Assembly: GCA_965261395.1 (NCBI GenBank)
Contig: OZ253462.1
Location: 4,832,001 to 4,896,000 of the forward strand
Direction: 5' to 3'
From: Candidatus Latescibacterota bacterium
Lineage (GTDB): Bacteria > Latescibacterota > UBA2968 > UBA8231
DNA: 64,000 nucleotides
In this document: piece by piece, positions 1-64,000 of the stretch
Numbering within the stretch: the first letter of the stretch is position 1
Layout of the letters: each line of letters begins with the position of its first letter
The notes under the pieces: model-generated
What the model saw: only the letters and a program-made list of their open reading frames with translations
The model's database searches: none
Told to the model about the DNA's origin: nothing
Program-made: the position numbers and the translations under genes

Positions 1-270
1 AAAGCCGATGTAGCGGCCCCGGGCCTCGGCCACGCCGTGCTGCACGGAATAGCCCTTGCCGCGGTTGCGGTCATTTTGCACGCAGCGGACTTGGGGATGC
101 TCACGGGCGTACTCCGCAATGCAGGCGGCCGTGCGGTCGACGCTGCCGTCATCAACGACCAGCAATTCATAGGACCACGGCCGCTGCTGCAACAACGCGA
201 GCGTCTGCTCCAAGGCGATGAGAATCCGCTTCTCTTCGTTGTACGCGGGTATGACGATGCTCAAATCCAT
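1..270 (-). CDS. Glycosyltransferase family 2 (dolichyl-phosphate glucosyltransferase-like), runs off window
   Basis: Manual translation of the minus strand from ATG at 270: MDLSIVIPAYNEEKRI...ELLVVDDGSVDRT...NRGKGYSVQHGV, with the GT2 motifs IPAYNE, VDDGS and NxGKG. Not in the ORF track because it has no stop in the window. Confidence 0.9.
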   Translation of the reverse strand, partial: MDLSIVIPAYNEEKRILIALEQTLALLQQRPWSYELLVVDDGSVDRTAACIAEYAREHPQVRCVQNDRNRGKGYSVQHGVAEARGRYIGF

Positions 271-363
271 AGCTAGCGCAATCGCGGCGGCCCGCTTGAC
301 GTCCCCAGCCGCCGCGCCTATAATCCGCCGCAACCAAGCCCCTAAGCCCTGTGAGAAAGGCCA

Positions 364-741
364 ATGAGCGAGGAAACGCTTTCCCCGCTGCCTTCAGGCA
401 GTGAAACCATTTTCAGCAAAATCATCCGCCGCGAAATTCCCGCCGACATCGTCTATGAGGACGACGACTGTTTGGCCTTCCGCGACATCCAGCCCCAAGC
501 CCCGACGCACATCCTCGTCATACCCAAGGAAGTCGTCACCGGCGTGCAACACGCCGCTCCCGAGCACGGCCACCTGCTCGGCCACCTGCTGCTCAAGGCC
601 GGCCAGATCGCCGCCGAGCAGGGCCTAGCCGCGACGGGCTATCGCTTGGTCATCAACGCCGGCGAGGACGGGGGGCAAACGGTAGCCCACCTCCACGTCC
701 ATCTGCTCGGCGGCCGCCCCATGCAGTGGCCGCCCGGATAA
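364..741 (+). CDS. hinT: Histidine triad nucleotide-binding protein (HinT/HIT)
   Basis: TIFSKII..EIP..IVYEDD, AF.DI.PQAPTH and the triad HLHVHLLGG; AGAAAGG upstream. Confidence 0.92.
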   Translation: MSEETLSPLPSGSETIFSKIIRREIPADIVYEDDDCLAFRDIQPQAPTHILVIPKEVVTGVQHAAPEHGHLLGHLLLKAGQIAAEQGLAATGYRLVINAGEDGGQTVAHLHVHLLGGRPMQWPPG

Positions 742-774
742 AAAAAGAGGCGATGCCACGCCGGGCACCGCCTC
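739..774 (-). terminator. Intrinsic terminator for rplC, between convergent genes
   Basis: Stem GAGGCGATGCC/GGCACCGCCTC followed on the minus strand by a T-run (the A-run at ~740-746 on +). Confidence 0.6.
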
Positions 775-798
775 ACAAGCACTCTTAAAGCAGGGGGG

Positions 799-1416
799 TT
801 AGCTGGTCTGTATCAGGATGTAGCCATTGGCTCCGCCCGGTACCGCCCCTTTGAGGAAGAGCAAGTTGCGATCCGCGTCGATCCGCTCGACGGTCAACCC
901 CTTGGTGGAAACCCTCTTGTTACCCATCTGGCCGGGCATTTTCTTGCCCTTCCACACCTTACCTGGAGTCGTGCCCTGGCCGATGGAGCCGCCGTGGCGT
1001 ACGGTATTGGGTGTGCCGTGGCTCGTGTTCTTGCCGTGGAAACCGTGGCGCTTGACCACCCCGGCAAACCCCTTGCCCTTGGATTTGCCCGTCACCTTGA
1101 CCCGGTGGCCGACCTCGAACTGGCCTACATCCAAGACTTGGCCGACCTCGAACGCGCCCTCTTCGCCGCGAAATTCGCGCAAGATGCGGTGCCCGTTCAC
1201 GCCGGCCTTAGCCAGATGGCCCTTTTGCGGCTTGGTCAGCTTGCGCTCCGGCACTTCGTCGAATGCGAGTTGCAAAGCCGAGTATCCATTGTCCTCCTCG
1301 GTCCGCACTTGTACCACCGGGCAGGGCCCGGCCGCGACGATCGTCACCGGCGTGAGCTCCTCGCGGTCGTTGTACACCTGCGTCATGCCCAATTTCTTGC
1401 CAATCAAGGCCCCCAT
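799..1416 (-). CDS. rplC: 50S ribosomal protein L3
   Basis: GKKLGMTQ, GYSALQL, SKGKGFAGVVKRHGF, GSIGQ..TPGKVWKGKKMPGQMG, KGAVPG. Confidence 0.97.
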   Translation of the reverse strand: MGALIGKKLGMTQVYNDREELTPVTIVAAGPCPVVQVRTEEDNGYSALQLAFDEVPERKLTKPQKGHLAKAGVNGHRILREFRGEEGAFEVGQVLDVGQFEVGHRVKVTGKSKGKGFAGVVKRHGFHGKNTSHGTPNTVRHGGSIGQGTTPGKVWKGKKMPGQMGNKRVSTKGLTVERIDADRNLLFLKGAVPGGANGYILIQTS

Positions 1417-1452
1417 AAGGCCAACTCCTTCAGATAGTTGTAGATCAAACAG

Positions 1453-1489
1453 AATTGTAGAAATTACGCAAAAATTTCCTGGCGGGCAA
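1453..1489 (-). promoter_or_regulatory. Putative sigma70-type promoter of rplC
   Basis: The minus strand reads TTGCCC-17 nt-TAATTT, with TACAAT just downstream, in an AT-rich divergent intergenic region. Confidence 0.35.
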
Positions 1490-1515
1490 GAGATGCCCGC
1501 AGTGGGGCGGCAAAA

Positions 1516-2415
1516 TTGAGCGCGATAACCATATTTCGCGGTGGGGCAATCGGCGACTTCGTCCTCACCCTACCCGCCATTGATGCCGTGCGCCGAGCCT
1601 TTCCCACCGCCGAATTGCGCCTCATCGGCCACCCGGCGACCCTAGCGCTCGGCCCAGCGGCCTCCGTCCTCGACAGCGAAGATCCACGCCTGATTGCCCT
1701 GCACCGCGATGGGCCGCTTCCCCCGGCCACTCGCCAGCTCTTCGCCGCTACGCAGCGCGTGCTAGCCTATGTGGTGAATGCCCAACAACACTTCGGCCCG
1801 CAACTGCGCCGAGCCGTAGCCGGCCCCGTGTTGCTGTGGGACCCACGCCCCCCAGCCGATTTCCGCGGCCACATCGTCGATCACTTGCTAAGCCCCTTGC
1901 GGCAATGGGGCCTGCCCGTCGGCGACCGCACCCCGCACATCGCGCTGCGGCCCGGCGACTACGGCTATGTGGACGCGCTCGCCTCCGCGCCCGAAGTCGT
2001 CATCCACCTAGGCAGCGGCTCGCCAGCCAAATGCTGGCCTGCAGCGAATTTCCACGCCCTCGCCAGCGCGCTGCAAAAAAGAGGCTGGCATACCGCGCTC
2101 CTGTGCGGCCCAGTCGAACGCGAACGCCAACTAACCGTCGGCAGCCTGCCCGCGCTCCACCCCCCAGACCTGCGCTCCCTTGCCGGCCTGCTCGCCAAAG
2201 CCGCGCTCTTTATCGGCAACGACTCCGGCCCCGGGCACATAGCCGCAGCCGTCGGCACCCCGACCCTGACGCTGTTTGGCCCCACCGACCCCCGGCTGTG
2301 GGCACCGCGCGGCAAGCGCAGCCACATCCTGCAAGCACCCGCCGCAGACATCGCTGCAATCCCCACTGTGACCGCAATAGACGCTGCGCTAGCCCTCCTC
2401 CAAAGTGCGCGATGA
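1516..2415 (+). CDS. Glycosyltransferase family 9 (ADP-heptose:LPS heptosyltransferase-like)
   Basis: GAIGDFVLTLPAI, HLGSGSPAKCWP, IGNDSGPGHIAAAVGTPTLTLFGPTDP. Confidence 0.9.
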   Translation: MSAITIFRGGAIGDFVLTLPAIDAVRRAFPTAELRLIGHPATLALGPAASVLDSEDPRLIALHRDGPLPPATRQLFAATQRVLAYVVNAQQHFGPQLRRAVAGPVLLWDPRPPADFRGHIVDHLLSPLRQWGLPVGDRTPHIALRPGDYGYVDALASAPEVVIHLGSGSPAKCWPAANFHALASALQKRGWHTALLCGPVERERQLTVGSLPALHPPDLRSLAGLLAKAALFIGNDSGPGHIAAAVGTPTLTLFGPTDPRLWAPRGKRSHILQAPAADIAAIPTVTAIDAALALLQSAR

Positions 2416-3035
2416 CTACTTCTTACGCCGACCAACGCCGCGCGATGGTGCGCGAGCAACTCAGCCAGCGCGGCATTCGCGATTCGCGCGTACTCGCGGC
2501 GTTTGACCGCGTCCCAAGGCATTGCTATGTCCCGGAGGCCCTGCGCTCCCACGCGTATGCCGACCACCCGCTGGCCATCGGCGCAGAGCAAACCATCTCT
2601 CAGCCGTACGTCGTGGCCTACATGCTCTCGGCTCTCGGCTTGCAGGGCGCGGAACGGGTCTTGGAGATTGGCACCGGCTCCGGGTACCAGACCGCCCTGC
2701 TCGCCGAACTGGCCGGTCAAGTCTATAGCATTGAATTCTTCTCCGACCTCGCCGCACAAGCCAGTCGAGTACTCGCCGATACAGGTTATGGCCATGTCGC
2801 TCTCCGCGTCGGCGACGGCCGCATGGGTTGGCCCGAGGCCGCCCCTTTTGACGCCATCGTATGCTCGGCTGCGCCCGCTACCATCCCACCCACTCTAACC
2901 GCACAACTAGCGCCTAACGGCCGCTTCATTCTCCCGCTAGGTACCCAACGCCAGCACTTGGTCTTGGTAGAACGCAGCCCGACCGGCCTCAGCCAGCGCA
3001 AACTCCTACCCGTGCGCTTCGTGCCGATGCAGTGA
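2412..3035 (+). CDS. pcm: Protein-L-isoaspartate O-methyltransferase
   Basis: QTISQP, VLEIGTGSGYQTA, GDGRMGWPEAAPFDAI, VRFVP. The ATG at 2412 overlaps the GT9 stop. Confidence 0.93.
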   Translation: MTTSYADQRRAMVREQLSQRGIRDSRVLAAFDRVPRHCYVPEALRSHAYADHPLAIGAEQTISQPYVVAYMLSALGLQGAERVLEIGTGSGYQTALLAELAGQVYSIEFFSDLAAQASRVLADTGYGHVALRVGDGRMGWPEAAPFDAIVCSAAPATIPPTLTAQLAPNGRFILPLGTQRQHLVLVERSPTGLSQRKLLPVRFVPMQ

Positions 3036-3134
3036 AGCCGCGCTTTCGCTTTTCTCGTCTAAGAAGCTGTCTGGAAATTTCGGGGATGTACCGACCGCCG
3101 AGCTTGCAGCCGGGCACAGGCCGCTAGGAATTTT

Positions 3135-4058
3135 CTAAACCCGCAAGCTGCCCACCAGCGAGGCGAGGCGGTCGATGCCGCGCTCGTCGCAATAGGCGTC
3201 GAGGCCCTCGACAATTTCGACGCCGGCGTTGGGGTTGGCAAAATTGGCCGTGCCGACTTGAACCGCGGAAGCTCCGGCGACCATGAACTCTAGGACATCA
3301 CTCGCGGTGGCGATGCCGCCGATGCCCATGACGGGCACGGCGACGGCTTGGGCTACCTTCCACACCATGGCGAGAGCCACGGGCTTGATCGCCGGGCCGG
3401 ACAAGCCGCCGGTGATACCGCCCAAGACGGGCCGCCGCCGCTCCACGTCAATGGCCATGCCAACGAGCGTATTGATCAGCGAGACCGCATCCGCACCCGC
3501 ATCCACTACGGCGCGGGCAATTTCGGCAATATCTGTGACATTGGGCGTCAGCTTGGCGATGACTGGCCGCTGGGTGCGGCTGCGGACTGCGGCAATGGCG
3601 GCAGCCGCGGTCTGGGGTCGGGTGGCGAAATTGTCGCCCCCGGCTTCGACATTGGGGCAGGATATATTGACTTCGAGCGCAGCAATGCCTGCCAATGCTT
3701 CGAGACTCGCCGCCATCTGCCCGAATTCCTCGACCGCGAATCCGGCGATATTTACCACCACCTGCGCGTCCAAACTGGCCAACAAAGGCCATTGCTTCTC
3801 AACAAAAGCCTCCAGCCCAGGGTTTTGCAAGCCAATGGAATTGAGCATTCCGGCCGGCGTCTCGACGATGCGCTGGGGAGGGTTGCCGCCCCGAGGCTGC
3901 GGAGTAATGGTTTTGGTGACCAGCCCACCCAAGCGCGCAAAATCGGTCAGCGGCAAAAGCTCCTGACCGTAGTTGCAGGTGCCCGAGGCCAGCAGTACCG
4001 GGTTGCGCAGTCGCACACCGGCAAAGTCTATGCTCAAGTCGGCCATGCGCTGTTCCAT
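3135..4058 (-). CDS. pyrD: Dihydroorotate dehydrogenase, family 1B catalytic subunit
   Basis: LASGT, NSIGLQNPG, NISCPNV, KLTPNVTDI, GGLSGPAIKP, QVGTANF. Start is 4058 (MEQRM) or 4046. Confidence 0.93.
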   Translation of the reverse strand: MEQRMADLSIDFAGVRLRNPVLLASGTCNYGQELLPLTDFARLGGLVTKTITPQPRGGNPPQRIVETPAGMLNSIGLQNPGLEAFVEKQWPLLASLDAQVVVNIAGFAVEEFGQMAASLEALAGIAALEVNISCPNVEAGGDNFATRPQTAAAAIAAVRSRTQRPVIAKLTPNVTDIAEIARAVVDAGADAVSLINTLVGMAIDVERRRPVLGGITGGLSGPAIKPVALAMVWKVAQAVAVPVMGIGGIATASDVLEFMVAGASAVQVGTANFANPNAGVEIVEGLDAYCDERGIDRLASLVGSLRV

Positions 4059-4846
4059 TTTATCTGCCGCGCGTCGAACGCCGGCCCATCCACGCAGATG
4101 CGGGCGTAGCGACCGTAGTCCGTGTCGCCTTTTGCCATCTCCAGCTCGACGGCGCAGCCCACGCAGATGCCAATGCCGCAAGCCATATACTCTTCGAGTG
4201 AGACCTGACACGGAACTTGGGCCTCTAGGCACATGGCGGCCACGGCCTGCATCATCCCATGCGGGCCACAGCAATAGACCGCGCACGGCCCCTTTTCAAC
4301 TAGCTCGTGCCGCAACAGATCGGTGACCAAGCCCGCGTGCCCGAGGCTACCGTCGTCGGTGGCGAGGCGCACTAGGTCCGCAGCCGGCGTGAGCAACTCG
4401 CTGGTCAGGTGCTTGCCCGCAGTCCGCGCCCCCACCAGCAGCGCAGTCTGGTGCGCCCACTGCCTCAGCTCCAATCCCCAGTACAGCAGCGGCGGCACGC
4501 CGATGCCACCCCCGACTAGTGCGACTCGCGTACCCTCGGGCGGCGGCGTGAATCCCTTGCCCAGCGGGCCGAGGGTCGGCAGAATTGCGTCCGGCCCGAG
4601 TTGGCTCAGTGCTCGGGTCTTAGGCCCGACCTCTTCGTACAATACCTCAATCATACCGGCCTCGCGATCGACACCGCTCACGCTCAGCGGGACGCGCAAC
4701 AAGGGCGCAATCCCCGCGCTGACCTCGATGTTGACGAACTGACCCGGCTCAATCTGCGCTGCAATGTAGGGTGCGTTAAGGCGCGCCAAATAGAAGTCCG
4801 CCGCGACTTCGCGGTTGCTCAACAGGCGCGCTTGCTCGTCAATCAC
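4034..4846 (-). CDS. pyrK: Dihydroorotate dehydrogenase electron transfer subunit
   Basis: PGQFV, GPLGKGF, GGGIGVPP, CGPHGMM and the [2Fe-2S] motif MACGIGICVGC...CVDGP. GTG start at 4846 overlaps the upstream stop. Confidence 0.9.
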   Translation of the reverse strand: MIDEQARLLSNREVAADFYLARLNAPYIAAQIEPGQFVNIEVSAGIAPLLRVPLSVSGVDREAGMIEVLYEEVGPKTRALSQLGPDAILPTLGPLGKGFTPPPEGTRVALVGGGIGVPPLLYWGLELRQWAHQTALLVGARTAGKHLTSELLTPAADLVRLATDDGSLGHAGLVTDLLRHELVEKGPCAVYCCGPHGMMQAVAAMCLEAQVPCQVSLEEYMACGIGICVGCAVELEMAKGDTDYGRYARICVDGPAFDARQIKWNSAWPT

Positions 4847-7467
4847 GGCTCTTCCCCTTTGCCTTGCGGCAGTCCAAACGGCACGGCCAACTCGATCCAA
4901 GACTTGATCTCCTCGCCGTTGCGGCGCACCGCGGGATAGAATCTATAGCCATACGCCGCGGCTATCGCGCTCTCGACAAAAGGAGGTTCTCCGCGAAAGA
5001 CCTCCACTTGCTCGGGCCGCCCCTCGTAGTCAATTAGCACGTCGAGCAACACCTCGGCCGAATCCTCAGCAGCCGCCGGATAGACTGGCCGCACCACCTG
5101 CCGGACCAGCGGCCAATCGCTCAGCGACAGGTCTCCCTCTTTCCACCCCAGTTGGTCGGGAGGAACCGACAAGTCGAGCGCGATCATCGCTTCCAAGTCC
5201 AAGTCCTCTTGGTCCTGGCCCGCCTGAAAATCCGGGTGCTTCTCCAGTAGGAAGCGAATCTGCGCGCTGTTGCGATCGCGCCGTGCGACCTCTCGCAGGT
5301 AGTGGTTGGCCGAGTCCTCTACGCCCTGCTCGGTAAAGGCGCGCCAGAGCCGGTAGTAGAGATTGAGGTTCCTCTTGTCAAAGGACAGGGCTTGGCGGTA
5401 GAACTCGATGGCGTCGTTGAAATAGCCCTCCTCCCAGTTGATGTTGCCGAGTTGATACAGGGCGCGCGGGTTGGCGACCTGTTGATCGATGCTCTGCTCG
5501 TAAAAATCGCGGGCTAACGCAACGTCTCCGCGTCGCTGCGCGCGCTCGGCAAAGCCGATGTATTTGCGCGCCAAGGACACGGAATCGAGCGTGTCCGGCT
5601 CCAAGGCGAGCAGTTCGATCCGCTCCCCTGGGCCGAGCTGGCCGCCGACCGCCTTCAGGCTGCGCTCCAGCTTGTCGATGAGCTTTTCCTCGCGCATTTC
5701 CCACCGCTGCTGGGACAGCTTGCCAAACCGCGTCTCGGCGAACTCCTCGCGCAACAATTGATAGCGCTGCTCGGCCGAAAGCGTATCTCCGACGACATTC
5801 TCGTAGGTATTGGCCGCCAAAAACGCCGCTTGACCCCCCGTTTGCGTACCGACGAAGGCATGGCTCAAACTGTCCAACAGGGGGATGTACGCCTCGGTGT
5901 TTTCAGGCTGTGCTAAGCGCAATGTTTCGATCCGCGCAAACTCGCGGGCTGCCAGCTCTTCGGCGGTGGCCTCGGACTTTTGCCCCAGCAGACGGCGGGC
6001 CTCGTTGGCGTGGGCCGAGGTGGGAAACTCCTCGATCAGCCGCAGCAAATAGGGCCTAGCCCCCTCTTCGTCGCCACGCATTTGCAACTCGATCCAAGCG
6101 AGGCTGTACACGGCGCGGGGCAATTGGTCGCTGTCCGGGAAGCGGCGGAGGACCTCCTCGTAGTACGCGCGGGCCGAATCGGCTTGGCCGATGTCGTCGC
6201 GATAGAGCTCGCACGCGCTGAACAGGTCGTCCAGCACATCCAAACTCCGCGCCACCACCACCGTATCGGCCGGGGCTTCCTCTGCCTGTCGCCACAACAG
6301 AGGCCCTTGCACCGCGCCTAGCGAATCGGCGTAGAGCGAATCGGCGCGGTGGACCTGGCGCTGGAACTGTTGCAGCCGACGCATGTGCCCCAGCATCTCC
6401 TGCGCTAAGAGCACGCCCTGCGCTCCCGGGCTCTCGCGGCTGCTCTCCTCAAGGTACTCGCGCCCCAGCTCGGTATCCCCGTATTCCTGCAGGCGCAGCA
6501 AGCCGATGCGATACAAGGCCATGGCCGCAGAGGGCGTCTGGGGAAAGTCGTTGCGCACCTGCTCGTACTCGGCCAGCGCCTCGTCGATCAAGCGGCGGCC
6601 CTGATACCACTCGCCGATTAGGAGCCGGGTGCGGCCCTCAAAGCGACGAAAGCGGCCCTCGTCGAGCAGGCTGACGTACGCCTCTAGGGCCTCATCCTCC
6701 GCGCCCATGGCGTAGAGCGCGCGGCCACTGTTGAGCCGAGCGCGATACTTTTGGTCCGCGCTGGGATCGGCCTGCAGCACCTCGTCGAAGGCCGCTAGGG
6801 CCTCATCTAAGCGGCCCGGATCCTCTAAGGCCATCAGCGCCTCGCCCAAGCGCAACCACAACTGGGCGCGCACCGCGCTCTTGGGAAAGGCCGCCAGCGT
6901 CGCCCGATATTCCCGCATGGCCGCGATGTAGTCCTCGCGGTCGTGCGCCATCTCGGCCAAGTGCAGGCCCGCTTGGACGGCGATCTTTTTCTCGGCCTCG
7001 TCAAACAGCACTCGGTAAAGCGACTGCGCTTGGTCGTCAGCCCGCTGCTCCTCTAGGCAGCGAGCGCGCCAGTAGCGGGCTTGATCGAAGTACGGACTGG
7101 ACGGGAAAAAGGTCTCCAAGTCGCGGAACGAATCTTGGGCATTGAGGTATTCGCCGCGCCAGTAATACGCCCGGCCGATCAGGAACATGGCGTCGTCAAC
7201 CAAGTCGCTCTCCTTGTACTTATCGAGCACCTTGGACGCCTTGCGCACCACTTTGTCGTAGAGTTGGTCGGCCTGCGGCGAGCGCTGCCGCTGCAATTCG
7301 GGCCCAGCCCGGTCAAAGGCCCAGTCGGCGTAGGTCTCTTCGTGCTTGTGCCGCTCTTTTTCGGCCGCGCGGAAGGTTTTCTTGGCGTTGTAAAACGTAT
7401 TGAAATAGACGCAGGCCGAAATCGCCAGACAACAAGCCAGCAACAGCACCAAGGGCGCGGTCCGCAC
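4843..7467 (-). CDS. TPR-repeat lipoprotein with C-terminal TonB_C-like domain
   Basis: Lipobox LAISA-C, many TPR-like helical pairs (DDAMFLIGRAYY, AMALYRIG, RALYQLG), and a C-terminal PVYP...VLIDYEGRP...YRFYPA..NG. Confidence 0.75.
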   Translation of the reverse strand: MRTAPLVLLLACCLAISACVYFNTFYNAKKTFRAAEKERHKHEETYADWAFDRAGPELQRQRSPQADQLYDKVVRKASKVLDKYKESDLVDDAMFLIGRAYYWRGEYLNAQDSFRDLETFFPSSPYFDQARYWRARCLEEQRADDQAQSLYRVLFDEAEKKIAVQAGLHLAEMAHDREDYIAAMREYRATLAAFPKSAVRAQLWLRLGEALMALEDPGRLDEALAAFDEVLQADPSADQKYRARLNSGRALYAMGAEDEALEAYVSLLDEGRFRRFEGRTRLLIGEWYQGRRLIDEALAEYEQVRNDFPQTPSAAMALYRIGLLRLQEYGDTELGREYLEESSRESPGAQGVLLAQEMLGHMRRLQQFQRQVHRADSLYADSLGAVQGPLLWRQAEEAPADTVVVARSLDVLDDLFSACELYRDDIGQADSARAYYEEVLRRFPDSDQLPRAVYSLAWIELQMRGDEEGARPYLLRLIEEFPTSAHANEARRLLGQKSEATAEELAAREFARIETLRLAQPENTEAYIPLLDSLSHAFVGTQTGGQAAFLAANTYENVVGDTLSAEQRYQLLREEFAETRFGKLSQQRWEMREEKLIDKLERSLKAVGGQLGPGERIELLALEPDTLDSVSLARKYIGFAERAQRRGDVALARDFYEQSIDQQVANPRALYQLGNINWEEGYFNDAIEFYRQALSFDKRNLNLYYRLWRAFTEQGVEDSANHYLREVARRDRNSAQIRFLLEKHPDFQAGQDQEDLDLEAMIALDLSVPPDQLGWKEGDLSLSDWPLVRQVVRPVYPAAAEDSAEVLLDVLIDYEGRPEQVEVFRGEPPFVESAIAAAYGYRFYPAVRRNGEEIKSWIELAVPFGLPQGKGEEP

Positions 7468-7477
7468 GAGCCGTCTC

Positions 7478-10400
7478 CTAGCCCCGATGGTAATCCTGCA
7501 GGGATTGCACGCTTAGTTCGGCGCGTTGCAGCGCCTCAATGCCCGCGACCGCAGCCCGGGCCCCGGCCATCGTCGTGGTATAGGGCACGCCGGTTACGAC
7601 CGCGGCCCGGCGCACCGCAAAGTCGTCGTAGTGCGAAGACTCGCCGAGGGGAGTGTTGATAATCAGGTCAATCTGGCGGCTGCGGATCGCGTCTTCGATG
7701 TGCGGGCGGCCCTCGTGAATTTTGCGCACCCGCTCTGCGGCGATGTCGTGCTTGCCGAGGAAGTCGCGCGTGCCCTGCGTAGCCACCAGCTCGAACCCGG
7801 CCGCGCGCAGCCTGCGAGCCACCGGCAAGACCTCCTCTTTATCGCAGTCGGCCACGCTGATAAAGACCCGGCCGCACGACGGCAGCAGCGAGCCCGCCCC
7901 CATCTGCGCCTTGAGGAAGGCCGTGCCAAAGTCGTGGCCAATGCCCATGACCTCGCCGGTGGACTTCATCTCCGGCCCCAACAGGCTATCGGCCCCAGGG
8001 AATTTTATAAAGGGCAGCACGGCCTCCTTGACCGATATGTGCGCCGGCACGACTTCCTCGGTGAAGCCCTGCTCGCGCAAGCTCACTCCCACCATAGCCA
8101 GCGCGGCGATCTTGGCCAGCGGGCGGCCAATGGCCTTGCTGACAAAGGGCACGGTGCGCGAAGCCCGGGGATTTACTTCAATCACATAGACCTCGCCTTG
8201 ATAGACGGCGTACTGCACGTTCATCAGGCCGATCACGCCGAGGGCACGCGCCAGCGCGTGGGTGTACTCGCGCATGGTCTCGATGTGCTTGGCCGGCGTG
8301 TCGTAAGGTGGCAAGGTGCAGGCACTGTCGCCCGAATGCACGCCAGCGTGCTCGATGTGCTGCATGATTCCACCGACGACCACGTCCGTCCCATCGGCCA
8401 CGGCATCCACGTCGAATTCCTCTGCGCCTTGCAGATAGCGGTCGATGAGCACGGGTCGCTCGGGTGCGACCTCAATGGCCTCGTCCATGTAGGTTTCGAG
8501 GCCCCCGACATCGTAGGCGACGACCATGGCCCGCCCGCCCAGCACATAAGAAGGCCGCACCAAAACCGGAAAGCCGATCTGTTCGGCGACCGCGCACGCC
8601 TCGGCACAACTAGCGGCCATGCCATTGGCCGGCTGACGGATACCCAGCTCGTTTAGTAGCTGGCCGAAGCGCTGGCGATCCTCGGCCAAATCGATGCTGC
8701 TGGACGAGGTGCCGATGATGGGCACGCCCTCGCGCTCTAGTTCAGCCGCCAAGTTCAGCGGAGTCTGCCCCCCGAACTGCACAATGACGCCGTCTGGGGC
8801 TTCGCGGTCGACTATGTGCAGCACGTCTTCGATCGTCAGCGGCTCAAAGTAGAGCTTGTCGGCCGTGTCGTAATCTGTGCTGACCGTCTCGGGATTGGAG
8901 TTGACCATGATGGTCTCATAGCCGATTTCGCGCAGCGCGAAACACGCGTGGACGCAGCAGTAATCAAATTCGATCCCCTGGCCGATGCGGTTCGGCCCCC
9001 CGCCGAGGATGGCGATTTTCTTGCGCGTCGAGCGCTGCACCTCGTCCTCGCGGTCGTACGTCGAGTAGTGGTAGGGCGTGTGCGCCTCGAACTCAGCGGC
9101 GCAGGTATCGACCGTTTTGTACACCGGGCGAATGTTCAGCTCAAGGCGACGGCGGCGGACGCCGGCCTCGTCGCAGCCGTTGAGATGCGCTAGCTGGCGG
9201 TCGCTAAATCCCCACTCCTTGGCGCGGCGCAACAAGGCGGCATCTGCGAGCACGTCTTCCCGCGCTAGCTGTTGTTCGAGTTCAAAAAGCTGGTAGAGCT
9301 GGTCGAGAAACCACGGGTCAATGCCCGTGAGGCCATAGATCTCGTCGTGGGTGTAGCCTTTGGCGATGGCCAGCTTGAGGTAGGACATGCGCTGGGAGTT
9401 GGGACGCAGCAATTTCTCGCGCAGTTCCTTGTCGGTCACCTTGGCCGCGCTCAGGTCCTTGCCGTCGGCACCAAAACCCGCCCGGCCGACCTCCAGCGAG
9501 CGCAGGCCCTTTTGCAGGGACTCCTTAAAGGTGCGGCCAATGGCCATGGTCTCTCCCACCGAGCGCATCTGGGTGTCGAGTGCGTCCGGCGTGCTGGGAA
9601 ATTTCTCAAAGGTAAAGCGCGGAATTTTGGTCACCACGTAGTCGATGGTCGGCTCAAAGGAAGCCGGGGTCTCGCGGGTGATGTCGTTGCGGATTTCGTC
9701 CAGACTGTAGCCCACGGCCAGTTTGGCGGCGATCTTGGCAATGGGAAAGCCCGTTGCCTTGGAAGCCAGCGCCGAAGAACGCGAGACCCGGGGGTTCATC
9801 TCGATGACGACCATGCGGCCGTCGGTGGGATTGACCGCGAACTGGATATTGGACCCGCCGGTATCCACCCCGATCTCGCGCATGATGCGGATGGCCGCAT
9901 CGCGCATGTGCTGATATTCCTTGTCCGACAAGGTCTGCGCCGGCGCGACCGTGATGCTATCGCCGGTGTGGATCCCCATGGGGTCGAAGTTTTCAATCGA
10001 GCAGATAATGACCACGTTGTCGCGGTGATCGCGCATGACCTCCAGCTCGAATTCCTTCCACCCGAGCACCGATTCCTCGATCAGCACCTCGTCGATCGGG
10101 CTTAGGTCGAGGCCGTGGCGCACGATCTGCTCGAATTCCTCGGCGTTGTACGCCACGCCGCCGCCAGAGCCTCCCATCGTAAAAGAGGGGCGAATGATGG
10201 TCGGGTAGCCCAAGTCGGCTTGGTGCTTGTGGGCCTCTTCGAGGCTGTGGACGAAGGCCCCGCGAGGCATGGACAATCCGGCCCGGTCCATGGCGGCTTT
10301 GAAGAGCTCGCGGTCTTCGGCCATCTTGATGGCCTCGAGTGAAGCGCCGATCAGCTCGACGTTGTGCTCGGCGAGGATGCCGCTTTCGGCCAAGGCCACC

Positions 10401-10696
10401 GCCGTGTTGAGCGCGGTTTGGCCCCCGAGCGTTGGCAGGAGGGCCTGCGGCTTTTCCGCGGCGATGATCCGCGCGCAAATCTCCGGCGTGATCGGCTCGA
10501 TATAGGTCCGGTCGGCCACCTCTGGATCAGTCATAATCGTCGCCGGATTGCTGTTGACCAAGACGATGTCGTAGCCTTCTTCGGCCAGCGCCTTACAGGC
10601 TTGCGTTCCCGAATAATCAAACTCGCAGGCTTGGCCAATGACGATGGGGCCAGAGCCGATGAGCATTATTTTTTGAATGTCTGTGCGTTTGGGCAT
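7478..10696 (-). CDS. carB: Carbamoyl-phosphate synthase large subunit
   Basis: [62 protein letters not shown], and a C-terminal MGS domain. Confidence 0.98.
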
Positions 10697-10759
10697 GGAG
10701 TTTAGTGAATGCGAAGAGCGCGAAAGAACGGCGGCACAACGGGGCCGATTGGCGAGTGG

Positions 10760-10890
10760 TTACCGCATGGGACTGCGAGTGGTCCGAGTGCGCATCGGCC
10801 CAATCTCCATCCGAACCAATCTTGCTGCAGACCTCGTGCGAACAACTCGATGAAGGGGCCTGGACTGCACGTCTCGATCAACTCGTACTG
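10760..10890 (-). pseudogene. 3' remnant of an MT-A70-family DNA methyltransferase gene
   Basis: QYELIETCSPGPFIELFARG..W.GW resembles the C-terminal ELFAR motif of MT-A70 proteins. No start and no DPPW-containing N-terminal part. Confidence 0.55.
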
Positions 10891-10892
10891 TC

Positions 10893-11384
10893 CTAAAGCC
10901 TTAGGTAAACGAGAAACAGGGTGAGCGCGATTACAGTAATGCAGCCAGCCTGGAGCAAGAGCTGGCCGTAGCGCTCCCAATCGTGGCTCTGACTGACCTT
11001 GAGCTTGGGACGCTCCACTTCCTTGATATCTACCTGAAAGCGCTGCTCGTTGATGAGGCGGACGAGATGGGGGTCGTAGTCGGCAATGGCCTTTAGGACC
11101 ATGCGCTTGCGACGCGCCGCTTTTTCGGCGCAGGCCCGTTGGGCGTCCTTGGCCGCGACTTTACCCTGAGCAGTGGAGTGGTCGGCGATGCGAGTACTAG
11201 TCTTCTCCCGCGCCAAATTCTCGGCCAAGCGGCTGAGGGCTTCGCGGCTTTTTACGTTGTCCTGAATAACGGTATAGCAGGTATCGATAAAGCGGCTGAA
11301 ATCCGCGAGAATCTCGTCTTCCGAAAGCCCCAGCAAGTAGGACTCTTCGATCATTTCTTCAATGGCGTCTTTGACGTCGGCCAT
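10893..11384 (-). CDS. Hypothetical protein with C-terminal TM helix
   Basis: Helical charged ORF from MADVK ending in the hydrophobic LLLQAGCITVIALTLFLVYL. Confidence 0.6.
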   Translation of the reverse strand: MADVKDAIEEMIEESYLLGLSEDEILADFSRFIDTCYTVIQDNVKSREALSRLAENLAREKTSTRIADHSTAQGKVAAKDAQRACAEKAARRKRMVLKAIADYDPHLVRLINEQRFQVDIKEVERPKLKVSQSHDWERYGQLLLQAGCITVIALTLFLVYLRL

Positions 11385-11479
11385 AACGCAAGCTCTGTAA
11401 ATTAAATGTGCAAAAGCCAAGAAGCGCCCACACCAGCACCCCAGTTCCATTTCCAGATTACAGCATCACCCCAAACATG

Positions 11480-13042
11480 TCAAGCAGATCGCGCCGCATC
11501 TACCATCGCCAAGGCGATTTCATCGGCTATATCGCCCGCCCGCATCCCCCATTCCCCCAGCCGCTCGACCGCCCGATCCCCAGCCCGACCGTGGACATAG
11601 ACCCCGAGGCAAGCTGCGGCCTCTGCGCCGATCCCTTGGGCTATCAGCCCGGCGATGATCCCGGTCAGCACGTCGCCCGACCCGGCCGTGGCCATGCCCG
11701 CATTGCCCGTGGAGTTGACCGCCACGCGTCCATCGCCCAAGGCCACGACGGTCGGCGCGCCCTTCAACACGAGCGTCGCGCCGAATTCGCTGGCAAAGTC
11801 GCGGGCCACGGCCATGGGCGCGTCGGCAATCCGCCGCTTGTCCAACCCGCTCAAGCGGGCGAACTCGCCCACATGGGGCGTGAGGACCAGCGGTGCCGAG
11901 CGGCCCTTTAGCGCATCGGCTTGCCCGGCGAAAGCACTAAGCCCGTCTGCATCCAAAACGAGGGGCAGCTCGGTTTGCAACACCAGCCGCCTCACCAGCT
12001 CCTCGGTCTCCCGATAGCGCCCCAAACCCGGCCCCAATGCCAAGACATCGGCCCGCGTCAACATAGCGCACACTTCGCCCAAGGCCCGCAGAGACAAACA
12101 GCGCCGCTTGCGCACTTCGGGCAACGGCCGGGTCATCACCTCAGAGAGCTTGACTTCGAGAATGTCGTTGAGACTTGCGGGCACCCCTAGATGGACGCGA
12201 CCGGCCCCGCTTCTGAGCGCGGCATCCGCCGTCAGCGCGGCCGCCCCGGTCATGCCCACCGAACCCGCGACCACGGCCACCGTCCCGCAGCTTCCCTTGT
12301 GCTCGTCGCCACGGCGTCGCGGCACGAGCGCGCCTAGGCCCTCGGCGGAAAGCAGCAGGGCCTGGGCAACCGCATCGCGCAGGATAGGCTCGGGGAAGCC
12401 GATGTTGGCCAAGTGCAGCGCACCGCAATGCGACCGACCGGGATAGAATAGCTGCCCGACTTTGACCAATCCGAAGGTCACCGTCAGCATCGCTTGAACG
12501 GCCGCGCCGTGGACCTGCCCAGTATCGGCCTCGACTCCCGAGGGGATATCCACGGCCACTACCGGCCTTTCGCACTGGGCAATGCGCTCGATGACGCGCG
12601 CCATCGCAGGACGAGGTGCCCCTCGCAACCCGGTCCCCAAAAGCGCGTCAATCACCAAGTCGGCTTCTTGGAGGGCGGCGTCGAACGGGGCCAAATCCTC
12701 GCCGAGCACTTCGACGGCCTCGCCCGCCTGTTCGCAGCGCCGCAAATGCTCGGCGGCAGCCCCTTGCACCTCCGCGCGGTCTGCCGCGAGGAAGACGCGC
12801 ACCGACCCACCGCCAGCGCGCAAGAGCCGAGCTGCGGCAAACCCGTCGCCGCCATTGTTGCCCTTGCCGCACAGCACCACGGCCTGCAAACCGGCCAAGC
12901 CGTCCCAGCGCGCCGCAATGGCTGCAACCACTTCTGTACCCGCCCGCTCGATGAGTTCGGCGCTAGAAATATCCGCCTCGGCGATGGTGCGCTGATCGAC
13001 CGCCGCCATTTCTCGGCCCGTTACCAGTTTGTGCAAGTCCAA
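11480..13042 (-). CDS. nnr: Bifunctional NAD(P)H-hydrate epimerase/dehydratase (YjeF)
   Basis: GKGNNGGDG, DALLGTG, DIPSG, HKGSCG, GPGLG, DADGL, TPHVGEF, ATAGSGDVL. Confidence 0.95.
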   Translation of the reverse strand: MDLHKLVTGREMAAVDQRTIAEADISSAELIERAGTEVVAAIAARWDGLAGLQAVVLCGKGNNGGDGFAAARLLRAGGGSVRVFLAADRAEVQGAAAEHLRRCEQAGEAVEVLGEDLAPFDAALQEADLVIDALLGTGLRGAPRPAMARVIERIAQCERPVVAVDIPSGVEADTGQVHGAAVQAMLTVTFGLVKVGQLFYPGRSHCGALHLANIGFPEPILRDAVAQALLLSAEGLGALVPRRRGDEHKGSCGTVAVVAGSVGMTGAAALTADAALRSGAGRVHLGVPASLNDILEVKLSEVMTRPLPEVRKRRCLSLRALGEVCAMLTRADVLALGPGLGRYRETEELVRRLVLQTELPLVLDADGLSAFAGQADALKGRSAPLVLTPHVGEFARLSGLDKRRIADAPMAVARDFASEFGATLVLKGAPTVVALGDGRVAVNSTGNAGMATAGSGDVLTGIIAGLIAQGIGAEAAACLGVYVHGRAGDRAVERLGEWGMRAGDIADEIALAMVDAARSA

Positions 13043-13045
13043 TGC

Positions 13046-13786
13046 TCAAGCCTCCCAGGGGCGGATCAGTTCGCGCAGCCGGCGTGGGGCCTCACTGGGC
13101 AGAGACTGGCCCGTGTACTTGGGCAAGAGCGCGTGAAAGCCGACGCTGACCCACAAGGCCCAAGCCGCCAAGCCGCCGCAGAACAACCCCACCCCAGAAG
13201 CGACGCCAAGGCCCAAGGCCAAGCCTGCGCTCAGTAGAAAAACCAGTGAGAGCTTTATATTATCGACCGATAGAAGAAAGCTATGGCGCACGGTGGCCCA
13301 CACCGACCCTTCTTGGGTGACCAGCACTGGAAAAACATACACTGCGACCATGCCCACCAGCAGTATGAACCAGACCATCAGCCCGCCCAAAAGCACCCCA
13401 AGCCAGCCGCCCAGCCGCTGGTAAAAGACCACGTTGGTCAGCACCAGTGCGACCGCGGCGACCATCAACAACCCCAGCGCGAGGGCGCGCCAAAAAAACG
13501 CGCGGCCAGCCGCCCAAAACTCCCGCAGGCCGAAGTCCCTGCCCCGTGCCCAAGCGGCCCCAGCGGCGAAAAGCACTGCCGTGGCCGGTGCGCCCAACAG
13601 CAGGGCACCGGCTAAGACGATAGCCCCCACCAAGCCCAAGCCACCTAGCCCAAATCCTAGTTGCAAAAGCAGGTAGGCCCCGCCGATCCAAGGCAGGCTC
13701 AACGCGCTCCACAGCAAGTTGTAGCCCACCAGCCCGCCCAAGCGGTCGTACGCCGTCCACAAGAAGCGTTGCAGGTTTCCGCTCAA
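13046..13786 (-). CDS. YesL/DUF624-like integral membrane protein
   Basis: About six hydrophobic segments; NLLW...APATAVLF...FW..GRAFFWRAL pattern. Confidence 0.55.
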   Translation of the reverse strand: MSGNLQRFLWTAYDRLGGLVGYNLLWSALSLPWIGGAYLLLQLGFGLGGLGLVGAIVLAGALLLGAPATAVLFAAGAAWARGRDFGLREFWAAGRAFFWRALALGLLMVAAVALVLTNVVFYQRLGGWLGVLLGGLMVWFILLVGMVAVYVFPVLVTQEGSVWATVRHSFLLSVDNIKLSLVFLLSAGLALGLGVASGVGLFCGGLAAWALWVSVGFHALLPKYTGQSLPSEAPRRLRELIRPWEA

Positions 13787-15036
13787 TGGTCCTCCAAGCC
13801 GCGCAGCATAAACTCGGCGTACGTACGGGCTGTCAACACCAAGTCGCGCACCCGCACGCGCTCATCTATCCCGTGAATGCGCTCGCCCTTTACCCCATAG
13901 CCAATGCCGGGCAAGCCGCCGTCAATCGCAAAGTAGTGCAGATCTGTAAAGCCAGAGCTGAGCCGGTAGCCAGCGGCGCGGCGGCGCACGGCTTGCACGG
14001 CCCGCGCAAATGCCTGGGGCAGCGCGTGATCAGCATCGACGACGCAAGGCTCAATCTGCAAAGGCGCTGCCACTCGGCAGGGTGGCTCGGCGGCCTGCGC
14101 CACAGCGCGTCTCAGCTCGCGCTCGACTGCTGCGAGCTGCTCGCCGGGCACTAAGCGGCGGTCGAGCGAAAAGCGAGCATACGCGGGTACGGTGTTTATC
14201 TTGTCGCCCTCCCCACCGGCGAAGACGCCACCGATATTGAGCGTGGGGTTGCGCGACCGACCGTCGAAATCCACGTAGCGGCGCTGGGGCGCATTTAGTT
14301 TCCTTTTGTAGGCTTGCAACTTCTGCACTACGCTGGCCATGGCTTCAAAGGCGTTGACCCCCTGTTCTGGGTTAGAAGCGTGGGCGGCCTTGCCCGTCAA
14401 CTCGACCTCTAACCACAGCACGCCGTTGTGACCGCAGCCGACCTGCGTCCCAGCCGCCCCCTCACAGACGACTGCGAAATCGGCGTTCACCAGCCCCTTG
14501 TTTACAATCCATCCCGCGCCCAATTGGCCGCCGGTCTCCTCGTCGGCCGTAAACGAACATTCGATGTTAAAAGCCGGCTCAGCACCCGTTTCCTTGAGCG
14601 CCTCCACGGCCATCAGCAACGCGGCGATCGACCCTTTCATGTCCCCGGAGCCGCGGCCATAGAGCGCACCGGCGGCCAGCCCCGGCTCGAAAGGGCTGCC
14701 GAATTTCCACTGCCCAGCGCAGGGCACCACGTCGTAGTGGGCATTGAAATGCACCGTCTGCGGCCGGCCGGCGTCCCACCGAGCAATCAGGTTGTAGCGC
14801 GGGAACTCGGCCGATCCGAGTACTCGGCGGACCTCTTGATCTGGAACGCGGTGGACTTGGGCCTGCATGCCCAAGTCCTGACAGCATCTCAAGAGCGCGT
14901 CGGCCATCGCTTGGTAGTTATTCCCCGGCGGATTGACGGTATTCACGTGAACTAAAGCCTGCGCGCTATCAATCAACTGCTCTTGGTGCTTTTCGATGTA
15001 TTGGTGAACCCCAGATTTCACACGTGATTCGCTCAG
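13783..15036 (-). CDS. M20 metallopeptidase (ArgE/DapE family)
   Basis: NAHYDVVP, YGRGSGDMKG, ADEETGG, GKAAHAS, HGIDE. A probable CTG start at 15036 has AAGGAG 9 nt upstream (start uncertain). Confidence 0.88.
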   Translation of the reverse strand: MSESRVKSGVHQYIEKHQEQLIDSAQALVHVNTVNPPGNNYQAMADALLRCCQDLGMQAQVHRVPDQEVRRVLGSAEFPRYNLIARWDAGRPQTVHFNAHYDVVPCAGQWKFGSPFEPGLAAGALYGRGSGDMKGSIAALLMAVEALKETGAEPAFNIECSFTADEETGGQLGAGWIVNKGLVNADFAVVCEGAAGTQVGCGHNGVLWLEVELTGKAAHASNPEQGVNAFEAMASVVQKLQAYKRKLNAPQRRYVDFDGRSRNPTLNIGGVFAGGEGDKINTVPAYARFSLDRRLVPGEQLAAVERELRRAVAQAAEPPCRVAAPLQIEPCVVDADHALPQAFARAVQAVRRRAAGYRLSSGFTDLHYFAIDGGLPGIGYGVKGERIHGIDERVRVRDLVLTARTYAEFMLRGLEDH

Positions 15037-16514
15037 AACGTGGTCTCCTTGGTCGTTATGGGGCACCAGCGCGCCGCGGTCAAATGGTGCAGCAATACGT
15101 CTTGGGCCTGGGGCGTGCCAATCTGTTGCAGGGCGGCCGAGCTGTGCCCCTGGACGTAGCGATTCTCGTCGCTGAGGGCCTCAGCCAACGCTTCTGTGGC
15201 CGCTGCGGCCCCCGGGCCGAAGTGGGCCAGCGCATAGGCGGCGTTGAAGCGCACCTGCTCGTCCTCGTCGCCCAGCAGCGCGGCCAACGCGGGCACGGCC
15301 CCTTCTGGATGCAGTTCAATCGTCCCGAGGGCCTCGGCCACGTTGCACCGCACCCATGTGTCTGGGTCGTCGTGTAGCGCGCACAGGGCGGTCGCAGCCG
15401 CAGCACCCGCCCGCGGCCCCATGTCGCCCAGCGCGTACGCGGCAAAACCCCGCACGTGGGCGCGCTCGTCGCCAAGGGCCGCAACCAAGGCATCCACGGC
15501 CTCCTCTCCCACCGCACCGAGTGCATACGCCGCGTGTTCGCGCACGTGTTCGCGCTCGTCGTCGAGGGCTGCCATCAAAGGGCGTACCGCGGCCGCACCC
15601 ACTGCACCCAGCGCATACGCGGCATTGAGGCGCACTGGCTCGGCCTCGTCGCCCAGCGCGCCGAGCAGCGCGTCGAGCGCGGGAGCGGCTTTTTCCCCTA
15701 GCGCGCCGAGGGCGTCGGTCGCGGCAAGGCGTTGTTCTAATGTCCCTTGAAGAGACTCAATCAGTTGCTCGATTTGCCCGCTGGCCTCGGCGCGACTCGG
15801 GGTGCCCGCGTGCCAATCCCATATCCGCGACCACACAACTCGATGCTTGGTAGAGGGAGCGGAGCCGTTGGCCGGCCACTCCGGGACTTGGATGTTCCAA
15901 GTGGGCCGGCTCGGCTCGCTGAGGCGGGTAAATTGGAACTTCACCATGTAGCGGTTGGCCTCCGTGCTATTGGGCATGGCCCGGTGCCACAAGTCAAAAT
16001 GCACCAAGGTGCAGGTGCCAGCCTCGCCGCAGACGGGCAAGTGGCGCTCGTCCTTTTCGTCGGCTGCGCGGTCGTTGTAGTAATGCGTGCCGGGCATGAC
16101 CGCGGTGGGGCCGTTTTCCAAGGTGACGTCTTGTGGGTAGTAAAAAATCATCACCCAGCGATTGCGATGATAGCGCACCTTGCGATAGCCCCAATAGCTG
16201 TCCTTGTGCCAGCCACCACCCTGGCCGCCGGCCGGATTGATGTGGCAGTGGCGGTGGGCGTGCATGATGTAATCCGGCCCGACCACCGACGTGAGAGCAC
16301 CGCGCACGACCGGATCGTCAAAGACCTGTTGCAACGCCGGGATGCGAGGCAGAATATTGTTGCCGGGATTGCCCTCCTTGGCAAAAACATCTTCGGTGCG
16401 CTGGTAGATGTCTTGGTGGAGGGAGGCGGGCAGCGAGGATTTGAGCGTGAGATAGCCCTCGGCTATAAACTGCTGCATCTCCTCGTCGCCGAGGAGAAAC
16501 TGAGGGTCTAACAT
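15033..16514 (-). CDS. PhyH-family Fe(II)/2OG dioxygenase fused to HEAT repeats
   Basis: HxD motif WHKD, GPTAVMPGTH and distal His in LWHRA; then about six HEAT_PBS repeats (VRLNAAYALG, VREHAAYALG...). Confidence 0.85.
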   Translation of the reverse strand: MLDPQFLLGDEEMQQFIAEGYLTLKSSLPASLHQDIYQRTEDVFAKEGNPGNNILPRIPALQQVFDDPVVRGALTSVVGPDYIMHAHRHCHINPAGGQGGGWHKDSYWGYRKVRYHRNRWVMIFYYPQDVTLENGPTAVMPGTHYYNDRAADEKDERHLPVCGEAGTCTLVHFDLWHRAMPNSTEANRYMVKFQFTRLSEPSRPTWNIQVPEWPANGSAPSTKHRVVWSRIWDWHAGTPSRAEASGQIEQLIESLQGTLEQRLAATDALGALGEKAAPALDALLGALGDEAEPVRLNAAYALGAVGAAAVRPLMAALDDEREHVREHAAYALGAVGEEAVDALVAALGDERAHVRGFAAYALGDMGPRAGAAAATALCALHDDPDTWVRCNVAEALGTIELHPEGAVPALAALLGDEDEQVRFNAAYALAHFGPGAAAATEALAEALSDENRYVQGHSSAALQQIGTPQAQDVLLHHLTAARWCPITTKETTF

Positions 16515-16590
16515 GAGAAGTCTCCTGAGATGATGGGAACAAGGGCGATTTTGGCCCAAAAAGTATCGTTGGAGGCCGGGTAGGGCAATC

Positions 16591-17181
16591 CTAAGATACG
16601 GGCCGCGCGGTCCCCCATTGGGACAGCTTATCCAACAGGTGGCGCAGGGCCGTCTCTGTAGTCATCTCGTCCATGTCCAGCGTCACATGGGCTTGGTCAA
16701 AGCCGCCTTGGCGCTCGGCCAACAGCGGCCGGAGTTGCGCCGTGCTTTCGGGCGGTTGCAGCAGCAGCGGATGCGGCCGCTGCGCCGCTTCTAAGGCTGG
16801 CTGGCGCAGCTTCCAATAGGTGCTGGCCAGCGACATTTTGAGATACACCAACGTCGCTTTGTCCAGTACCTGCTGGAGATTGCCCCCTTTGATCAGCGCC
16901 CCATCGCCCAAGACGACGATCCCGGGCGGACGAGTGGCCAATGCTTGGGCGAGAAAGCGGTCTTCTAATCCGCGTAGGGCCTCTATACCCTGCGTCTGCA
17001 CGAGAGCTACCAAGGACTGGCCGGCCTGGTGTTCGATCCAGCGATCCACTTCAATGAGGGGCAGACCACTCAAGGCGGCCAAGTCGCGGCCCAAGCTGTG
17101 TTGGTCAACGCCGAGGAAGCCGATGAGAGCAACCGGACGCTGTAGCAGGACCAGCGGGCCTGGTTCGTAGTAATTGGACAA
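16591..17181 (-). CDS. Shikimate kinase-like protein with degenerate P-loop
   Basis: AroK-like pattern (ALIGFLG, EVDRWIE, GIEALRGLE, VVLGDG, VYLK), but Walker A reads GFLGVDQH rather than GxxGxGKS/T. Confidence 0.65.
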   Translation of the reverse strand: MSNYYEPGPLVLLQRPVALIGFLGVDQHSLGRDLAALSGLPLIEVDRWIEHQAGQSLVALVQTQGIEALRGLEDRFLAQALATRPPGIVVLGDGALIKGGNLQQVLDKATLVYLKMSLASTYWKLRQPALEAAQRPHPLLLQPPESTAQLRPLLAERQGGFDQAHVTLDMDEMTTETALRHLLDKLSQWGTARPVS

Positions 17182-17443
17182 GGCGTTCAGTCGCTTTCTG
17201 GATTGCAGGCGGTGGTGATATAGGCAAAGATGAACACGGGATTAACTCCTTGGTGCGAGCAAGCGACATGAGGCCCTTGGGCAATGACAATTTCACCGAA
17301 TCCTGCATTGACGTCAAAGACGAGGTATTTGTACGGCATTCTGGATGAGACGACGTCGTGCAAGTTCCGCCGTTTGCTGGAGAGGCCTCGTTTGACGGAT
17401 GGATTGTTCCGGCTTGGGAAGAGCTACTTACCCCGGGCAAAAG

Positions 17444-20143
17444 TCAATACGCCACCCCAACTAGGCGAGCAGCCGAGTTGTCATCCCTCGCGTCGTCATC
17501 CACCTTAATACGGGCAAGGTAAAGGCCCGGGGATACTAAATTCCCCCCTTCATCTCGTCCGTCCCAGACGAGGCGATACAGCCCGTTGGCCAGATCGCGC
17601 CGCTCAGATAGACGCCTCACTTTCCTGCCCGCCAAGTCGTAGAATTCCACCCACACTTGCCGGGCTACATTGACTTTGAGCACGGCAAACGAAAAGACAG
17701 CCGTGTCGTTGATGCCGTCGCCATTCGGGGTAAAAATGGCGGGATCCACCTCGATTATCCCGATCTGCCCGCCGTGGGCGGTCGTCAATACTGTCAGCCC
17801 CTCACCGGCGGCCAATTCGTCTCCTACCGGGTCCGCCGGATCCACCCTCTGCCAGTTGTCCGCTTGAGTCGAGCGCCCAACTTCGGCTGCAAAAGTGGCA
17901 CCGCTCAGGAAAACACGCGACGAAAAAGAGAGTCGCACAATGTCCGCACTGCCTCGCCGCAGTACCCTTGGCAAGCCGAGTTGGAGAGTGTCTCCTGCCA
18001 CTTTGGTCAATTCCAGTTTCTCCCCCTCTCCATTCTCAAAACGGCCTTTTGCCACTTCGGCAAATATTTCCTCGTTTCCGGCTGCAAATTCGCTTTCGTC
18101 TCCTAAGCTCACTTGGCGCAGTTCAATATTCGCTCGCGAAGGAGCTATGAGACGGATGCGGTCGAATCCCGGGTCTCGAGCGGTGAAGGAGGGGCGTATG
18201 AAGAGATCGAAATCGGTGAGTTCGCCGATGGGGACATTTCGCTTGGGCTCTATTTCCCCGGCGATGCGCTCTGCCAGCGGCGCTGTGAAGTGGACTTGGA
18301 TAGACTGCAAGCTGGCGGCCACGGCCGCGTCTCCACTGAGCAGTCTCGTCTGGATCATCATATAGCGCCGGGGGCTGGGGGAACGTATGACTTCGCCCGG
18401 CTCGATATAGACTTGGCTCCAGTTGCTCCAGCCCGGTCCCGGCAGGAACTCGGTAATGATATCCCCCCTGTAGAAGGACGGCTGATCCTCGTATTCTTCT
18501 TTGTTGGCTACTTCCGTGCCGTCTTTTTTGAAATAGCGGTTTACTTCGCGCAGATCGTTTCCCGTGCGAGTGCGGATTTCCACCGCTGTGCCGGAGGGGG
18601 TGTTCGCTTCCCATTCGATGGTAGTCAGCGTCTTGGAACTCTCCAGATCGATGAGGTCAGAAGTCATCTCGAGAAGCGGCAGATGCCCGTTGGCGAAGAC
18701 TTGGATTTCGGTCACCGTGCTCAGTATCCGATGCCCTTCATGGGCCCTAGTGCGGCGGGCAATATCTAGGTTGCGGAATTCTATAAAGCGTATCGGGCGC
18801 GGCGCAAAGCGATCCTCAAACAACCGCGTATTCTGGTTTAGCTGCCGCGTCTCACCACTCAATTCCTCCCAGATTAAACTGCCATCCGGCGCCAGCGAGC
18901 CGTCCGAACCACGCAATAGATAACCAATCAGGTTTCTTCCTCCGACGCGGGTAATGATGCGCACCGCATGGACCAGGAAGTAGGTGCCCAGATCTACGTT
19001 CAACAGACCCCACTCGGCGGTCTCCCCGGTGGGAAAGTAAACCATGCCCTGCCACTCGGTGCGCACGTTGCCGTCAACGGCAAGTTCGGGCGAAGAATTG
19101 GGATTGACATCGTGCAAATTACCGCCGCGCTCTACGATCCCCAAGGCAATGTTCTCGCCTATAGTCCATACCTCCACCTCGGCGAGTTGAGGCCGTTCGC
19201 GGCGGTAATAGCGCACCCCGCCCTGCTGCTCAAGTGGCAACTGGTCGTAGCGCTCGGCCGTTACTAGACGCTCTTCACCGGCAATTTTCCAGACGTATTC
19301 CACAGCGCCTTGGTTCTCTGCTGTCAACGCCTGATAATCCTCGGCCGAGAGCTGTTGCGCCCGCTCGCCATTGGTGGCCGTGGCCGCGACGCGCAGGTAC
19401 TGCATAATGCGGCCGCTCCACTCCTCTGTATGGGTGCCCAGCGGTGCGAGATCAAACTCAAAGACCCGCTGGTCGCGATTGGGCTGAGTGGTACTGCCAA
19501 CCAAGGTATAGTCCAAGGCACCGCTGCGGTCAGCCGTGCCAAAGGGGTTTTGCCCCCCTGCCGAATGCACCCTGAATTGCAGGAACGGGTCCCCTTCTTC
19601 GGCAAAGCGCACGACGACCTTGGTGGCCGACACCAGACGGCCAAGATCAATCTCCAACACCCAGTCCCGCAGGGGATCGGCCGGGTCCGGCTCCCAAGCT
19701 GTAGCCGGATTTGCGTCAATGGCCCGCTCCGCTAGCTGCGGATTTGAACCGGCCCTTTTGATCCCTCCGTGCGCCAGCAGAGTGTTGTTTTCATCTTGGA
19801 ACGAATTGGCGTACTGATCTCGCAAGCTGCCATCAATGGGATAGCTAAAGTCGGCCACATTCAATATGGCGTTGTGCGGTACTTGTACAAATCTGGACTG
19901 CATCGAGCCAGACGGCGTTATGGTCACCATATCTCCCGGAAAATCCCAGGCCTGCCAGTGCGCCTGAGTCCGCACCTCTACCCGATCCGCGCCCAAACTG
20001 TAACCCCTCGACTGGGCCCATACCCCATTTAGAGCCATAGAAAAAAAAAGGGCTACAAAACAGAGCGCCGGGGACAAAAGACCCGATCTCCTCGCGGCCG
20101 TCTCCGAAATCATCGAGTACTGCGTAGGTAAGCGGTGTTCCAT
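17444..20143 (-). CDS. Large secreted protein, discoidin/F5-8C-like domains plus C-terminal FlgD/CHU_C-type domain (paralog A)
   Basis: Signal-like N-terminus; AID.NP.TAW...LEIDLG and AVDGN..TEW..VDLG; C-terminal FTPNGDGINDT...YDLAGRKVR...WDGRDEGG.LV.PGLY. Confidence 0.75.
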   Translation of the reverse strand: MEHRLPTQYSMISETAARRSGLLSPALCFVALFFSMALNGVWAQSRGYSLGADRVEVRTQAHWQAWDFPGDMVTITPSGSMQSRFVQVPHNAILNVADFSYPIDGSLRDQYANSFQDENNTLLAHGGIKRAGSNPQLAERAIDANPATAWEPDPADPLRDWVLEIDLGRLVSATKVVVRFAEEGDPFLQFRVHSAGGQNPFGTADRSGALDYTLVGSTTQPNRDQRVFEFDLAPLGTHTEEWSGRIMQYLRVAATATNGERAQQLSAEDYQALTAENQGAVEYVWKIAGEERLVTAERYDQLPLEQQGGVRYYRRERPQLAEVEVWTIGENIALGIVERGGNLHDVNPNSSPELAVDGNVRTEWQGMVYFPTGETAEWGLLNVDLGTYFLVHAVRIITRVGGRNLIGYLLRGSDGSLAPDGSLIWEELSGETRQLNQNTRLFEDRFAPRPIRFIEFRNLDIARRTRAHEGHRILSTVTEIQVFANGHLPLLEMTSDLIDLESSKTLTTIEWEANTPSGTAVEIRTRTGNDLREVNRYFKKDGTEVANKEEYEDQPSFYRGDIITEFLPGPGWSNWSQVYIEPGEVIRSPSPRRYMMIQTRLLSGDAAVAASLQSIQVHFTAPLAERIAGEIEPKRNVPIGELTDFDLFIRPSFTARDPGFDRIRLIAPSRANIELRQVSLGDESEFAAGNEEIFAEVAKGRFENGEGEKLELTKVAGDTLQLGLPRVLRRGSADIVRLSFSSRVFLSGATFAAEVGRSTQADNWQRVDPADPVGDELAAGEGLTVLTTAHGGQIGIIEVDPAIFTPNGDGINDTAVFSFAVLKVNVARQVWVEFYDLAGRKVRRLSERRDLANGLYRLVWDGRDEGGNLVSPGLYLARIKVDDDARDDNSAARLVGVAY

Positions 20144-20177
20144 AACCTATTGTCCCGGATAAAACGTACCTACGTAT

Positions 20178-21914
20178 CTATTCGCCCTTGGTCGGGGCTT
20201 CCCCTGCGTGGCGCTGCAGGAACGCATCGGGTAGGGCCGCCGCCAACGCGCTATCAGATACGGCGATCCGCTCTTTGTACTTGTCCAGCAGGTCATCTAT
20301 CAAGTCCTCGAAAAGTTGCTCTCGCTTCTGTCCACGCACCAAGGCCCGCGCCTTTTTCTCGACTTGAAAAAAGGGAGACAATTCTCCCCCCTGGCGGTTG
20401 AGAACTTTGAAAATGCTGTATCCGCCGGCAACAGGCTCCGGGCCGGTAATTTTGTCGAGGTCGGCCGCCTTTACTGCTTTGAAGAGCCGCGGCAGGGTCA
20501 AACGCTCGTACTCGCCCAAATGCAACAAGCCATCTTCTTTTTTTATACCAGGGCGGATGGTGTGCTTTTGGGCGAGCATTCCGAGGGTCGCACCTTGTGC
20601 GATGGCTCGCAGCAAACCAGCGGCTTCCACCTCGGTCTCGACCAGCACTTCAACGACAATGTACTGAGCCGGTTCCCTGAACAACTCCTCATTGTCATCG
20701 TAAAAATCCCTGGCTTCCTCCTCGCTCGCCTCGGATTGGTCAATGACCTCTTCCTGGCGTAGTTGTTTGATCATGAATTCCGTGCGTATTTCCGCCAACC
20801 GCTGTTGTCCATCCGCCATCTCCTCCAACCCAGCCCGCTGCGCCGCCTCTGCCAACAAAGCCGGCATCAAAACCAGTTCCCGCGCTGTATCAACCACCTC
20901 GGCACTGTCCCGTACCCCCCAGCCGGACAGGGCCCGCATATCCTTCCACAGGGCATTGAGGTAATCTCCCAGAGCGATCTGCCCCCCATCATAGGTAAAG
21001 AGGGACTGGCCCACCTCCTCGTCGGTCAGATGAGCGAGTCGCACCCGGGTGTGGAGTGCCGCTTTATCCAATAGAATATCTAATCCCTCTGGCACTAGCT
21101 GCACGTCTAGCTTGCGGGCGAGGGTCGCGATCTCCGCTCTCTCCTGCTCTAGTCGCTTGCGTTCGTAGAGTATATCGCGAATCTGCTGTCGTTTCTCTGC
21201 TAGCGGAACGGGCTGGTGCTGGAGAAAACGCACGATTTGGTAGCGCGTGCCCATGGGTAGGATCGGGGATAGCTGTCCACTCGGCAGACTGCGAAACACC
21301 TCGTCTGGAATCTGCAACCTGCGGGCCTGCTCCAGATCGATAAATCCCAGTATGCCTCCCTGGGAAGCCGACCGTTCGTCTATGGTATATTCGGCGGCCA
21401 GTTGGGCAAAATCCTCGCCCGCTTCGAGTTGCTCATAGATTTGCTTTGCAGTGCTGTCCTCTTCCACCAGAATGCCCGCCATCTGACGCTTGCGGTCTAG
21501 GCCACTGTGGGCGAAATAAGCGCGTACCTCCTCCTCAGAAACCGGCACATTGGGGGCCAGTGCGAGTTGGCGATAGGTGTCGACCAAGTGCTGGCGCCAG
21601 TAGTGCATCACCTTAGTCTGTACCACCTGGGCGGTATCCAATCCTCGCTCTTTGGCCTCCAGTATGAGCAAGTACTTGGCCAGCATGCTGCGCAGGTAGC
21701 GCTTCCGCGCTGGGTCGCCCTGTCCCTGAAGGCGCAAGGACTGGGGCATCTGGACGACGAAATCGCGCATCTCGACAGCCGAGATGGAAATGGAATCAAT
21801 GCGCGCCACCACACCGGGTTCAAGGACGACCTCCACACCCGGAGAACACGCCGTGAGACTCCACATGAGTGCCAGCTCGCATCCTCGCCAAGTCCATGGT
21901 TTTCTGTGTCCCAT
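20178..21914 (-). CDS. PpiC/parvulin-type peptidyl-prolyl isomerase lipoprotein (SurA/PrsA-like, two modules)
   Basis: LTA-C lipobox; GEDFAQLAAEYT.D..SA.QGG.LG and a second LAQKHT...DG.L module. Confidence 0.8.
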   Translation of the reverse strand: MGHRKPWTWRGCELALMWSLTACSPGVEVVLEPGVVARIDSISISAVEMRDFVVQMPQSLRLQGQGDPARKRYLRSMLAKYLLILEAKERGLDTAQVVQTKVMHYWRQHLVDTYRQLALAPNVPVSEEEVRAYFAHSGLDRKRQMAGILVEEDSTAKQIYEQLEAGEDFAQLAAEYTIDERSASQGGILGFIDLEQARRLQIPDEVFRSLPSGQLSPILPMGTRYQIVRFLQHQPVPLAEKRQQIRDILYERKRLEQERAEIATLARKLDVQLVPEGLDILLDKAALHTRVRLAHLTDEEVGQSLFTYDGGQIALGDYLNALWKDMRALSGWGVRDSAEVVDTARELVLMPALLAEAAQRAGLEEMADGQQRLAEIRTEFMIKQLRQEEVIDQSEASEEEARDFYDDNEELFREPAQYIVVEVLVETEVEAAGLLRAIAQGATLGMLAQKHTIRPGIKKEDGLLHLGEYERLTLPRLFKAVKAADLDKITGPEPVAGGYSIFKVLNRQGGELSPFFQVEKKARALVRGQKREQLFEDLIDDLLDKYKERIAVSDSALAAALPDAFLQRHAGEAPTKGE

Positions 21915-21922
21915 GTCTTCTA

Positions 21923-23800
21923 TCAGTACACTAGAGCGATAGGCCCTAGTCGCTCCTCCTGACCACTGCCCGCTTCTACCACGACGCGGTAAATGTATAG
22001 TCCTGGGGCTACCAATTCGCCTTGGTCATCCCGACCGTCCCAAGTAGCTTGATAAAGCGCGCTACCCCCCTCCTCGCCGCCCAAGGTGCGCACTCGGTTT
22101 CCCGCCAGCGTGTAGATTTCCGTCGCAAGGGGCACGACATCGGTCAGACGCAGTAACGTATAGGAGAACTGCACTTGGTCGTTGACGCCATCTCCATTGG
22201 GTGAGAACGGGTTGGGAACCACCTGCACGGCACTGAGCAGACTGCCCTTGAGCGGCGTGCGGACGTTCAAGGCATCGCTCAACAACTCGCTCATAGCATC
22301 TCCGGGAATCACGCTCTGGGATACTTCGTCGCGGTCCGCATCCGACACTGCGCCGCTGAAAGTCGTTCCATAGTTGAAGACTCGGGCGTCGAAATCGACT
22401 TCTAGCAGCGTCTGATCTTGGTCGATGCGATCAAATTGGACGGCGAACTGGTGGGGATCTGCCGGATCGAAACTCGGGGTAAAATCGACCTCTTCGCGGT
22501 CGATACGCACCTCGTGGATGGCCTCCAGACGAGCGGGCGTACGCACCTCGAGAACATTGAAACCCGATTGCTCTGCCTCTAGTCGAGTCCGCACCGCATA
22601 AGTGAACCGAACCGGGTCGGGTGACTCGACAAAAGGAGGGGAAATCTCGCCAATCGCCTCGGAGACTACAGGTGGTTGGGAAAATTCAAAAAACAGCGAG
22701 TCGATCTGTCCCCCCTCCAATCTGGCAGAAAAAAAAGCGATGTGTAACTGCACATACTGCCGGGGACTGGGAGAGCGGATCTGGCTGCCGGCGAGTCCGT
22801 CCGCATATTCATAGGTGTGCCATACGCTCCAATTTTCCAGATCCTGGGTAATGCGCCCCCGCACGTTCTGGGGCATGGCCCCATACGCTTGGCGGCTCAT
22901 GGGCCGACCATTGGCTCCGAATGGCACTTGCTCTCCGCCCACCCCGGTCTTGCGCCAGTAGACCTCGGGCTGGTCATCGCTACCGCTGCGGCTCTGGATG
23001 ACTATTTTCGCTCCTGTATCAAGTTGGCCGCTCCACCAAATGCGTCCCAAACTGGATGCTCGTCCCAGATCAATCGGATCGGACAGAAATGAGGCTTGGG
23101 GAACGAACCCCTGACCGTACACCTCGAACTCGGCCACTTCCCAGGTCTCCCCCACTTCCAAGGGATGGAGATAGACGTGGCGTGCTATCTGGGGTTCGAT
23201 ATCCAGTTCTACTATTGGGATCAAGTTGTCCTTCTCTTCGTGAACCAAGGTCCAGATAAGATTTCCTTTTTCGTTTTTGCTCTCTTCCCTGCCGTCGTTG
23301 ATAGAAAGCCTAAACTGGCGGATCTTGTGCCCTGGATGATCGGCGCGGGTTGCAAAGCGGATCCCTTCGATGGGGAATGGTGCCCCCAGATCGAAGAACA
23401 TCGGCGTAGTATAGAAGAACCCAGGGCCGCTGAAGAAGTTGATGCGCGGCGGATGCACAAAGGCCGTATTCGAATCGCCATCTACTACCAACACGCGGTC
23501 TTCTAGCCAATTGGCCGGTAGGGTGTAAATGCTCACCAAGCTGGTAATGTCGCCATTTCGCTCGCCCATCGAGGCAATCAGGTTCTCGCCACTTGCGGCG
23601 CTGAATGGGCGGATGGCACCCGGCACTTTTGCCACATCGATGAAACTCAGGGTGCCGCTTTCACTCCAAGGGTTTCCAACGTGGCCCCCCAATTGGTAAA
23701 ATTGGCGCGCCTCGGCCCGATAGCCCACTCCCATCCCCAACACTGTCAGGACTAGAATCAGTACCTGTCTCACCCAGTGCCTCCTTTGCTTGGTCGCCAA
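21923..23800 (-). CDS. Secreted discoidin-like plus FlgD/CHU_C-type protein (paralog B)
   Basis: Signal peptide ending AEA; VDGDSNTAF..FDLG; SPSPRQY; PNPFSPNGDGVND...WDGRDDQG.LV.PGLY. Confidence 0.75.
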   Translation of the reverse strand: MATKQRRHWVRQVLILVLTVLGMGVGYRAEARQFYQLGGHVGNPWSESGTLSFIDVAKVPGAIRPFSAASGENLIASMGERNGDITSLVSIYTLPANWLEDRVLVVDGDSNTAFVHPPRINFFSGPGFFYTTPMFFDLGAPFPIEGIRFATRADHPGHKIRQFRLSINDGREESKNEKGNLIWTLVHEEKDNLIPIVELDIEPQIARHVYLHPLEVGETWEVAEFEVYGQGFVPQASFLSDPIDLGRASSLGRIWWSGQLDTGAKIVIQSRSGSDDQPEVYWRKTGVGGEQVPFGANGRPMSRQAYGAMPQNVRGRITQDLENWSVWHTYEYADGLAGSQIRSPSPRQYVQLHIAFFSARLEGGQIDSLFFEFSQPPVVSEAIGEISPPFVESPDPVRFTYAVRTRLEAEQSGFNVLEVRTPARLEAIHEVRIDREEVDFTPSFDPADPHQFAVQFDRIDQDQTLLEVDFDARVFNYGTTFSGAVSDADRDEVSQSVIPGDAMSELLSDALNVRTPLKGSLLSAVQVVPNPFSPNGDGVNDQVQFSYTLLRLTDVVPLATEIYTLAGNRVRTLGGEEGGSALYQATWDGRDDQGELVAPGLYIYRVVVEAGSGQEERLGPIALVY

Positions 23801-23810
23801 CTAAGAGAAC

Positions 23811-23842
23811 GGCGGGATTTACAGTCGCCCGTAAATCCCGCC
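23811..23842 (-). terminator. Perfect 12-bp intercistronic stem-loop (terminator or mRNA stabiliser)
   Basis: GGCGGGATTTAC-8 nt-GTAAATCCCGCC just 3' of gene 23891..24763; weak U-tract. Confidence 0.6.
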
Positions 23843-23890
23843 TGAAACTATCCTGCAACGTCTATGGTACAGGCAGTCGAGTCGGCCTTA

Positions 23891-24763
23891 TTAGAAGGTG
23901 GACTTGATCTGGCCCCAAGTGCTGGCCTCGACTGCGGTAGCTCCGGCATCGGGTAGCCCCTCTTCGATGGGTGCCAACAGATAGTCGCCGAACTGGTCGG
24001 CATCCCTAGAAGCACCTACGCCACCGAAACCAGACCAATAGGCATCGTCGTAGGAGCCGGGATCGGCATCCTTGTCGCCCCAGTTGACCTCTATACCGAC
24101 AACTGTGCCTTCGACCCAATTGTGTTGAACACTCTGGTCGGCACCGTCGGGATGGATGTCGTCAAAGGGCACAATGGAGTATTCGCCGAACATTTCGGCT
24201 GGCTCTTGGGTATTGACGTCGCCACGGAGAAACTTGCCGGCCCACTCCACGTAAGGGGCTTGGCCCGCCCAAGCTTTGGAGCCATCGATAATCCGGGTAT
24301 AATAACCAGAAGAGCTGAAAATTGGGCCGGCCAGATCGTAGCGTTGGGCTTGGGCACTGGCCCAGCGGGTTTCGAAATCATCCCCCTGGTCGAAGTTGCG
24401 AAAGATGCCGCCGGAGTGGTCCCAATCTGTAGTCGTGGACCACTTCTCGGTGTCGTTGATGAAGTCGTCGGCAATCCAAGCTGCAAAATAGGCCTTGCCG
24501 TTGTTGATGTTGTAGGCCCAAATGAGCGAGGCATTGAAATCGCTCAAATCCATGGGTGCGCCGAACTGGTTGAACATGGTTTCGGCTTTGAGCTTGTACA
24601 CATCGCTGACAATGTCCCAGTCCGACATATCGCCGTCCAGCACTGGCGCCAGGTGATCTGGGAACTGGAACATGAACCTCATCTCCCCTTGGTGGCCAAA
24701 AGCCGAGCCGACCATGAGGGCCGAGACCAGTAAAGCAATTGATATCTTATTGATTCTCTTCAT
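23891..24763 (-). CDS. Secreted CBM9/DOMON-like protein with C-terminal 'AVEASTWGQIK' motif
   Basis: Signal peptide ending AFG; PVLDGDMSDW and the W......YFA..I.DD pattern of CBM9-like domains; strong RBS AAAGAGG. Confidence 0.65.
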   Translation of the reverse strand: MKRINKISIALLVSALMVGSAFGHQGEMRFMFQFPDHLAPVLDGDMSDWDIVSDVYKLKAETMFNQFGAPMDLSDFNASLIWAYNINNGKAYFAAWIADDFINDTEKWSTTTDWDHSGGIFRNFDQGDDFETRWASAQAQRYDLAGPIFSSSGYYTRIIDGSKAWAGQAPYVEWAGKFLRGDVNTQEPAEMFGEYSIVPFDDIHPDGADQSVQHNWVEGTVVGIEVNWGDKDADPGSYDDAYWSGFGGVGASRDADQFGDYLLAPIEEGLPDAGATAVEASTWGQIKSTF

Positions 24764-24929
24764 TGCAATACCTCTTTTTCAGTTAGTGAGTGAGTTCATT
24801 GTGCCTCTTGCTACCCCAATAGGGGCTGAAACGACGACTGTTTCTCTCTCCTCCTTTCGGCTGCCAACAGATCGCCATGTTATATCGCTGCAATCTCAAC
24901 CTGATTCAACTTTGCGAAGATCAAACCCA

Positions 24930-27614
24930 CTAGCGTTCCAGCCCTGCATAGGCCGTCATGAATATCTTGCTAGTCGTGCTAGGGGGCAGATTTTCAAACG
25001 TCAGCTTCTGCAGGCGAAATCCCGTCTGCAGATGGAGCCTGTAGCCCAAGTAATCCGAAGAGTTATTAAATTGCACCGCGACGATGCGACTGAAGGAATC
25101 CGGCTCCAAGTCGCGATTGACCGGCACCCCCTCCTCGTCGTCGCGAAACTGCTCAAAATGGGACAGTTCTAGTCCCAACTCGATGAGCGTATGGGAGAGC
25201 ATGGGAATGCGGGCAATAAGAAAAAGCGTCTCGGTCAACTCGCGGCGCTCCGGGTCGCGCTTGCGCACGGGGCGCTCGCGCAAAAATTCGCTCTTGAAGC
25301 GCGGTTCAAGTTCGATGTTTCTCACTGGGAAAGTGTAATCGACTTTGTTGATGAGACCGGCAAAGCTAGCCGTGCCACGCAGGTCGCGCTGATCCCGGCG
25401 CTGATTGTAGATTTCAGTCTTGAATTTGTTGATTACATTCAGGTTCCCTACGAGCGTGAAATCGAACTGTACATAGGAAGTGTTGACCCAGGTGTCGCGA
25501 GCCGGGAGCAAATCAAAAACGCGCTGTTGAGTACCGCGGGAATTAGACGGCTGCACCCACTGGAAGAGGTTGTCGGGAATGTCGTCCTCGACCAGTTTGA
25601 AATTGTCGAACACCCGCAAACGGCCCAACTGGGCAAAATCCCTTTCGTAGGTGAAGAGCAGGTACGTGGATTCGTTTTTGCGATCCCCCGCCAGCAGTTT
25701 TTCGCGCAAACGCCCGACGGTTAGCCGGGCCTCGGGCCCGATCTGGGTTCCCGCGTAGATATTGTAGCCGCGGTGGTCGCGCCCATAGGGATAATCGGGT
25801 TCTTCGTCGTTTTCAAAGCGGTCGATCCAGCCGTTGTTGTTCATGTCAACGCCAAAGAGGTATTCGGGTCTATCGGCGTGATAGCGCAGGAAGGGCTCTT
25901 CGTAATCGGGAATGAAGTTCTGGCGATCCTCCGTATCGTTCTGGTTGAAATCCGAGACGAAATCGTTGTTCTCGTCAAAACCCGGAAAGACCGCATTGTC
26001 CGACAGCATACTATAGCGGTTCCAGTCCGGCCGGCGGTCTTGGTCATCGTTGTCCTCGACGAACTCGTAGATATAGGATATTTCGTCTTCGTAATCGATT
26101 TCGTCCTGTCCCCGAGTACCCGCTAGGAAGGTGCGGGTAGAATAGTCCGCGTCCATGCTATAGCCTTCGAGGAAGACGAACCAAGGATAGGACGCCTTGG
26201 ACAGGTTGAACATCCACGCCTGGGCGTCGTTAACCGCCTTGCGATGATCCTTTAGATTGAGGTTGGGATACTGGCGGTACTGATTGTTGAAATCGTACTC
26301 CCCGTAAAAGTCAAAACCCCAGACCTTGTTGGACTCTAAAGTAACGCCAAGGATGGTATTGGCCGTGGGCAGACCGTAGTCGAATTGCAACAGTCGCTGG
26401 TTGGAGTTGTCGCGGATATTGTTCTGGGCCCGTTCGATCAGCAAGAAGACGGGCTGTGAGTCCCGGTTGGTCTGCCGGTCGGACGTGATTTCCACCTTGT
26501 AGTCGTTGGAGATCACCAATTCAAAGGATACTCTTTCAATAGTCGTAGGATCAGGTCCTATGTACAAAGGGTCAGTAAAGTCGTAGGTGAGGGTAATGCG
26601 CTCGTCCCCGTCCGCAGCTAAAAACCCCACCCGTTGGAACCCCCCTTCGCGTATAGGCTCGAATCCTATGGCACTGCCTCGGAAAATGTTGCCGTCCACA
26701 TCCTCGATGATGATTTCATCGTCGAACAGGGCCGCCCCACCCACTCCGTCTGCGGGCGAGTCGTCCGACAGCCGGATAATGATGCGGGATATGGGTAGCG
26801 CATTCTGGTCGGTGGTCAGAGCCCCGCCCGCAAAAGGGTTGCCGGTGAAATCGTCGAATAGCGTCTGACCTTGGAAGGCGGTCACATAGGTCGCCCCGAC
26901 CTGGACGAAGTCGCCGACCCGAACGATGCCCCGTCCGCCCAGTAAGTTGGTGACGCTGGTCTTCTGATCGGGGATATCCAGAGAAGTGGCCACGGCCGGC
27001 CGACTGGGGCGGGCCAGTAGGAGAGTACCCTGGTACTTGTCGGCAGCAAAATCCCACTGAATGCCGTTGAACGTGGGTTTAGAAAAAGTCATCGGTGTCA
27101 AAGTAGTGCGGATCTCATCGCCAATCGTGATGCTGTAGTGGTATTGTCCCTTGTGGTCCGAGGAGACGGCTACTCGGGTGAACCATTGGTTGAACCTGTT
27201 GGTCTTGAGAATGCTGCTGCCGAATTGCTGGGGGCGATCTTGCTGCCAATCGTAGATCAACCAGCCTCGGGTGACTAGATTGCCGAAGAAATCGTAGAAG
27301 TAATCGCCCTCCAACGCGGTGTCCACATAGCGCTGATAGGGATCGCGGGCGTAGTTGGAGTACTCCCACTGTCTCCACTGGTACTCCTTATACAATTCTT
27401 GGGGGACGTACCATTTGCGCACTGCCGGATCCAGCGCATCGAATAATACCCCCGGTCCTTGCGGGGAAAAATCCACCTTCCCACCCTGCTTCACTCTACC
27501 CATGCGCGAGCCGTACGCTTGGGCACCAACCGGAGTCGGCGCACTCCAGCCTAGCGCGCAGAGAACAGCACCTACCACAATCAGATAGCGCTTGTTCAAA
27601 ATCCCCCTCCTCAC
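24930..27614 (-). CDS. Large exported protein, probable outer-membrane beta-barrel with Asp-rich Ca-binding loops
   Basis: Signal peptide; alternating aromatic strands (FDFYGEYDFN, YLLFTYERDF, YRLHLQTGFRL, IFMTAYAGL); DNDDQDRRPD, DENNDFVSD and DMNNNGWID motifs. Confidence 0.55.
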   Translation of the reverse strand: MRRGILNKRYLIVVGAVLCALGWSAPTPVGAQAYGSRMGRVKQGGKVDFSPQGPGVLFDALDPAVRKWYVPQELYKEYQWRQWEYSNYARDPYQRYVDTALEGDYFYDFFGNLVTRGWLIYDWQQDRPQQFGSSILKTNRFNQWFTRVAVSSDHKGQYHYSITIGDEIRTTLTPMTFSKPTFNGIQWDFAADKYQGTLLLARPSRPAVATSLDIPDQKTSVTNLLGGRGIVRVGDFVQVGATYVTAFQGQTLFDDFTGNPFAGGALTTDQNALPISRIIIRLSDDSPADGVGGAALFDDEIIIEDVDGNIFRGSAIGFEPIREGGFQRVGFLAADGDERITLTYDFTDPLYIGPDPTTIERVSFELVISNDYKVEITSDRQTNRDSQPVFLLIERAQNNIRDNSNQRLLQFDYGLPTANTILGVTLESNKVWGFDFYGEYDFNNQYRQYPNLNLKDHRKAVNDAQAWMFNLSKASYPWFVFLEGYSMDADYSTRTFLAGTRGQDEIDYEDEISYIYEFVEDNDDQDRRPDWNRYSMLSDNAVFPGFDENNDFVSDFNQNDTEDRQNFIPDYEEPFLRYHADRPEYLFGVDMNNNGWIDRFENDEEPDYPYGRDHRGYNIYAGTQIGPEARLTVGRLREKLLAGDRKNESTYLLFTYERDFAQLGRLRVFDNFKLVEDDIPDNLFQWVQPSNSRGTQQRVFDLLPARDTWVNTSYVQFDFTLVGNLNVINKFKTEIYNQRRDQRDLRGTASFAGLINKVDYTFPVRNIELEPRFKSEFLRERPVRKRDPERRELTETLFLIARIPMLSHTLIELGLELSHFEQFRDDEEGVPVNRDLEPDSFSRIVAVQFNNSSDYLGYRLHLQTGFRLQKLTFENLPPSTTSKIFMTAYAGLER

Positions 27615-27626
27615 TTGGCGTAGCCC

Positions 27627-29645
27627 CTAGTATACCACGGACACACTGCTGGACCGCCGCTCGGTCTCCCGGTCGGAGCGAATTTCCACTACCGCCAAGT
27701 AGATGCCCGGCGGTACTAGGCGATCGTCGTCGCCACGACCGTCCCACTGTAGCTGGATGCGGCCGTTTTGGACCTCGGCAGCGTTGAGCCGCCGCACGCG
27801 GCCACCAGTCAAGTCATAGATATTTACCTCGCTCGGTGATGGTTCGAGCAGGTGCAGAACCGCATAGCTTATTTCCGCCACGTCATTGGCCCCATCTCCA
27901 TTGGGGGTGAAGATCCGCGGCTGGATTGCCAGCGGACCAGCCACCTGCGAGCCCACGGGAATTCGCACCAGCAACTCGTCGGTATCCTGTTCGGCCGAAG
28001 CATCTCCGCTCTCGGTCTGCAGCGGCACTTGTACGCTGGCATCGGCAAGGGCTCGCCCTTGGAAACGCGTGCCGTAGCGGAACACGGCTGCATCAAAGAC
28101 AATCTTCAAAAGAGTGCCATCGACGTTGATCAGAGGTAAGCTTAGGGCAAAGTGGTCGTCCTCCACCGCCTCAATGGAGAACGATCCGACGCGCAGGGGC
28201 AAAGACACATCAGCCAGCTCGCCGCTGAACTCGGCTCCATCTAGGCGATTGCCCGCCCTATCTTGGATCTCCACCGAATGGATGGCCGCGATGCGAGCCG
28301 GGGTTTCGATTTCAAAGCGCGTGAATCCCGGCCGGCCCGTAGTATTGGTGATGCGGGCGAAGTACGTAAAAGTCGTCTGTTTGCCGACCTCGGTCCGCGG
28401 TGGTCCCACCTCGGCGACGATGCGGTCAACCGGGGGCCGTGCAAACTGGAAGCCCAAGTCGGCGACAGCGCGGCTAGCATCCAGGCTCAGATTGGTGAAG
28501 TCGAGGCGGAACTGGAAGTAGCGCCGTGGTGCCGGCACCGTCAGAGGGGTGCCATTGTCGACCACTTGCCACTGGACCCAGCCGTTGTCGGTATCGGATT
28601 TGATAGGCCCCTGCTGGTTCTTCGCCAGTTTTTCGAAGGTTTCTTCTGTCAGCGCATTGCCTTCGCTATCGGTGGGCACATATTCGGGTTGCCGACCACC
28701 TACATTGGCATTGCGGAAAAAGACATCTGGCGTCGTATCCCGCCCGCTGCGTACGCGGATTTCTATCTTGGAATCTGCGCTATTGCCCGCGACCTCTTCG
28801 CTCCAAGCGATTCGCCCCCAGACTACCTCCTCGCCCAGATCTAGCACATTGGACACATAGCTGGCCGTCGGTACGAACCCCCTGCCGTACACCTCTACCT
28901 CGTCAATTTCAAATCCTAGGGTAGAAATCGACTTGAGTTGCAGAAAGCGGACAAATTGGGGGTTGATCTGTACGTCCACTCTGGCCTCGCGGTTGTCTGG
29001 ATCGCGCCGCACCGGCGAAGTGAAAATGGGCTGACCACTGGCAAAGAGGTTTTGCAGCAAACCGTCGTTGAGGAACAACTCATATCCCCGCATGAATTCG
29101 TTCCCAAAGGGAAACGACGCCGTCATCCTCGGATAGAACGCGATTCGGTCCACTCCGAAGCGCGCACCAAGGTCAATGCGAATGGTGACGCCGTTGTTGC
29201 GCACGATGCGGCCGGCCACGAACTTGCGATCAAAAGCCACTCGGTGGTCGCCATTGAGCATGCCCGCCAATTGCTCTGGATTTTTCTGGCTGGCATCCAG
29301 CCCCGGAATATCTATAGTGCCTCCCCGCTCGAGAACACCGAGCGAAATGTTGAAATCAGAGCGCAAGCGCAGCGGCATGATCCAGTTTTGCAGGGAATCC
29401 ACGCCATCGGCGAACACTTTTTCGCCGTTGGCGTCCTCGATAGTTCCCAATTGCTCGACAAAATCGATCACGCCCCCAGGTGTTGTGCCAGAATTGTCCC
29501 AAGGACGTTCGTCGCCGCCGACCGTAAAAACATCCTGCGCGCTGGTTGGACACACGGACAGCAGCAGAAGGAGAATTAGCAAAGGAAGGACTATCTGCAA
29601 CGACTGCAGTAGCTTGAAAAGGGAACCGATGAGACGATGTGTCAT
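27627..29645 (-). CDS. Secreted discoidin-like plus FlgD/CHU_C-type protein (paralog C)
   Basis: Signal peptide; RIDLGARFGVDRI; PAPRRYFQ; FTPNGDGAND...YDLTG..VR...WDGRGDD..LV.PGIY. Confidence 0.75.
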   Translation of the reverse strand: MTHRLIGSLFKLLQSLQIVLPLLILLLLLSVCPTSAQDVFTVGGDERPWDNSGTTPGGVIDFVEQLGTIEDANGEKVFADGVDSLQNWIMPLRLRSDFNISLGVLERGGTIDIPGLDASQKNPEQLAGMLNGDHRVAFDRKFVAGRIVRNNGVTIRIDLGARFGVDRIAFYPRMTASFPFGNEFMRGYELFLNDGLLQNLFASGQPIFTSPVRRDPDNREARVDVQINPQFVRFLQLKSISTLGFEIDEVEVYGRGFVPTASYVSNVLDLGEEVVWGRIAWSEEVAGNSADSKIEIRVRSGRDTTPDVFFRNANVGGRQPEYVPTDSEGNALTEETFEKLAKNQQGPIKSDTDNGWVQWQVVDNGTPLTVPAPRRYFQFRLDFTNLSLDASRAVADLGFQFARPPVDRIVAEVGPPRTEVGKQTTFTYFARITNTTGRPGFTRFEIETPARIAAIHSVEIQDRAGNRLDGAEFSGELADVSLPLRVGSFSIEAVEDDHFALSLPLINVDGTLLKIVFDAAVFRYGTRFQGRALADASVQVPLQTESGDASAEQDTDELLVRIPVGSQVAGPLAIQPRIFTPNGDGANDVAEISYAVLHLLEPSPSEVNIYDLTGGRVRRLNAAEVQNGRIQLQWDGRGDDDRLVPPGIYLAVVEIRSDRETERRSSSVSVVY

Positions 29646-29741
29646 AGCGAGGATCGGCTCTTTAATAGACAGCCGAGATTCCAGCCTTGCTCATCTCTGA
29701 ATAGTGTACCGGAGGCTGCCTCTGAAGCGTGATATTCGTTA

Positions 29742-29887
29742 GAAGCCGTCTGAAAACCCCCTGTCGGGCTGTTTTTCGGGTGGTCAAGCGATCTAGGCGT
29801 CGAGCGTTTTTCATAGGGCGAGACGCCCTCGATCCCAGCGGCTTGGAGTCAAAGCAGAGATCGAAACCCTAGTTTTCAGACGGCTTC
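29742..29887. mobile_element. MITE, probably IS5-family derived
   Basis: Perfect terminal inverted repeats GAAGCCGTCTGAAAAC / GTTTTCAGACGGCTTC, flanked on both sides by TTA; no ORF. Confidence 0.8.
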
Positions 29888-29984
29888 TTAGTAAGTCGTG
29901 ATAAACTATATATTTATATGAGATGAATCAAGAAGAGCCTAAGGGCCGTTAGCTGTCCGTCCTGCCGCGACGCTCCTTCTATAG

Positions 29985-30284
29985 TCAAACGTCGAGCGGC
30001 ACCAACCAGACCAAGGTAGCCCCCCAGCCACCACCACCTTCGCCAGCCAAGCGGAACGTTTCCACTTCGGGCAAGCGGCCCAAAATGGCGTGGACCGAGC
30101 GCCGCAACTGGCCCGTGCCCTTGCCGTGGATGACGCGCACTTGCAAAATGCCCGCTTGGCGACAGGCATCCAAATAGTCGGGCAACAGCTCTTTGAGGTC
30201 GCGCGGATGGAAGGTGTGCAGGTCCAGCGTGCCGTCGATGGGCACTTCCACCGCTTCAGGCTCTTCCCATTGTTCTTCGGTCAT
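29985..30284 (-). CDS. Smr domain protein
   Basis: GTLDLHTF, VRVIHGKGTGQLR, GGWGAT. Start MTEEQW at 30284. Confidence 0.88.
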   Translation of the reverse strand: MTEEQWEEPEAVEVPIDGTLDLHTFHPRDLKELLPDYLDACRQAGILQVRVIHGKGTGQLRRSVHAILGRLPEVETFRLAGEGGGGWGATLVWLVPLDV

Positions 30285-30288
30285 CGTC

Positions 30289-31425
30289 CTAAGCCTTCCG
30301 AGCGCGGAGTTCAGTAGAGCTGATATCCATCCTAAAAGACACCGGCGCGAAAAGGTCCACATACTTTGTGGGTATATCTATATCCGCTAAGGTGCGGTAC
30401 GCATCTCCCTCCACCCGTCCGGCCACCCAAAAGCGACAGCCCCCAGCGGCAAATTCCGCCAGCGCCGCCGCCAAGCCCCGTTCCCCTTCATCATAATACT
30501 GGTCCTGCAAGAGCCGCACGGCCGTATCGTACCCCAGCGCGAAATGGCAACCGCCAAAAAGCCGGGCCTTCTGCAAAAAAGTCGGTGCCCGCGTCACCAC
30601 CACTGGGAAGCGACCACGCATCTGCACCAAGCGCTGCTCAACCTCACGCCTTTGCAGGGGCGGCTTATCGACATTTTCGATGGACAGTTCCAGACTCGGT
30701 CGCCGACCACTTAGCTGTCCCACCGCAGCCGCGAGCTTCTCGTGTCCCTCGTGCAGCGGGTTAAAGGCCCCGGACAAGAGCAGGCGCTGCCCGCGCTCGA
30801 CCTCCGGGTAGATCGCTCCATCGAGCCGCATTTCGACGACGTCCAACTCGCCCGCAAACAGCAAGCCCAGCGGATCGTCCAACGCCAACTCGCGCCGCGC
30901 AAGATGCGCGTAGTCCGGCAGCGATGCACCAGCGACCGGGCCGCTGCAGGTCTCCACTATGGCCTCCAAGGCCAAGCGGCTCAAGACCTCCTCTTGCTCC
31001 AAGCGGTCGGCTGCGCCCTTCGCAAAGCGCAGGGTGTACAGGCGATAGGTGCGCTCTAAGCGCAGCGCGATGCAGCCCCGGTCCGCGCCGCGCCGCGGCC
31101 TGCCCGTCGCCAAAGCCGCACTGCAGCCCACGCCGATGCAGCCCTGCCCCGGCTCAACAAAGGAAGCAGCCCGCACAAAGGCCCGACCCGCCATATCCCG
31201 CGCCGTTTGCTCGTTTGCCCCATGCGGCCCTACCGAGGCCAAATACGCCGCTAGCGCTCGCTCGCTGTAGGGTACTTGGGCTTCGATGATCGCGCGCGAA
31301 GCCCCAGGGTGATTCAAGAGCCAGCTAATGAGTTCGCTGCCCCCGCCAGTGGTCGCCAAGGCCAGCCGGGTGCCGCTGTTCAATACGGCTTCGACCTGCG
31401 TCCAGATGTCGCTGGAGACGCGCAA
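30289..31425 (-). CDS. CinA-C-like domain fused to cytidylyltransferase/NadD-like domain
   Basis: N-terminal TGGG...PGASR..IEA.VPY; C-terminal HxGH motif SGAFNPLHEGH, NVDKP, GYDTA.R and DISSTELR. Confidence 0.7.
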   Translation of the reverse strand: MRVSSDIWTQVEAVLNSGTRLALATTGGGSELISWLLNHPGASRAIIEAQVPYSERALAAYLASVGPHGANEQTARDMAGRAFVRAASFVEPGQGCIGVGCSAALATGRPRRGADRGCIALRLERTYRLYTLRFAKGAADRLEQEEVLSRLALEAIVETCSGPVAGASLPDYAHLARRELALDDPLGLLFAGELDVVEMRLDGAIYPEVERGQRLLLSGAFNPLHEGHEKLAAAVGQLSGRRPSLELSIENVDKPPLQRREVEQRLVQMRGRFPVVVTRAPTFLQKARLFGGCHFALGYDTAVRLLQDQYYDEGERGLAAALAEFAAGGCRFWVAGRVEGDAYRTLADIDIPTKYVDLFAPVSFRMDISSTELRARKA

Positions 31426-31431
31426 GCCGTT

Positions 31432-32847
31432 TCAACCCGCGAAGAAGTCGAAGGCACTGCGGAGGCCCCAGCCCGTGAGGAAGAGGCCGCTGACCAAGTT
31501 GAGCACCCGCAGCGGCCACCCCATGCGCAGCGCTACCGGCAGGAAGCGGTGATCGGTCCACACCATCAGCAGACACCACAGACCGCAGGTGAGGACCCCG
31601 CCGAAGATCGCCGCTGGTGTCACGATCGCCACCGGATTGCCGCCCAGCCACATAATGGCGATGCCGCCAACACCGCAGTAGGCCACCACCCACGGCCGCA
31701 GCCGGGCGACAGGCACTTCGCGCACCCGCCGGACAATGGGCCGGAGGCACTCGTAAGTGGTGCGCGTATAGAGCTCGTACGCGGCCATTATGGTGCCAAA
31801 AAACGCAGTGAACACGCCGAATTGGTACAGATAGACCAAGGCTGGATGCAGGAGCGTGAGGAAATCGGCCTGCACCGAGAGTAGCTGCATCCCCTCTGGC
31901 ACGATGTGCTGGGGGCGGAGTACGGCCGCGCCGAGCACCACAAAGGCCATGGTAAAAATCACCACGCAGGCAAAGGACACCCCGGAGTCCACCAGTGGAC
32001 CCCGCAGCCAAGCCCTGCCTCGGGCGACATTTTCATCGTCGGGCGCGATGGCTACGCCCTCCTCGGCGGCCTCCACTTTGCGGCCCAGCAGGCCCCAAGC
32101 CTTCTCCCGCAACATGCCGATGTAGCCGAAGTAGTCCTGCGTGCCACCGCCGATTGCACCTAAGTAGGTGCCCAACTCCACCCAGGCCGAGCGCGCCGCC
32201 ACCGCCGGATACTTGCTAATCAGCCAAGGATCATAAGCAGGCATGGTCGGCACGACCGAACCTATCAACACCGCCAGCCAATCCGGCTGCGCGGCCGCGG
32301 CAGCCGTCAAGACCGAGAGCAGCAGGACGCCGACGACCACAGTCTGAAATTTCTCCAGCGCCCCATAGCTCTGGACCATAGTAATGGCGATGGCCAAGGC
32401 GACAAAGGCCGTGCCCCACACGCGGGGATCGCCCCATATCGCCAGCCCCTCACAGCCCAAGATCCACACTGTCAGCCCGCCGAGCATCTTGGGCAAACCC
32501 GACAGCCACAGCGGGAAACAAAGCACGGTCAGCACCGCCATAACCCACACCACCCAGCCCTGCGGCCCAGGCAAGAACTTCCAGCGTTCGAGCGGGTGTT
32601 CCCCCGTCAGAGTCATGTAGCGCGCCGCCGTATAGACTTGGACGAACTTCATCAAGCCGCCGCCGATAAAGCACCACAGCAGTCCGTAGCCGAATACCGC
32701 TCCGCCCCGCGAGGCGAAGACCGTCTCGCCGCTGCCGATCGTCACCGAGGCGATGATGGCACCCGGGCCAAAGATCCGCAGCATAGCCCCCAAACCGCGC
32801 GCCTGCATGTCCTCGCTGAGCGCGGGATAACGCCGCACCTCACTCAT
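31432..32847 (-). CDS. Nramp-family (YcsG-like) transporter
   Basis: GPGAIIASVTIGSGE..ASRGGA.FGYGLLW; about 11 TM segments. Confidence 0.8.
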   Translation of the reverse strand: MSEVRRYPALSEDMQARGLGAMLRIFGPGAIIASVTIGSGETVFASRGGAVFGYGLLWCFIGGGLMKFVQVYTAARYMTLTGEHPLERWKFLPGPQGWVVWVMAVLTVLCFPLWLSGLPKMLGGLTVWILGCEGLAIWGDPRVWGTAFVALAIAITMVQSYGALEKFQTVVVGVLLLSVLTAAAAAQPDWLAVLIGSVVPTMPAYDPWLISKYPAVAARSAWVELGTYLGAIGGGTQDYFGYIGMLREKAWGLLGRKVEAAEEGVAIAPDDENVARGRAWLRGPLVDSGVSFACVVIFTMAFVVLGAAVLRPQHIVPEGMQLLSVQADFLTLLHPALVYLYQFGVFTAFFGTIMAAYELYTRTTYECLRPIVRRVREVPVARLRPWVVAYCGVGGIAIMWLGGNPVAIVTPAAIFGGVLTCGLWCLLMVWTDHRFLPVALRMGWPLRVLNLVSGLFLTGWGLRSAFDFFAG

Positions 32848-32950
32848 CGAAGCAACTCCTATTTTATTGGTGGATCGCCCATAATATCGCTCCGGCTACC
32901 GCTTGTCAAACACCCGGAACACAACCATATTTTTTGCGAGAGTTTATCTG

Positions 32951-33805
32951 ATGAATATCGCTAAAGCCATCGTGCCGGTAGCCGGCCTAGGCACCCGACT
33001 CCTGCCCACCACCAAATCCTTGCCCAAGGAAATGCTGCCGGTGGGCCGCCTACCGGTCGTCCACCACGTCGTCGAAGAGCTAGCAGCCGCGGGTATCCGC
33101 CAAATCCTCTTCATCACCGGGCGTGACAAGAGCGCGCTTGAGGATCACTTCGACGACAGCAGTGCGGCCTGTCACTTGGGCTACCGGGAGCGCGGCATCG
33201 AGTTTTTCTCCGTGCGCCAACCCCGGCCGCCCGGCACCGGTACTGCGGTCGCCGCCGGGGAGGCCTTTGCTGCCGGCGAGCCTTTTGTCGTAGCCTTCGG
33301 CGACAGCATCGTGCGCACATGCAGCGACCGCCCCCTGTTGCAGCGAATGATTGACTCGCACCTGCGCCATCGCGCCGCCGGCACCATCGGCGCGTACGAG
33401 GTGCCAGACGAGCAGATGCACCACTACGGCATCTTGGTGCCCGAAGTGCCCACAGCCGCAGATTCCAAGCTGACCGCCATCCTCGAAAAACCAACGCCCG
33501 CGCAAACCCCCAGCCGCTTGGCCGTTAGTGCGCGCTACGTGTTTTCTTCGGCCATTTTTGCCCACATCCACGCCACTCCGCCCTCTCCGAGCGGTGAGGT
33601 ATATCTCACCGACGCGATTGCCGCCCTAATCGCCGCCGGTGCCCCGGTGCGCGCCGTGCGCTTAGGTGCCGACGAAAAGCGCTGCGACATTGGCAACCAT
33701 CTATCCTATTTTGCGGCCTTTATCGACTACGCGCTCGACGACCCGGAATGGGGCGCGCAAATCCGCGCCTATATGCGAGACAAACTAGCGGGCGACTCAT
33801 CTTGA
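32951..33805 (+). CDS. galU: UTP-glucose-1-phosphate uridylyltransferase
   Basis: KAIVPVAGLGTRLLPTTK..PKEMLP, VRQ, EKP, GEVYLTDAI, DIG. Confidence 0.85.
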   Translation: MNIAKAIVPVAGLGTRLLPTTKSLPKEMLPVGRLPVVHHVVEELAAAGIRQILFITGRDKSALEDHFDDSSAACHLGYRERGIEFFSVRQPRPPGTGTAVAAGEAFAAGEPFVVAFGDSIVRTCSDRPLLQRMIDSHLRHRAAGTIGAYEVPDEQMHHYGILVPEVPTAADSKLTAILEKPTPAQTPSRLAVSARYVFSSAIFAHIHATPPSPSGEVYLTDAIAALIAAGAPVRAVRLGADEKRCDIGNHLSYFAAFIDYALDDPEWGAQIRAYMRDKLAGDSS

Positions 33806-33829
33806 CAGTTTCTTGCAAATCCCTAATGT
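33802..33829 (+). promoter_or_regulatory. Putative sigma70 promoter for the reductase gene
   Basis: TTGACA (overlapping the galU stop)-16 nt-TAATGT. Confidence 0.4.
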
Positions 33830-33874
33830 TATAAAGTCAATTTGGACGACAATCACATAGAGGCGGTTTTAGGT

Positions 33875-36112
<2,238 letters not shown>

Positions 36113-36117
36113 GTCCC

Positions 36118-36696
36118 ATGGAAACCCTACAGCGCATCAACGTCAAATTCTATCTCGAAGATCCCAAGTCCCTATCGGCCCAAGAGGCCTTTCGCGTATT
36201 CAATAGTTGGATTCCGACGACCCCAGACGAAGTCCTCATCGACGTGGCCGACTACAGTCATCTAGATGAGGGACCGCTGACCCTGCTCGTCGGCCACGAA
36301 GCCAACTACAGCCTCGATAACCACAGCGCCGAGCTGGGCTTGCTCTACTCGCGCAGTCAGCCCGCCGACGGCGACCTGACTGAGCGGCTGGCCAGCGCAT
36401 TCAAAGCTGCGCTCACCGCCTGCCGACGCCTCGAAGACGAGCCCAGCCTAGCGGGTAAAGTCAAATTTCGTCGCGGCGATGTGCTCCTAGTAGCCAACGA
36501 TCGCCTCAACGCAACCAACGACGACGCGGGCGAAAACGCCCTGCGGGCCGCCCTCGGGCCGGTACTCGCGCAACTCTTCGCCGGCACCGAATACGCAGTG
36601 GAACGCGACCCAGCCCCTCAACTGCGCCTCAACCTGAGAATACGCTGCCAAACCGACGGCGACACGGCGACCCTGCTGGGCAATCTCACCGCTTGA
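36118..36696 (+). CDS. Conserved hypothetical protein
   Basis: ORF METLQRINVKF...LIDVADYSH...GP..LLVGHEANY, starting 5 nt after the reductase stop. Confidence 0.7.
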   Translation: METLQRINVKFYLEDPKSLSAQEAFRVFNSWIPTTPDEVLIDVADYSHLDEGPLTLLVGHEANYSLDNHSAELGLLYSRSQPADGDLTERLASAFKAALTACRRLEDEPSLAGKVKFRRGDVLLVANDRLNATNDDAGENALRAALGPVLAQLFAGTEYAVERDPAPQLRLNLRIRCQTDGDTATLLGNLTA

Positions 36697-36779
36697 CAGA
36701 GGCAAAGAGGCCCGTATTTTTGCGATAGTTCCCAGCTCAAAGAAACAATGAAGCAATAGCATCTTATTGGGAGGAACCC

Positions 36780-37094
36780 ATGGCTTACTACATCACCGAA
36801 ACCTGCATCGACGTCAAAGACAAGGCCTGCGTTGAGGTTTGCCCCGTGGACTGCATCCATCCGATCGACGGCGACGGCGAACCCATGCTCTACATCGACC
36901 CGGACGAGTGCATCGATTGCGGTGCCTGCGAGCCGGAGTGCCCGGTCGAGGCGATCTTCGCCGAAGAGGACATGCCCGAGGACCAAGACCGCTTCGTCGA
37001 GATCAACACCAAGTACTTTGAGCTGCGCGATGACACCGAAGAATGGGACCAGTGGAAGCAGGGACACGCGGCCGAATTCGAAAAGACCAGCTAG
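36780..37094 (+). CDS. fdxA: 7Fe-type ferredoxin ([3Fe-4S]+[4Fe-4S])
   Basis: CIDVKDKACVEVCPVDCI and CIDCGACEPECP; GGGAGG RBS; TTGACA-16-TATTTT upstream. Confidence 0.9.
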   Translation: MAYYITETCIDVKDKACVEVCPVDCIHPIDGDGEPMLYIDPDECIDCGACEPECPVEAIFAEEDMPEDQDRFVEINTKYFELRDDTEEWDQWKQGHAAEFEKTS

Positions 37095-37112
37095 GACGCC
37101 CGCTCTTCGCGC

Positions 37113-37150
37113 AAAAAAGCCGGGACGCCCCACGGGTTTCCCGGCTTTTT
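37113..37150 (+). terminator. Bidirectional intrinsic terminator
   Basis: AAAAAGCCGGGA...TCCCGGCTTTTT. Confidence 0.8.
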
Positions 37151-37219
37151 CGCGCTTGACGATATCGGACCCACCTCGCTTATTTTTTTGCCTAACGAGC
37201 ATTGCCGGAGATAGCATAC

Positions 37220-38230
37220 ATGGCGAAGACAACTGCCCGCAAAAAACCCAAAGCAAAGAAAACCAAGCTCCGGGCCACGCCCGACAAACTGTGGTTTATG
37301 TACCGCAAGATGTCGGAGATCCGCCTCTTTGAAGAGCACGTCTGGGATGTCTATACCCGCGGACTGATGCCCGGCCTAGCCCACCTCTACATTGGCGAGG
37401 AAGGCGTGGCCGTAGGCACTTGCGCGGTCCTCCGCGACGACGACTATATCACCAGCACGCACCGCGGCCACGGACACTGTCTGGCCAAGGGAGGCCAACT
37501 CGACCGCATGATGGCCGAAATCATGGGCAAGGAAGCCGGCTATTGCCGCGGCAAGGGCGGCTCCATGCACATCGCCGATATGTCGGTGGGCATCCTCGGG
37601 GCCAATGGCATTGTCGGTGGCGGCTTTGGCATCTGCACCGGTGCCGGCCTCTCGGCCAAGCTGCGCGGCACCGATCAAGTGGGCGTCTGCTTCTTCGGCG
37701 ACGGCGCTGCCAACCAAGGCATCATGCTCGAAACCATCAACATGGCCGTGATCTGGAACCTGCCGGTCATCTACATTTGCGAGAACAACCAGTACGGCGA
37801 GCACACCCCCTACGAGAGCGTCACCGGCGTCACTGACATCGCCGACCGCGCCAAGGGGCTTGGCCTCGAAGGGATCATCGCCGACGGTGCCGATGTGCTG
37901 GACATGTGCGAAAAAGTAACCGCCGCGGTGACCAAGGCGCGCAAGGGCCACGGCCCTAGCCTGATCGAAGCTAAAACCTACCGCTACCACGGGCACCACG
38001 TCGGCGACGCCCAGACCTACCGCACCCGCGATGAGGTCGGCTGGTGGTCTGAGAACAAGGACCCCATTCGCCTCTTGGGCCAGTATATGGTCGCCAACCG
38101 GGTCGCCAAACAGGCCGAGCTCGACACCCTGTACGAGCAAGTGGAGCGCGAGGTACTAGACGCCATCGAATTCGGCAAAGAAGCCGCCTTCCCTCCGCCA
38201 GAACAAGCTTTTGAGGATATATATGCCTGA
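37220..38230 (+). CDS. TPP-dependent dehydrogenase E1 alpha subunit (acetoin/pyruvate DH family)
   Basis: HLYIGEE, STHRGHGH, GKGGSMH, GDGAANQG...N, CENNQYG, TYRYHGHH. Confidence 0.92.
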   Translation: MAKTTARKKPKAKKTKLRATPDKLWFMYRKMSEIRLFEEHVWDVYTRGLMPGLAHLYIGEEGVAVGTCAVLRDDDYITSTHRGHGHCLAKGGQLDRMMAEIMGKEAGYCRGKGGSMHIADMSVGILGANGIVGGGFGICTGAGLSAKLRGTDQVGVCFFGDGAANQGIMLETINMAVIWNLPVIYICENNQYGEHTPYESVTGVTDIADRAKGLGLEGIIADGADVLDMCEKVTAAVTKARKGHGPSLIEAKTYRYHGHHVGDAQTYRTRDEVGWWSENKDPIRLLGQYMVANRVAKQAELDTLYEQVEREVLDAIEFGKEAAFPPPEQAFEDIYA

Positions 38231-39206
38231 TCGGGACATGCTGTTTAGAGAGGCGCTCGGCCTAGCCACGGCCGAGGAAATGCGCCGCGACGAGACCATC
38301 TTTGTCATGGGCGAAGACGTGGGGGCCTCTGGCGGCATCTTCAAATGCTGCGAGGGCCTCTTTGAGGAATTCGGCGCTGAGCGCGTCATCGACACCCCCA
38401 TTGCCGAGGCGGGCTATATCGGTCTCGGCGTCGGTGCCGCCATGACCGGTATGCGTCCGCTGTGCGAACTGATGTTCGGCGACTTTTCGCTGTTGACCAT
38501 GGACCAGATCGTCAATCAGGCCGCCAAGATCCGCTACATGTCGGGCGGTCAGTGTAAGGTGCCGCTGACAATCCGGCTGTCGATGGGGGCCGGACGGTCT
38601 TCCGCCGCGCAGCACTCGCAGAGCCTGCATGCGATCTTCGCCCACATCCCCGGCCTCAAAGTCGCCGTCCCTGCGACCCCACGCGACGCCAAGGGGCTGC
38701 TCAAGACCGCGATCCGCGACGACAACCCCGTGCTGTTCTTTGAAGACAAGATGATGTACAACGACTCCGGCCCCGTGCCCGAAGAAGACGACTTTCTCAT
38801 TCCCTTTGGCGAGGCCGAGATCAAACGCGCCGGTACCGACCTGACTCTCGTCGCCACCTCCAGCATGGTCGGCCTCGCCTTGGCCGCCGCGGAGGAGCTT
38901 GCCGCCCAAGGCCTAGAAGCCGAGGTCATCGATCCGCGCACCCTAGTGCCTCTGGACAAGGAGACTCTGCTCGCCTCGGTGCGCAAAACCGGCTATGCTG
39001 TCGTGATTGATGAAGGCGTCGAGCGCTACGGCACCACGGCTGAACTCGCTTCCATCCTCAACGCCGAGGCATTCGACTGGCTCGACGCACCCGTCTTGCG
39101 CATCGGCGCAGCCGACGTGCCCATCCCCTTCAGTCCCACCCTCGAGATACCGACCATTCCCAGCCAAGAGCGCATCGTCGAAACCGTCCTCTCCCAGCGA
39201 GGTTAG
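38223..39206 (+). CDS. TPP-dependent dehydrogenase E1 beta subunit
   Basis: MGEDVG..GG.F, RVIDTPIAE, DQIVNQAAK, AQHSQS, IDPRTLVPLD. Confidence 0.92.
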   Translation: MPDRDMLFREALGLATAEEMRRDETIFVMGEDVGASGGIFKCCEGLFEEFGAERVIDTPIAEAGYIGLGVGAAMTGMRPLCELMFGDFSLLTMDQIVNQAAKIRYMSGGQCKVPLTIRLSMGAGRSSAAQHSQSLHAIFAHIPGLKVAVPATPRDAKGLLKTAIRDDNPVLFFEDKMMYNDSGPVPEEDDFLIPFGEAEIKRAGTDLTLVATSSMVGLALAAAEELAAQGLEAEVIDPRTLVPLDKETLLASVRKTGYAVVIDEGVERYGTTAELASILNAEAFDWLDAPVLRIGAADVPIPFSPTLEIPTIPSQERIVETVLSQRG

Positions 39207-39210
39207 GCTT

Positions 39211-40119
39211 TTGTCGCGCCCGATTTGCTTAGTCACGGGCTCTTCGAGCGGGATTGGCGCGGCCATCATCCGCCAATACGCCGCCCAAGGCTACGACGTG
39301 GTGGTCCACTACAACTCCGGCGAGGAGCGCGCCGCCCAGATCGCCGCGGCCATTCGCGCCGAGCACGCAGTCGAAGCCCTAGTCCTCGGTGCCGATCTCT
39401 CGCAGCCAGAGGCCCCTTTCGAACTAGTGGACCGCACCTTCGCGCATTTCGGTCGCCTCGACGTGGCAATCAGCAACAGCGGCGTGCCCAACTACGTCGC
39501 CGACGAACAGGGCCAACTCGTCCGCTACCACTTTAGCGAAACTCCGGTCGAACACCTCGACAAAGAGATGGACCGCGTCCTCAGCCTCAACCTCATGGGG
39601 GCCTACCGGCTGGCCCAACGCGCCCTCAAGCACATGGTGGAACAAGCCGCGCAAGAAGCGGATCCCCTCCACCGCAGCATCCTCTTGATTACTTCCATCT
39701 CGGATATTGCCCCCGAGAGCACCCGCATTCCCTACGGCGTCAGCAAAGCCGGCCTCAACCACGTGGTCGCAGGCGCAGCTTTCGACGGCGGTCCGCACAA
39801 CATCACGGTCAACGCCCTGCGCCCCGGCGTCGTCGATACGCCGATGACGAGCCGCCCCTCGGGCGTGGAAGATCCGCAATCGGGCCGCGAATTCACCGTG
39901 GCCGAGATCTACGGTCTAATGGCCGAAGGGGGTTCCCAACCTATTCGCCGCATCGGACGCCCCGAGGACATTGCCTTCGCCGCCTACGCCTTCACTCAGA
40001 TCCCCTACATGACCGGCCAGCTCATCGCCGTTGACGGCGGCTTTACCCTGCCCGGCAACTTTCCCAACCGCGAGGTCTTTCTCCAAGAGGGCTTGCGGAA
40101 GCGGCAATCTAGTTCCTGA
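39211..40119 (+). CDS. SDR family oxidoreductase
   Basis: TGSSSGIG, YGVSK (YxxxK), PGVVDTPM, TGQLIAVDGG. TTG start inferred. Confidence 0.88.
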   Translation: MSRPICLVTGSSSGIGAAIIRQYAAQGYDVVVHYNSGEERAAQIAAAIRAEHAVEALVLGADLSQPEAPFELVDRTFAHFGRLDVAISNSGVPNYVADEQGQLVRYHFSETPVEHLDKEMDRVLSLNLMGAYRLAQRALKHMVEQAAQEADPLHRSILLITSISDIAPESTRIPYGVSKAGLNHVVAGAAFDGGPHNITVNALRPGVVDTPMTSRPSGVEDPQSGREFTVAEIYGLMAEGGSQPIRRIGRPEDIAFAAYAFTQIPYMTGQLIAVDGGFTLPGNFPNREVFLQEGLRKRQSSS

Positions 40120-40179
40120 CACAGACAACGGGCTGTCTGCGCCGTCTTGCGGCAAGGATCCTCTTCGGCCTCAAGTTCC

Positions 40180-40389
40180 ATGGAAGAATTGTTCCACGTC
40201 AGTGCCCGGCCCGGCATAACCCGCTTTGAGCCGCGTCCCCCACCTCCGGGCAATACCACCCATACCGGCCGCATGGTCTGGGCCGTGGGCCAGCGCCTGC
40301 TGCACAATTATTTAGTACCGCGCGACTGTCCCCGGGTCACCTTCTACACTGGTCCTAAGACTAGTGCCGAGGACGCCGAGCGCTTTTGA
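40180..40389 (+). pseudogene. Truncated DUF6886-like gene
   Basis: LFHVS..PGI.RFEPRP...VWAV...L.NYL.PRDCPRV matches my recollection of the DUF6886 N-terminus; it stops abruptly at the island junction. Confidence 0.55.
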
Positions 40390-40480
40390 GGAGTAGGAGC
40401 AAGCGCAGCATGGGAACCTCCGTGAAAGAACATGGGTTGGCAAAGATCTATCCGTGAAGAATTCGTTCAACGGGTGGGGG

Positions 40481-42160
40481 TCAATCGTCCACATAGACCG
40501 GCGCGGGCAGGCCCTCCAGTGAGCAGAAGGGCACTGCGTCGGCGACGGGTTTGGCCGCCCCGAGGAGCGGTAGCTCGTAGGGATCAGCCGCGGAAAAATC
40601 AACCGTGTAGCCCAGATCGCTCAGCGCTCCAAGTGTTATGGCTGAAAGGGCATTAGTACTACCTCCTCGAGACATAAGCTCGCCGTATAGAACGCCAAAA
40701 TGCCAATGGGCTCCATTTTGTTCTGTTGGAACTTTTGCACCTTGATAATTGGTGCCCCCGGCTTGATCAAACGCCGCAATCGCTTGCGGCCCAGCAAAAT
40801 GAGCATCAGCACCATGTAGATCGCGAAGCATGCCGCTATCTTTCCAGCCATTACCACCGACACTGTTATATTGGTCCCCTTCCGTATAATTCCAGGTAGT
40901 ACCGATTCCCAAACTATGACCTATTTCATGGAGTGCTGTATTCCATAGGTCATCGGGGCGATTTGAAAGTTCTCGTTCGTTAAGCTGAACACAACTCATA
41001 ATCGGCAAGGCGCTTGAACGCGCTAGCATGATAGACATCTGGCCCTGTGGTGCGCTTTCCTCGAAGGAGTATTTCGCCACATAAATTCGTAGGTCATCTA
41101 TGCGGTCGCCAGCAGGTATGGTAAAGAAATTGCCCATGCCATTGGTTATGCCACATCCTTCGCGATCTGGCTTAGAAAACGTGTAATCTGGAATGTCTGC
41201 TTGGATCGCCGCTTCCCAACGATCCGCAGCACGGCGCAATATATCCTGTTCCTGCCTTGTGAAATAACCAATAAAGACTAACTCAATATCGAAGGGACTT
41301 TCCGGAAACATACGCTCATAAGGCGAAAGACCTACCTCGACACCACGGCGTCTAAGCGCGGGGACATGTTCATTGATAGAGGCTTCACTTAAGAAATTGG
41401 CCCGAACATCTAGTTGTCGTAGCCTATCTAAGTGGACCAACGGCGTCACATCCGAAATCGCATTGTGAGAAAGACCTAAGGTTTGCAGATTGACTAAGGA
41501 AGCCAACGGCGTCACATCCGAAATCGCATTGTGAGAAAGACCTAAGGTTTGCAGATTGACTAAGGAAGCCAACGGCGGCACATCCGAAATCGCATTGTGA
41601 GAAAGATCTAAGGTTTGCAGATTGACTAAGGAAGCCAACGGCGGCACATCCGAAATCGCATTGCCTCTAAGATATAGATAGCGCAGATGGGGTAAGCTGG
41701 CCAACGGGGTCAGATCCGAAATCTCATTGCCAGCCATCGCTACGTTTTGCAGATTCGTCGCCGCTTCTAAGCCGATCAGGCTCTTAATCCCTAAGCCGTG
41801 TCCAAGCAGAAGGGACTCTATCGTATTCATCTCCGCCTGCGTGATCGTCGCCCCGCGACGCTTCTTGAGCACCTTCTCGATGTATCTGCGCAGCGCCGCA
41901 TCCGGGATCACCACCGCAGCCGTCGGCGAGGAAACCGAACCCGACGACGAGGTGTCCGGCGACGAAGATGAAGAACTGTCCGGCGACGACGAGGCGGTAC
42001 TGTCAGACGCCGTATCCCCGTCCGACTCTTGGAGGGAGTCGAACAAGTCGAACAAGTCGGCAAAGTCGCTGGTTCGTTTGCCCGCTGGCGCGGTCGGTGG
42101 CGGCTCTTTCGAGCAAGACAGACCAACCAATAGGGCGAGGAAGAGAATCAAACGCAGCAT
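40481..42160 (-). CDS. Lipoprotein: internalin-like LRRs plus zinc metalloprotease (leishmanolysin/M8-like)
   Basis: Lipobox GLS-C, Ser/Asp linker, IPDAALR cap, 22-aa LRRs, then HEIGHSLG, AHW and ELM motifs. Confidence 0.85.
   Translation of the reverse strand: MLRLILFLALLVGLSCSKEPPPTAPAGKRTSDFADLFDLFDSLQESDGDTASDSTASSSPDSSSSSSPDTSSSGSVSSPTAAVVIPDAALRRYIEKVLKKRRGATITQAEMNTIESLLLGHGLGIKSLIGLEAATNLQNVAMAGNEISDLTPLASLPHLRYLYLRGNAISDVPPLASLVNLQTLDLSHNAISDVPPLASLVNLQTLGLSHNAISDVTPLASLVNLQTLGLSHNAISDVTPLVHLDRLRQLDVRANFLSEASINEHVPALRRRGVEVGLSPYERMFPESPFDIELVFIGYFTRQEQDILRRAADRWEAAIQADIPDYTFSKPDREGCGITNGMGNFFTIPAGDRIDDLRIYVAKYSFEESAPQGQMSIMLARSSALPIMSCVQLNERELSNRPDDLWNTALHEIGHSLGIGTTWNYTEGDQYNSVGGNGWKDSGMLRDLHGADAHFAGPQAIAAFDQAGGTNYQGAKVPTEQNGAHWHFGVLYGELMSRGGSTNALSAITLGALSDLGYTVDFSAADPYELPLLGAAKPVADAVPFCSLEGLPAPVYVDD
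41437..41662 (-). repeat. Near-identical 66-bp tandem LRR repeats
   Basis: ASLVNLQTL(D/G)LSHNAISDV(P/T)PL x3, almost identical at DNA level. Confidence 0.85.
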
Positions 42161-42229
42161 GGGAAACCTCCGTTGCAAATAAAAAATCTCCGTTGCAAAT
42201 TCAACGCGTAGTTCGTGCGTATCCTACGG

Positions 42230-45200
42230 TCATCGAATCAAGACCATCTTATTCATCAGGACGTGCTTACTGGTTCGTAGCTGATACAGGTACACGCCCG
42301 AGGTGACCGGGTGTCCCTGCTGGTCGCGGCTGTCCCAGTCGATGGTGTGATAGCCTGCTTCCAATTCGTGGTCGTCCCACAGGGTGCGCACCACTTGCCC
42401 GGCCATGTTGTAGATGGTCAGGGAGACAGGGCCGCTAGCGGGTAGCTGGATATGCAACGTCGTGGTCGGATTGAACGGATTGGGTGCGGCGATGGCAGCT
42501 AACACGGAGTCGGGCATCGCCTGGAGACTAACGGGTTTGGCCGACGCGGCCGTCACCGGAGAGGTCCAGAAACTACTGGCAGAGTTGCTGGGAGGGTCGT
42601 CCGGGCGACAGTTATCTCTATAGGAGACGGACGCGTACAGCCGACTCCCCACATCCGATGTCGTAGGTGTGTAGCTGGACAGCTCCGGGTAGCGCGGCGA
42701 ATTGTCGTCCTCCGACCGCGACGCAGAAATGCTACCCCAACTCCAGCTCGCCCCGGTGATCCCCCCATCCGGGTCCGTCAGCGTCGCCGTCAGCGGTACC
42801 CCCACCTGCGGCGAGTACGAGGTAAGCGACACGGAGCCCGAAGGGCACGGGCGGGGGGGATCGGGTCCGGTTATGAACGTCCTACTCTCGCAGGCTAGGG
42901 ACTCGCCGTTCTTTTTGGCACACACCGTAAAGTCGTATTCGGTGTCGCTTTCCAGACCCGACTCCGTATGGTTAGTGGTATTCCCTACCGAAGTCCCGTT
43001 GACCGTGTAGTCGTCGATCCCCTCGCAGTTGGAGGTACTCCAACTGAGGGAAACCTGATTATGAGTTGACCACCCCGAGAGGTCCAGCACGCAGTCGGGT
43101 TTGGGGTCTTCGGGTTGTTCGGGTTCGGGTTGTTCGGGTTCGGGTTGTTCGGGTTCGGGTTGTTCAGGTGGGGATATGGGCGTGGCCATTATACTCCTAA
43201 ATGAACCCCCTCCCACACTGTTGACCGCCCGCACATAAAATGTATAGGTCGTGCCGTTAGTCAGGCCCGACTCCGTCTTGCTGCGGGCGGAGGCACCGCC
43301 TGACACGGTAGCCCAACTCTCCCCATCGCGCCGATACCGGTAGTGGGTGATTGGCGAGCCCCCATCCGACAAGGGAGCATCCCAATAAAGCGTCACCCAC
43401 TCATCGCCTGCCGACGCCGAGAGGTTGCGAACCGCTCCCGGCTTAGAGACGGCGGGCGTGGCCGACACCCGGCTGGCTGGTCCTTCGCCCGCCGCGTTGA
43501 CGGCCCGCACTTCAAACGTGTATTCGGTGTCGTTAGTCAGGCTCGACACCGTCTGGCTGCGGGCCGAAGAACCGCCCGTCACGTCAGCCCAAGCTGGCTC
43601 CGACGCGGTCCAAGTGTCATGGCTATTGCTGCTGTAGCGATACTGGTAGTGGGTGATCGGCGTGCCCCCATTCGACGCGGGCGCCTCCCAACTAAGCACT
43701 ATCTGCTCATCGCTTGGCGTCGCCTCAAAGTTGACCACCGCCTCCGGCACCGTGGCGGGCGTGGCCGACCCACGGCTGGCGGGGCTTGCTCCCACACTGT
43801 TGACGGCACGCACTTCAAAGGTGTATTCGGTGCCGTTGGTCAGGCTCGACACCGTCTGGCTGCGGGCCGCAACCCCGTCCGACACGGTAGTCCACGCCGG
43901 CTCCGACGCGGTCCAGGTGCTATAGCTGTCGCTGCTGTAGCGATACTCGTATCCGGTGATCGCGGCACCCCCATCCGACAAGGGCACCTCCCAACGGAGC
44001 ACCACCTGCTCAGGACTTGGCATCGCCTCAAGGTTGACCACCGCCTCCGGCACCGTGACGGGCGTGGCCGACCCACGGCTGGCGGGGCTTGCTCCCGCCG
44101 CGTTGACGGCGCGTACCTCAAAGGTGTATTCGGTGCCGTTAGTCAGGCTCGACACCGTCTGGCTGCGGGCCGAAGAACCGCCCGTCACGTCAGCCCAAGC
44201 TGGCTCCGACGCGGTCCAAGTGTCATGGCTATTGCTGCTGTAGCGATACTCGTATCCGGTGATCGGCGAGCCCCCATCCGACAAGGGGGCCTCCCAACGG
44301 AGTACCACCTGCTCATCGCCGGCCGACGCCGAGAGGTTCCGCACCGTAAATCCGGGTGCGACCGACACCCGGGCCGCCTCGCCGGCTCCCACCGCGTTGA
44401 CGGCGCGCACTTCAAACGTGTAGGTTGTGCCGTTGGTCAGGTTGTCTATGGGGTAGCGGGTCGTCTGGGCATCACTGCCTGCTATCTGCGTCCAGTCGGG
44501 ATCCCACGTAGTGCCATCGTTACGCTGCCGATACTCATAGTGGGTGATTGGCGAGCCGTTGTCGTTGGGGGTCGTCCAACTAAGGGTCACCTGCCCCGAG
44601 CCGGACATCGCCGACAGGCTCGGCGGGTCCGGTCGGTCGATCACCGGCTCGGTCCAGACACTAAGGACCGATTTGTTTGCGCCATGCACGTCATCATAGA
44701 CCGCCTCCATCTGTAGCTTTCGCCCGACATCGCGTTTCTTGGGTGTCACTCTCAGTGTATCAGAAAACTGATCTGCTCTGCTCGCCCCCTCCGACGACGC
44801 ACCGCGTTGCCTAGGCCCTAGCGGACGTCTATAATTCGAAAGCCACTGAACATTGGTCATCCTGCCATCGGGGTCTGTCAGCGTTGCCGTGACCGGCTCG
44901 CCCACCCGAGGCTGGGTCGTAGATAGCACCACCGTGCCCAGCTCATCGACATTGGACACTGTTACCAACACCGACACCGTTGCCGACAACGCGCCGTCGT
45001 CCGCAACGACCACCTCCACGGCGTAGCTCGGCTGAGTCTCAAAGTCGGGGGCCTCTTGGAAGTGGAGGGTGCTCGTCGTGCCGCTCCCTTGTAATTGGAA
45101 GGCGCTGGCATCGGCACCCGCCAGCGTCCAGGTCAGTTCGTCGTCATCGGGGTCTGTGGCCTCATAGGTGGCTACGGCATCGGTGCTGTTTTCGTCCACC

Positions 45201-48200
45201 GACGCACTGCTGGGGCCAGCCAACTCCGGCGGACGGTTGGGTTGCACCGGCATAGCAGCCGCATGACCGGCCTTGCCTTCTCCCACCTCGTTGACGGCAC
45301 GCACCTCAAAGGTGTATTCGGCACCGTTGGTCAGTTCATCTCTCGTGTAGCTTGTCGTTTGGGCATCGCTGTCTGGTATCTGCGTCCAGTCGGGATCCCA
45401 AGAGGCGTTGTCCTCATCGACACGCTGCCGGTACTCATAGTGGATGATCGGCGAGCCGTTGTCGTTGGGGGTACTCCAACGGAGGGTCACCAGCCCATTG
45501 CCCGGCGTCGCCGACAGGCTCGGCTGATCTGGCCGGCCGATCACCGGCTCGGTCGGAGCCGACTCAACCGACTTGTCGGTACCTTGGCCGTCCTCATAGT
45601 GCGCCCTCGCCTGCAGCCGTGTCCCAACCATCGCTTGAGTGGGAGTGAACGTCGAAGAAAGCCCCTCCGATGTACCGGCCTCCTCCGATGCCGTACCGTC
45701 CTGCAACCAAGTCCACAGAACATGGGTCATCCTGCCATCGGGGTCTGTCAGCGTTGCCGTGATCGGCTCGCCCACCCGAGACTGGGTCGTAGATAGCACC
45801 ACCGTGCCCAGCTCATCGACATTGGACACTATTACCAACACCGACACCGTCGCCGACAACGCGCCGTCGTCCGCAACGACCACCTCCACGGCGTAGGTCG
45901 GCTGGGTCTCAAAGTCGGGGGCCTCTTGGAAGTGGAGGGTGCTCGTCGTGCCGCTCGCGTCATGGTCCAAGCGGAAGGCGCTGGCATCGGCACCCGCCAG
46001 CGTCCAGGTCAGTTCGTCGTCATCGGGGTCTGTGGCCTCATAGGTGGCTACGGCATCGGTGCTGTTTTCGTCCAACAACACGGTGCTAGGGCCAGCCAAC
46101 TCCGGCGGACGGTTGGGTTGCACCGGCATAGCCAGCACAAGGGCACCCCTGCCTGCTCCCACCTCGTTGACGGCATGCACCCGAAACCTGTAGGTCGTGC
46201 CGTTAGTCAGGTTGTCTATGGTGTAGCTTGTCGTTTGGGCATCGCTGCCTGGTATCTGCGTCCAGTCGGGATCCCAAGAGGCGTTGTCCTCATCGATTCT
46301 ATGCCGGTACTTATAGTGGGTGATTGGTGAGCCGTTGTCGTTGGGGGTACTCCAACTAAGGGTCACCTGACCATCGCCCGGCGTTGCCGATAGGCTCCTT
46401 GGCCGGCTCGGCCGGCCGATCACCGGCTCGGTCGGAGCCGACTCAACCGACTTGTCGGTACCTTGGCCGTCCTCATAGTGCGCCCTCGCCTGCAGCCGTG
46501 TCCCGACCATCGCTTGAGTGGGAGTGAACGTCGAAGAAAGCCCCTCCGATGTACCGGCCTCCTCCGATGCCGTACCGTCCTGCAACCAAGTCCACAGAAC
46601 ATGGGTCATCCTGCCATCGGGGTCTGTCAGCGTTGCCGTGACCGGCTCGCCCACCCGAGACTGGGTCGTAGATAGCACCACCGTGCCCAGCTCATCGACA
46701 TTGGACACTATTACCAACACCGACACCGTCGCCGACAACGCGCCGTCGTCCGCAACGACCACCTCCACGGCGTAGGTCGGCTGGGTCTCAAAGTCGGGGG
46801 CCTCTTGGAAGTGGAGGGTGCTCGTCGTGCCGCTCGCGTCATGGTCCAAGCGGAAGGCGCTGGCATCGGCACCCGCCAGCGTCCAGGTCAGTTCGTCGTC
46901 ATCGGGGTCTGTGGCCTCATAGGTGGCTACGGCATCGGTGCTGTTTTCGTCCAACAACACGGTGCTAGGGCCAGCCAACTCCGGCGGACGGTTGGGTTGC
47001 ACCGGCATAGCCAGCACAAGGGCACCCCTGCCTGCTCCCACCTCGTTGACGGCATGCACCCGAAACCTGTAGGTCGTGCCGTTAGTCAGGTTGTCTATGG
47101 TGTAGCTTGTCGTTTGGGCATCGCTGCCTGGTATCTGCGTCCAGTCGGGATCCCAAGAGGCGTTGTCCTCATCGATTCTATGCCGGTACTTATAGTGGGT
47201 GATTGGTGAGCCGTTGTCGTTGGGGGTACTCCAACTAAGGGTCACCTGACCATCGCCCGGCGTTGCCGATAGGCTCCTTGGCCGGCTCGGCCGGCCGATC
47301 ACCGGCTCGGTCGGAGCCGACTCAACCGACTTGTCGGTACCTTGGCCGTCCTCATAGTGCGCCCTCGCCTGCAGCCGTGTCCCGACCATCGCTTGAGTGG
47401 GAGTGAACGTCGAAGAAAGCCCCTCCGATGTACCGGCCTCCTCCGATGCCGTACCGTCCTGCAACCAAGTCCACAGAACATGGGTCATCCTGCCATCGGG
47501 GTCTGTCAGCGTTGCCGTGACCGGCTCGCCCACCCGAGACTGGGTCGTAGATAGCACCACCGTGCCCAGCTCATCGACATTGGACACTGTTACCAACACC
47601 GACACCGACACCGTTGCCGACAACGCGCCGTCGTCCGCAACGACCACATCCACGGCGTAGGTCGGCTGGGTCTCAAAGTCGGGGGCCTCTTGGAAGTGGA
47701 GGGTGCGGGTCGTGCCGCTCCCTTGTAATTGGAAGGCGCTGGCATCGGCACCCGCCAGCGTCCAGGTCAGTTCGTCGTCATCGGGGTCTATGGCCTCATA
47801 GGTGGCTACGGCATCGGTGCTGTTTTCGTCCAACAACACGGTGCTAGGGCCAGCCAACTCCGGCGGACGGTTGGGTTGCACCGGCGTAGCCAGCACAAGG
47901 GCACCCCTGCCTTCTCCCACCTCGTTGACGGCACGCACCCGAAACCTGTAGGTCGTGCCGTTAGTCAGGTTGTCTCTCGTGTAGCTTGTCGTTTGGGCAT
48001 CGCTGTCTGGTATCTGCGTCCAGTCGGGATCCCAAGAGGCGTTGTCCTCATCGACACGCTGCCGGTACTCATAGTGGATGATCGGCGAGCCGTTGTCGTT
48101 GGGGGTACTCCAACGGAGGGTCACCTGACCATTGCCCGGCGTCGCCTGAAGATCCGTCGGCTTCGAGGGGCGGTCCTGCTCATCCTGCGAATGCACAGGA

Positions 48201-48253
48201 AAAGCAAAAAAGCACATAAAGAAAAAGCTGATCCTACTAATGATGTTCTTCAT
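42230..48253 (-). CDS. Giant adhesin-like protein: FN3 + cadherin-like + Ig-like repeats, C-terminal FlgD domain
   Basis: Signal peptide; FN3 (LxW..P.DNGSPI..YEY...LTNG..Y.F.VRAVN); cadherin-like ENSTD.VATY.A.DPD.D, PDFE; C-terminal PNPFNP.T...IYNMAGQ.VR...WD.RD..G..V.SGVY. Confidence 0.9.
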   Translation of the reverse strand: MKNIISRISFFFMCFFAFPVHSQDEQDRPSKPTDLQATPGNGQVTLRWSTPNDNGSPIIHYEYRQRVDEDNASWDPDWTQIPDSDAQTTSYTRDNLTNGTTYRFRVRAVNEVGEGRGALVLATPVQPNRPPELAGPSTVLLDENSTDAVATYEAIDPDDDELTWTLAGADASAFQLQGSGTTRTLHFQEAPDFETQPTYAVDVVVADDGALSATVSVSVLVTVSNVDELGTVVLSTTQSRVGEPVTATLTDPDGRMTHVLWTWLQDGTASEEAGTSEGLSSTFTPTQAMVGTRLQARAHYEDGQGTDKSVESAPTEPVIGRPSRPRSLSATPGDGQVTLSWSTPNDNGSPITHYKYRHRIDEDNASWDPDWTQIPGSDAQTTSYTIDNLTNGTTYRFRVHAVNEVGAGRGALVLAMPVQPNRPPELAGPSTVLLDENSTDAVATYEATDPDDDELTWTLAGADASAFRLDHDASGTTSTLHFQEAPDFETQPTYAVEVVVADDGALSATVSVLVIVSNVDELGTVVLSTTQSRVGEPVTATLTDPDGRMTHVLWTWLQDGTASEEAGTSEGLSSTFTPTQAMVGTRLQARAHYEDGQGTDKSVESAPTEPVIGRPSRPRSLSATPGDGQVTLSWSTPNDNGSPITHYKYRHRIDEDNASWDPDWTQIPGSDAQTTSYTIDNLTNGTTYRFRVHAVNEVGAGRGALVLAMPVQPNRPPELAGPSTVLLDENSTDAVATYEATDPDDDELTWTLAGADASAFRLDHDASGTTSTLHFQEAPDFETQPTYAVEVVVADDGALSATVSVLVIVSNVDELGTVVLSTTQSRVGEPITATLTDPDGRMTHVLWTWLQDGTASEEAGTSEGLSSTFTPTQAMVGTRLQARAHYEDGQGTDKSVESAPTEPVIGRPDQPSLSATPGNGLVTLRWSTPNDNGSPIIHYEYRQRVDEDNASWDPDWTQIPDSDAQTTSYTRDELTNGAEYTFEVRAVNEVGEGKAGHAAAMPVQPNRPPELAGPSSASVDENSTDAVATYEATDPDDDELTWTLAGADASAFQLQGSGTTSTLHFQEAPDFETQPSYAVEVVVADDGALSATVSVLVTVSNVDELGTVVLSTTQPRVGEPVTATLTDPDGRMTNVQWLSNYRRPLGPRQRGASSEGASRADQFSDTLRVTPKKRDVGRKLQMEAVYDDVHGANKSVLSVWTEPVIDRPDPPSLSAMSGSGQVTLSWTTPNDNGSPITHYEYRQRNDGTTWDPDWTQIAGSDAQTTRYPIDNLTNGTTYTFEVRAVNAVGAGEAARVSVAPGFTVRNLSASAGDEQVVLRWEAPLSDGGSPITGYEYRYSSNSHDTWTASEPAWADVTGGSSARSQTVSSLTNGTEYTFEVRAVNAAGASPASRGSATPVTVPEAVVNLEAMPSPEQVVLRWEVPLSDGGAAITGYEYRYSSDSYSTWTASEPAWTTVSDGVAARSQTVSSLTNGTEYTFEVRAVNSVGASPASRGSATPATVPEAVVNFEATPSDEQIVLSWEAPASNGGTPITHYQYRYSSNSHDTWTASEPAWADVTGGSSARSQTVSSLTNDTEYTFEVRAVNAAGEGPASRVSATPAVSKPGAVRNLSASAGDEWVTLYWDAPLSDGGSPITHYRYRRDGESWATVSGGASARSKTESGLTNGTTYTFYVRAVNSVGGGSFRSIMATPISPPEQPEPEQPEPEQPEPEQPEDPKPDCVLDLSGWSTHNQVSLSWSTSNCEGIDDYTVNGTSVGNTTNHTESGLESDTEYDFTVCAKKNGESLACESRTFITGPDPPRPCPSGSVSLTSYSPQVGVPLTATLTDPDGGITGASWSWGSISASRSEDDNSPRYPELSSYTPTTSDVGSRLYASVSYRDNCRPDDPPSNSASSFWTSPVTAASAKPVSLQAMPDSVLAAIAAPNPFNPTTTLHIQLPASGPVSLTIYNMAGQVVRTLWDDHELEAGYHTIDWDSRDQQGHPVTSGVYLYQLRTSKHVLMNKMVLIR
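43109..43168 (-). repeat. 15-bp minisatellite x4 encoding a (PEQPE)n linker
   Basis: TTCGGGTTGTTCGGG x3 plus one variant. Confidence 0.9.
44858..48150 (-). repeat. ~879-bp tandem repeat, about 3.7 units (FN3-cadherin-Ig module)
   Basis: Identical or near-identical spurious ORFs recur at 879-nt offsets (45541/46420/47299; 45926/46805). Confidence 0.92.
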
Positions 48254-48359
48254 TTTTTACTCTCCTCTTTCGTGATTTCGTGCGTCGAACTGCGAATGGA
48301 CTCTACCTGCCGATCCTAATTTTAATCACGGACTAATGCTACAACTGTCTACCAAAATC

Positions 48360-48418
48360 ACACGTTTGTTATAGAGTAAAATAGACGCCAAAAAAAACAC
48401 GTTTGTCATAAAGTAAAA
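48360..48418. promoter_or_regulatory. 22-bp direct repeat, candidate operator upstream of the adhesin
   Basis: ACACGTTTGTTATAGAGTAAAA (48360) and ACACGTTTGTCATAAAGTAAAA (48397), 20/22 identical, in AT-rich DNA. Confidence 0.55.
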
Positions 48419-48429
48419 ATATTTGATAA

Positions 48430-48685
48430 CGTGAGTTCGGGTTAAGCGGCCTTCTAACAAGAGTCGTGCATCGCTTTTTAGGGCCGATTTTTAGTTTGGT
48501 GGCACTTGCTTATAGACAGGTTTGCAATGGATACGTTTGCAAAAATAGTACAAAAATTCCCTCTGTCAACCAAGAAATGTTGGTTTTGAGCTTCGTGATC
48601 AACTGGAGATCAAAGCGCGCGCTCAATTTGAACCCGAAAAACTAGCCTGTCGAGCTTTTGCCACTCTGCTTATCCCGAACTCACG
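48430..48685. mobile_element. MITE family A, copy 1
   Basis: TIR CGTGAGTTCGGG(T/A)TAAGC at both ends; homologous to 49370..49594 in inverted orientation; no matching target duplication. Confidence 0.85.
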
Positions 48686-48934
48686 TTAATCAACCTGAGC
48701 ATACTGGAGCTAAGCGACAACCAGATTGTCGATATAACCCCGCTGACTTTCTTGACCAACCTGAATTCGCTGCGGCTGTTCAGCAATCGGATTGCAAACT
48801 TGACCCCCCTAATTGTCAACGCTGGATTTGGGAAAGGCGATGAGGTAGGCTTGGGCGGCAATCCCCTCAGCGCCCAAGCCCGCAACCAACAGATCCCCGC
48901 CCTGCAAGCACGAGGCGTCAACGTCCATTACTAA
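48686..48934 (+). pseudogene. LRR gene 3' fragment (2 LRRs plus C-cap)
   Basis: LINLSILELSDNQIVDITPL...NPLSAQARNQQIPALQARGVNVHY*; begins exactly at the MITE end. Confidence 0.85.
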
Positions 48935-49024
48935 ACCCGAACCAGCCTCTGCACAAAGGAAGCCGTGATGAAAATCCAACTCACCGCTTAGTTCCTCACC
49001 CTGCTGGCCTTTAAAGAGAGTGCC

Positions 49025-49303
49025 ATGGTTGTAAGTGCTCATCCTCCACCCCAAGGCCGCTTCACACCAGAGGATGTCGCGTCCCTAACCCGTATCTCGG
49101 CTAGCGGTACGGCCATTCACAGTGTGGCCGGACTAGAACACTTTATAGCCCTGCAACGGCTGGATCTGAGTACCAATGAGATCGCCGATATAACGCCGCT
49201 GGCGGCCTTGACCGAGGTGGATTCGTTGGCTCTGCAGGACAATCAGATTGTGGATGTGACGCCGCTAACTGGCTTGGCCCCTAAAGGGAGCACCATGTTT
49301 TAG
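49025..49303 (+). pseudogene. Internally deleted paralog of the 54680 LRR gene
   Basis: PQGRFTPEDVASLT..SASGTAIHS..GLEHFIALQRLDL is nearly identical to the 54680 protein; the N-terminus and C-cap are missing. Confidence 0.85.
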
Positions 49304-49664
49304 GGAATTATATAGTTGACTAAGCGTAGTAGATTCAATCAAGAGCAATCATAATTTAGCTAAGTATTACGTGAGTTCGGGATAAGCAGAGAGGCAAAAG
49401 CTCGCCGGGCTAGTCTTTCGGGGTCTACTTGAACGCGCGCTTTGGTTTCCAGTTGATCCCCAAGCCCAAAATCACCATGTCTTGGTTGACACCGGGAATG
49501 GTCATCCTATCTTGTGCAAACGCACACATTACAACCGTATGTTACTAAGCGGAAGCACGACTCTAGTTAGAAGGCCGCTTAACCCGAACTCACGTAAGTA
49601 TTAACCTTATCATGGGCTCTCATGTTCAAGAGACCCGCTTAGCTTAGCCAAGTATATAATTCCC
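49303..49664. mobile_element. MITE family B (IS1595-like ends) containing a nested MITE A
   Basis: 23-bp TIR GGGAATTATATAGTTGACTAAGC / GCTTAGCCAAGTATATAATTCCC (21/23) with 8-bp TSD ATGTTTTA (49295-49302, 49665-49672). Confidence 0.88.
49370..49594. mobile_element. MITE family A, copy 2 (nested)
   Basis: Same TIRs as 48430..48685; 9-bp direct repeat TAAGTATTA at 49361-49369 and 49595-49603. Confidence 0.88.
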
Positions 49665-49704
49665 ATGTTTTAAGCCCTCCTTTCCCCTCCCAAGGAGAAT
49701 AGCC

Positions 49705-51159
49705 ATGATGCGCTTCGTCCTTTTTGTCCTAGTCCTTACCCTAGTCGCCTGCTCCGACTCCGCCCCGGTAGCACCTCATCCTGCGGGCAAAATCAACTGT
49801 GCCTTGTGCGCGTTCTTGGGCGACGACGACTACACCATTGCCGATGACGACGAGCAGGACACCGATGATAGCCCCGACAGCTCGTCCGAGACAGAAGCAG
49901 AAGCCGATAGCACTCAGGTGGACTCCTCTGTAACAGAAGCCGATAGCACTCAGGCGGACTCCTCTGTAGTCTCGGCCTCAGATCTAGGGAGTTTCTTCGG
50001 GGACGACCGCTACACCATTGCCGACAAGCTTTTCGCCGACACCAATCTGGAACGGGCCGTGCGACAGGCGCTGAATCGACCACAAGGCTCCCTGACACCA
50101 GAGGACTTTGCTCCTCTGACCACGCTTTCGGCCAGCGATAAAGACATTCGTAGTTTGGCAGGCCTTGAGCACCTTACCGCTCTGCAAGCGCTAAACCTGA
50201 GTGACAACCAGATTGTCGATATAACCCCACTAAACCAAATGACCAACCTGAAACGACTAGACCTGAAGAAAAATGAAATAGCCGATATAACCCCGCTAAC
50301 CAACTTGACGAACCTACTTTGGCTAGACCTGAGCAACAACCAGATCGCCAATCTAACCCCGCTGAACCAAATGACCGATCTGTTAAAGCTGTACCTGAGC
50401 GGCAACCAGATCGCCGATATAACCCCACTGAACCAAATAACCAAACTGTCAGATCTACATCTGAGCTGGAACCAGATTGTCGATATAACCCCGCTGAACC
50501 AAATGACGGATCTGAAAGGACTGGAACTAAGGGGCAACCAGATCGCCGATATAACCCCGCTGGCCGCCTTGGACCTGAACTGGCTAGATCTGAGTTTCAA
50601 TCAGATAGCTGATGTCACCCCACTGAGCGACTTAGAGCTGTTAACCCTAGCGCTAATGGGCAATCAGATCGCCGACCTAACCCCGCTGGCTACTTTGAAA
50701 AGCCTGTATTGGCTAAATGTGGGCAAGAACCAGATCACCGACCTAACCCCACTGATCGCCTTGAAACGCGGCCTGCATACACTGTTTCTGGATAACAATC
50801 AGCTATCCGATCTAACCCCGCTGGCCCAATTGACCGGCCTAGGTTGGCTGTATCTGGAACACAACCAAATAGTTGACCTAACCCCGCTGGCCCAATTAAC
50901 CCGACTAACAGGGCTGCTTCTGAACAACAATCAGATCGTCGATCTAACCCCGCTGACCCCGCTGACGAATCTGAATAGGCTGGATCTACACGACAATCGG
51001 ATTGAAGACCTAGCTCCCCTGATAGCCAATCCCGGCATGGATGAAGGCGTTTCAGGGTTTTTGGATAGGGTAACCTTGCGAGGGAATCCCCTCAACACCC
51101 AATCCCTTACCGAACATATTCCCGCCTTGATAGCAAGGGGCGTCAGCATCGAATACTAA
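49705..51159 (+). CDS. Type-A internalin-like LRR lipoprotein (13 LRRs)
   Basis: LVA-C lipobox, PHPAGK.NCALC motif, acidic linker, FAD.NLE cap, 22-aa LRRs, and a GNPL...IPAL.ARGV..EY cap. Confidence 0.9.
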   Translation: MMRFVLFVLVLTLVACSDSAPVAPHPAGKINCALCAFLGDDDYTIADDDEQDTDDSPDSSSETEAEADSTQVDSSVTEADSTQADSSVVSASDLGSFFGDDRYTIADKLFADTNLERAVRQALNRPQGSLTPEDFAPLTTLSASDKDIRSLAGLEHLTALQALNLSDNQIVDITPLNQMTNLKRLDLKKNEIADITPLTNLTNLLWLDLSNNQIANLTPLNQMTDLLKLYLSGNQIADITPLNQITKLSDLHLSWNQIVDITPLNQMTDLKGLELRGNQIADITPLAALDLNWLDLSFNQIADVTPLSDLELLTLALMGNQIADLTPLATLKSLYWLNVGKNQITDLTPLIALKRGLHTLFLDNNQLSDLTPLAQLTGLGWLYLEHNQIVDLTPLAQLTRLTGLLLNNNQIVDLTPLTPLTNLNRLDLHDNRIEDLAPLIANPGMDEGVSGFLDRVTLRGNPLNTQSLTEHIPALIARGVSIEY

Positions 51160-51197
51160 ATCCGACTCCGTCCCTTTTCTGCGAAAGGAAGATTGCC

Positions 51198-52307
51198 ATG
51201 ATGCGCTTCGTCCTTTTGGTCCTCGTCCTCACCCTAGTCGCCTGCTCCGACCCCGCCCCGGTATCTCCTCACCCTGCGGGCAAAGCCAACTGTGCCTTAT
51301 GCGAGTTCTTGGGCGACGACAACTACACCATTGCCGATGCTGACGAACAGGACACCGATGATAGCCCCGACAGCTCGTCCGAGGCAGAGGCAGAAGCCGA
51401 TAGCACCCAAGCGGACTCCGCAGCAGAAGCCGATAGTACTCAGGCGGACTCCTCTTTGGCCTCGGACTCAGATTTAGGGAGTTTCTTCGGGGATGACCGG
51501 TATACCGTTGCCGACCGGTTTTTAGCCGACGTCAACCTAGAGAGTGCGGTGCGACAGGCGATGGGCCGACCACAAGGCCTTCTTATACCAGAAGAAGTCG
51601 CTTTCCTAACCAGGCTCTCGGCTAGCAATAGAAATATTCAGAGTTTGGTGGGACTTGAGCATTTTGCGGCCCTGCAAAGTCTGCACTTGAATAGAAACCA
51701 GATTGTCGATCTGAACCCACTCAACCAACTAAATAACCTAGGTTGGCTGTATCTGAGCTTCAACCGGATTGACGATCTGAACCCACTCAAACAACTAACT
51801 GATTTGAAGCGGCTGGAACTGAGGGACAACCGGATTGTCGATCTGAACCCACTCAAACAACTAACCGATCTAGAGATACTGCATCTGGAGGACAACCAGA
51901 TTGTCGATATTACCCCGCTAAATCAATTAGCCAACCTAGGTTCGCTAGCTCTGTCGGACAACCAGATTGTCGATCTGAACCCACTGACGCAACTAACCAA
52001 CCTAAGGACGCTGTTTCTGGGCTTCAACCGGATTGTCGATATTACCCCGCTGGCCCAACTGACGGATCTAAGATCGCTGTATCTGTCCGGCAACCGGATT
52101 GACGATCTGAACCCACTCAAACAACTGACCAACCTGCGTTGGCTGTATCTGGACTACAACCAGATTACCGACCTAAGCCCTCTAGTCGCCAACGCCGGCT
52201 TAGGTGAAGGCGATGAAGTGAAATTGAAGGGCAATCCCTTAAGCACCCAAGCCCTCAACGAACAGATCCCCGCCCTGAGAGCAAGAGGCGTCAACGTCAC
52301 CTACTAA
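51198..52307 (+). CDS. Type-A LRR lipoprotein (8 LRRs)
   Basis: Same architecture as 49705. Confidence 0.9.
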   Translation: MMRFVLLVLVLTLVACSDPAPVSPHPAGKANCALCEFLGDDNYTIADADEQDTDDSPDSSSEAEAEADSTQADSAAEADSTQADSSLASDSDLGSFFGDDRYTVADRFLADVNLESAVRQAMGRPQGLLIPEEVAFLTRLSASNRNIQSLVGLEHFAALQSLHLNRNQIVDLNPLNQLNNLGWLYLSFNRIDDLNPLKQLTDLKRLELRDNRIVDLNPLKQLTDLEILHLEDNQIVDITPLNQLANLGSLALSDNQIVDLNPLTQLTNLRTLFLGFNRIVDITPLAQLTDLRSLYLSGNRIDDLNPLKQLTNLRWLYLDYNQITDLSPLVANAGLGEGDEVKLKGNPLSTQALNEQIPALRARGVNVTY

Positions 52308-52435
52308 ACCCGAACGAACCTTTACACCAAGAGACCCGCATAAAAACCCAACTCACCCACCTCCTCGCTCTGCTGACCACCTAAAGGGGGCAACCATATT
52401 TTAATCTCTCCTTTCCCATCCCCAGGAGAATCGCC

Positions 52436-53821
52436 ATGATCCGCCTCGTCCTTTTCGTTCTCGTCCCTACTCTAGTCGCCTGCTCCGGCCCCGCTCCGGT
52501 AGCACCTCATCCTGCGGGTAAAGCCAACTGTGCCTTGTGCGCGTTCTTGGGCGATGACAACTACACCATTGCCGATGCTGACGAGCAGGACACCGATGAT
52601 AGCCCCGACAGTTCTTCCGTGACAGAAGCAGAAGCCGATAGCACTCAGGCGGACCCCGCAGCAGAAACCGATAGTGCACAGGCGGACTCCTCTTTGCTCG
52701 CGGACTCCGGTCTAGGGAGTCTCTTCGGGGACGACCGCTACACCATTGCCGACAAGCTTTTCGCCGACACCAATCTGGAACGTGCCGTGCGACAGGCGCT
52801 GAATCGCCCACAAGGCGCCCTTACGCCAGAGGACTTTGCTCCTCTGACCACGCTTTCGGCCAGCGATAAAGACATTCGTAGTTTGGCAGGTCTTGAGCAC
52901 TTTACGGCCCTGCAAGCGCTAGACCTGAGCGACAACCAGATTGTCGATATTACCCCACTGACCCAACTGACCAACCTGAAACGACTAGACCTGAAGAAAA
53001 ATGAAATAGCCGATCTAACCCCGCTAACCAACTTGACGAACCTACTTTGGCTAGACCTGAGCGGCAACCTGATCGCCGATATAACCCCGCTGAACCAAAT
53101 GACTGAGTTGTCAGAGTTACATCTGAATTTCAACCGGCTTGTCGATTTAACTCCGCTGAACCAAATGACTGAGCTGAAAAGACTGGAACTAAGAGGCAAC
53201 TATATTGCCGACCTAACCCCGCTGGCCGCCTTGGACCTGAACCGGCTAGATCTGAGTTTCAATCAGCTAGCTGATGTCAGCCCACTGGGCGCATTAGAGC
53301 TGTCAACGCTAGAGCTAAGGGGCAACCTGATTGCCGATATAACCCCGCTGGTCACCCTGAAATACCTGTATTGGCTAGATCTGGGCCGCAACTATATTGC
53401 CGACCCAACCCCGCTGATCGCCTTGAAACGCGACCTATATATCCTGTGGCTGGACTCCAACCAGCTATCCGATCTAACTCCATTGAGCCAACTGACTAAC
53501 CTAGATTGGCTGTATCTGGGGGAGAACCAAATAGTTGATCTAACCCCACTGGCCCCACTGACCCAACTAACAGGGCTGCTTCTGAACAACAATCAGATTG
53601 TCGATCTAACCCCACTGACCCCCCTGACGAATCTGAATAGGCTGGATTTGCACAACAATCGGATTAAAAACTTGGTCCCCCTAATCCTCAATCCCGGCAT
53701 AGGTGAAGGCGTTTCGGGGCGGGTGGATAGGCTAACCTTGCAAGGCAATCCCCTTAGCCCCCCAGTCCGCAACACACAGATCCCCATCTTAGAAGAAAGA
53801 GGCGTCCAAGTCGAATACTAA
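52436..53821 (+). CDS. Type-A LRR lipoprotein (12 LRRs), close paralog of 49705
   Basis: Collinear with 49705 except for one missing 22-aa LRR. Confidence 0.9.
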   Translation: MIRLVLFVLVPTLVACSGPAPVAPHPAGKANCALCAFLGDDNYTIADADEQDTDDSPDSSSVTEAEADSTQADPAAETDSAQADSSLLADSGLGSLFGDDRYTIADKLFADTNLERAVRQALNRPQGALTPEDFAPLTTLSASDKDIRSLAGLEHFTALQALDLSDNQIVDITPLTQLTNLKRLDLKKNEIADLTPLTNLTNLLWLDLSGNLIADITPLNQMTELSELHLNFNRLVDLTPLNQMTELKRLELRGNYIADLTPLAALDLNRLDLSFNQLADVSPLGALELSTLELRGNLIADITPLVTLKYLYWLDLGRNYIADPTPLIALKRDLYILWLDSNQLSDLTPLSQLTNLDWLYLGENQIVDLTPLAPLTQLTGLLLNNNQIVDLTPLTPLTNLNRLDLHNNRIKNLVPLILNPGIGEGVSGRVDRLTLQGNPLSPPVRNTQIPILEERGVQVEY

Positions 53822-53864
53822 ACTCGTCGCCACTATCCGTCCCTCTTCTACAAAGGACCTCGCC

Positions 53865-54548
53865 ATGAAAACCCAACGCACGGCCCTATTCTTCGCTCTG
53901 CTCCTTCTGGGGCTGGTAGCACTTGGGACTTCTGCGGCGACGGCGCAGACCGAATTATTCTTTGCCACCGGCGTCGATAGCACCGGCTGGGCACAGGCGC
54001 AAAGTAATGCCGACGGTCACGTGCTGATCGAGTCGCCGCAGTATCCGCGCGGCCTGTGGCTGCACTGCATAGAGCCAGTAGAGGACCGGCTGATTGGCTG
54101 GGAGGGACTAGCGGCCTTTCTACGGGAACGCGAGCAGGGCCAAGCCGGACGAGTCGTCGTGCAGATCGAGTCAAGTACGACCCTTATCACCTCGGCAGTT
54201 GAAGTAGAGAACCCGAAGGCCATAGAAACACTAGTGGCCAACTTGAATACGCTATATCTGCACTACAACCAGATTGTCGATATAACCCCGCTAAACCAAT
54301 TAAACAACTTGGAAACGCTGGATCTATACGGCAACCAGATTGTCGATATAGCTCCGCTGCAACAATTAATCAACCTGAATAGGCTAACTCTGCACGACAA
54401 CCAGATTGTCGACCTAAGCCCTCTAGTCGCCAATACCGGTCTAGGTGAAGGCGATTGGTTGAACTTGGAAAACAACCCCCTCAGCGCCCAAGCCCGCAAC
54501 GAACAGATCCCCGCCCTGCAAGCACGAGGCGTCAACGTCCATTACTAA
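53865..54548 (+). CDS. Type-B secreted LRR protein with two in-frame internal deletions (3 LRRs)
   Basis: SPI signal ATA-Q and the QTELFFATGVDSTG domain; lacks the LVDEAG...IDW block and the LRR N-cap found in its paralogs. Confidence 0.75.
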   Translation: MKTQRTALFFALLLLGLVALGTSAATAQTELFFATGVDSTGWAQAQSNADGHVLIESPQYPRGLWLHCIEPVEDRLIGWEGLAAFLREREQGQAGRVVVQIESSTTLITSAVEVENPKAIETLVANLNTLYLHYNQIVDITPLNQLNNLETLDLYGNQIVDIAPLQQLINLNRLTLHDNQIVDLSPLVANTGLGEGDWLNLENNPLSAQARNEQIPALQARGVNVHY

Positions 54549-54679
54549 ACCCGAACCAGCCTCTGCACAAAGGAAGCCGTGATGAAAATCCAACTCACCG
54601 CTTAGTTACTCACCCTGCTGGCCCTTAAAGAGAGTGCCATGGTTGTAAGTGCTCATCCTCCACCCCAAGGAAAATCGCC

Positions 54680-56359
54680 ATGATTCGTCTCGTCCTTTTT
54701 ATCCTCGTCCTGACCCTCATCGCCTGCTCCGACCCCAAACCGGTAGCACCCCACCCTGCGGGCAAAGCTAACTGTGCCTTGTGCGGGTTCTTTGGCGACG
54801 ACAACTACACCATTGCCGAAGGGCAGGGTGCTCACGAAAGCCCCGAGCCCGACAGCCTGTCCATTGTGTTCGCGGACGCCAATATAGAAAGTGTGGTGCG
54901 GCAAGCACTAGATCGACCCCAAGGCCGCTTCACACCAGAGGACATCGCGTCCCTAACTAGTATCTCAGCTAGCGGTACGGCCATTCACAGTTTGACTGGC
55001 CTGGAGCACTTTATAGCCCTGCAACGGTTGGATCTGAAGAACAACGAGATCGCTGATATAACCCCGTTGGCGGCCTTGGCCGAGGTGGATTCGTTAGAAC
55101 TGAAGGACAACCTGATTGTCGATGTGACGCCGCTAACCGGCTTGACCCGCCTAGCTTGGCTGGAACTAGCCAACAACCTGATTGAAGCCGTGGCACCCTT
55201 GGTTGCTAACACCGGCTTGGGTGAAGGCGATCGAGTCAACTTGGAAAATAACCCTCTCAGCGACCAAGCCCGCAGCGAACAGATCCCTGCCCTACAAGCA
55301 AGAGGTGTCGAGGTTCAGTACACCCTTGTCGACGAGCAGGACACTGATACAAGCTCCGACAGCGCTTCCATTTTATTTGTGGACTCCAATTTGGAGAGGG
55401 TGGTGCGGCGGACGCTGCGCCGACCGCGCGGCCCTCTTACACTAGAGGACGTCGCGTCCCTAGCTGAGCTCTGGGCCCTCGATAGTGATATTCGCAGCTT
55501 AGCGGGCCTTGAACACTCGGCGGCCTTGCAAAGGCTGTATCTGTCCAGCAACCAGATTGTCGGTCTGAACCCGCTGAAACAGTTGACCAACCTAAAGATG
55601 CTGGAGATGCCAGACAACCAGATTATCGATCTGAACCCGCTGAAACAATTAACCAACCTGCGTTTGCTACGTATGTCCAAAAATCAGATAGCCGATGTGG
55701 CCCCGTTGACCAACTTGACCAAGCTGGTTCAGCTCTCTCTGGGAAGCAACCAGATTGTCGATCTGAACCCGCTGAAACAATTAACCAACCTACAAGGGCT
55801 ATATCTGTCCGATAACCAGATTGTCGATCTGAACCCCTTGGAACAATTGAAAAACTTGACATTACTATATCTGTCTGACAACCAGATAGCCGATCTGAAC
55901 CCGCTGGCCGATTTGAAAAACTTGGAAGAGCTATCGCTGGCCAATAACCAGATAGTGGATGTGAAGCCCCTAGCCCAATTGAAAAACTTGAAAGAGCTAT
56001 ACCTGTTCAATAATCAGATAGTGGATGTGAAGCCCCTAGCCCAATTGAAAAACTTGAAAGAATTATCGCTGTTCAATAATCAGATAGTGGATGTGAAGCC
56101 CCTAGCCCAATTGAAAAACTTGCAATACCTATATCTGTACAACAATCAGATAGCCGATGTGGAGCAGCTAACCCGATTGACCAACCTGCAAGTGCTGCGG
56201 CTGGATGATAACCAAATTGAGGACGTAAGTCCCTTGGTCGCCAACCCCGGCCTAGGGAAAGGCGATCGAGTATACTTGGCAAACAACCCCCTCAGCGCCC
56301 AAGCCCGCAACCAACAGATTCCCGCCCTGCAAGCAAGAGGTGTCGACGTCCGCTATTAA
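54680..56359 (+). CDS. Type-A LRR lipoprotein with two tandem capped LRR modules (3 + 11 LRRs)
   Basis: An internal C-cap ...QIPALQARGVEVQY is followed by TLVDEQDTD and a second N-cap FVDSNLE. Confidence 0.9.
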   Translation: MIRLVLFILVLTLIACSDPKPVAPHPAGKANCALCGFFGDDNYTIAEGQGAHESPEPDSLSIVFADANIESVVRQALDRPQGRFTPEDIASLTSISASGTAIHSLTGLEHFIALQRLDLKNNEIADITPLAALAEVDSLELKDNLIVDVTPLTGLTRLAWLELANNLIEAVAPLVANTGLGEGDRVNLENNPLSDQARSEQIPALQARGVEVQYTLVDEQDTDTSSDSASILFVDSNLERVVRRTLRRPRGPLTLEDVASLAELWALDSDIRSLAGLEHSAALQRLYLSSNQIVGLNPLKQLTNLKMLEMPDNQIIDLNPLKQLTNLRLLRMSKNQIADVAPLTNLTKLVQLSLGSNQIVDLNPLKQLTNLQGLYLSDNQIVDLNPLEQLKNLTLLYLSDNQIADLNPLADLKNLEELSLANNQIVDVKPLAQLKNLKELYLFNNQIVDVKPLAQLKNLKELSLFNNQIVDVKPLAQLKNLQYLYLYNNQIADVEQLTRLTNLQVLRLDDNQIEDVSPLVANPGLGKGDRVYLANNPLSAQARNQQIPALQARGVDVRY

Positions 56360-56475
56360 ACGGCACAAAGAAACCCACCATGAGAGCACAACTCATGCTA
56401 CACCTGATCCTGCTAGCTCCCTAAAGGGGAAAGCCATGTCTTAAGCGCTCCTACCCTATCCCAAGGAGAATCGCC

Positions 56476-57912
56476 ATGATACGCCTCGTCCCTTTCATCC
56501 TCGTCCTGACCCTAGTCGCCTGCTCCGACCCCGCACCGGTAGCACCCCACCCTGCGGGCAAAGCCAACTGTGCCTTGTGCGGGTTCTTGGGCGATGAAGA
56601 TTACACCATTGCCGACGGGCAAGGTGCCCATGAAAGTCCCAACCCCGAGAGTCCTCCCGGCTTGTTCAAGGACGCTGAGCTGGAGCGCGTGGTTCGAGAG
56701 GCACTGGACCGACCAGAAGGCTCCCTTACGCCAGAGGACGTCGCTTCCCTAACCCGTATTTCGGCCATCAGTAAAGACATTCGCAGTTTGGCGGGCATCG
56801 AGCATCTTACAGCCCTAAAAAGGCTGAATTTGTTCCGCAACCAGATTACCGATATAAGCCCCCTGGCTAACCTGAACAAACTGGATGAGCTATATCTGGG
56901 TTTCAACCAGATTGTCGATATAAGCCCACTTAACCAATTAAAAAAACTGAAGACGCTAGGTCTGTCCGACAATCAGATTGTCGATATAAGCCCACTCAAC
57001 CAATTAATCAACCTGAATTGGCTATATCTGGGTTTCAACCAGATTGTCGATCTGACCCCGCTCAACCAATTAATCAACCTGAGCATACTGGAGCTAAGCA
57101 ACAACCAGATTGTCGATCTGACCCCGCTCAACCAATTAAACAATCTGATTTCAATACAGCTAAACACAAACCAGATTGCCGACCTGATCCCACTGGCCAA
57201 CCTGAACAACCTGAATAGGCTATATCTGGATTTCAACCAGATTGCCGACCTGACCCCGCTCAACCAATTAAACAATCTGAATAGGCTAGATTTGTGCTGC
57301 AACCAGATTGCCGATCTGACCCCGCTGGCCAATCTGAACAATCTGAATTCGCTATCTCTGTCCGACAACCAGATTACCGATATAACCCCACTAGCCAACC
57401 TGAACAACCTGAAGGCGCTATGGCTGGGCCGCAACCAGATTGCCGATCTGACCCCACTGGCCTTCTTGACCAACCTGAAGGCGCTATCTCTGTACGACAA
57501 CCAGATTACCGGTATAACCCCGCTGGCCTTCTCGACCAACCTGAATGAGCTATGGCTGGGCTTCAACCAGATTGCCGACCTGACCCCACTGGCCTTCTTG
57601 ACCAACCTGAAGGCGCTGCGGCTGCACAGCAATCGGATTGTCGATCTGACCCCACTCAACCAATTAAACAACTTGGAGACGCTATCTCTAGCCAGCAACC
57701 AGATTGTCGATCTGGCCCCGCTGAAACAATTAACTAACTTGAATCTTCTAGCTCTGTACGAGAACCAGATTACCAACCTAAGCCCTCTAGTCGCCAACAC
57801 CGGCTTGGGTAGCGGCGATGAAGTAGATTTGCAAAGCAATCCCCTCAGCGACCAAGCCCGCAACGAACAGATCCCCGCCCTGCAAGCACGAGGCGTCGAC
57901 GTCCCTTACTAA
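56476..57912 (+). CDS. Type-A LRR lipoprotein (15 LRRs)
   Basis: Lipobox, NCALC, FKDAELE cap, 15 LRRs, C-cap. Confidence 0.9.
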   Translation: MIRLVPFILVLTLVACSDPAPVAPHPAGKANCALCGFLGDEDYTIADGQGAHESPNPESPPGLFKDAELERVVREALDRPEGSLTPEDVASLTRISAISKDIRSLAGIEHLTALKRLNLFRNQITDISPLANLNKLDELYLGFNQIVDISPLNQLKKLKTLGLSDNQIVDISPLNQLINLNWLYLGFNQIVDLTPLNQLINLSILELSNNQIVDLTPLNQLNNLISIQLNTNQIADLIPLANLNNLNRLYLDFNQIADLTPLNQLNNLNRLDLCCNQIADLTPLANLNNLNSLSLSDNQITDITPLANLNNLKALWLGRNQIADLTPLAFLTNLKALSLYDNQITGITPLAFSTNLNELWLGFNQIADLTPLAFLTNLKALRLHSNRIVDLTPLNQLNNLETLSLASNQIVDLAPLKQLTNLNLLALYENQITNLSPLVANTGLGSGDEVDLQSNPLSDQARNEQIPALQARGVDVPY

Positions 57913-57946
57913 GTCCGAATCGGCCTCTACCACAAGGGACCCTGGC

Positions 57947-59071
57947 ATGAGAACCCAACGCACGGCCTTCTTCCTCGCTCTGTTCCTTCTGGGGCTGGTA
58001 GCACTTGGGGTCTCTGCGGCGACGGCGCAGACCAAACTCTTTTTTGCCACCGGCGTCGATAGCACCGGCTGGGCACAGGCGCAAAGCAATGCCGACGGCC
58101 ACGTGCTGATCGAGTCGCCGCAGTATCCGCGCGGCCTGTGGCTGCACTTGGTCGATGAAGCGGGGGATGCGCTAACTGCCATTCAAGTCGAATACCAAGG
58201 TCGGCCCGACAGCTTGGTGTCAATTCGCTGCGTCGATCCGGTTGGCGGCGTGCGGGAGACGCTGGTTTGGACCCGGCCCGAGGGCACCCCCTTGAGCTTG
58301 ACGCTGAAGCCCAGCGAATCGACCGACCTGCCGGCGGGGATAGCCTCCATCGACTGGCGCATCGACACGACTGCTGAAGCAGTACTAGAGCCGAAGAAAG
58401 AAACCTGGCGGATCGGCTGGGAGGAAGTGGCGACGTTTCTGCGGGCACGCTGGCAGAGCCAGACCGGGAGGGCCGCCGTGCAGATCAAGTCAAGTAGGAC
58501 CCTTACCACCTTGGTAGTTGAAGTAGAGCACCCGGAGACCATAGAAACACTGGTGGCTCACCTGCAACAGATGTATCGGCCAGCAGGAACCTCGCTCGGA
58601 GAAAGCACCGCTCTATATGTACAAGTGTTTAGGGGCGGCCTTGCTTCTTTACAGGAAGGCGTGATCCTCTATGTCCCTTTGTTCGCAGACGCCAATCTGG
58701 AGCGCGTGGTGCGGGAGGGCCTAGGCCGACCGCAAGGCCCCCTTACATCGGAGGACGTCGCTTCCCTAACCAAGCTCTCAGCCACCGGTAAAGACATTCA
58801 TAGTTTGGCGGGCATTGAGCATCTTATAGCCCTAAAATGGCTGCATCTGGGAGGCAACCAGATTTTCGACATAACCCCACTGCAACAATTAACCAATCTG
58901 ACATGGCTGACGATGAATAACAATCGAATTGAAAACTTGACTCCCCTAGTCGCCAACCCCGGCTTGGGTAGTGGCGATGAAGTAAATTTGCAAAGCAATC
59001 CCCTCAGCGACCAAACCCGTAAAGAACAGATCCCTGCCCTGAAAGCAAGAGGCGTCAACGTCACCTACTAA
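57947..59071 (+). CDS. Type-B secreted LRR protein (2 LRRs)
   Basis: Signal peptide, ~215-aa unknown N-domain, LRR N-cap, LRRs, C-cap. Confidence 0.88.
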   Translation: MRTQRTAFFLALFLLGLVALGVSAATAQTKLFFATGVDSTGWAQAQSNADGHVLIESPQYPRGLWLHLVDEAGDALTAIQVEYQGRPDSLVSIRCVDPVGGVRETLVWTRPEGTPLSLTLKPSESTDLPAGIASIDWRIDTTAEAVLEPKKETWRIGWEEVATFLRARWQSQTGRAAVQIKSSRTLTTLVVEVEHPETIETLVAHLQQMYRPAGTSLGESTALYVQVFRGGLASLQEGVILYVPLFADANLERVVREGLGRPQGPLTSEDVASLTKLSATGKDIHSLAGIEHLIALKWLHLGGNQIFDITPLQQLTNLTWLTMNNNRIENLTPLVANPGLGSGDEVNLQSNPLSDQTRKEQIPALKARGVNVTY

Positions 59072-59101
59072 CACCCGGATCGGCTTCTGCGAAAGGCCCC
59101 T

Positions 59102-60295
59102 ATGAAAACCCAACGTATGGCCTTGCTCCTCACTCTGCTTCTTCCGGGGCTGACGGCACTTGGGGTCTCTGCGGCGACGGCGCAGACCGAATTATTCTTT
59201 GCCACCGGCGTCGATAGCACCGGCCGAGCGCTGGCGCAAAGCAATGCCGACGGCCACGTGCTGATCGAGTCGCCGCAGTATCCGCGCGGCCTGTGGCTGC
59301 ACTTGGTCGATGAAGCGGGGGATGCGCTGGCCGACATTCAAGTTGAATACCAGGGCTGGCCCGACAGCTTGGTGGTCTTGCGTTGCGTTGATCCAGCCGG
59401 CGGCGTGCGGGAGACGTTGATTTGGACCCGGCCCTCGGGCGATCCCCTCCGCTTGACGCTGAAGCCCAAGAAAGTAGGCGATCTGCCAGCGGGGTTAACT
59501 CCAATTGATTGGCAAATCAACCTAAGTGTTGAGCCCCTGCTGGAGCGGGTAAAGAAGGCACGGTTGATCGGCTGGGAGGCGTTGGAGGCCTTCCTGCGGG
59601 AGCGCTGGGCGGGCCAAACTGGTCGAGTCTCCGTGCGGATCAAGTCAAGTACGACCTTTACCATCTTGGCAGTTGAAGTAGATCGCCCGGAGGCCGTAGA
59701 GGCACTGGTGGCTCACCTGCAACAGTTGCATCAGACAGCGGGAGTCTCGCTCGGAGAAAATACCACCCTAATAGAAGTGCAAGTATTTAGGAATCTTGCC
59801 CTGCTAGAAGACGTGATCCACCTCAACCCTTTCTTCTTTGAGGACGCGGCGCTGGCGACGGCAGTGCGAAGGGCCCTAGGCCTAGCGCAGGGCACCTCTT
59901 TTGCCCCCGAGGAAGCCGCTTCCTTGACTAGACTCGGGGCCGGTGATAGCGATATTCACAGTTTGGTGGGTCTCGGGCAATTGGCGGCCTTGCAACGGCT
60001 ATATCTGTCCGAAAACCAAATCGCCGACCTGACCCCACTCGCCCAATTGAAAAACTTGGAAGAGCTATATCTGTCCAACAATCAGATAACCGATGTGACG
60101 CCGCTAACCCGACTGACCAACCTGCAAGTGCTAGGGCTGGATGACAACCAAATTGAGGACTTAAGTCCCTTGGTCGCCAACCCCGGCTTAGGGGAAGGCG
60201 ATCGAATATACTTGGAAAACAACCCTCTTAGCGCCCAAGCCCGCAACGAACAGATTCCCGCCCTAAAAGCAAGAGGCGTCAACGTCACCTACTAA
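59102..60295 (+). CDS. Type-B secreted LRR protein (3 LRRs)
   Basis: Same architecture as 57947. Confidence 0.88.
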   Translation: MKTQRMALLLTLLLPGLTALGVSAATAQTELFFATGVDSTGRALAQSNADGHVLIESPQYPRGLWLHLVDEAGDALADIQVEYQGWPDSLVVLRCVDPAGGVRETLIWTRPSGDPLRLTLKPKKVGDLPAGLTPIDWQINLSVEPLLERVKKARLIGWEALEAFLRERWAGQTGRVSVRIKSSTTFTILAVEVDRPEAVEALVAHLQQLHQTAGVSLGENTTLIEVQVFRNLALLEDVIHLNPFFFEDAALATAVRRALGLAQGTSFAPEEAASLTRLGAGDSDIHSLVGLGQLAALQRLYLSENQIADLTPLAQLKNLEELYLSNNQITDVTPLTRLTNLQVLGLDDNQIEDLSPLVANPGLGEGDRIYLENNPLSAQARNEQIPALKARGVNVTY

Positions 60296-60327
60296 ACTCG
60301 AACCGGCCTCTACGAAAGGCTCCCACC

Positions 60328-61503
60328 ATGAAAACCCAACACACGACCTTGCTCCTCGCTCTGCTCCTTCTGGGGCTGGCAACACTTGGGGGCTCTGCGG
60401 CGACAGCGCAGACCGAACTCTTCTTTGCCACCGGCGTCGATAGCACTGGCTGGGCACAGGCGCAAAGCAATGCCGACGGCCATGTGCTGATCGAGTCGCT
60501 GGAGTATCCGCGCGGCCTGTGGCTGCACTTGGTCGATGAAGCGGGGGATGCGATAGCCGGCCTTCAGGTCGAATACCAAGGCCGGCCCGACAGCTTGGTA
60601 GCGATTCGATGTGTTGATCCGGCCAGAGAGGTGCAGGAGACGCTGGTTTGGACTCGGCCCGAGGGCACCCTATTGCGCTTGATATTGAAGCCCAAAGAAG
60701 CCGCTGACCTGCCAGCGGGGCTGGTCTCCATAGACTGGCAAGTTGATACGAGCGCTGAATCGCTGCTAGAGCCGACCGAGACCCGGCTGATCGGCTGGGA
60801 GGCCGTAGCAGCCTTCCTACAGGAACGCTGGCAGGACCAAGCCGGGCGCGTGGCGGTGCAGTTCGATACCAGTACCTTGGCGGTTGGAGTGGATCACCCA
60901 GAGAACATAGAGACGCTGGTGGCCCACCTGAAACAGGTACATCGGCCAGCAGGAACCTCGCCTGAAGAAAAAACCGCTCTATACGCACAGGTGTTTAGAG
61001 GAGGCTTTGCTTCTTTACAGGAAGGCGTGATCCTCTATTTCCCCTTGTTCGCGGACGCCAATCTAGAGAGCGTGGTGTGGGGGAGACTAGGCCGACCACA
61101 AGGCCGCCTTACACCAGGGGACGTCGCTTCCCTGAAGAGTCCCTCCTTCTACAATAAAGACATTCATAGTTTGGCAGGCATCGAGTATCTTACCGCCCTG
61201 CAACGGCTGGATCTGGGCAGCAACCAAGTAGTCGATCTGGCCCCCCTGACCTCATTGACCAACTTGCAAGAGCTATTTCTGCACCGCAACCAGATAGTTG
61301 ATCTGAGCCCACTAAAACAATTGACCAACCTGCAAGAGCTATGGCTTGGGGACAACCAGATTGAAGACTTGGACCCCTTGATCACTAACGCTGGCTTGGG
61401 GAAAGGCGATTTGGTCAACTTGCAAAACAACCCCCTCAGTGCCCAAGCCCGCAACGAACAGATCCCCGCCCTGAAAGCAAGAGGCGTCATCATCAACTAC
61501 TAA
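60328..61503 (+). CDS. Type-B secreted LRR protein (3 LRRs)
   Basis: Same architecture as 57947. Confidence 0.88.
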   Translation: MKTQHTTLLLALLLLGLATLGGSAATAQTELFFATGVDSTGWAQAQSNADGHVLIESLEYPRGLWLHLVDEAGDAIAGLQVEYQGRPDSLVAIRCVDPAREVQETLVWTRPEGTLLRLILKPKEAADLPAGLVSIDWQVDTSAESLLEPTETRLIGWEAVAAFLQERWQDQAGRVAVQFDTSTLAVGVDHPENIETLVAHLKQVHRPAGTSPEEKTALYAQVFRGGFASLQEGVILYFPLFADANLESVVWGRLGRPQGRLTPGDVASLKSPSFYNKDIHSLAGIEYLTALQRLDLGSNQVVDLAPLTSLTNLQELFLHRNQIVDLSPLKQLTNLQELWLGDNQIEDLDPLITNAGLGKGDLVNLQNNPLSAQARNEQIPALKARGVIINY

Positions 61504-61742
61504 ACCCGACATCTCTCCGTCCCTCTTCAGCGAAAGGACCCCGCCATGAAAGCCCAACTCACCCTGCTTCTTCCCGCCTAGGCCAATGGCGCGCCGGTTT
61601 TTATTTTGGTGCCCAGATGGTATATTCGACATACCAAACGTGTTCGGATGGTATTAGCAGTGGATCGGGATAGCAACAAAGCATTTGAGCGCGTTTCTGG
61701 GTTAAGCGTCGAAGGCAGGTCAACCGAATAAGGAATCTCCTC

Positions 61743-62788
61743 ATGCGCGCGGTGATCCTTCGATCTGGAATCCTCCTAACATTGGCGGCACTTGGAACCT
61801 CTGCGGCGACGGCACAGACCGAACTCTTCTTTGCCACCGGCGTCGATAGCACCGGCTGGGCGCAGGCGCAAAGCAATGCCGACGGCCACGTGCTGATCGA
61901 GTCGTTGGAGTATCCGCGCGGCCTGTGGCTGCACTTGGTCGATGAAGCAGGGGATGCGCTGGCTGGCCTTCAGGTCGAATACCAAGGCCGACCCGACGGC
62001 TTGGTGGCGATTCGCTGCGTCGATCCAGCCAGCGGCGTGCGGGAGACGTTGGTTTGGACCCGGCCCGATGGTACCCCCTTGAGCTTGACGCTGAAGTCCA
62101 GCGAATCGACCGACTTGCCAGCGGGACTCGCCCCCATTAACTGGCAAATCGATCCGAGCGCTGAATTTCTGCTGAAGCCGGTGGAGGAGACCCGGCTGAT
62201 CGGCAGGGGGGCCGTAGCGACGTTTTTGCAGAAGCACTGGCAGCACCAGACCAAGCGAGTCGTCGTGCAGATCAAGTCAAGTGCCCCCGTTACCAACGTG
62301 GCGGTTGAAAGGAGTCGGGCCATAGGGACGCTGATGGCACACCTGCAACAGACGTATCGGCCAGCAGGCACCTCGATCAGAAGAAGAACCGAATTCTACA
62401 TACAAGTATTTAGGATCGGCCCTGATGCTTCTTTACAGGAAGGCGTGATCCTCTATCTCCTCTTGTTCGCGGATGCCAATCTGGAGCTCGTGGTGCGGAA
62501 GGCGCTGGGCCGACCCCAAGTCCGTCTTACATCACTGACACCAGAGGACGTCGCTTCCCAGACTAGGCTCTGGGCCAACGATAAATACATTCATAGCTTG
62601 GCAGGTATCGAGCATCTTACTCCCCTGCAAACTCTGGATTTGAGCAGCAACCGGATTGTCGATCTGACCCCCCAACTAACCTGACCAACCTGCGAAAGCT
62701 ATGGATCAAGGACAACCCCCTCAGCGACCAAGCCCGAAAGGAACAGATCCCCGCCCTAAAATCAAGAGGCGTCACCGTCTACTACTAA
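61743..62788 (+). pseudogene. Type-B LRR gene with 1-nt frameshift
   Basis: The ORF stops at 62684. The C-cap (LTNLRKLWIKDNPLSDQARKEQIPALKSRGVTVYY*) continues in another frame after a C6 run at 62668-62673. Confidence 0.8.
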
Positions 62789-62834
62789 CCCGCCACCGCC
62801 CACACCCGTCCCTCTTCAGCGAAAGGACCCCACC

Positions 62835-64000
62835 ATGAAAGCCCAACTCACCCTCATCCTCGCCCTGCTGGCCCCTCTCCCCGCCCTCAGCATCGGCTAC
62901 GTGTACACCGGCGTGGGCGACGACGGCCGCCAGCACCTCGAACTGACCTCGGTCACCGTTGATGTGCAAATCGACGAGCGCATCGCCCGCACGCGCACCG
63001 ATCAGATCTTCACCAACCACGCCGAATGGGAGGTGGAAGGCATCTACGAATTCACCCTGCCCGAAGGAGCGATCATCACCGATCTAGTGCTGTGGATCGG
63101 CGACAAGCAAATACAGGGGGAGGTCCTTGAAAAGGAAGAGGCGCGCCGCACGTACGACGATATTGTGGGCCGCCGCATCGACCCGGCTCTGATCGAGCAG
63201 GTGGCCCCCAACCAATTTCGCCTGAGCATCTTCCCCTTTCCGGCCCAAGGCAGCCGCCGCGTCGAATTCGAGTACATGCAGCTCCTCGAATCCCGTAGCG
63301 GCCGCCTCGACTACTCCTTCCCGCTGGCCCCTGAGACCGACCAGCCCCTGCAAATGGAGCTGTTCGTGCTGCGGGCACAGGTGCGAAGCCAGCACGCCTT
63401 TGAGGTGACGACCTCGGGGCTACCGCGACTCACCGAGATAGGCCGGCCCGACGCGCACCGCGCCAACATCTTCTTCGGCGACGAGCGGGTGAAGCCCCGG
63501 GAGGACTTCACCTTGACCATCCGCCAGACCGACGACCGGCCCAAGCCAAGCGTACTCAGCTTTGCGCCGCGAGCAAACGACGACCTAGGCTACTACGCCC
63601 TGTGGCTGCCGCCCCTGCCCGAGTTGACGCAAGGCGAACCCCTGCCGCGCAGCCTGACCTTTGTCATCGATATTTCATCGAGTATGCAGCAGGGCAAGCT
63701 CCAAGCCGTCAAAGGCGCACTCACCGCAGCGATCGACGGGCTGGATGCAGCGGACCTGTTCAACATTGTCGTCTTCACCCACCGGGCCGACTCCTTTGCC
63801 GCCGCCCCGGTGCCCGCCGATCCAGCCAACAAAAAGGCGGCCACCGCCTTTATCAACCAGCAGGACGCGCTCGGCGTGAGCAATTTTGAGGCAGGATTGG
63901 GCCGCGCCATGCAGCAGGCCTTTCCCGCCAACCGGGTCAACCACGTCATCTTCCTCACCGATGGCCTGCCCACCCTCGGCGAACTCGATCTGGAATCTTT
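62835..64000 (+). CDS. Secreted VIT + vWA domain protein (partial, runs off window)
   Basis: Manual translation: MKAQLTLILALLAPLPALS; VIT (EGIYEFTLPEGA.I..L.LWIG....GEVLEKEEARRTY..I..RRIDPALIE); vWA MIDAS FVIDISSSM and IFLTDGLPT. Confidence 0.88.
   Translation, partial: MKAQLTLILALLAPLPALSIGYVYTGVGDDGRQHLELTSVTVDVQIDERIARTRTDQIFTNHAEWEVEGIYEFTLPEGAIITDLVLWIGDKQIQGEVLEKEEARRTYDDIVGRRIDPALIEQVAPNQFRLSIFPFPAQGSRRVEFEYMQLLESRSGRLDYSFPLAPETDQPLQMELFVLRAQVRSQHAFEVTTSGLPRLTEIGRPDAHRANIFFGDERVKPREDFTLTIRQTDDRPKPSVLSFAPRANDDLGYYALWLPPLPELTQGEPLPRSLTFVIDISSSMQQGKLQAVKGALTAAIDGLDAADLFNIVVFTHRADSFAAAPVPADPANKKAATAFINQQDALGVSNFEAGLGRAMQQAFPANRVNHVIFLTDGLPTLGELDLES

What the first reader, a model, noticed from the sequence alone, without database searches (positions are those of the whole stretch)
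48686..62788. Tandem, modular LRR receptor repertoire resembling a bacterial VLR-like system
Seen: 12 co-oriented genes or fragments with about 70 LRR units by manual count. All are built from a fixed kit: an N-module (type A lipoprotein or type B secreted domain), an LRR N-cap (FAD.NLE..VR..L.RPQG.LT.EDVA.LT), 2-15 copies of a 66-bp LRR, and a conserved C-cap (LVAN.GLG.GD.V.L..NPLS.QARNEQIPAL.ARGV.V.Y*). The framework codons (AACCAGATTGTCGAT..ACCCC.CT) are nearly invariant. The x positions of LxxLxLxxN vary strongly and are rich in W/Y/F/H/D/R (KRLDLKKN, SDLHLSWN, YWLNVGKN, GWLYLEHN, NRLDLCCN, KALWLGRN, RWLYLDYN). Established: these x positions form the concave ligand-binding face in internalins and lamprey VLRs. 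Inference: a recombination-diversified surface receptor or adhesin library for host, phage or partner recognition, in which conserved DNA frameworks allow cassette exchange.
Basis: partly seen in the sequence, partly recalled or inferred. Interest (0 to 1): 0.88.

Follow-up and report, generated by a model that had tools for sequence, protein, structure and literature searches.

The report
Tandem internalin-like LRR gene array
This is a real cluster of a dozen leucine-rich-repeat surface or secreted protein genes in an uncultured bacterium, which grew and was reshuffled by ordinary duplication and recombination over evolutionary time and shows no sign of a lamprey-style programmed receptor-assembly system.

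Summary
Window 48686-62788 carries 12 co-oriented LRR genes or fragments: 9 with open frames and 3 broken. I count 78 canonical 22-residue internalin-type repeats.

Recombination between paralogs is real on an evolutionary timescale.
- The 5' ~630 nt of g03A and g05A were homogenised, although their 3' parts have separate orthologs in other species.
- The 3' modules do not follow the A/B type (AU p = 0.0008).
- An orthologous B-domain carries 3 LRRs here and 16 unrelated ones in a sister species.
- The locus holds 0 to 12 LRR genes among the 17 genus genomes compared, including G000.

Nothing points to programmed, VLR-like diversification.
- Nine genes have an open frame with their own start codon and signal peptide.
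- Concave-face omega between orthologs is 0.43, no higher than on the convex face.
- No recombinase, reverse transcriptase or deaminase was found among 29 neighbouring proteins scanned.
- Public reads show only SNPs and weak joints.

Best reading: a birth-and-death family of internalin-like, eukaryote-like LRR binding proteins. This is a known kind of system.

The parts
48429..48686 (.). MITE-like element (terminal inverted repeat CGTGAGTTCGGG.TAAGC) that cuts off the 5' part of g01f. No matching target-site duplication around it.
   Evidence: I5 arms 48427-48447 / 48668-48688; 7 blastn hits in the genome, 3 of them at least 80% of full length.
48686..48934 (+). g01f: 3' gene fragment with 2 LRRs and a C-cap. 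No start codon or leader.
   Evidence: translation; C-cap tblastn hit.
49025..49303 (+). g02f: fragment with a partial N-cap and 2 LRRs. It is a paralog of g07A module 1 (units 87% nt identical). Its 5' end is the g07A-type spacer joined directly to the N-cap.
49303..49664 (.). Nested MITE-like insertions in the spacer upstream of g03A. The outer element has 23-nt inverted ends and is flanked by ATGTTTTA on both sides. The inner element is a copy of the 48429 element at 49369-49595, inverted and flanked by TAAGTATTA.
   Evidence: sequence; I1-I4; alignment of spacers.
49705..51159 (+). g03A: type A lipoprotein with acidic linker, N-cap, 13 LRRs and a 46-aa C-cap.
   Evidence: Its ortholog is G002_A13.
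51198..52307 (+). g04A: type A with 8 LRRs. The gap to g03A is 38 nt.
   Evidence: Its ortholog is G002_A8.
52436..53821 (+). g05A: type A with 12 LRRs. The 3' two thirds are orthologous to G010_A9 and G009_A10. The 5' ~630 nt were converted with g03A.
53865..54548 (+). g06B: type B with an internally deleted B-domain, no N-cap, and 3 LRRs.
54680..56359 (+). g07A: type A leader followed by two complete N-cap/LRR/C-cap modules (3 and 11 LRRs) in one frame, i.e. a fusion of two genes.
   Evidence: two N-caps, two C-caps.
56476..57912 (+). g08A: type A with 15 LRRs and recent internal unit duplications (units 4/7 93%, units 10/12 92%).
57947..59071 (+). g09B: type B with 2 LRRs. Its C-cap is 90% nt identical to that of g08A.
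59102..60295 (+). g10B: type B with 3 LRRs. The last ~264 nt are 82-94% identical to the 3' end of g07A.
   Evidence: AF2 model pLDDT 87.2.
60328..61503 (+). g11B: type B with 3 LRRs. Its B-domain is 92-100% nt identical to a 16-LRR gene of genus genome G022.
61743..62788 (+). g12B: type B, broken. The frame stops after 1 LRR at 62684. A shortened C-cap continues in another frame to 62788.
   Evidence: three-frame translation; C-cap hit at window 62696-62785.
62835..64000 (+). Conserved downstream gene encoding VIT + vWA + a T9SS-type C-terminal sorting domain (768 aa in the genome). Its upstream spacer is homologous to the short spacers inside the array.

Best explanation
The region is a germline-encoded multigene family of exported, internalin-type LRR binding proteins, of the 'eukaryote-like protein' kind. 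It sits at a variable spot between conserved housekeeping genes and a VIT-vWA surface-protein gene.

Type A genes encode lipoproteins that carry the LRR solenoid on a long acidic linker. Type B genes encode Sec-exported proteins with a lineage-restricted N-terminal domain.

Shown here: the array grew and changes through
- tandem gene duplication,
- gain and loss of 66-nt units inside genes,
- ectopic recombination or gene conversion between paralogs, using the shared framework, cap and spacer DNA,
- gene fusion, truncation and MITE insertion.

Inferred, not shown: each paralog has its own concave face, which is kept between species. The family therefore most likely works as a fixed panel of different binding specificities for extracellular or host ligands. 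The genes are probably all expressed, as several short polycistronic groups.
For: Anatomy:
- Complete frames with a lipobox or Sec leader, an SD-like AGGAG/AAAGG sequence before the ATG, and gaps of 30-43 nt or 116-131 nt.
- LRR_4 and LRR_8 hits.
- The AF2 model of g10B has pLDDT 87.2, with beta-strands at LRR positions 3-5. Foldseek matches it to InlB and InlA at rmsd 1.7 A over about 152 columns, 30-37% identity.

Growth by duplication:
- Collinear paralogs g03A/g05A and g02f/g07A. Intragenic unit copies at 90-93% identity.
- The spacers before g02f, g05A, g07A and g08A contain a relic of the RBS, ATG and first signal-peptide codons of a B/VIT-type gene.

Recombination:
- The 3' part of g05A groups with G010_A9 + G009_A10 (support 100/100), and g03A + g05A is rejected there (p-AU 6e-8). 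In the 5' 237 columns g03A + g05A are sisters (92/95), and the orthology grouping is rejected (p-AU 0.0225).
- Type B genes are not one clade in the last-LRR + C-cap tract (p-AU 0.0008).
- g07A and g10B are 82-94% identical over the last ~264 nt, then 55% or less.
- g11B versus the G022 gene: B-domain 92-100% nt, N-cap 75-78%, LRRs at background identity; 3 versus 16 units.

Turnover:
- The flanks are 89-95% identical to 8 genus genomes.
- Across 17 genus genomes including G000, the space between the flanks holds 0 to 12 LRR genes.

Selection:
- Pooled omega over 3 ortholog pairs: concave 0.43, convex 0.56, scaffold 0.19, non-LRR 0.28.

Kind already described (passages read):
- LRR (PF12799) proteins with signal peptides are abundant in Poribacteria (PMC3909097).
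- LRR ELPs are reported in sponge-associated Latescibacterota MAGs (PMC12993501).
- Recombinant internalin genes are known: inlH is the 5' end of inlC2 joined to the 3' end of inlD (PMC3977354).
Against: - No ligand, expression or localisation data exist. The binding function and surface exposure rest on analogy with internalins.
- The habitat and taxon are inferred only from the nearest named relatives.
- The omega figures are class averages from three type A ortholog pairs. Single positively selected sites could hide beneath them. The type B LRR modules have no orthologs to test.
- The 5' partition for the AU test was chosen after I had seen the identity profile, so p = 0.0225 is optimistic.
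- The read evidence comes from short unitigs and about 2-5x raw Hi-C reads. These cannot exclude rare structural variants.
- The array's GC3 of 0.60-0.68, against 0.78-0.81 in housekeeping neighbours, is unexplained. It could point to foreign origin or low expression.
Confidence: 0.78

Rival explanations
1. A programmed diversification system, either VLR-like or like bacterial antigenic variation. In this reading, cassettes are copied into an expression site, or the genes are actively reshuffled within a population.
For: Shared framework, cap and spacer DNA offers homology for exchange. Exchange did happen in evolution. Two promoterless fragments exist (g01f, g02f). There are a few joints in public runs (table 5).
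Against: - Nine genes have open frames, each with its own start codon and signal peptide.
- The two fragments are flanked by MITEs and deletion scars, which looks like decay and not stored cassettes.
- No recombinase, reverse transcriptase or deaminase domain was found among the 29 proteins scanned.
- All 8 listed joints have at most 39 letters on the shorter side or carry unrelated letters between the sides. The tool warns that such joints often come from repeats or other organisms.
- All 16 listed unitig pieces of runs X2 and X5 match with 0 differences (table 8).
- The exchanges seen are as old as species splits (dS 0.14-0.39).
Confidence: 0.04
2. An arms-race receptor family under diversifying selection on the concave face (host immunity, phage or competitor recognition), without any special mechanism.
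For: The concave columns are the most diverse, at 3.1-3.4 bits, and are rich in aromatic and charged residues. The LRR genes are less conserved than the flanks: 86.5-89.5% against 91.5-93.5% nt identity to the same genomes. Gene content at the locus turns over quickly.
Against: - Concave omega is 0.43 (42 non-synonymous of 61 changes, against 82% expected under neutrality; p = 0.011).
- It is not higher than the convex omega of 0.56 (Fisher p = 0.86).
- The paralog pair g03A/g05A gives 0.64 against 0.56.
- The all-unit comparison is saturated and cannot show selection.
- Of the 30 genic strain-level SNPs I classified (taken from the 40 differences listed; 168 more were not shown), 17 are synonymous and 13 non-synonymous. 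Only 5 of the 13 lie at concave positions.
- No hits to PADLOC defence models for the 6 proteins scanned.
Confidence: 0.1
3. Accessory subunits of the neighbouring VIT-vWA surface protein. In this reading the LRR proteins are adaptors for one complex, not independent binders.
For: - In 14 of the 16 other genus loci I fetched, an LRR-family gene or remnant ends within about 300 nt upstream of the VIT-vWA gene. G020 and G008 have none there.
- The VIT upstream spacer is homologous to the short spacers inside the array.
- No terminator-like excess in the array: 13 found, 16.8 expected.
Against: - G020 has the VIT-vWA gene with no LRR gene beside it.
- G008 has its LRR genes about 68 kb away from the VIT-vWA gene.
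- Copy number ranges from 0 to 12.
- No binding test was run.
Confidence: 0.08
4. An assembly artefact: a repeat array mis-built by the assembler.
For: The region is repetitive. In one search, 40 to 66 of the records laid from the three contig runs fit two places in the region.
Against: - Six runs from 3 studies hold 0.79-0.94 of the sampled 31-mers. The best holder may be the source sample, but the others come from different studies.
- All 30 depth bins are covered in X1 and X2.
- Units average only 61% nt identity, so they are not easily collapsed.
- Orthologs of g03A, g04A and g05A exist in other genomes, in the same order.
Confidence: 0.01

Closest known systems
Listeria internalin multigene family (InlA, InlB, InlC2/InlH, InlF and others)
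   Same: - 22-residue LxxLxLxxNxIxDIxPL repeats with a helical N-cap. Foldseek gives rmsd 1.7 A and 30-37% identity to InlB and InlA.
- The best NCBIfam hits are internalin_A and internalin_H.
- Many paralogs per genome, some in tandem clusters, with between 9 and 28 genes among Listeria genomes (PMC3019230, passages).
- A documented recombinant gene: inlH is the 5' end of inlC2 joined to the 3' end of inlD (PMC3977354, passage).
- That paper also describes a lipoprotein-type internalin, Lmo0460.
   Different: - There is no Ig-like inter-repeat domain after the LRRs. Instead there is a 41-46-aa cap made of a last repeat, a helix and a strand.
- There are no LPXTG, GW or B repeats.
- NCBIfam scores of 62-251 bits are far below the 1050-1600-bit cut-offs.
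- The host lineage and the N-terminal modules are different.
Eukaryote-like LRR proteins of sponge-associated Poribacteria and Latescibacterota
   Same: - LRR_4 (PF12799) proteins with signal peptides are reported as abundant in these lineages. They occur next to fn3, cadherin and Por-tail proteins (PMC3909097, passages; PMC12993501, passages).
- The window has the same neighbours: a 2007-aa fn3/cadherin protein and a VIT-vWA protein with a T9SS-type tail.
- The nearest named relatives of the B-type gene are Latescibacterota and Poribacteria MAGs.
   Different: - Those papers count domains. In the passages I read they do not describe tandem arrays, the module kit or recombination.
- The window's own habitat is not established.
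Lamprey and hagfish variable lymphocyte receptors (VLR)
   Same: LRR solenoid with N- and C-caps. The variable residues are on the concave beta-sheet. Modules are bounded by conserved framework DNA. These properties of VLRs are recalled, not tested here.
   Different: - The nine intact genes are complete, not incomplete germline genes with silent cassettes.
- The caps lack cysteine clusters.
- No deaminase was found among the 29 neighbouring proteins scanned.
- No clonal mosaics were seen in reads.
- The exchanges happened on a species-level timescale.
LRR gene-family expansions in other host-associated bacteria, such as Leptospira LIC_11051-type LRR proteins and Parachlamydiaceae LRR families
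   Same: - Lineage-specific expansion of LRR genes.
- Four of the 6 proteins scanned show weak NCBIfam hits to the LIC_11051 fibronectin-binding family, at 29-85 bits.
- The Parachlamydiaceae expansion paper (PMC4209131) was seen only in a search listing and the start of its abstract.
   Different: Scores are far below the 1000-bit cut-off. The repeat subtype and domain partners differ. No F-box, BTB or similar effector domain is present here.

Membership tests
Leucine-rich repeat superfamily (Pfam LRR_4 / LRR_8) | Tandem 20-29-residue repeats with the LxxLxLxxN/CxL core, scoring above Pfam's gathering cut-off | tested here: met
   LRR_4 is above 27 bits in 8 of 10 proteins. g09B scores 25.6 and g12B 17.8, both below. 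There are 78 anchored units.
Leucine-rich repeat superfamily (Pfam LRR_4 / LRR_8) | Curved solenoid with a parallel beta-sheet on the concave side | tested here: met
   AF2 model of g10B: pLDDT 96-98 in the LRR part, with strands at repeat positions 3-5. Foldseek finds 121 PDB matches at E <= 0.001, and the listed top matches are almost all LRR proteins. This is a prediction, not a solved structure.
Listeria-type internalins | Helical N-cap followed by 22-residue repeats | tested here: met
   rmsd 1.7 A over about 152 columns to InlB (1h6t, 7pv9). 72 of 78 units have 22 residues.
Listeria-type internalins | Ig-like inter-repeat (IR) domain fused to the C-terminal end of the LRR region (definition recalled) | tested here: not met
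   The proteins end 41-46 residues after the last full repeat. DSSP shows one strand, one helix and one strand there.
Listeria-type internalins | Cell-wall or surface anchoring by LPXTG, GW or WxL modules (definition recalled); NCBIfam internalin models above cut-off | tested here: not met
   No such modules appear in the translations. The internalin_A and internalin_H models score 62-251 bits against cut-offs of 1050-1600.
VLR-type somatic assembly system | One incomplete expressed gene plus many silent partial LRR cassettes | tested here: not met
   There are 9 open frames, each with a start codon, leader and stop. Only 3 are broken copies, and two of those are MITE-flanked remnants.
VLR-type somatic assembly system | Dedicated AID/APOBEC-like deaminase or another diversifying enzyme linked to the locus | tested here: inconclusive
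   None was found among the 29 proteins scanned with Pfam in the window and 8 kb downstream. The rest of the genome was not searched for such enzymes.
VLR-type somatic assembly system | Different assembled mosaics in different cells of one population | tested here: inconclusive
   Only weak joints were seen (shorter side 39 letters or fewer). The listed pieces of runs X2 and X5 are identical to the window. Unitigs drop rare variants and the raw-read depth was only about 2-5x.
Bacterial gene-conversion antigenic variation (pilE/pilS, vlsE type) or DGR | Expression site plus promoterless donor cassettes, or a reverse transcriptase with a template/variable repeat pair | tested here: not met
   The genes are complete. 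No RVT domain appears among the 29 proteins scanned. The most similar repeats are collinear paralogs, not a template/variable pair.
Eukaryote-like proteins (ELPs) of sponge symbionts | Bacterial protein carrying a repeat domain typical of eukaryotes (ANK, LRR, TPR, fn3 and others), usually with an export signal | tested here: met
   LRR domains. Lipobox or Sec leaders read from the translations. No signal-peptide predictor was available.
Eukaryote-like proteins (ELPs) of sponge symbionts | The organism lives in a sponge | not testable with these tools
   Only indirect evidence: the nearest named relatives are Latescibacterota and Poribacteria MAGs. Run and organism names are coded.

The most novel reading that the evidence does not exclude
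The spot next to the VIT-vWA gene may be a recombination hot spot. There, LRR modules would be swapped between a membrane-tethered scaffold (type A) and a secreted scaffold (type B) often enough that one natural population carries several array versions. That would give the bacterium population-level variation in what it binds: a bacterial, germline counterpart of a shuffled LRR repertoire. Unitig-level read data cannot exclude this.
Probability: 0.07. Interest if true: 0.8.

Novelty: new member of a known kind. Interest (0 to 1): 0.33.

Why it matters
The array is one of the larger tandem sets of internalin-like genes I could find in this lineage. It holds 11 of the genome's 19 LRR-bearing frames and 75 of its 145 strict-motif units.

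It also preserves an unusually readable record of how such families evolve:
- dated gene conversion between old paralogs,
- a 3-versus-16-repeat replacement behind a nearly identical N-domain,
- a two-module fusion,
- MITE-mediated decay,
- spacer relics left by the duplication breakpoints.

For people who study uncultured, probably host-associated bacteria, it offers a defined panel of about nine binding proteins whose concave faces are conserved between species. These are good candidates for ligand fishing.

The B-domain is restricted to 68 clusters among 1.84 billion representative proteins and has no convincing structural match. It is a small unknown worth a structure.

The array does not open a new principle of receptor diversification.

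Tried and rejected
- **Per-codon dN/dS over all pairs of the 60 internal units.** pN is 0.56-0.68 at the x positions, so the comparison is saturated. NG86 also inflates pS at twofold codons. I rejected it as a test of selection and replaced it with ortholog pairs.
- **ESM Atlas search with the B-domain.** No usable hit.
- **Foldseek of the whole g10B model.** The result is dominated by the LRR part, so it says nothing about the B-domain.
- **B-domain folded alone.** pLDDT was only 69.5 and there was no PDB match at E <= 0.001; the best was 0.064. The fold stays unassigned.
- **Rfam on 48000-63000 at E <= 0.1.** Zero matches.
- **Promoter and terminator scans.** Both gave fewer sites than the shuffles: 4 against 8.1, and 13 against 16.8. 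The operon structure therefore stays inference.
- **PADLOC.** Zero hits for 6 proteins.
- **Read joints.** Joints such as 50688>60103, 57215>57366, 61778>63083 and 48571>49543 on opposite strands have 21-39 letters on the shorter side, and several carry unrelated letters in between. I do not count them as variants.
- **Check of X1 variants against the paralog.** I asked whether the X1 run's variants in g03A and g05A match the paralog's base. Six of 20 did, which is too few to call conversion.
- **The search for homologous proteins, the listing of cluster members and a metagenome-contig scan.** Not used.
- **Literature.** Searches for a description of tandem LRR arrays or recombination in sponge-symbiont LRR genes found domain counts only. 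Supplements were closed and may hold gene lists.

Full report
**What is there**

Between 48686 and 62788, all on the + strand, lie twelve LRR genes or fragments. Nine have open frames: g03A, g04A, g05A, g06B, g07A, g08A, g09B, g10B and g11B. Three are broken.
- g01f is a 3' piece cut off by a MITE-like element.
- g02f is an N-cap plus two repeats.
- g12B stops after one repeat, and its shortened C-cap runs on in another frame to 62788.

I count 78 canonical LxxLxLxxNxI units: 72 of 22 residues, 4 of 21 and 2 of 23. TRF sees periods of 66, 132 and 198 nt at 70-82% matches. Pfam LRR_4 is above its cut-off in 8 of 10 proteins.

- Type A starts with a lipobox (LVAC|S), then a conserved PVAPHPAGKANCALC stretch and an acidic linker.
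- Type B starts with a Sec-type leader and a ~215-residue domain with no Pfam hit.
- g07A holds two complete N-cap/LRR/C-cap modules in one frame. g06B has an internally deleted B-domain.

The 23-base motif is exact in 9 of 78 units and within three mismatches in 47 of 78, with no matches in 100 shuffles.

**Fold and family**

AlphaFold2 on g10B, using 33 aligned relatives, gave pLDDT 87.2. Strands lie at repeat positions 3-5. Foldseek puts the N-cap and LRR part on Listeria InlB and InlA at rmsd 1.7 A and 30-37% identity. The best NCBIfam hits are internalin_A and internalin_H, but at 62-251 bits against cut-offs of 1050-1600.

The proteins end 41-46 residues after the last repeat. They therefore lack the internalin inter-repeat domain and the usual anchors. 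They work like internalin LRR domains but are not members of that family.

The B-domain has only 68 relatives at E <= 0.001 among 1.84 billion representative proteins. It gave no Atlas hit. Folded alone (pLDDT 69.5), it has no PDB match better than E = 0.064.

**Setting**

The genome is one 6.55-Mb contig. The nearest named relatives of the B-type gene are a Latescibacterota MAG (48% identity including the B-domain) and, for the LRR part, Poribacteria MAGs and others. The habitat is not established.

Neighbours of the array:
- Upstream, on the other strand: an LRR protein with a weak leishmanolysin-like match, and a 2007-aa fn3/cadherin protein with a FlgD_ig tail.
- Downstream: a VIT-vWA protein with a T9SS-type tail, then an ABC ATPase, UvrB and DnaK.

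None of the 29 proteins scanned in or next to the window is a recombinase, reverse transcriptase or deaminase. PADLOC gave nothing, and neither did Rfam.

This array holds 11 of the genome's 19 frames with at least two strict-motif repeats, and 75 of its 145 such units.

**Is the variety at the x positions diversifying selection?**

Across all units the x positions are the most diverse columns, at 3.1-3.4 bits. The all-pairs comparison is saturated, with pN 0.56-0.68, so it only shows that the units are old.

The informative comparison is between orthologs from other species of the genus: g03A with G002_A13, g05A with G010_A9, and g04A with G002_A8. Pooled results:

| Position class | omega |
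|---|---|
| Concave (2, 3, 5, 7, 8) | 0.43 |
| Convex variable | 0.56 |
| Scaffold | 0.19 |
| Non-LRR parts | 0.28 |

- At the concave positions, 42 of 61 changes are non-synonymous, against 82% expected under neutrality (p = 0.011).
- Concave versus convex is not significant (Fisher p = 0.86).
- The paralog pair g03A/g05A gives 0.64 against 0.56.

The concave faces differ between paralogs but are kept between species. That pattern fits a panel of fixed specificities.

**Is there recombination?**

Yes, on an evolutionary timescale. Units do not cluster strictly by gene: the nearest neighbour is in the same gene for 22 of 78 units (permutation mean 9.8). The cross-gene likenesses are mostly collinear.

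- *Case 1.* In the 3' two thirds, g03A is closest to G002_A13 (82-97% per window) and g05A to G010_A9 and G009_A10 (91-94%). In the first ~630 nt, g03A and g05A are 86-99% alike, closer than either is to its ortholog. The trees agree.
  - In the 3' part, g05A groups with G010_A9 + G009_A10 (support 100/100), and g03A + g05A is rejected (p-AU 6e-8).
  - In the 5' part (237 columns), g03A + g05A are sisters (92/95), and the orthology grouping is rejected (p-AU 0.0225).
  - That partition was chosen after I had seen the identity profile, so its p-value is optimistic.
- *Case 2.* In the last-repeat plus C-cap tract, the type B genes are not one clade (p-AU 0.0008; the group was defined by N-module type before the tree). 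g07A and g10B share 82-94% identity over the last ~264 nt and 55% or less upstream. g08A and g09B share 82-94% over the last ~130 nt.
- *Case 3.* The B-domain of g11B is 92-100% nt identical to a gene of genus genome G022. Identity falls to 75-78% in the N-cap and to background in the repeats. g11B has 3 repeats and the G022 gene has 16.

**How the array grew**

The window flanks (36005-40391 and 62708-64000) are 89-95% identical to eight genus genomes. Across the 17 genus genomes compared, including G000, the space between the flanks holds from 0 LRR genes (G020) through 1-5 to 12 here. In G000 it also holds the fn3 giant and the LRR/M8-like gene.

Gaps inside the array are of two kinds.
- Short gaps of 30-43 nt, homologous to the spacer before the VIT-vWA gene.
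- Long gaps of 116-131 nt before g05A, g07A and g08A, and also before g02f. These contain a relic of the RBS, the ATG and the first signal-peptide codons of a B/VIT-type gene. I read them as scars of the duplication breakpoints.

Inside genes, recent unit copies reach 90-93% identity: g07A units 10-12, g08A units 4/7 and 10/12. g03A has one unit more than g05A.

The left end of the array is decaying. Two inverted copies of a MITE-like element bracket g01f and g02f. The left copy has no matching target duplication. The copy at 49369-49595 sits inside a second MITE-like element, which itself lies in the g03A spacer.

**Variation among strains**

Six public runs from three studies hold 0.79-0.94 of the sampled words. 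The best holder may be the source sample.

I laid four runs on 46000-64000.
- All 16 listed pieces of runs X2 and X5 match with no differences.
- Run X1 differs by point changes.
- The 8 listed joints all have short sides (21-39 letters) or foreign letters in between, and I do not accept them as variants.
- The tool listed 40 differences and did not show 168 more.

This gives no support for active reshuffling. Unitigs and 2-5x raw reads cannot exclude rare variants.

**Verdict**

The closest known systems are the Listeria internalin family, which includes a documented recombinant gene (PMC3977354, passage) and 9-28 genes per genome (PMC3019230, passages), and the LRR 'eukaryote-like proteins' reported from Poribacteria and sponge-associated Latescibacterota (PMC3909097 and PMC12993501, passages).

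Noticed in passing
window 48429-48686 and 49369-49595 (inverted copy); outer element 49303-49664: These are MITE-like elements with the terminal inverted repeat CGTGAGTTCGGG.TAAGC. There are 7 blastn hits in the genome, 3 near full length. The 49369 copy is flanked by TAAGTATTA on both sides and sits inside a second MITE-like element, which is flanked by ATGTTTTA. The 48429 copy has no matching flank, which suggests a MITE-mediated rearrangement removed the 5' part of g01f.
   Followed up: partly
window 40481-42178 (-): A 565-aa protein with internalin-type LRRs and a weak leishmanolysin (Peptidase_M8) match in its C-terminal half (E = 3.7e-5, above the cut-off by 2 bits). It has many paralogs in the genus, with 31 matches in genome G046.
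   Followed up: partly
window 42230-48253 (-): A 2007-aa protein of fn3 and cadherin-like repeats with a FlgD_ig / T9SS-like tail. It contains long, nearly identical internal repeats: the antisense ORFs at 45926-46330 and 46805-47209 are identical in sequence, 879 nt apart.
   Followed up: no
window 52308-52435, 54549-54679, 56360-56475, 48935-49024: The long spacers before type A genes contain a decayed copy of the RBS, the ATG and the first signal-peptide codons of a B/VIT-type gene. This is followed by a conserved CCCTAAAGGGAG..CCATGTTTTAAG element of unknown role. There is no Rfam match.
   Followed up: partly
window 48000-62800: The whole array has lower GC (0.50-0.59 against 0.60-0.65) and lower GC3 (0.60-0.68 against 0.78-0.81 in housekeeping neighbours). 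At framework positions it prefers ATT and GAT, where the neighbours prefer ATC and GAC. Foreign origin, low expression and shared descent of the units are all possible explanations.
   Followed up: partly
window 62835-64000 and L060 835-3141: The VIT-vWA protein with a T9SS-type sorting tail is 87-97% identical in 18 of 30 other genus genomes. In 14 of the 16 loci fetched, an LRR-family gene or remnant lies directly upstream of it.
   Followed up: partly
window 15033-16559 (-): A protein combining a PhyH (phytanoyl-CoA dioxygenase) domain with HEAT repeats. PhyH-family proteins are reported as the most abundant domain family in Poribacteria (PMC3909097, abstract).
   Followed up: no
window 17444-20143, 24930-27614, 23891-24763, 30289-31425 (-): Four sizeable ORFs (899, 894, 290 and 378 aa) have no Pfam hit at E <= 1e-5. 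Two neighbours (21923-23800 and 27627-29645) carry CHU_C / FlgD_ig T9SS-type tails.
   Followed up: no
G000 genome 5866981-5894410 (-), outside the window: Two adjacent giant open frames (4737 and 4422 aa) carry 18 and 14 internalin-type repeats, with C-cap-like tblastn hits.
   Followed up: no
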